Positions 1-20,000 of a stretch of 20,000 bases of DNA are shown here, in pieces. The notes under the pieces were generated by a model, which did not search any database, was not told where the DNA came from, and saw only the letters and a list, made by a program, of their open reading frames with translations. Source of the DNA: an uncultured virus (IMG/VR IMGVR_UViG_2778261060_000013) (Duplodnaviria > Heunggongvirae > Uroviricota > Caudoviricetes); IMG/VR virus record IMGVR_UViG_2778261060_000013; one strand, given 5' to 3'. Made by a program: the position numbers and the translations under genes. Position 1 is the stretch's first letter. Every line of letters begins with the position of its first letter.

Positions 1-13
1 TTATTATTTTTGT

Positions 14-50
14 GTGTAATTATTTATAGGTAAAAGGTACAGTAAAGGTA
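14..50 (+). promoter_or_regulatory. Candidate phage promoter motif GTGTAATT followed by three AGGTA copies (SD-like) upstream of ORF 55
   Basis: GTGTAATT at 14-21 recurs at 2121-2128 just before the TMP start. AGGTA occurs at 28-32, 35-39 and 46-50, ahead of ATG 55. Function is inferred. Confidence 0.45.
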
Positions 51-54
51 TATT

Positions 55-285
55 ATGGAAAAAGATATTGTCGAAAACTTTTTCTCGTTTCAGTTAAAGA
101 GAAAAATTACAGGATTATACAAGTCCTTCTTCTTCATTCTAGAAGATTTAAATTCAGAAGGTATAAAGATTCCCGAAGAAAACTATAAAAGAATACGCAA
201 ACGTATCCTTGATCAAGGGAACGATACTATTCGCGAGCTAGAAGAATATTTTGACAAATATCTTGAATTCCATAAAAATAAATAA
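55..285 (+). CDS. Small hypothetical phage protein (76 aa, helical)
   Basis: ATG preceded by AAAGGT; its stop is 1 nt before the next ATG (TAAGATG), suggesting translational coupling. Confidence 0.8.
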   Translation: MEKDIVENFFSFQLKRKITGLYKSFFFILEDLNSEGIKIPEENYKRIRKRILDQGNDTIRELEEYFDKYLEFHKNK

Positions 286-286
286 G

Positions 287-1066
287 ATGAAAAGGTTATA
301 CGAGTTTACTCTTAAAAAGAAAGAGCAAGTTGAAAAGGAAGTCCCGGACGTAAATAAGGACGGCGAGGAAATTACAGCTAAGAAAACTGTAGAAGAAGAA
401 GTTGAGAAGAAGTTCTTTTTACGCAGACCTACTCGCGCGATGTTAGACGAGGGAGAACTTTATTATGGTGTTGAGTTAGGTAAAGCTATCCGCGCTGGAA
501 TGATAACTCGGCCGCTACTTCACAAACGTTATACTAACGATGGTGGTATAATGAATGAACTTCAGCAGAAAGCTTTTGACGAAATAACAAAAGAGCTGCG
601 AGAGATATATGCTGAGCAGGAAGTAATCAATCAAATTGATGAAAAGAAAAGAACCAACGCTCAGAAGAAAAAGCATAAAGAGCTAGAAGACAAAGCCAAG
701 CCATATCTTGAAACTATGAGAAGATATAACATGGCAGAAGAATCTATTTTTGAAGATACTGCAGAATCCCGCGCCAGAAACAAAGCTATCCTATGGTGGG
801 TATTGTTCATGTCATATAATGATGACGAAACACCATTTTTTGATAAGGGAGACTTTGACGATAGAATCGAAAAATACGATGAAATCGACGAAGGCCAAGA
901 CCCTTTTCTGACTTCTGCTGTAGCAGAGTTTACCTATAATATTAGTTTGTGGTACTTTGCGCGTCCTAATAGCACCGAACAGTTCGAAGAGTTAAAGAAA
1001 GGTGTTAACGAATTAGAAGAAGAAGAGGAGGAGCCAAAGGAAGACAAAAAGGCTAAAAAGAAGTAA
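287..1066 (+). CDS. Putative tail assembly chaperone (G-like), 259 aa
   Basis: ATG 287 is preferred over TTG 251 because it is coupled to the upstream stop. Charged, coiled-coil-rich protein two genes upstream of the TMP, the usual chaperone position. Shares motifs with the next ORF. Function rests on synteny. Confidence 0.6.
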   Translation: MKRLYEFTLKKKEQVEKEVPDVNKDGEEITAKKTVEEEVEKKFFLRRPTRAMLDEGELYYGVELGKAIRAGMITRPLLHKRYTNDGGIMNELQQKAFDEITKELREIYAEQEVINQIDEKKRTNAQKKKHKELEDKAKPYLETMRRYNMAEESIFEDTAESRARNKAILWWVLFMSYNDDETPFFDKGDFDDRIEKYDEIDEGQDPFLTSAVAEFTYNISLWYFARPNSTEQFEELKKGVNELEEEEEEPKEDKKAKKK

Positions 1067-1088
1067 TTTAGTTGTGTTAAAACCAAAT

Positions 1089-1116
1089 GCCCCCCTTAAC
1101 CGGGGGGCTTTTCTTT
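1089..1116 (+). terminator. Intrinsic terminator-like hairpin
   Basis: GCCCCCC-TTAACC-GGGGGGC (7-bp all-GC stem, 6-nt loop) followed by TTTTCTTT, 22 nt after the stop at 1066. Confidence 0.75.
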
Positions 1117-2115
1117 ATGGAAAAACAGTATCTAAAGTTAATATTTTCTGAAATTATAGAAGGGTATTCTTTAGTAAACTCTAAACTGTTTGGGGAACTA
1201 AAGATTAAACATATTAATAACTTCGATGCTGCAAAAACAGATATAAAAAATCATTACTACTTTGAGAAAGCTGTAGATCAAGGACTGCCAAAACGAGAAG
1301 AAAAGATAGAGTATTTAATTAAAGAGAAACTGTGGGATCCTGAAAAAGATAAAGAAGCTACTCGTTTAGAAGAGATGCTAAAAGGCATGAGAAAGACTAA
1401 ATCTAAACTCATACTTCAAACCCAGATAGACGCAATAAAAAAAGAAATAGAGGAAAACGAAAAAAACCTAAATCAAATCTTAGCAGAAAAAGAATCTATT
1501 ATAGGTTTTACCGCAGAAGAATACGCAAATAGAAGAATAAACGAGTATTATATGCATGTGTCTATTTTAGACAAAGATGAAAATCAGTTGTTTAAAGAAG
1601 ATGAGTTTGATGAACTAGAGGAAAACCAAGTTCAGGAGATAATGTATGTATACGGCAAAAACAATGAAAAGTTTAAAGCAGAAATTTTAAAAAAAATAGC
1701 TCTGTCAGACTTTTTTACAAATATCTTTTATCTATGCGATGACAATCTCTACAACTTCTACGGAAAGCCTGTAATAAATCTCACTTTTTACCAGATAGAA
1801 ATATATAGTTATGGTAGATATTTTAAGAGTATTATTCAGAACTCTGAGGATAAGATTCCAGACCACATAGTAGAAGATCCCGAAAAACTAATAGAGTGGG
1901 CACAGTCTAGCAAGAACGTCAAAGAAGCCCTAGAAAGAAGTTCTGTGGGCGATCAAGAGGGCGCCGCGTCTAGTATCGTAGGAGCTACGACGCAAGACCT
2001 AGCAAAAGCAGGTATCAACAAAGACGAGGATGTTATAGATATATCTAAAGCCGCGCAAGAAAAAGGCGGTAGATTGACTATGGAAGATATGATGAAATTA
2101 CACGGTGTTAAGTAA
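1117..2115 (+). CDS. Putative tail assembly chaperone (GT-like, pre-TMP protein), ~332 aa
   Basis: Directly upstream of the TMP. ATG 1117 is preferred because ATG 1087 would translate the hairpin (MPPLTGGLFF). The N-terminal ~200 aa resemble ORF 287-1066, followed by an extra C-terminal region (FYGKPVINLTFYQ...DPEKLIEW). Confidence 0.6.
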   Translation: MEKQYLKLIFSEIIEGYSLVNSKLFGELKIKHINNFDAAKTDIKNHYYFEKAVDQGLPKREEKIEYLIKEKLWDPEKDKEATRLEEMLKGMRKTKSKLILQTQIDAIKKEIEENEKNLNQILAEKESIIGFTAEEYANRRINEYYMHVSILDKDENQLFKEDEFDELEENQVQEIMYVYGKNNEKFKAEILKKIALSDFFTNIFYLCDDNLYNFYGKPVINLTFYQIEIYSYGRYFKSIIQNSEDKIPDHIVEDPEKLIEWAQSSKNVKEALERSSVGDQEGAASSIVGATTQDLAKAGINKDEDVIDISKAAQEKGGRLTMEDMMKLHGVK

Positions 2116-2120
2116 AAAAA

Positions 2121-2134
2121 GTGTAATTTAATAC
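2121..2134 (+). promoter_or_regulatory. Candidate promoter motif GTGTAATT directly upstream of the TMP start (possibly leaderless)
   Basis: AAAAAAAGTGTAATTTAATAC-GTG; same octamer as 14-21; no SD before GTG 2135. Confidence 0.45.
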
Positions 2135-5100
2135 GTGGCTACAGAAAAGTTACGGGCAGAATTAGAGATATTAACGGCAAAGGCTGAGAAGGATTTGGCA
2201 AGGGTTGACAGGTCCTTAGCTGGTGTCGAAAAAAGAGTTGCGTCTATAGGAGGTAAAGGGGGCAAGTCCCTTAAGCCTTTGGGCGAAGGTTTGTCGGCCG
2301 CGACTGTAAACGCCAATGAGTTTGAGAAGTCAATGGCAGCAGCGAATGCCCGTGTTATCGCGTTCGGTGCTTCTGCGGGATTAATTTTACAAGTCCAAAG
2401 AGCTTTAAAAGAAACTGTTCGTGCTACTATAGAAGTAGAAAAATCTTTAACCGATATTAACGTAGTATTAAATACTAATACTAAAGGTCTGCAAAAATTT
2501 GGAGATAGTTTATTTAAGATAGCTGGTCAGACTGGACAAGGATTTAAAACTGTAGCCGTAGCTGCAACAGAACTTGCTAGGCAAGGCTTGAGTATGGAGA
2601 AAACTCTTCTTCGTACTAAAGACGCTTTAATCTTAACAAGGCTGACTGGAATGGGAGCTGAAGAAGCTGTATCATCTCTAACTGCAGCAGTCAACTCTTT
2701 TAATAAAGCTGGTATTACCTCTGCTCAGGTAGTTAATAAAATGGCAAAGGTCGATCAGGCTTTTGCTGTTAGTTCTGACGACTTAGCTAAAGCTATTTCT
2801 CGTGTTGGTTCGTCTGCTGTTGATGCAGGAGTTAGCATGGATGAACTTCTTGCTATTACTACCGCTGTGCAGCAGAGAACTGCTCGTGGTGGCGCTGTCA
2901 TTGGTAACGCCTTCAAAACTATTTTTACTAGGATTGGCAGAACTGACGTTCAGAAAAAACTAGCTGGTATAGGAGTTGCAACGAGAGATATGCAAGGACA
3001 AATGCTCCCTGCTACAAGAGTTTTGGAAAACTTGTCAACAAAATTTCAAGAGCTAAGTAAAAGTCAGCAAAACCAAATAGCAGAAAGCGTCGCTGGTGTT
3101 TTCCAAGTTAATATTTTACGTGCGGCTTTGGGCGATCTTTCTAGTAAGTATGGCGTTTATAACAGAGCGCTAAAAGAATCTGCTAGCGCAACAAATGAAG
3201 CTTACTTAAAAAACCAGCAGTTAAATCAAACACTTGATGCTTTAGTAAATAAAACTTTAGCTAATCTTACCAAAGCAGGAGCTGCGATAGGCGGCGCGAC
3301 TTTGAAGCCTGCTATTGAGAATGTTTTAGGTTTGGTTAATAGCGCTATAGGGGCTTTTGGGGAAGGAGGAAGATTCGAAGAGTTTGGTAAAGGAATAGGA
3401 AAAGATATAATGAAGGGCATCGGTAATTTTATAGCCGGTCCCGGATTAGTTGTGGTAACTGCAGGTATAGCCAAGTTAGCTTTTAGTTTCGCAAAATTTG
3501 CTGGAGATGCTTTAAAAGGATTTGCTGACATAGGTAGACAAGCTGCAAATAGAAAAGCTTTAGAAGCACAAATAACCGCAGAACTGCAAAGACAGCCAAA
3601 TATAATAAGACAAATAGAAAGAGGGGAGCTGTCTGCTGCTAACGCTGCTAAGGACATGCTAGCAGCGATGAAAGCTTCAAATCTAGAAGCTTCGAAACTT
3701 GCTGTAACTACTTCAAGAATATCTGCTAGTATGATGGGGATGGGTGCTCTTAGAAGACCCGGTCGAGCCCAAGGCTTTATTCCTAACTTCGCCGATCCGA
3801 ATGCAGAAAGAGCTTCCGCCGCTATGGGCGGATATAAAGCTGGAGCTATTAAAACTATGAACATCCCGGGGCAAGGCTCCGTTATGTATAATAGCGCAGA
3901 AACTGTTAAGAGATTCCCGGGTATGCAGCAGCCTGCTATTATGCCACCGCAAGGAAGCCGCGCTGGTTCTAATTATCAAAAAGCTTTCGGCGCTGCACAC
4001 GGCTTTGATCCTTACGCCGCTGGTGGATTTGTCCCTAACTTCAACAAGATGAGCGTAAAGCAACTTTTTGGATTAGATAGAAACGCTAAAATTAGAGATA
4101 TAAATGTAAACGAACAAAGGTCAAAGCAACTAGAAGATGCTGCGGCAGCAGGAAAATTAAGGTTCGATGATTATAGCGATAATCCAGCGATAGCAGCTGC
4201 TGTAACAAGAGGTAAATTAAGAGCTCAAGGCGCTAAAACAGAGCAAGTAGGTAAGAACTATACTCACAACGCAAGTTACCTAGGACTTTTAGGATTAGAA
4301 GGATCGCATCTGGGCACGAGCACAACATCTCTTGGTAAAATAGCTAGATTTGCTGATGCAGGGCTAGATCCTAGATTATTAAATAGAAAAGTTACCTTTA
4401 CCAACATGCAAGCTAACTCTATAGATGAGATAACTAAAGGTAGCACTCAGGTAAATAAATCTAAATTTTCTGATCTCATTTCGGAAAAAATGACAACCCC
4501 GGTGTCTCAAATAGCGAATGAGATCTTTAAAAAAGGTTTAGGAGACGATCATAAAGTCGCAGTAGCTGATTTACAAAAACAATTTAAAGGAAATCACCAA
4601 TTACTGCCTCCGGGCGCAGAAGGAAGTATATTTGAAGCGGCCGTTAACTTAGGGTTATTAACAACTAAAAAAAGTCCGAAGGCAAGATTAGATGCCTTTG
4701 ACCAAAGCACTAAAGGAGCCCAAAAACCTTTTGACTTTGAAGAGTCAGGAAGAGCTAAACCTCCTTTTAGAGATATCTTTCACTTTGAGGATAACCTTCT
4801 CTACGCAGACGCTAAAAGAACTATAGATAATAAGAGCATGGGCACGCTAATTAAAAAGGCCTACAATCAAGGCGTACCCGGGCTGCCCGGATTAGAGCTA
4901 CTCGAAGGGGGAGCAACTGTCGCAAAGGGCGCGAAAAAAGTTAAAGCTTTCGGCCATGTGCCAAACTTCTCTCCGTTAGGAGACGCCATCACAAGAGAAA
5001 GAGCGGCCGGTGTTCCTAGGTCTGCTATTAGAGTTGGCGCAAGCGCTTCATTGAAAAGTGCGGGTAATCCCGCCGGACTGGGAGTATACAATACTATAGA

Positions 5101-8100
5101 CGAACCAGCAGGTTTACACCAAGGAATTAGCAGGTCTAGAAGAATGGGCGTAAATCCAAAAGCTCATGGAGTGCCTAATTTTGCTAAGCCCTTTATAGAC
5201 ATGCCAGCGGGTTATGTGATGCCGGGAGCTTCTCCAGTCGCAGAATCTAGGACTCGAATAGAAGGCAGAGAAGGTCCTAAAAAAATAAATGAGGGTGGGA
5301 CAAAGATAAAAAAAGCTGCTGACACGATGAAAGCAGCTACGGATAAGCTAACGGGCGCTGGAGGATTGATGGCTCTATCTAGTATAGGCTATATGGCAGC
5401 CCCTGCCTTACAGCGAGCTACTGGCATGGATCCGCGCATAATGGACACTGGAATGATGGCGTTAGGAGGTCTAGGCGCAGCTCAAATGTTCTTGGGTTCA
5501 GACGCTGAAGGAGATAGTAAGAGAAGAGGAGCTAGAGAGTCTTTCTCTAGGTCAAGACGTGCCGCTCAGCTTAGAGCTACAAGAGCTGGGGCTACTGCTG
5601 GGAGAGGAGCAGGCGTCATGAGAGGGCTTAAGGCTGCTGGCGCCAGCATACTAGGCCTGCCTAAAGGAAAGGTCACTCCCGGAGGAGCTTTGAAAGGTTT
5701 AGCAAGGAGAGCGGCCTTGCCTGTAACCGCTTACGCCGCAACAGCGGCATATTTCAAAGGGGCAAATGAAAGTGAAGAAGAGAGAAACTTTAGATTAGCC
5801 CAAGAAGCTTTAACGAAAGCTCAAGAGTCGGACTCTAGGCCTATTCTAGAACAATTAGGAGCAGGAGTAAGCCAGTTTTCTGGAGGGTTCCGAACTAGTT
5901 CTTCGAAAGTAAGGCAACAGCAGTTTGGTGATATTAGGAACATGGTTTATGGCAAAGGCGGGCTAATGGAAGGAGCGGACACGGAAACTTCTAATATCGT
6001 GGGAGAAGCTTTTTCTGAATTCACTAATTCCTTTACTAGAGGAGCGCTAGCTGTAGAGTCCGCAGGGGAAAAATTTAATAAAGCTATAGCTGACGTTGCC
6101 GATAACCTTAGCGATAGGATGCGCGAGTTAGAGAATAGACAACTAATAACCGGTATACAGAAAGACTTCGCAGATCCTAAATTAGAGAGTAAGCCTATAC
6201 CCGGGTTTACGCAGGTGCTAAAGCGCGGAAAATTCGTTGACGCAGGTCCAGACGGAGCTCCAGAAGGAGCTAGGACAAGAGAGTTTTTCTTCGAAGGAGC
6301 TGCTAACGTAAAAAGAAGAGGTAAGGATTTAGCAGAGCGGATTATGGGCATGGCCGCTTCCCCTGATGAAATATTTAGGAATATATTAGCAGCAGAACAA
6401 CAACATGGCGGTACATTAGAGCAAAATTTACAAAGAATAGATTTATTTGATGACCCAACTTATAAAAAAGTCGACCGAGGCGTTTTTGGCGGGCTTTTTG
6501 GCGCTGATCATAAAGCGGGCAGGGCGAATGATCCTAATCTAAAAGCAGGCAGATTTGGTTTGGCTATGCTAGGCATTAGCCCCAAAATACAGGATCAGTT
6601 AAATGTTATAGATCCAGAAACTTTAAAAGCAGCAGAAGACGAGCTTCTTAAAATGTTCCAGAAGGGCGGTAGATTTGGACCCGGAGCTAACAGAGCTTTT
6701 AGGGCTGGCGGAGACCTCAAGGGGGTTAGTGTAGCTGGAGTAGATACATTTATGGAAAGAAGTGACGCGATGAGTGCTTCTACAGCAATCCAAATAGAAA
6801 AGCGTCGCACTGCTATGCTTATAAGCGATTTAAAAATTAGCCAAAAAACTAATTTATTAAGGAGGCAACATCAGGACGCTTTAATTGCTAGCACTAGGGG
6901 TATTTATGCAGAGTCTGACATAAAACTTAGAGAAGCTAAATTACAGAATAAGATAGCACATGATATAGAAGCAGAAGATATAAAATCTAGAATAGAAATA
7001 GCTAAGCAGCAACAAAGAGAATCTGCCGCAGGCATAGTGGCGGATGCAATAAGAAAAAGCCCATCTCAGGCTTCAGATTTACGTGGAGCTCGTTTTGATA
7101 TAGGAGGCATGGACATATTAGCAGCTCGGGATGATTTAATTGATACCCAAAGAAAGTTAGATAATCCTTTTGAATTATCGCCAGAACAGAAAAACTTGTT
7201 AGAGGTAAGGAAAAAACTTTTAGCGCTTAGGATAAAAACTTTAGGCGTTTTAGAGACTGAAAACGCCCTAACTATAGAAAATGCGCAAAAGCTTACGGCT
7301 GCCAATCAGAACGCTGATAAACAAAACGAAATAGATCGACAAATAATAGAAAATAAATATAAATACAATAGAGTTCTCGATATGGAGATAAAGCAAAAAG
7401 AGTTGCAGCTTCAGGTCGACAAAAATAGATTTCTTAGAACTGATTTGTTAACAGGCAGGATAACTGGACAGCAGTTTGCTTCAGGAAGAGCTAGGGAGCG
7501 CTCCATGCGCAGAGATGCAGAGGGTATGGCTGGGCAGCCTATGGTTGGTTTTGGGACAATAATGCAAGAAAGGTTTGCGTACGGCCCAAGAAATGCAGCC
7601 GAAGATTTCGAGCAAGGTATGGCTGACGTTGCTGACACAATCAAAGGCGGCATGAAAGACTCTATCAAGGGCCTTATCTCTGGCGCAGAAGATTTCAAGT
7701 CTGCCTTAAGAAACGTGATGGACAAACTTCTGGATAAAACTTTAGACACGGGACTTGAGGTAGTGGTAGGTAATTTGTTCGGCAAGCTTGGTAATTTTGC
7801 TGGCCGCGCTGGCGGTGGCGGGTTTGGGTTTGGTGGATTTCTTAACCAAGGTGGTATTGTCAGGGGTGGTTCTGGGGTCAAAGACGACGTCATGACGTTT
7901 ATGCAGGGCGGAGAGTATGTTATTAAGAAAAGTGCCGCTCAGAAAATAGGTTATGGCACGCTTAATGCAATAAATAGTTACTCATCTGGCGGCAAAGCTA
8001 GAGTATCTTTAGCAAAAGATTTCATGTATACTGGCGATGACCCTACAAGGCCAACGGGAGGAGGGTTCAAAGTAAGCAGAGGGCTATCTACAAGAGCTTT

Positions 8101-8812
8101 ATTTAGAGATGACGACCCGCAAACAGGTAGAGTTTTCGGAAGACAGCAAAAACTAGCAAGCTATCTTGAGTATAGAAGAGCAGAGCAGGCGAGAAGAGAT
8201 GCTGCTGTGCAAAGAGTTAAAGACCAAAAGAGCGCAAGGCTTAGAAAGGCCTACATAGGGGCCGCTATCAACATTGGGGCCGGAGCTATCATGCAGAGGA
8301 TGCAAACTAATGCTATTATAGACAAGGGCGTCTCTGACGCTACTACCGGTGCGGTTCCCATAGGTAGTCCTGCTGGGATTGGTGTTAACTTTAACAATAT
8401 GTCTGCTCGAGGCGGTTCTCCTGCGCTTGTTCAAGGCGGCGAATATATTATGAGCCCACGAACCACTGCTAAATACGGCACAGGGTTCATGGCAGAACTA
8501 AATCGCGGTAGGATGCCCGGATTTAATATGGGCGGTCTAGTTGGCGGTGGCGGAGGCGCGGGAGGCGGTATAACCACAAATAACGTCAACCTTGCAATCA
8601 ATGTTGATAAATCTGGTCAAACGTCTGTGCAGACAGAACAAACATCTGGCGGCGGCAAAGATAAAGAGAGAGAAGACAAGTCTGAAATCGAAAGACAGAA
8701 AAAGATGGGCGAAGCTATCAGAGGTGTTGTTCTGAAAGAAATCGAAAGACAACAAAGACCGGGTGGGCTGTTAAGAGATAATGCCAGTTACTCTGGCGGA
8801 AGAAGAATCTAA
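2135..8812 (+). CDS. Phage tail tape measure protein (TP901-family-like core), 2225 aa, multidomain
   Basis: Ala/Gly-rich helical protein. The region at aa ~90-340 has TMP core motifs (VAVAATELARQG; VVNKMAKVDQAFAVSSDDLAKAISRVGSSA; GGAVIGNAFKTIFTRI; QIAESVAG). It has hydrophobic segments, two GGEY[VI] repeats and a lambda gpH-like end (EIERQQRPGGLL). GTG start. Confidence 0.95.
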   Translation: MATEKLRAELEILTAKAEKDLARVDRSLAGVEKRVASIGGKGGKSLKPLGEGLSAATVNANEFEKSMAAANARVIAFGASAGLILQVQRALKETVRATIEVEKSLTDINVVLNTNTKGLQKFGDSLFKIAGQTGQGFKTVAVAATELARQGLSMEKTLLRTKDALILTRLTGMGAEEAVSSLTAAVNSFNKAGITSAQVVNKMAKVDQAFAVSSDDLAKAISRVGSSAVDAGVSMDELLAITTAVQQRTARGGAVIGNAFKTIFTRIGRTDVQKKLAGIGVATRDMQGQMLPATRVLENLSTKFQELSKSQQNQIAESVAGVFQVNILRAALGDLSSKYGVYNRALKESASATNEAYLKNQQLNQTLDALVNKTLANLTKAGAAIGGATLKPAIENVLGLVNSAIGAFGEGGRFEEFGKGIGKDIMKGIGNFIAGPGLVVVTAGIAKLAFSFAKFAGDALKGFADIGRQAANRKALEAQITAELQRQPNIIRQIERGELSAANAAKDMLAAMKASNLEASKLAVTTSRISASMMGMGALRRPGRAQGFIPNFADPNAERASAAMGGYKAGAIKTMNIPGQGSVMYNSAETVKRFPGMQQPAIMPPQGSRAGSNYQKAFGAAHGFDPYAAGGFVPNFNKMSVKQLFGLDRNAKIRDINVNEQRSKQLEDAAAAGKLRFDDYSDNPAIAAAVTRGKLRAQGAKTEQVGKNYTHNASYLGLLGLEGSHLGTSTTSLGKIARFADAGLDPRLLNRKVTFTNMQANSIDEITKGSTQVNKSKFSDLISEKMTTPVSQIANEIFKKGLGDDHKVAVADLQKQFKGNHQLLPPGAEGSIFEAAVNLGLLTTKKSPKARLDAFDQSTKGAQKPFDFEESGRAKPPFRDIFHFEDNLLYADAKRTIDNKSMGTLIKKAYNQGVPGLPGLELLEGGATVAKGAKKVKAFGHVPNFSPLGDAITRERAAGVPRSAIRVGASASLKSAGNPAGLGVYNTIDEPAGLHQGISRSRRMGVNPKAHGVPNFAKPFIDMPAGYVMPGASPVAESRTRIEGREGPKKINEGGTKIKKAADTMKAATDKLTGAGGLMALSSIGYMAAPALQRATGMDPRIMDTGMMALGGLGAAQMFLGSDAEGDSKRRGARESFSRSRRAAQLRATRAGATAGRGAGVMRGLKAAGASILGLPKGKVTPGGALKGLARRAALPVTAYAATAAYFKGANESEEERNFRLAQEALTKAQESDSRPILEQLGAGVSQFSGGFRTSSSKVRQQQFGDIRNMVYGKGGLMEGADTETSNIVGEAFSEFTNSFTRGALAVESAGEKFNKAIADVADNLSDRMRELENRQLITGIQKDFADPKLESKPIPGFTQVLKRGKFVDAGPDGAPEGARTREFFFEGAANVKRRGKDLAERIMGMAASPDEIFRNILAAEQQHGGTLEQNLQRIDLFDDPTYKKVDRGVFGGLFGADHKAGRANDPNLKAGRFGLAMLGISPKIQDQLNVIDPETLKAAEDELLKMFQKGGRFGPGANRAFRAGGDLKGVSVAGVDTFMERSDAMSASTAIQIEKRRTAMLISDLKISQKTNLLRRQHQDALIASTRGIYAESDIKLREAKLQNKIAHDIEAEDIKSRIEIAKQQQRESAAGIVADAIRKSPSQASDLRGARFDIGGMDILAARDDLIDTQRKLDNPFELSPEQKNLLEVRKKLLALRIKTLGVLETENALTIENAQKLTAANQNADKQNEIDRQIIENKYKYNRVLDMEIKQKELQLQVDKNRFLRTDLLTGRITGQQFASGRARERSMRRDAEGMAGQPMVGFGTIMQERFAYGPRNAAEDFEQGMADVADTIKGGMKDSIKGLISGAEDFKSALRNVMDKLLDKTLDTGLEVVVGNLFGKLGNFAGRAGGGGFGFGGFLNQGGIVRGGSGVKDDVMTFMQGGEYVIKKSAAQKIGYGTLNAINSYSSGGKARVSLAKDFMYTGDDPTRPTGGGFKVSRGLSTRALFRDDDPQTGRVFGRQQKLASYLEYRRAEQARRDAAVQRVKDQKSARLRKAYIGAAINIGAGAIMQRMQTNAIIDKGVSDATTGAVPIGSPAGIGVNFNNMSARGGSPALVQGGEYIMSPRTTAKYGTGFMAELNRGRMPGFNMGGLVGGGGGAGGGITTNNVNLAINVDKSGQTSVQTEQTSGGGKDKEREDKSEIERQKKMGEAIRGVVLKEIERQQRPGGLLRDNASYSGGRRI
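3773..5182 (+). repeat. Four [IV]PNF peptide motifs within the TMP
   Basis: GFIPNF 3773-3790, GFVPNF 4025-4042, GHVPNF 4952-4969, HGVPNF 5165-5182. Confidence 0.9.
4622..4870 (+). other. Putative PD-(D/E)xK nuclease-like domain inside the TMP
   Basis: GSIFEAAV (E at 4634), PFDF (D at 4733) and YADAKRT (D 4808, K 4814) occur in the order typical of the restriction-endonuclease fold. Confidence 0.55.
7838..8545 (+). repeat. Two GG...QGGEY[VI]...K.G.G...[IL]N modules in the TMP C-terminus
   Basis: NQGGIVRGGSGVKDDVMTFMQGGEYVIKKSAAQKIGYGTLNAIN (~7838-7975) and ARGGSPALVQGGEYIMSPRTTAKYGTGFMAELNRG (~8405-8510). Confidence 0.85.
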
Positions 8813-9654
8813 AGTTTAGATTCTAACTCAATAATTCTTTTTTCTAACTCCATGAATTTATCTTCTATAATCATGGCGCCTTCATTATACATTTTGAAGG
8901 CGTTTATTGTCCCTCTTTCTACAATAGGTATTTTCATCTTAGGTGTCTGGTCAATTTTCTGAGCGATACAAATAATCTGACCATCGAAGTCTTTTAAGTT
9001 TTCTTTATCTAAGGTTATTGTGGACCGATAAATTTTTATTTGGCCTTCGGGAATAAACTCAGGAATAGGGTATTCAAAAGATATATAATTAGCACCTTTC
9101 GCAAACGCCGAACTTCTTACATTCTTTTCTATTACTTTAATTTTCTTAGTGTCGGTGAACTCTACGACTATTTTTAAATCCTTGCCGCCAGCTCCCTCTG
9201 GAGATATCTCCCTGTGACCAGATACAAAGAAGTTTTCTACATTGTCTAAAGATACTGAGGTTACTTTACCATCTTCTACTTTTCTAATATTTACATTACA
9301 TTTGCCGCCGTATTCTTCGTGAACAATAACCTGCCCCTCTTCATAGCCACTCCCTCCGTCTGCTATCATTGCGTGCTTCTCTATAGCATACTCTTTTATG
9401 TACATCTCAACAAAGTCTCTGGAGAAAAATTGAGCTTTGTCTAAGTCGGTAATAACAATATACTTTTTGTCATCTTGGGTTATCTGGGAAAAGTTAAACC
9501 AAATTTCTTCTTTTTTAATTTCTCTGATTGAGTAGTATTCATCTTCTATTCTTACAGAAAAGCTTTCATTTATAGTCAGAAAATTTTTATCTGACTGACA
9601 TAATAATTTATTAGATCCCTTGTCTATACTTGCAGAAAAATTAACTAACTTCAT
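8809..9654 (-). CDS. Hypothetical virion/tail-associated protein, 281 aa
   Basis: Last gene of the tail-tip operon. Beta-rich, with a GGSGY...GKVTSVSL...GAGG module and a C-terminal coiled coil (MELEKRIIELESKL). Its TAG overlaps the TMP stop. Confidence 0.75.
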   Translation of the reverse strand: MKLVNFSASIDKGSNKLLCQSDKNFLTINESFSVRIEDEYYSIREIKKEEIWFNFSQITQDDKKYIVITDLDKAQFFSRDFVEMYIKEYAIEKHAMIADGGSGYEEGQVIVHEEYGGKCNVNIRKVEDGKVTSVSLDNVENFFVSGHREISPEGAGGKDLKIVVEFTDTKKIKVIEKNVRSSAFAKGANYISFEYPIPEFIPEGQIKIYRSTITLDKENLKDFDGQIICIAQKIDQTPKMKIPIVERGTINAFKMYNEGAMIIEDKFMELEKRIIELESKL

Positions 9655-9666
9655 ACATTTATCTTA

Positions 9667-11721
9667 TTAATTTAGAGCCATAAAGCCAACAAAAATTCTC
9701 ATAGTCGGAGTTTTTTGGCCAAACTGTGTTGCTCTAGCATTAGTAGAACCTATATTAAGGACAGCTTTTTCTTGAGTAAGCTCTACGATTTTAACCGTAG
9801 CTTCATCATTAGATTCTGAAAAAACTTTAAGTGTTCCGTCTTCTAAAATATAAGGCGTAATTACAGGTATGTAATCTTTAGGCTCTTTAAATGAAAAGGT
9901 AATTTGTTCATTAGGGTATTGTTCTGTGAGAAGATTTTTTTCAACTCTAACATTACTAAGGCTGCCATTAACCACATCTATATAAGAGTAGCATCTGAAA
10001 GCCTGAGATCTAAAACCCTCATCAACAGCAGCTTTTTTATAAATCGTCATAGACGATATTGTTAACTGGTCTTTGTTGAAAGTATTTTTGCCATCTATCT
10101 CTAGACCGTTAAACTGAGATATGGGAGGGGCGACTTTGCTAAAAGATAAATCTTTTTCGCCGAGTATGCTTTCTACTTCTTTTCCGTCGACTGAACCTAT
10201 AATAGGATTACCATCTGCCGTAAAATGTTTCCTAAGATGCAGATTATCAAAAATACCTATGATTATGTTAGAATCTAAAATAGTATTAGTTGAAAAAGCA
10301 TTGGGCGCAGGTATAGAAAGAATTAAATCAGAAGAAGTATCGTTAAAATTTTCTGCAAGTACAAAAGTTCTATTTACATCTACTACAGTATCTTCAACTG
10401 TAACTTTTTGCACAGAACCGTTGCTTAAATTTATTTCTTCTGGATTTAAATTAAACGGCTGGTCTGCATAGTATATAACAACTCCGGCCATAGATTCAAA
10501 AGTTTCGTCTATTATCTCTGCTTCAGATTTAACAGAAGATTTTGTGGCGGTATCAATACTCTTTCTAAAGTCTAATATAATATTACCTTCTTCAGAAAGC
10601 TTAGGTTCAATAATGTATGGGATTGCTCTATCAAAACCTTCTTGCGGACTGACAAAACTTTCTCTGTCGCTATACTCGTTTAGAAAAAATATACTTTCGG
10701 GCTTTACTATTTCGACTTCTAAAATATCATATCCGCCGTTTTCAAAGTTGCCTTCTTTGCCTTCATTAATAGTATTGTCATGTAAGACATTACCAGCGCT
10801 AGTTTTTAAAGTGTCTTTATTATATGCCTCAATTACTAAATCAAACTTTCTAAGTGGCAGCTTTTCTTTTTTAAGTTTATTTGTTACGACGAAACTATTT
10901 TCTTCATCTTTATGATGCGTTTCACCTTCTGCTATATTTTTTATTCCTATCTCTGAATTAAAAAAAGAAGAAAAAATAAACTCTCCCTTGATCAAGTCTT
11001 GGTTGTAAAATTCATAAAGTATGTTAGGACTCGGCTGATTGTTGGGGCTTACTTCTCTTATGGTGGCTCTAGTTAGTCCCTTGAAAGTTAAATTAGAGGC
11101 AGCAGACGGAGGCGCAGACGCTTTGTAGGTAAAAGAGGGGCTGTCTTCATTTCTTATTTTTGCAACACTTGTATTGTCTCCTATCTGTTTACTAGCAGGA
11201 CTTCCGTCTAAACCTTCTGCTTCTCCGTTCAACGTCAATGCGTATATCTTCAACTGTTCCGTAATGTCCACAGCATCAACGTCATCGTCTACTTTAACAC
11301 CGCCTTCGCTGCTTCCTGTGCTGCCCGAGCTATCTGCGTCCACAGCGTCTTGATCTTGTCTCGGCGGGTAGTAAACTGGCCCAAAAAATTTACCATCTAA
11401 TACAGACCAAATAGAAAAGAAATACCTGCCCGTCTTTTCTGCGAAATATGTAAACTTGTAAGTTTGAAAATCTTCTAGTTTTAAGTTCTCGTCATTTGGA
11501 GAAGAGGTAAGAAAATCTCTTCCATCAATAGTAAAAAAAGTTCCCCCTAATCCGTTATCTATATTGTTCTGTTCTGTTTCAGACTTTTGAGATGAAAAAG
11601 TAGTAGAAGAAAAGTCAGTGCCAAACTTGACCAAAAGTATAAACTCATCGTACTCTTTATAATCATACTCGTCATTTTCTCCGTTATACGAGTCCCAGTA
11701 TATGTTTATTTTTTTAGACAT
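9667..11721 (-). CDS. Hypothetical tail-tip-associated protein, 684 aa (beta-sandwich/FN3-like N-terminus)
   Basis: Long acidic ORF 3 nt downstream of and in frame with gpJ. The N-terminus INIYWDS...YKFTY...GRYFFSIWSV looks FN3-like. Ends with tandem TAA TAA. Confidence 0.75.
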   Translation of the reverse strand: MSKKINIYWDSYNGENDEYDYKEYDEFILLVKFGTDFSSTTFSSQKSETEQNNIDNGLGGTFFTIDGRDFLTSSPNDENLKLEDFQTYKFTYFAEKTGRYFFSIWSVLDGKFFGPVYYPPRQDQDAVDADSSGSTGSSEGGVKVDDDVDAVDITEQLKIYALTLNGEAEGLDGSPASKQIGDNTSVAKIRNEDSPSFTYKASAPPSAASNLTFKGLTRATIREVSPNNQPSPNILYEFYNQDLIKGEFIFSSFFNSEIGIKNIAEGETHHKDEENSFVVTNKLKKEKLPLRKFDLVIEAYNKDTLKTSAGNVLHDNTINEGKEGNFENGGYDILEVEIVKPESIFFLNEYSDRESFVSPQEGFDRAIPYIIEPKLSEEGNIILDFRKSIDTATKSSVKSEAEIIDETFESMAGVVIYYADQPFNLNPEEINLSNGSVQKVTVEDTVVDVNRTFVLAENFNDTSSDLILSIPAPNAFSTNTILDSNIIIGIFDNLHLRKHFTADGNPIIGSVDGKEVESILGEKDLSFSKVAPPISQFNGLEIDGKNTFNKDQLTISSMTIYKKAAVDEGFRSQAFRCYSYIDVVNGSLSNVRVEKNLLTEQYPNEQITFSFKEPKDYIPVITPYILEDGTLKVFSESNDEATVKIVELTQEKAVLNIGSTNARATQFGQKTPTMRIFVGFMALN

Positions 11722-11724
11722 GGT

Positions 11725-14700
11725 TTATTGGTCTGAAAATCTTCTTGGTACTATTTTCTCTGTTCCGGTTTCTGGGTCAGAAGGGTTGTCAGATCTGTCA
11801 TCTTCTATATTACCTTCATAAAACAAGCTAGTTGAGGTTGAGGCTATTTGGGTATGTTTAAAGGAAGGAGCTAAATCTATATGCACGTTATAGCTTTTGA
11901 TTGTAGTTCCTTGTAGGTCGACACTATTGTATTCTTTGCAATCATTTACAGCAAGATAGCCATCAACCATTGTTAACCCAGAATCATTTAGGCCGTGGCC
12001 AAAAGTAAACGATGTAGTTAGTTTCGAAGAGTTATCTGAGTTAACATCTATACCTCTGCCTTCTTCAGTTTTATATTTTCTTTTATCATTATCTTCTCTG
12101 GTTTCAAGACCTCTAACGTACAGACACTCTGTTCTGTCGTCTGCAACTACGTTTCCGTCTTGGTCATGAGTAACTTTTATCTTTCCGGGATACTCAACAG
12201 GCATATAGGTAGAAGTAGATATTCCTTTTTCTGTATAGTCATCTACAGTAACAAAGTATTTGTCTATGTAGTCTTTAGGTGTTTTATATAATTTTGGAGC
12301 TATCTTGGAATCTACTCTAGTGTTATCAGCTTCTGGGTGATTAAGTACCACGGCTGGAGACTGATTGCATGTGTTAGCTTCTCCCGGTAACAGTGAAGGT
12401 ATATCGTTCAAGTTAACAGCGAAAGTATATCTATAGCCGTTTTGGTCATGGCAATCTAGCACTTCGCCCGCTGAATCTAAATCAAACTCAGGAGAAACGC
12501 TTACTGTAAACATGGCATATTGACCGGGGTGTATGTAGTCCAAAAGCTCTTTATCACCTTTTTCTAGAATAGAGTTATATTGGGCTTTGTTGCTAAAAGT
12601 AGTTTTTGGAAAGAAGGTAAACTCAAAATCTTCGTTGTAGTTTTCTCCGCAGAAGTTTAATTTAGCAAAGTCTGCATAATTTTTTACTATTTTTTGAGTT
12701 TGTTCAGATTTGTCGACTATTGCATCAATATACTCAAAATTAACGTCCGCAAAAGGTTCATAGCTATCATCGGCATCACATAAGCATCCCTCTTGATAGG
12801 CAAGTTTTCCATTTTCTTGTTGACGATTAGAGCTAAGATTTGAAAAAGAAAAGTCGCGTATATCTTTAGTGGCTTCATCTCTTCTCTCTACAGGAATTAC
12901 GTTTCCGTCGTCATCTCTTAGAAAATCTGGGAAAACATAAAGCGCGTGTTGTATCAAAACTTTGTATTTTTGATTAGGTGGAGCAACCCAGTATACATTG
13001 CCATTTTTTATATTTTCTGAGCTGTAGCTTCCATTAAAAGCATGGCCTATATGGGTATTATCTTTTGGATCATTACATTTGTCTTTTGCTGTAACAGAGT
13101 CGTCCCACTCTATTGTTCTTAAAGACTCTTTAGTTAAGTCTCTCAACCCGTAGGAGGCGGGGAAAACTCTATCAACCACGACATATCCTAGGGACTCAAG
13201 ATACTCTTGGCTATGCTCGCAATAATCATCTACGACATATCTAAGCCTGCTGCCTGCTATAGCGTCAGATTCATTATCGAAAGCTAGTTTTCTATCAACT
13301 AAGTAAAAGTCTCCATACTGATCTGTTTTTTCAGAGTACTCAAAATAAAAGGATTCGCCGCGATTGGCAAAATAAGTTAATGAGTTGTAATAATCCAAAG
13401 CTGCTTGTTGGTTGGCTTCTGTAGACATATTACCAAACACATCTTCGTCGTTTACAGGTTTGATTTTGTAATTGCTAGCAACTTGGTCCTCTAATCCTTG
13501 AGAGGGGCTGAAGTCTCCTAAATTAATATTTAGTTTAAACTTCATTGGGAAGAACCTTTCGTTTGTAAAGTTGACAGGCGTTTCTGGTTTAGGTTCAGTT
13601 ATCTCGGTAGGCTTAACACATATTCCCTCTTCTTGAATATCTTTGCAGCTTCTGTCTTTATAAAACTCCCCTTTAAGCTCATCACATTCACTTCTTTTTA
13701 AGTTATTAAAGCAAGAGTTTGTATCTCCGTTACTAACACAGCACGCCCCTTCATCAGATGGATCATATTCGAAAGGAGGAGGGGTCTTCTTTTCTTCTGT
13801 TTCGTTAGGCTTTTCTACATCGTTTTCATCAACTCTTACGTTTTCAACAGGGCCGCCTATGCTCGAGCCATAATCTACCACAGGCGGTGCAGTAGATTCG
13901 TATACTTCCATATTATGCTCTATAGCTGTAATATCATACTTGCTATCATTCTCAATAATATTTACAACTTTAAAAGTTTGCTGTTCTCCAGAAGCTAGTT
14001 CGTCATTGAGAGTGTAATTTCTATTCCTCGTCTTATCTTTATATCTGGGTTCTATAGACCAAATTAAGTTAGCTCCATCTGGATTAGTATATTCAGAAGA
14101 GTAAGCACCTGTGTTACCAGCGGCCAAGTCTCCTATAACAGAAGAGTTGTTGTACCCAGTAATAGAGTACCCAGTGAAATCAAGCCCGCTTTGATGTAAG
14201 CTGTCAAAAAATATTTTTGTTACTATGCCACTACCGCTGACTGAAAAATCTGAATGATAATTTCCAGTGAAAGGTAAAGCCTGAAAACCACTAAAGTAAA
14301 TATTCTGAACTTGATTTTTTCTTATCTCTGGATAGTCGGCAGAAGTTAAAGCTTCGTCTGTATTGTCTGCGCTAACCGTTATAGTTTCTACGGTAGTGGT
14401 CTTTGTTTCGCTTGCTGTTCTAGTTCTAGTTTCAAAGGTTTTAACTTTTTTAATGTGATTAAATTGAAAAATATCTTGAAATGCAGTAGTGGGTTGAGAT
14501 GGCGTAGTTTCTCTATATTCAACTCTAGAACTAAGGTGTAGCTTGTTTACGTCTGTAGCAGCAGCATAAGCTGTAATAGGATGTATGACTTTTACTACAA
14601 GAGAGGTGACCCCTGCAGGTTTTATAAATTTAAGAGATATTTGTTTTGCACTATTAATTAGCAATAAGTTCTCAGAGCTTTTATTGCTTGACTGATGCAC

Positions 14701-17631
14701 ATTAGCGCTAAAAGGTATGCGGTGACTAAAAGCATCTTCTTTAGCGTCTAAGTAAGCTATTTCTTCTTGTGCCAAAGATCTAGTTTCATCAGAGACGTCG
14801 GGGTCGGTGCTGTAAAACTGTAAACAGTCAAATATATCACCGTTTCTTCTAGTACTAATTTGAGCTCCTTCGCGAATTGCACCCTCTCCGTGGGTCATTT
14901 GTTTTTGAGCTTTTTCTCTAAGCTGCGTTTGAGCTCTAGCGGTTCTTACTCCGCCTAATTGCATTATTGATTGAGTTTCTGCTCCTATATATTTAGTTTC
15001 TGCTATTACATTTCCATCTTGGTCTTCAATAACTATTCTTTTAGGAAACCCGGGCTTAGAGCTTTCTCTTACTTTACCGTCGAAATATTCTTTTTTCTTG
15101 GCGCCGTTTTGATAAGAGCTAAAGCCAAAAGAAAACTCTGCTTTACCTTCTGCAACGCTAATAGTTTTAGTAGTCGTAAAAATATTAGTGTTATCTATGC
15201 TGTCATTAAAGTTATCGCTTAATCTGCCTGCTAGACTCATGCCGGGAGACTTGGGCGATGTGTCCTCTAAAGAAAAAAGGTTAACTGGAGAATCTATAAC
15301 AGTTTCAATTTCTTCTGTTATATTTTCGCCTTCGGTCTCAGTAGTTGTTTCTAAAGTTACATCTTCGACGCAATTAGAAGGAGTTATTTGAGAAGCTTCA
15401 TAATAGTTAGTTGGTGTCAGTATTGATAGCTTGTACTCTGTATCAGGAACAAAATGTATAGGCTTATCTATGACTATTGCATTGCCCGTAACAAGCATTG
15501 ACCCGTTGTCATCTGCTCTGTCATAAGTTGAATATAGGCCGCTGGGTATAACGCCAGTCGCAGTTTCTTCAACTTTTAAAGTTCTGCCTGCCAGCTTTCT
15601 GTCATTTCTAAACTCATCATATATTGTAATAACATCTCCGGGCCTGATGTAGTTACCTTCGTTGCCTGCTGTAAATGCTACAGTTTCTGTTTGCAAAACT
15701 TCACTTCTTAGTATCCACTCACCAAATCTTTTTGCTTGGCCTTCGCTTGTGCATCCTATGGCGCTAGTCTCTATCTCTTTAATTCCATATCTTTGTATAC
15801 CAAGTTGGTCTTCGGTATAACATATAGAAGGTTGATAAAGATTATTTTTGTCATTGTATCTAACAATAGCTACCGTATGTCTAGCTCGTTTTGCCGACGA
15901 AGAATATACAAAGTTACCATCTACAACATTAGAGTTGTTAAAAAGATAAATAGGCAGCTTTGGCCTATCTTGAGAAACATATATGCCGCCAAAAGCAAAA
16001 TAAACTATAGCTCTGAACGCAGATGCTAAATCATTTACAACTTTATAAGCTTCTTCTCTAGATGTGATAATATGATTAAGAGTGAATCTGGGCTCAAGTC
16101 CACCTTTGCCATCAGCAACAAGTACGTCGCAATATTTAGCTATTTCATACAGTGTCCACTTGTCAACAATGTCACTATCTATATACTCACCTAAGCCGTA
16201 TCTGTTATTGGTAATTAAATCGTAAAAACACCACGCAGGGTTATTTGTCCACTCTTTTCTAGCTTCAAAACAACCATCCCAATACCCTAAAGGTTCTGTA
16301 TAAGTTCTTAGTATAGGGTCATAGGTGTTGGGTATTTTTACTTTTTGTAATTTTGTTTCATAGGCTCTGCTAGGCAGCCTGCTGAAAAATTCTGCATTAA
16401 ATTTAGAATAAACCATACTGCAGTATGGATATCTAATTACAGAGTCGTATATTTCTACTATAGAATCTACAAAAGATTCATTTTTAAGATAGGAATGAAC
16501 AGAGTCAGGGGTGAGGCGGATAATTTTAATTTCCCAGCCTTGAAAGTATTTATAAAATTTACTATCTCTTGGGTTTTCTTTTTTCCAAATGCCTTTTCTA
16601 AAGTCTATCTCAACACTTCTTAAATACGGTTCTTCTATTTTACCGAAGATTACGTCGTCCACATCAGGAATACTTTTCCATGGAACAAATAAATCTTCTG
16701 CGCTGGGAGTTTTTGCAGTATCTGAGCTAGTTATAATGTTTCTTGTATCGTATACAGGTCTAGTGTATATTTGATATCTAATTTTTCTAGCCTTTTGATC
16801 GCCTTGGCCAAATGTGAGCTGTGCGTTTTGATGCTTTTCTTTTTTGTCGAAAAAGCTCTGCCTGCCTTTGCCTTGTGGCGGAACAATAGCGTTATCATAA
16901 GGGTCGTCAAAAAGAGTTTCCATCAATCTAGGAATCTTTATATTGACTTGTATGGCGACACACTCTTTATTTAAGACATTATATACTTTTGCATTTCTGT
17001 CTATTTCCCCAAGTAAAGTTGGCGGATTATTAACTTCTTCTTCGCCACCTCCGCCAAAGTCTTCTGAGCCATAAGCTTTGTTATAATCGTTATTAGTATT
17101 TTCAACTAATTTAGGAGACCTATACCCCGGCGTTTTTTCTGGAGTAGAAAGGTCTATAGAAGGACCAAAAAGTCTGTCTCCTAAAGACCTAAAAACAGAA
17201 AGCTCAAAATCATTAACACCTTTAGAGTTTGCTTGATTAGGTAGACTGTCGTTAAGGGAGGGTATTTCTCCTTGCGGTATACCTTTAACCCAGTTTAAAT
17301 TTACTTCTTGAAAATTATAAAAGCCATCTTTATCAACGACAGGAACTTCATTCCAGTAAACTGAGCGTAAAAAGCCTAAGTCAGTTTTACAGTTACCGTT
17401 TTCATCTAGCGCTGTGTAAGCTGTAAATTTTGAATCATCATATCCTACATTACCTTCCTGCCCTTGGAATCTATATTCTCCGCTAACAATACCTTCTATT
17501 TCGCCTTCGCAGATTAAGTCAGCAATAACAACTTCGCTTACCGCAGAGTATAATCCTGTTTCTCCAGAATGAAAAACACCTGCTTCATCTGTAATAGGCG
17601 GTCTTGATACGCGTGGATCCTTTTTACCCAT
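11725..17631 (-). CDS. J: Tail tip / host specificity protein, lambda gpJ-like, 1968 aa
   Basis: DLICEGEIEG; KVKIPNTYDP...WDGCF...WTNNPAWCFYDLITNNRYGLG; DKWTLYEIAKYCDVLVADGKGGLEPRFTLN; IGCTSEGQAKRFGEW; IRPGDVITIYD are characteristic gpJ motifs. Follows L-K-I. Confidence 0.95.
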   Translation of the reverse strand: MGKKDPRVSRPPITDEAGVFHSGETGLYSAVSEVVIADLICEGEIEGIVSGEYRFQGQEGNVGYDDSKFTAYTALDENGNCKTDLGFLRSVYWNEVPVVDKDGFYNFQEVNLNWVKGIPQGEIPSLNDSLPNQANSKGVNDFELSVFRSLGDRLFGPSIDLSTPEKTPGYRSPKLVENTNNDYNKAYGSEDFGGGGEEEVNNPPTLLGEIDRNAKVYNVLNKECVAIQVNIKIPRLMETLFDDPYDNAIVPPQGKGRQSFFDKKEKHQNAQLTFGQGDQKARKIRYQIYTRPVYDTRNIITSSDTAKTPSAEDLFVPWKSIPDVDDVIFGKIEEPYLRSVEIDFRKGIWKKENPRDSKFYKYFQGWEIKIIRLTPDSVHSYLKNESFVDSIVEIYDSVIRYPYCSMVYSKFNAEFFSRLPSRAYETKLQKVKIPNTYDPILRTYTEPLGYWDGCFEARKEWTNNPAWCFYDLITNNRYGLGEYIDSDIVDKWTLYEIAKYCDVLVADGKGGLEPRFTLNHIITSREEAYKVVNDLASAFRAIVYFAFGGIYVSQDRPKLPIYLFNNSNVVDGNFVYSSSAKRARHTVAIVRYNDKNNLYQPSICYTEDQLGIQRYGIKEIETSAIGCTSEGQAKRFGEWILRSEVLQTETVAFTAGNEGNYIRPGDVITIYDEFRNDRKLAGRTLKVEETATGVIPSGLYSTYDRADDNGSMLVTGNAIVIDKPIHFVPDTEYKLSILTPTNYYEASQITPSNCVEDVTLETTTETEGENITEEIETVIDSPVNLFSLEDTSPKSPGMSLAGRLSDNFNDSIDNTNIFTTTKTISVAEGKAEFSFGFSSYQNGAKKKEYFDGKVRESSKPGFPKRIVIEDQDGNVIAETKYIGAETQSIMQLGGVRTARAQTQLREKAQKQMTHGEGAIREGAQISTRRNGDIFDCLQFYSTDPDVSDETRSLAQEEIAYLDAKEDAFSHRIPFSANVHQSSNKSSENLLLINSAKQISLKFIKPAGVTSLVVKVIHPITAYAAATDVNKLHLSSRVEYRETTPSQPTTAFQDIFQFNHIKKVKTFETRTRTASETKTTTVETITVSADNTDEALTSADYPEIRKNQVQNIYFSGFQALPFTGNYHSDFSVSGSGIVTKIFFDSLHQSGLDFTGYSITGYNNSSVIGDLAAGNTGAYSSEYTNPDGANLIWSIEPRYKDKTRNRNYTLNDELASGEQQTFKVVNIIENDSKYDITAIEHNMEVYESTAPPVVDYGSSIGGPVENVRVDENDVEKPNETEEKKTPPPFEYDPSDEGACCVSNGDTNSCFNNLKRSECDELKGEFYKDRSCKDIQEEGICVKPTEITEPKPETPVNFTNERFFPMKFKLNINLGDFSPSQGLEDQVASNYKIKPVNDEDVFGNMSTEANQQAALDYYNSLTYFANRGESFYFEYSEKTDQYGDFYLVDRKLAFDNESDAIAGSRLRYVVDDYCEHSQEYLESLGYVVVDRVFPASYGLRDLTKESLRTIEWDDSVTAKDKCNDPKDNTHIGHAFNGSYSSENIKNGNVYWVAPPNQKYKVLIQHALYVFPDFLRDDDGNVIPVERRDEATKDIRDFSFSNLSSNRQQENGKLAYQEGCLCDADDSYEPFADVNFEYIDAIVDKSEQTQKIVKNYADFAKLNFCGENYNEDFEFTFFPKTTFSNKAQYNSILEKGDKELLDYIHPGQYAMFTVSVSPEFDLDSAGEVLDCHDQNGYRYTFAVNLNDIPSLLPGEANTCNQSPAVVLNHPEADNTRVDSKIAPKLYKTPKDYIDKYFVTVDDYTEKGISTSTYMPVEYPGKIKVTHDQDGNVVADDRTECLYVRGLETREDNDKRKYKTEEGRGIDVNSDNSSKLTTSFTFGHGLNDSGLTMVDGYLAVNDCKEYNSVDLQGTTIKSYNVHIDLAPSFKHTQIASTSTSLFYEGNIEDDRSDNPSDPETGTEKIVPRRFSDQ

Positions 17632-17632
17632 A

Positions 17633-18565
17633 TTATCTTTCTTTAGCTTCTATTTTAATTTCATTTCCTACTGTAATGTAGTCGTCACCGTTGCTTACTA
17701 TTATAGTGTTATCGGGCACAGTTGAACTAACATAATTATTAGTAGGGTCACACTCATCTGGAGAGCCATCTGATTTACTCACTTGCTCTGCCCTAGTTTT
17801 CATAACAGTGTCTCCTAGGGTAGGGTTACCGGACTTGTCTTTTAAGTTATTGCCATAGTCGAGTCCGTAACCGTCGTAGCCCCAATAGTTTTTGAAAGGC
17901 ACGAAAGTTAATTTATCTGCGGACCTGTTCATATAGTTGCCATTTTTTTGGTCTTTGGTTTCTATGCTTGATTGTATGACATGACTCCCAACTAAAAGTC
18001 TTCCATAGCCTACGAAAACTGGCCCACCTTCTCTTACTGTATTGGCGGGGCCAGTAAATAGAAAAGACGGACGCCCACCGCCTTCTATCTGTCTAAAATC
18101 TTCAAACTCTGGCATGGGTGTAAGCAGGTTAGCTATACCTGCTGCCATAAGGCCAATGCCCGCCATAAGCAAAGCCGCGCCCATGGGGCCAGCTACAAAA
18201 AAACTTGCCACTACTAAAACGGCTCCTAGTATAGTAGTAAATGCGTCGCTTCCGGCCCCTTCAATGACAGGAATGACGTCAATAGTTTCTAAATCTCTTT
18301 TTAAAACTAATTCAGAGTGTTCCACGCCTTCTAGTTCGTTAATATTTCTGGAAGTATCGTGGACAAAATCTTTACCGTTTATAAGAACTCTATATTTAAT
18401 ATTTTTCTTATCATTCTCAATCAAGTTTGTATAAAGTTTTTTAGTCTGCTCTTGCACAGCTTTCATAGCCTCACTAACAGAATTTACGGAGAGTTTCCAA
18501 ATTTCTCTGCCGATAGCTTTGCCTAGCTCCCCGTGAAATTTTATAGTTGTTAGTTTATCGTCCAT
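17633..18565 (-). CDS. I: Tail assembly protein, lambda gpI-like (ubiquitin-like N-terminal domain + hydrophobic hairpin), 310 aa
   Basis: IKFHGELGKAIG...VSEAMKAV...IDVIPVIEGAG, a hydrophobic segment, then SFLFTGPANTVREGGPVFVGYGRLLVGSHVI. Confidence 0.92.
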   Translation of the reverse strand: MDDKLTTIKFHGELGKAIGREIWKLSVNSVSEAMKAVQEQTKKLYTNLIENDKKNIKYRVLINGKDFVHDTSRNINELEGVEHSELVLKRDLETIDVIPVIEGAGSDAFTTILGAVLVVASFFVAGPMGAALLMAGIGLMAAGIANLLTPMPEFEDFRQIEGGGRPSFLFTGPANTVREGGPVFVGYGRLLVGSHVIQSSIETKDQKNGNYMNRSADKLTFVPFKNYWGYDGYGLDYGNNLKDKSGNPTLGDTVMKTRAEQVSKSDGSPDECDPTNNYVSSTVPDNTIIVSNGDDYITVGNEIKIEAKER

Positions 18566-19298
18566 TGTTATATCTATACACTTGAGTTAAATTCTTAAAA
18601 TATTTATCAATCTTTTCACAATTAGGTCTTCTACCTATTTTGTGGTGGAGAAAATTATTGTTTGAAATATATACGCCAAAGTGATCCACATTATCTTTTA
18701 TAGAAAAACATAGGATGTCACCTTGTTTTAAATCTTCTATTGTATTAAAAGAAACTTTTATTAAATTTTTTTTATTTAACTCAAATGTTTCCTCAACAAA
18801 ACTTTTTGATTTAGCACGCCATTTAGAATCTCTATCGTTTAAAGATTTAGGCAGTAGCAGATTATACCCAACTGATTTATTTAAGTAGTCCTGAACTAAA
18901 GATATGCAGTCAGACTCTCCCCACTTAAATTTTTTTTCTAAAATTTCTATTTTTTCATGTTCGTGCCTGAAGACTTTAAAAGTATCAGAAGTTAAATCAT
19001 ACAAAACAAAGTCTATTTTATGTTTGAGGCTGTCTTCTTTATCTTTGAGAGAAAAATCTGGATTACCGTTTGTGTGAGAATGATAAATAGCTTTTATTTG
19101 CCCGAGATTAGAAGTTTTAAAATAATCTAAAGTGTCAACAGAGAAAGAAATATTTTTTTCCTTAGCTATGTTTCTGGCTTTTTTAGTTTTTACTAGGCCG
19201 GTGTCTTCGTCTGAATATAAAAAACCGCAACATTCTTTGGGAGTGTCTTCCAAAGCGTGATTTTTGATAAATTCACGATTTTCTTTATCTAAAATCAT
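18555..19298 (-). CDS. K: Tail assembly protein, lambda gpK-like (JAB/MPN metallopeptidase + NlpC/P60), 247 aa
   Basis: JAB motif PKECCGF...YHSHT...FSLKD; NlpC/P60 motif DCISLVQDY...GDIL...HFGVY...FLHH. Confidence 0.93.
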   Translation of the reverse strand: MILDKENREFIKNHALEDTPKECCGFLYSDEDTGLVKTKKARNIAKEKNISFSVDTLDYFKTSNLGQIKAIYHSHTNGNPDFSLKDKEDSLKHKIDFVLYDLTSDTFKVFRHEHEKIEILEKKFKWGESDCISLVQDYLNKSVGYNLLLPKSLNDRDSKWRAKSKSFVEETFELNKKNLIKVSFNTIEDLKQGDILCFSIKDNVDHFGVYISNNNFLHHKIGRRPNCEKIDKYFKNLTQVYRYNNGR

Positions 19299-20000
19299 CT
19301 TGCGTTTTGTTCTAGTTTAGTAGCATTAGGAAACCCGCCAAACTGAAGCTCCCCTTTCTTAAAGTCTTCACTTTCTCCTATGACGACAGAGCCTTGTGTG
19401 CCCCATCTTTTTCTGCACCCCTGTAGAGTTTTAGAGCATAGATCTGCTATCCAAAAATCAGGGTTAGGAGGAGAGTACTCAGTATTTTCTGTGGCTGGGA
19501 TATCAACTTTTGCAACAAAGTAATATCTAATACCGTTCTTCTCCATATAGATGTAGTCTCCAGATTCATAAAAAGCTTTGCTGGAGTATCTTCCTTTAAA
19601 TACAAACTCAGAAACTCCTATCATATCTTTTATGTTTTGGTCATTTATTGTAGCTACAGGGGGCGCATCTTCCGGCAAAGTTAAATCTGTTCTCCTAATG
19701 CCGCATTTTTTATATACGTGGTCAGCTAAAGATTGAGCAGAGTTTCCATCGCCTTCATAGAAACAACCGCAGCCTCTATAAGTAAAACCGCACTTAGAAG
19801 CTGTAACAACCCTTCTGGGAAGCTTAACGCCCTCTACATCTAACGAAGAGCTTAGTTCATAGTTAATAGAGTTTTTGTCTTCGCTAGCTTTTCTTTCCAC
19901 AAAGAAGACGTCCCTAGGTAATTCTGCATAAGGGTCTGGTTCGTATTCTTCTGGAAAATTTGAAGCATATATGCCTCTTTGTGAATCTGGGCTAGAGATA
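19295..20000 (-). CDS. L: Minor tail protein, lambda gpL-like (5' end outside the window)
   Basis: The frame stays open from 19900 to the window edge (…PDPYAELPRDVFFVERK…YELSS…LPRR), so GTG 19900 is probably not the start. Cys pattern CGFTYRGCGC…CSKTLQGC…FGGFP matches the gpL Fe-S-binding C-terminus. ATGA overlap with K. Confidence 0.92.
   Translation of the reverse strand, partial: ISSPDSQRGIYASNFPEEYEPDPYAELPRDVFFVERKASEDKNSINYELSSSLDVEGVKLPRRVVTASKCGFTYRGCGCFYEGDGNSAQSLADHVYKKCGIRRTDLTLPEDAPPVATINDQNIKDMIGVSEFVFKGRYSSKAFYESGDYIYMEKNGIRYYFVAKVDIPATENTEYSPPNPDFWIADLCSKTLQGCRKRWGTQGSVVIGESEDFKKGELQFGGFPNATKLEQNAR

Follow-up and report, generated by a model that had tools for sequence, protein, structure and literature searches.

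Tape measure proteins are usually viewed as passive rulers, sometimes with a cell-wall enzyme attached. The locus described here raises the question of what a folded and highly variable domain is doing inside such a ruler, fenced by copies of one short peptide, and how it is exchanged. The window, a stretch of 20,000 nucleotides from an uncultured virus, holds a plus-strand frame (2135..8812) that is open throughout and encodes 2225 aa. The product matches PF10145 over aa 132-321 with 101.7 bits (gathering cut-off 33.2) as well as PHROG tape-measure families (best 3e-53), and the family profile matches solved tape measure chains (8iyk_H, 5.9e-13; 8vjh_Q, 3.6e-11; 8zdo_S, 5.6e-08) over profile positions ~1287-1822, the long helical ruler region. 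Since homologues of the lambda tail genes L, K, I and J also adjoin the gene, sequence comparison identifies the product as a tape measure protein, in agreement with the first-pass annotation; it is a giant one, from an uncultured long-tailed phage of marine origin.

Table 1. Features of the tape measure locus, in window coordinates.
Feature	Coordinates	Strand	Description
Tape measure protein gene	2135..8812	+	2225 aa, GTG start (ORF list and translation)
PhageMin_Tail (PF10145) domain	2528..3097	+	aa 132-321, inside the constant N-terminal core
Fence peptide 1, GFIPNF	3773..3790	+	aa 547-552
Module A	3791..4024	+	aa 553-630, small alpha/beta domain, then conserved tail HGFDPYAAGG
Fence peptide 2, GFVPNF	4025..4042	+	aa 631-636, borders variable region 1 on the left
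Passenger insert (variable region 1)	4043..4951	+	aa 637-939, variable N-terminal part, then folded alpha/beta domain
Conserved core of the insert	4598..4879	+	aa 822-915
Fence peptide 3, GHVPNF	4952..4969	+	aa 940-945, borders variable region 1 on the right
Module B	4970..5164	+	aa 946-1010, small alpha/beta domain
Fence peptide 4, HGVPNF	5165..5182	+	aa 1011-1016
Variable region 2	5240..7309	+	aa ~1036-1725, Gly-rich hydrophobic stretch and long helical ruler
C-terminal constant region	7910..8575	+	GE[FY]V...G...L...N joint present twice, at aa 1926-1953 and 2096-2147
gpK-like tail protein	18555..19298	-	JAB and NlpC/P60 peptidase-type domains (PF00877, 1.6e-11; PF14464, 5.9e-08)

The gene neighbourhood allows a different assignment. 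The L, K, I and J homologues are encoded on the other strand, convergent with the gene, and the contig ends inside L; there is therefore room for a second, lambda-type tape measure gene beyond the contig end. The protein would then be a second, tape-measure-like ejection protein, and the true ruler would lie upstream of M-L-K-I-J. The joined contig ends do not continue the L frame, which also fits this arrangement. However, the protein has every ruler part (PF10145 core, long helical region and gpH-like C-terminal joint), its homologue in a related contig is followed by same-strand genes, and PF10145 was matched only once in the whole bin, in a search outside which lambda-type rulers fall as members of other families. 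We consider this alternative assignment very unlikely.

The family is very large and is built as a mosaic in which constant and exchangeable segments alternate. Of 7,996 candidates scored, 511 proteins reach E<=0.001, and representative clusters at 50% identity number 1,005, many of which match only modules A and B, as two separate stretches. No cultured relative was found when aa 530-1035 were compared by tblastn with 50,697 phage records. Behind the constant N-terminal core (aa 1 to ~540) of our protein, the tripeptide PNF occurs exactly four times, with its proline at aa 550, 634, 943 and 1014, against 0.13 occurrences expected by chance from the composition of the protein. The four [IV]PNF motifs listed in the first-pass annotation were all found in the translation at the places given there, and the layout it had drawn from them (motif, module, motif, insert, motif, module, motif) was recovered with intervals of 78, 303 and 65 aa; by the nucleotide positions of the motifs, 3773..5182 opens with the first base of motif 1 and closes with the final one of motif 4. 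Sequence alignment thus defines aa 547-1016 as a cassette locus, in which a copy of the peptide G-[FLYH]-[IV]-P-N-[FY] stands at either end of module A and of module B, and the passenger lies between the two modules.

We then asked whether the fence peptide itself is under selection. In frames of at least 60 aa from the 1.98-Mb genome bin, the pattern G.[IVL]PN[FY] was matched three times in the tape measure protein, the fourth copy (HGVPNF) falling outside this pattern, and at one other place, on contig C55. Elsewhere on the 77-kb phage contig no protein contains the motif, which is therefore not a site common to head proteins. Family members carry 2-12 copies, and 241 of 260 proteins have at least two strict motifs (maximum 12). 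In the logo of 932 unique instances, where the search pattern itself prescribes P and N, G reaches 88% and [IV] 98%, and the last position is F (81%) or Y (19%). Conservation was also counted in modules defined by HMM without motif pre-selection. Among 233 unique module-A rows, motif 1 keeps G in 212, P in 219, N in 174 and F/Y in 175, and motif 2 keeps the same residues in 225, 226, 221 and 223 rows, respectively. Among 247 module-B rows, motif 3 keeps G in 235, P in 243, N in 231 and F/Y in 243, and motif 4 keeps P in 206, N in 203 and F/Y in 203, about 41 rows being gapped. Moreover, 327 motif instances are encoded by 178 different 18-mers in which all synonymous codons are used. Selection therefore acts on the peptide and not on the DNA, and codon usage thus indicates that the fence peptide is kept by selection on the protein. 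In AF2 models, the four motifs fall mostly in 10-residue blocks of mean pLDDT 33-49, between modules of pLDDT 74-88. No mention of the motif was found in the published literature searched.

Like the peptide, both modules are kept across ~1,000 protein clusters of giant tape measure proteins. The module A HMM matches 253 of the 260 proteins and that of module B 254, with 20 invariant columns in module B and, in 56 sequences, 32 in module A. Module A was modelled with pLDDT 74-88 over model residues 21-100 and had no match among Pfam or PDB sequences. When the two modules were compared by hhalign, 72 columns, both motifs included, aligned with a probability of 81% (E 1.2e-5); the modules are probably old, distant paralogues. 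The segment had been described in the first-pass annotation as lacking the Ala-rich helical character of a length ruler. Indeed, its predicted structure is mixed alpha/beta and globular and not one long helix, but the description does not hold for composition throughout, as alanine amounts to 14-20 per 100 residues in aa 501-700 and 901-1100 and is low (6-11) in aa 701-900.

Is the passenger exchanged at these peptides? Comparison of our protein with its relative P0021 gives a first answer. Identity is 99-100% up to ~aa 600, N-terminal core included, drops at residue level just after motif 2 (aa 637), lies at 22-39% in the insert (aa 676-900) and returns at motif 3. It is 79% over aa 976-1050, the likeness extending ~20 residues beyond motif 4, then 17-38% over aa 1051-1725 and 88-100% from aa 1726; variable region 2, within which the solved tape measure chains are matched, is also swapped between close relatives. 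In the pairs P0164/P0174 (core 99.1% identical) and P0161/P0162 (core 95.7%), the alignment breaks directly after motif 2 and resumes at motif 3. More generally, inserts cannot be aligned over half their length in 15 of 350 pairs with cores at least 90% identical (11 of them giving no BLAST hit), and in 201 of 1,293 pairs with cores at least 80% identical. The distance between modules A and B ranges from 152 to 2638 aa in the 103 proteins that have both modules and no match to the HMM of this insert. At the DNA level, among 80 IMG/VR loci compared in pairs at least 88% identical in the flanks, the left edge of the homology gap falls 0 to +15 nt after the motif in 21 of 21 cases and the right edge at most 12 nt from the motif start in 15 of 21, against ~3.5% expected by chance per edge; the pairs are not independent, since several loci are near-duplicates. 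The six right edges away from the motif are the far ends of variable region 2. These breaks support the fence peptides as cassette boundaries, one of the roles suggested in the first-pass annotation. The homolog comparison proposed there thus came out as foreseen, with motifs and flanking modules conserved and the segment between them varied and swapped. The sharp edges may, for their part, mark only where old, unalignable alleles meet conserved modules, and not crossover points.

The passenger consists of an N-terminal part that is variable in the conservation profile, followed by a domain that AF2 models with pLDDT 83.1 and pTM 0.78 (aa 690-930); the insert of ~300 aa is thus predicted to fold on its own. 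The fold had no match in PDB or BFVD, the sequence none in Pfam at E<=10, and no known enzyme or toxin family was matched. A conserved core of ~95 aa is common to 245 of 298 inserts, and the 53 inserts that lack it come mostly from the longest proteins. Therefore, in most of the family, the cassette consists of very divergent alleles of one domain type. The 'exchangeable effector' of the first-pass annotation holds good for exchange at the motifs, but not, in most of the family, as a choice among unrelated cargoes. In 179 unique cores, whose median pairwise identity is 26%, residues G830, E834, D867, K894 and K908 are invariant and position 892 is D (75%) or E (25%); E834, D867, [DE]892 and K894 are also invariant in the 56-sequence alignment A2. 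The core thus contains the E ... D ... (D/E)xK signature of the PD-(D/E)xK nuclease superfamily, which its E, D, [DE]xK and K residues resemble in sequence. In the model, a helix bears E834, and the strand with [DE]xK leads into a helix that carries K908; D867 is in a loop of pLDDT ~50, no strand hairpin is formed, and the fold searches gave no match supporting a nuclease of this superfamily. With a confident predicted fold that has no known relative and an invariant charged site, the passenger is a candidate for a new enzyme family acting in the first seconds of infection.

According to these results, we favour, with moderate confidence, a cassette locus within a giant mosaic tape measure protein, in which exchange would proceed through module DNA, the fence motif would be functional and the ejected passenger would bear an active or binding site. 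Passengers would be swapped by recombination in the conserved flanking DNA of modules A and B. The fence peptide would be a functional linear motif required at every domain junction: it might serve docking or register, within the tail tube or towards an assembly partner, or it might be a processing site. The passenger would be carried inside the tail and, as infection begins, leave together with the tape measure protein, and the invariant E / D / [DE]xK / K site of the passenger would be a putative enzyme or binding site, possibly acting on nucleic acid. If the passenger acts in this way, its rapid turnover would reflect conflict with the host.

The same features can be read in purely structural terms. 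Fence peptides and modules would then be uncut structural parts through which the chain docks to the tail-tube lumen, to assembly chaperones or to other tape measure copies, the passenger being a structural or DNA-end-holding bead and not an enzyme, and its diversity the product of drift or of adaptation to the host envelope. Indeed, the motif and the adjoining predicted-disordered HGFDPYAAxG are strongly conserved, as is typical of peptides ordered only on partner binding, and the modules form constant islands between two variable regions. The failure of the insert to match known enzyme families fits a bead as well, and so does the near absence of free-standing inserts: only seven short matches were found, five from contigs of 771-2,083 bp or without a recorded contig and two on one 12,879-bp contig. 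However, five invariant polar or charged residues at the median identity given above fit a catalytic or ligand site better than a spacer. We therefore regard a structural joint as possible but clearly less probable than a passenger with an active or binding site.

Alternatively, the PN[FY] peptides might be proteolytic sites. A phage enzyme (for example the gpK-like JAB/NlpC-P60 protein), a host protease or Asn-driven self-cleavage would cut them, and the modules and passenger would be freed from the ruler before or after ejection. The motif stands on both sides of every folded unit, as do the cleavage sites of viral polyproteins, it lies in predicted flexible linkers, and its Pro and Asn hardly vary. 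Other proteins are known in which the backbone is cleaved at Asn, and the tail module encodes a protein with peptidase-type domains, the gpK-like product, which we infer to be the only candidate protease seen near the tape measure gene. Tape measure cleavage during tail maturation also has precedents in the accounts given in PMC10038345 and PMC12617516, in which lambda gpH yields gpH* and gpHC, and T5 pb2 yields pb2* and pb2C. As PMC10038345 describes it, pb2 carries a C-terminal metallopeptidase, and its cut, the one mapped in a tape measure protein, falls after R1127 and parts an enzymatic domain from the ruler. However, the T5 site (PMC10038345) does not resemble the fence peptide, and PN[FY] is absent from the sequence of lambda gpH, for which PMC12617516 describes the cut site and protease as still unknown. 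Moreover, the motif is confined on the contig to this one protein, and the gene is never split at a motif in 80 loci, the single one that ends early not doing so at a motif. The region has no cultured relative in the phage records searched, and a cut within aa 547-1016 of 2225 would part the N-terminal core from the C-terminal tip-binding part. Cleavage at the fences therefore seems unlikely to us. A bolder version, in which an injected polyprotein is cut at the G-x-[IV]-P-N-[FY] fences during or after ejection, by Asn-driven self-cleavage or the gpK-like peptidase, would free a nuclease-like passenger of new fold against host nucleic acid or defence and make modules A and B a dedicated swapping device; we hold it to be quite improbable. 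If true, it would amount to a polymorphic-effector system inside the tail ruler of ~1,000 phage lineages.

How does the cassette compare with known systems? In TP901-1 / PF10145-type rulers with embedded enzymatic domains, for example T5 pb2 and that of mycobacteriophage TM4 (motif 3), the domain presumably acts on the host as infection begins. Our protein resembles them in its PF10145 core, its long helical ruler and the carriage of a folded non-ruler domain in a tail protein. In contrast, the embedded domain here matches no known family, lies before the midpoint of the protein, with a dedicated conserved module on either side, and is fenced by hexapeptides and swapped as a cassette, in a region unmatched in cultured phage records. 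In polymorphic toxin systems, a conserved junction motif (VENN, Rhs) precedes a variable toxin domain. The family shares with them a carrier that stays constant, a short peptide conserved at the junction and carried alleles that diverge strongly and are exchanged, here presumably, by recombination, but here the cassette is internal (aa 637-939 of 2225) and fenced on both sides, and the carrier is a virion protein. A C-terminal toxin followed by an immunity gene is not the arrangement here: the next gene is a convergent tail gene, and the passenger belongs to no recognised toxin family. The Sle1-type effectors of actinobacterial contractile injection systems, as described in PMC13277306, are likewise tape-measure-like carriers, in a tail-like tube, of exchangeable domains diverse in structure and function. 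Compared by that description only, they differ in having a C-terminal functional domain, in belonging to a bacterial injection system and in that no fence peptide is mentioned.

A very large and wholly uncultured family (~1,000 clusters at 50% identity) has a dedicated architecture to carry and swap folded passengers, marked at each junction examined by a hexapeptide conserved at the protein level. If this peptide is a processing or docking signal, it would offer a simple sequence handle for tail-borne passengers in metagenomes, and a model for how folded domains are packed into and expelled from a tail tube. The finding also touches on the site and mechanism of tape measure cleavage, a question raised for lambda in PMC12617516. 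In profile comparisons, neither module resembled the gpH joint or the C-terminal joints of the same protein (probability ~0.1%), in a test of low sensitivity because the templates were single sequences. In BLASTP, the second C-terminal joint (aa 2096-2158) aligns with lambda gpH 747-812, inside gpHC, at E 0.001, and the first copy at E 0.062.

The 2225-aa product of the long plus-strand ORF was identified as a tape measure protein on several grounds. It contains PF10145 (PhageMin_Tail) at aa 132-321, with a score of 101.7 bits for a cut-off of 33.2, and it matches PHROG tape-measure families (best 3e-53). Moreover, the profile of its family matched the solved tape measure chains 8iyk_H (5.9e-13), 8vjh_Q and 8zdo_S in the long helical part, and homologues of lambda L, K, I and J adjoin the gene on the opposite strand. 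This tail-tip module (8809-19999) is convergent with the tape measure gene, with overlapping stop codons at 8809-8812. In lambda, the tape measure gene precedes M-L-K-I-J on the same strand. Among 50,697 phage records, the N-terminal core (aa 1 to about 540) matched tape measure proteins of Bacillus and Lactococcus phages with 27-29% identity, and neither megablast nor tblastn found a cultured relative of aa 530-1035. The constant C-terminal part carries two copies of a GE[FY]V...G...L...N...GG joint, the second of which aligns with residues 747-812 of lambda gpH (BLAST E 0.001), inside gpHC, the fragment that is cut off.

Features of the window and their positions
Feature	Position	Strand	Remark
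ORF immediately upstream of the tape measure gene	55-285	+	no PHROG or Pfam match
ORF immediately upstream of the tape measure gene	251-1066	+	no PHROG or Pfam match
ORF immediately upstream of the tape measure gene	1087-2115	+	no PHROG or Pfam match
Tape measure gene	2135-8812	+	
Motif 1 to motif 4	3773-5182	+	
Variable region 2	5240-7309	+	
GE[FY]V joint, first copy	7910-7993	+	
GE[FY]V joint, second copy	8420-8575	+	
684-aa ORF and 281-aa ORF	beyond J, within 8809-19999	-	no family match
J homologue	11725-17631	-	lambda-like tail tip; 1968 aa
I homologue	17633-18565	-	lambda-like tail tip
K homologue	18555-19298	-	JAB and NlpC/P60 domains
L homologue	19295-19900	-	lambda-like tail tip; cut by contig end

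Four PNF motifs are present in this protein, with prolines at aa 550, 634, 943 and 1014, in the contexts GFIPNF, GFVPNF, GHVPNF and HGVPNF (motifs 1 to 4, referred to here as the fence peptide). As the first-pass annotation had read them, they are spaced by a 78-aa module (module A, aa 553-630), a 303-aa insert (aa 637-939) and a 65-aa module (module B, aa 946-1010), and the segment singled out in that annotation has motif 1 and motif 4 as its exact ends. Neither chance nor low complexity accounts for the motifs, since four PNF were observed for 0.13 expected from composition and the motifs are conserved throughout the family.

The size of this family was estimated in two ways. A word-indexed search with aa 507-1066 returned 511 proteins at E<=0.001 among 7,996 scored candidates, PF10145 being present in 114 of 120 among the matches listed. 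An exhaustive search of 1.84 billion representatives gave 1,005 clusters (666 at 1e-10), with lengths up to 5,354 aa, and many of these clusters match the query in two stretches only, which are the two modules. At least two strict motifs were found in 241 of 260 family proteins, some of which contain up to 12. The expectation that motifs and flanking modules would be conserved while the segment between them varied was borne out: of the 260 proteins, 253 were matched by the module A HMM and 254 by the module B HMM, in nearly every case a single time, and 151 by the insert HMM. When conservation was counted on HMM-defined modules, over unique rows and without pre-selection for the motif, P and N were present in 226 and 221 of 233 rows at motif 2, and in 243 and 231 of 247 at motif 3; motif 1 is looser (N in 174 of 233). 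The logo of 932 unique instances reads [AS]-x-G-[FLY]-[IV]-P-N-[F/Y]-[AS]. Profile alignment suggests that modules A and B are old paralogues, with an hhalign probability of 81% and an E of 1.2e-5 across 72 columns, both motifs among them. No profile similarity linked them to the lambda gpH joint, in a comparison of low sensitivity because it used single-sequence templates.

At the sequence level, comparison of close relatives showed that the PNF motifs are cassette boundaries. In the pairs P0164/P0174 (core 99.1% identical) and P0161/P0162 (95.7%), identity stops directly after motif 2, is back at motif 3, is essentially 100% across module B and is lost again after motif 4. The protein of the window and its relative P0021 are 93-100% identical through aa 600 (75-residue windows), and residue-level identity stops just past motif 2, at aa 637. 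The values are then 22-39% over aa 676-900, 79% over aa 976-1050 (module B and 20 residues more), 17-38% over aa 1051-1725 and 88-100% from aa 1726. By this identity pattern, the gene is mosaic, with two variable segments set among three constant ones. Unlike P0021, relatives with less similar cores (about 90%) have inserts that are about 91-95% identical; core and insert therefore have different histories. More broadly, inserts were unalignable over half their length in 15 of the 350 pairs with cores at least 90% identical (11 without a BLAST hit), and in 201 of 1,293 pairs at a threshold of 80%. The PNF-bounded segments of at least 40 aa (n=668) fell into 123 sequence families, three of them large (module A, module B and the insert type of the window) and about 120 small, and the distance between the two modules ranged from 152 to 2638 aa in the 103 proteins that have both without an insert-HMM match. 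The first-pass annotation had proposed that the motifs were cleavage sites or cassette boundaries of a polyprotein delivering an exchangeable effector; the identity breaks establish the boundaries, and the interpretation as a whole is partly supported. The second and larger variable region (aa about 1036-1725) is also exchanged, its low identity to P0021 standing beside a 99% identical core. Most of the helical ruler falls within this region, as does a hydrophobic stretch rich in Gly, and its left edge lies about 20 residues past motif 4 in the comparison with P0021 and directly after motif 4 in other pairs.

The same boundaries were examined at the DNA level in 80 related IMG/VR loci. Loci at least 88% identical in their flanks yielded 21 internal homology gaps, which come from non-independent locus pairs, several loci being near-duplicates. 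All 21 left edges fall 0 to +15 nt past the final base of a motif, and 15 of the 21 right edges at most 12 nt from the first base of one; the remaining six are the far ends of variable region 2, 1.2-2.2 kb from any motif. A sharp edge of this kind marks the end of alignable sequence and not the position of a crossover. That the motif itself serves as a DNA-level recombination site is ruled out, since its 327 instances comprise 178 different 18-mers and use every synonymous codon of G, P, N and F. It is therefore as a peptide, and not as a DNA site, that the motif is kept. The likeliest recombination substrate would be the conserved DNA of modules A and B. In a single locus of the 80 (L047:890-5407) the frame ends early, after 1506 aa and not at a motif, which may reflect a frameshift, a sequencing error or a shorter protein.

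The AF2 model of aa 530-1035, built from 51 sequences (mean pLDDT 71.6, pTM 0.45), gives module A as a helix, four strands and a helix (pLDDT 74-88), module B as a helix, two strands and helices (pLDDT 73-87), and the insert as an alpha/beta unit. The four motifs lie mostly in 10-residue blocks of mean pLDDT 33-49, motif 1 being partly in a block at 74. Three properties of the fence peptide, namely its conservation, its predicted flexibility and its presence at every junction that was examined, are compatible with a processing site as well as with a partner-ordered peptide. If it were a processing site, cuts would release the cassette from the tape measure protein. In favour of processing, the T5 and lambda proteins are cut, and the T5 cut frees an enzymatic domain (PMC10038345, PMC12617516); among the neighbouring genes, moreover, is one for a gpK-like protein carrying JAB and NlpC/P60 domains. 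However, the T5 cut site, after R1127, does not resemble the motif (PMC10038345), and gpH has no PN[FY]. The motif is also absent from the other proteins of the contig, the fence pattern being confined in the whole genome bin to the tape measure protein and one other place, and the gene is split at a motif in none of the 80 loci. Moreover, cuts at aa 547-1016 would part the N-terminal core from the tip-binding C-terminus. Alternatively, the fence peptide may become ordered on a partner, which could be the tube lumen, a chaperone or other copies of the chain.

As to the passenger, its assignment to a known family was rejected. Pfam at E<=10 gave no match for the modules and insert of the window, and none of 55 inserts from other loci exceeded the cut-off (one weak Harpin match, E 0.0059). 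PDB sequences, queried with the single sequence or with profiles, yielded no known family for the insert, the ESM Atlas no usable match, and Foldseek against PDB, VIA wide and BFVD no match for the whole 506-aa model or the insert alone. Free-standing copies amount to seven short proteins; five are from contigs of 771-2,083 bp or of unrecorded origin, and the two that share one 12,879-bp contig are probably a split gene. A conserved core makes up the C-terminal part of the insert (aa 822-915); an iterated HMM found it in 245 of 298 inserts, including mutually BLAST-unalignable ones. For most family members, the cassettes are therefore strongly diverged alleles of a single type of domain. The longest relatives (53 of the 298 inserts) have other, unrecognised cassettes; in 13 giant relatives, Pfam recognised PF10145, one DUF7178, one sub-threshold PGDYG and nothing else. 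This DUF7178 (aa 1342-1538 of the 3481-aa relative P0153, E 1.1e-11) occupies a cassette bounded by PNF motifs at aa 1315 and 1553, the sole Pfam-named cassette outside the modules in these giants.

All 179 unique insert cores, whose median identity is 26%, share G830, E834, D867 and K894, and 99% keep K908; position 892 holds D in 75% of them and E in 25%. At the sequence level, PD-(D/E)xK nucleases have this signature, E ... D ... [DE]xK. A strict E..D..[DE]xK regular expression matched 43 of 267 long PNF-bounded segments (0 in shuffled controls), and the iterated HMM was used instead. The predicted insert structure places E834 on a helix, and [DE]xK on a strand with a helix after it; D867 is in a low-confidence loop, and no fold or profile search returned a nuclease match for the insert. 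For these two reasons we treat a nuclease-like passenger as a lead, possible but less likely than not. That the conserved residues form an enzyme or ligand site is the safer statement.

What is new is the cassette architecture together with its fence peptide; neither the carrier nor the idea of a tail-borne passenger is. A full-text search of the literature returned nothing relevant on the fence motif. The nearest concepts are tape measure proteins with embedded enzymes for the tail-borne passenger, and the lambda and T5 proteins for maturation cuts. Polymorphic toxins have junction motifs, a concept near to the fence peptide. In the literature searched on tape measure cassettes or mosaics and on polymorphic toxins or effectors, the sole conceptual neighbour was the actinobacterial injection systems, with tape-measure-related reconfigurable effectors (PMC13277306).

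The window corresponds to C12:56988-76987, the final 20 kb of a 76,987-bp contig (C12) in a 1.98-Mb bin (G000). Because its G+C content (35-46%, versus 29.8% for the bin) is divergent and phage structural genes fill it, we consider it a phage contig, either a prophage or mis-binned; it may be the latter. A complete circle was ruled out, as the L frame is not continued when the ends are joined. The first two ORFs upstream of the tape measure gene overlap by 35 nt, resembling a chaperone pair joined via a programmed frameshift, and the third has a sub-threshold match only, to a pPIWI-associated nuclease family (E 0.0087). PHROG annotation of the genes around a 3004-aa relative (L008) was uninformative. 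Finally, C12:32457-52348 (L004:1294-14348 and L003:13457-18256) contains seven paralogous genes (359-388 aa) with PHROG matches to baseplate-wedge and tail-fibre families, a 1640-aa collagen-like fibre protein being encoded among them and another of 1599 aa ahead of them; these genes are possibly a large battery of receptor-binding proteins.
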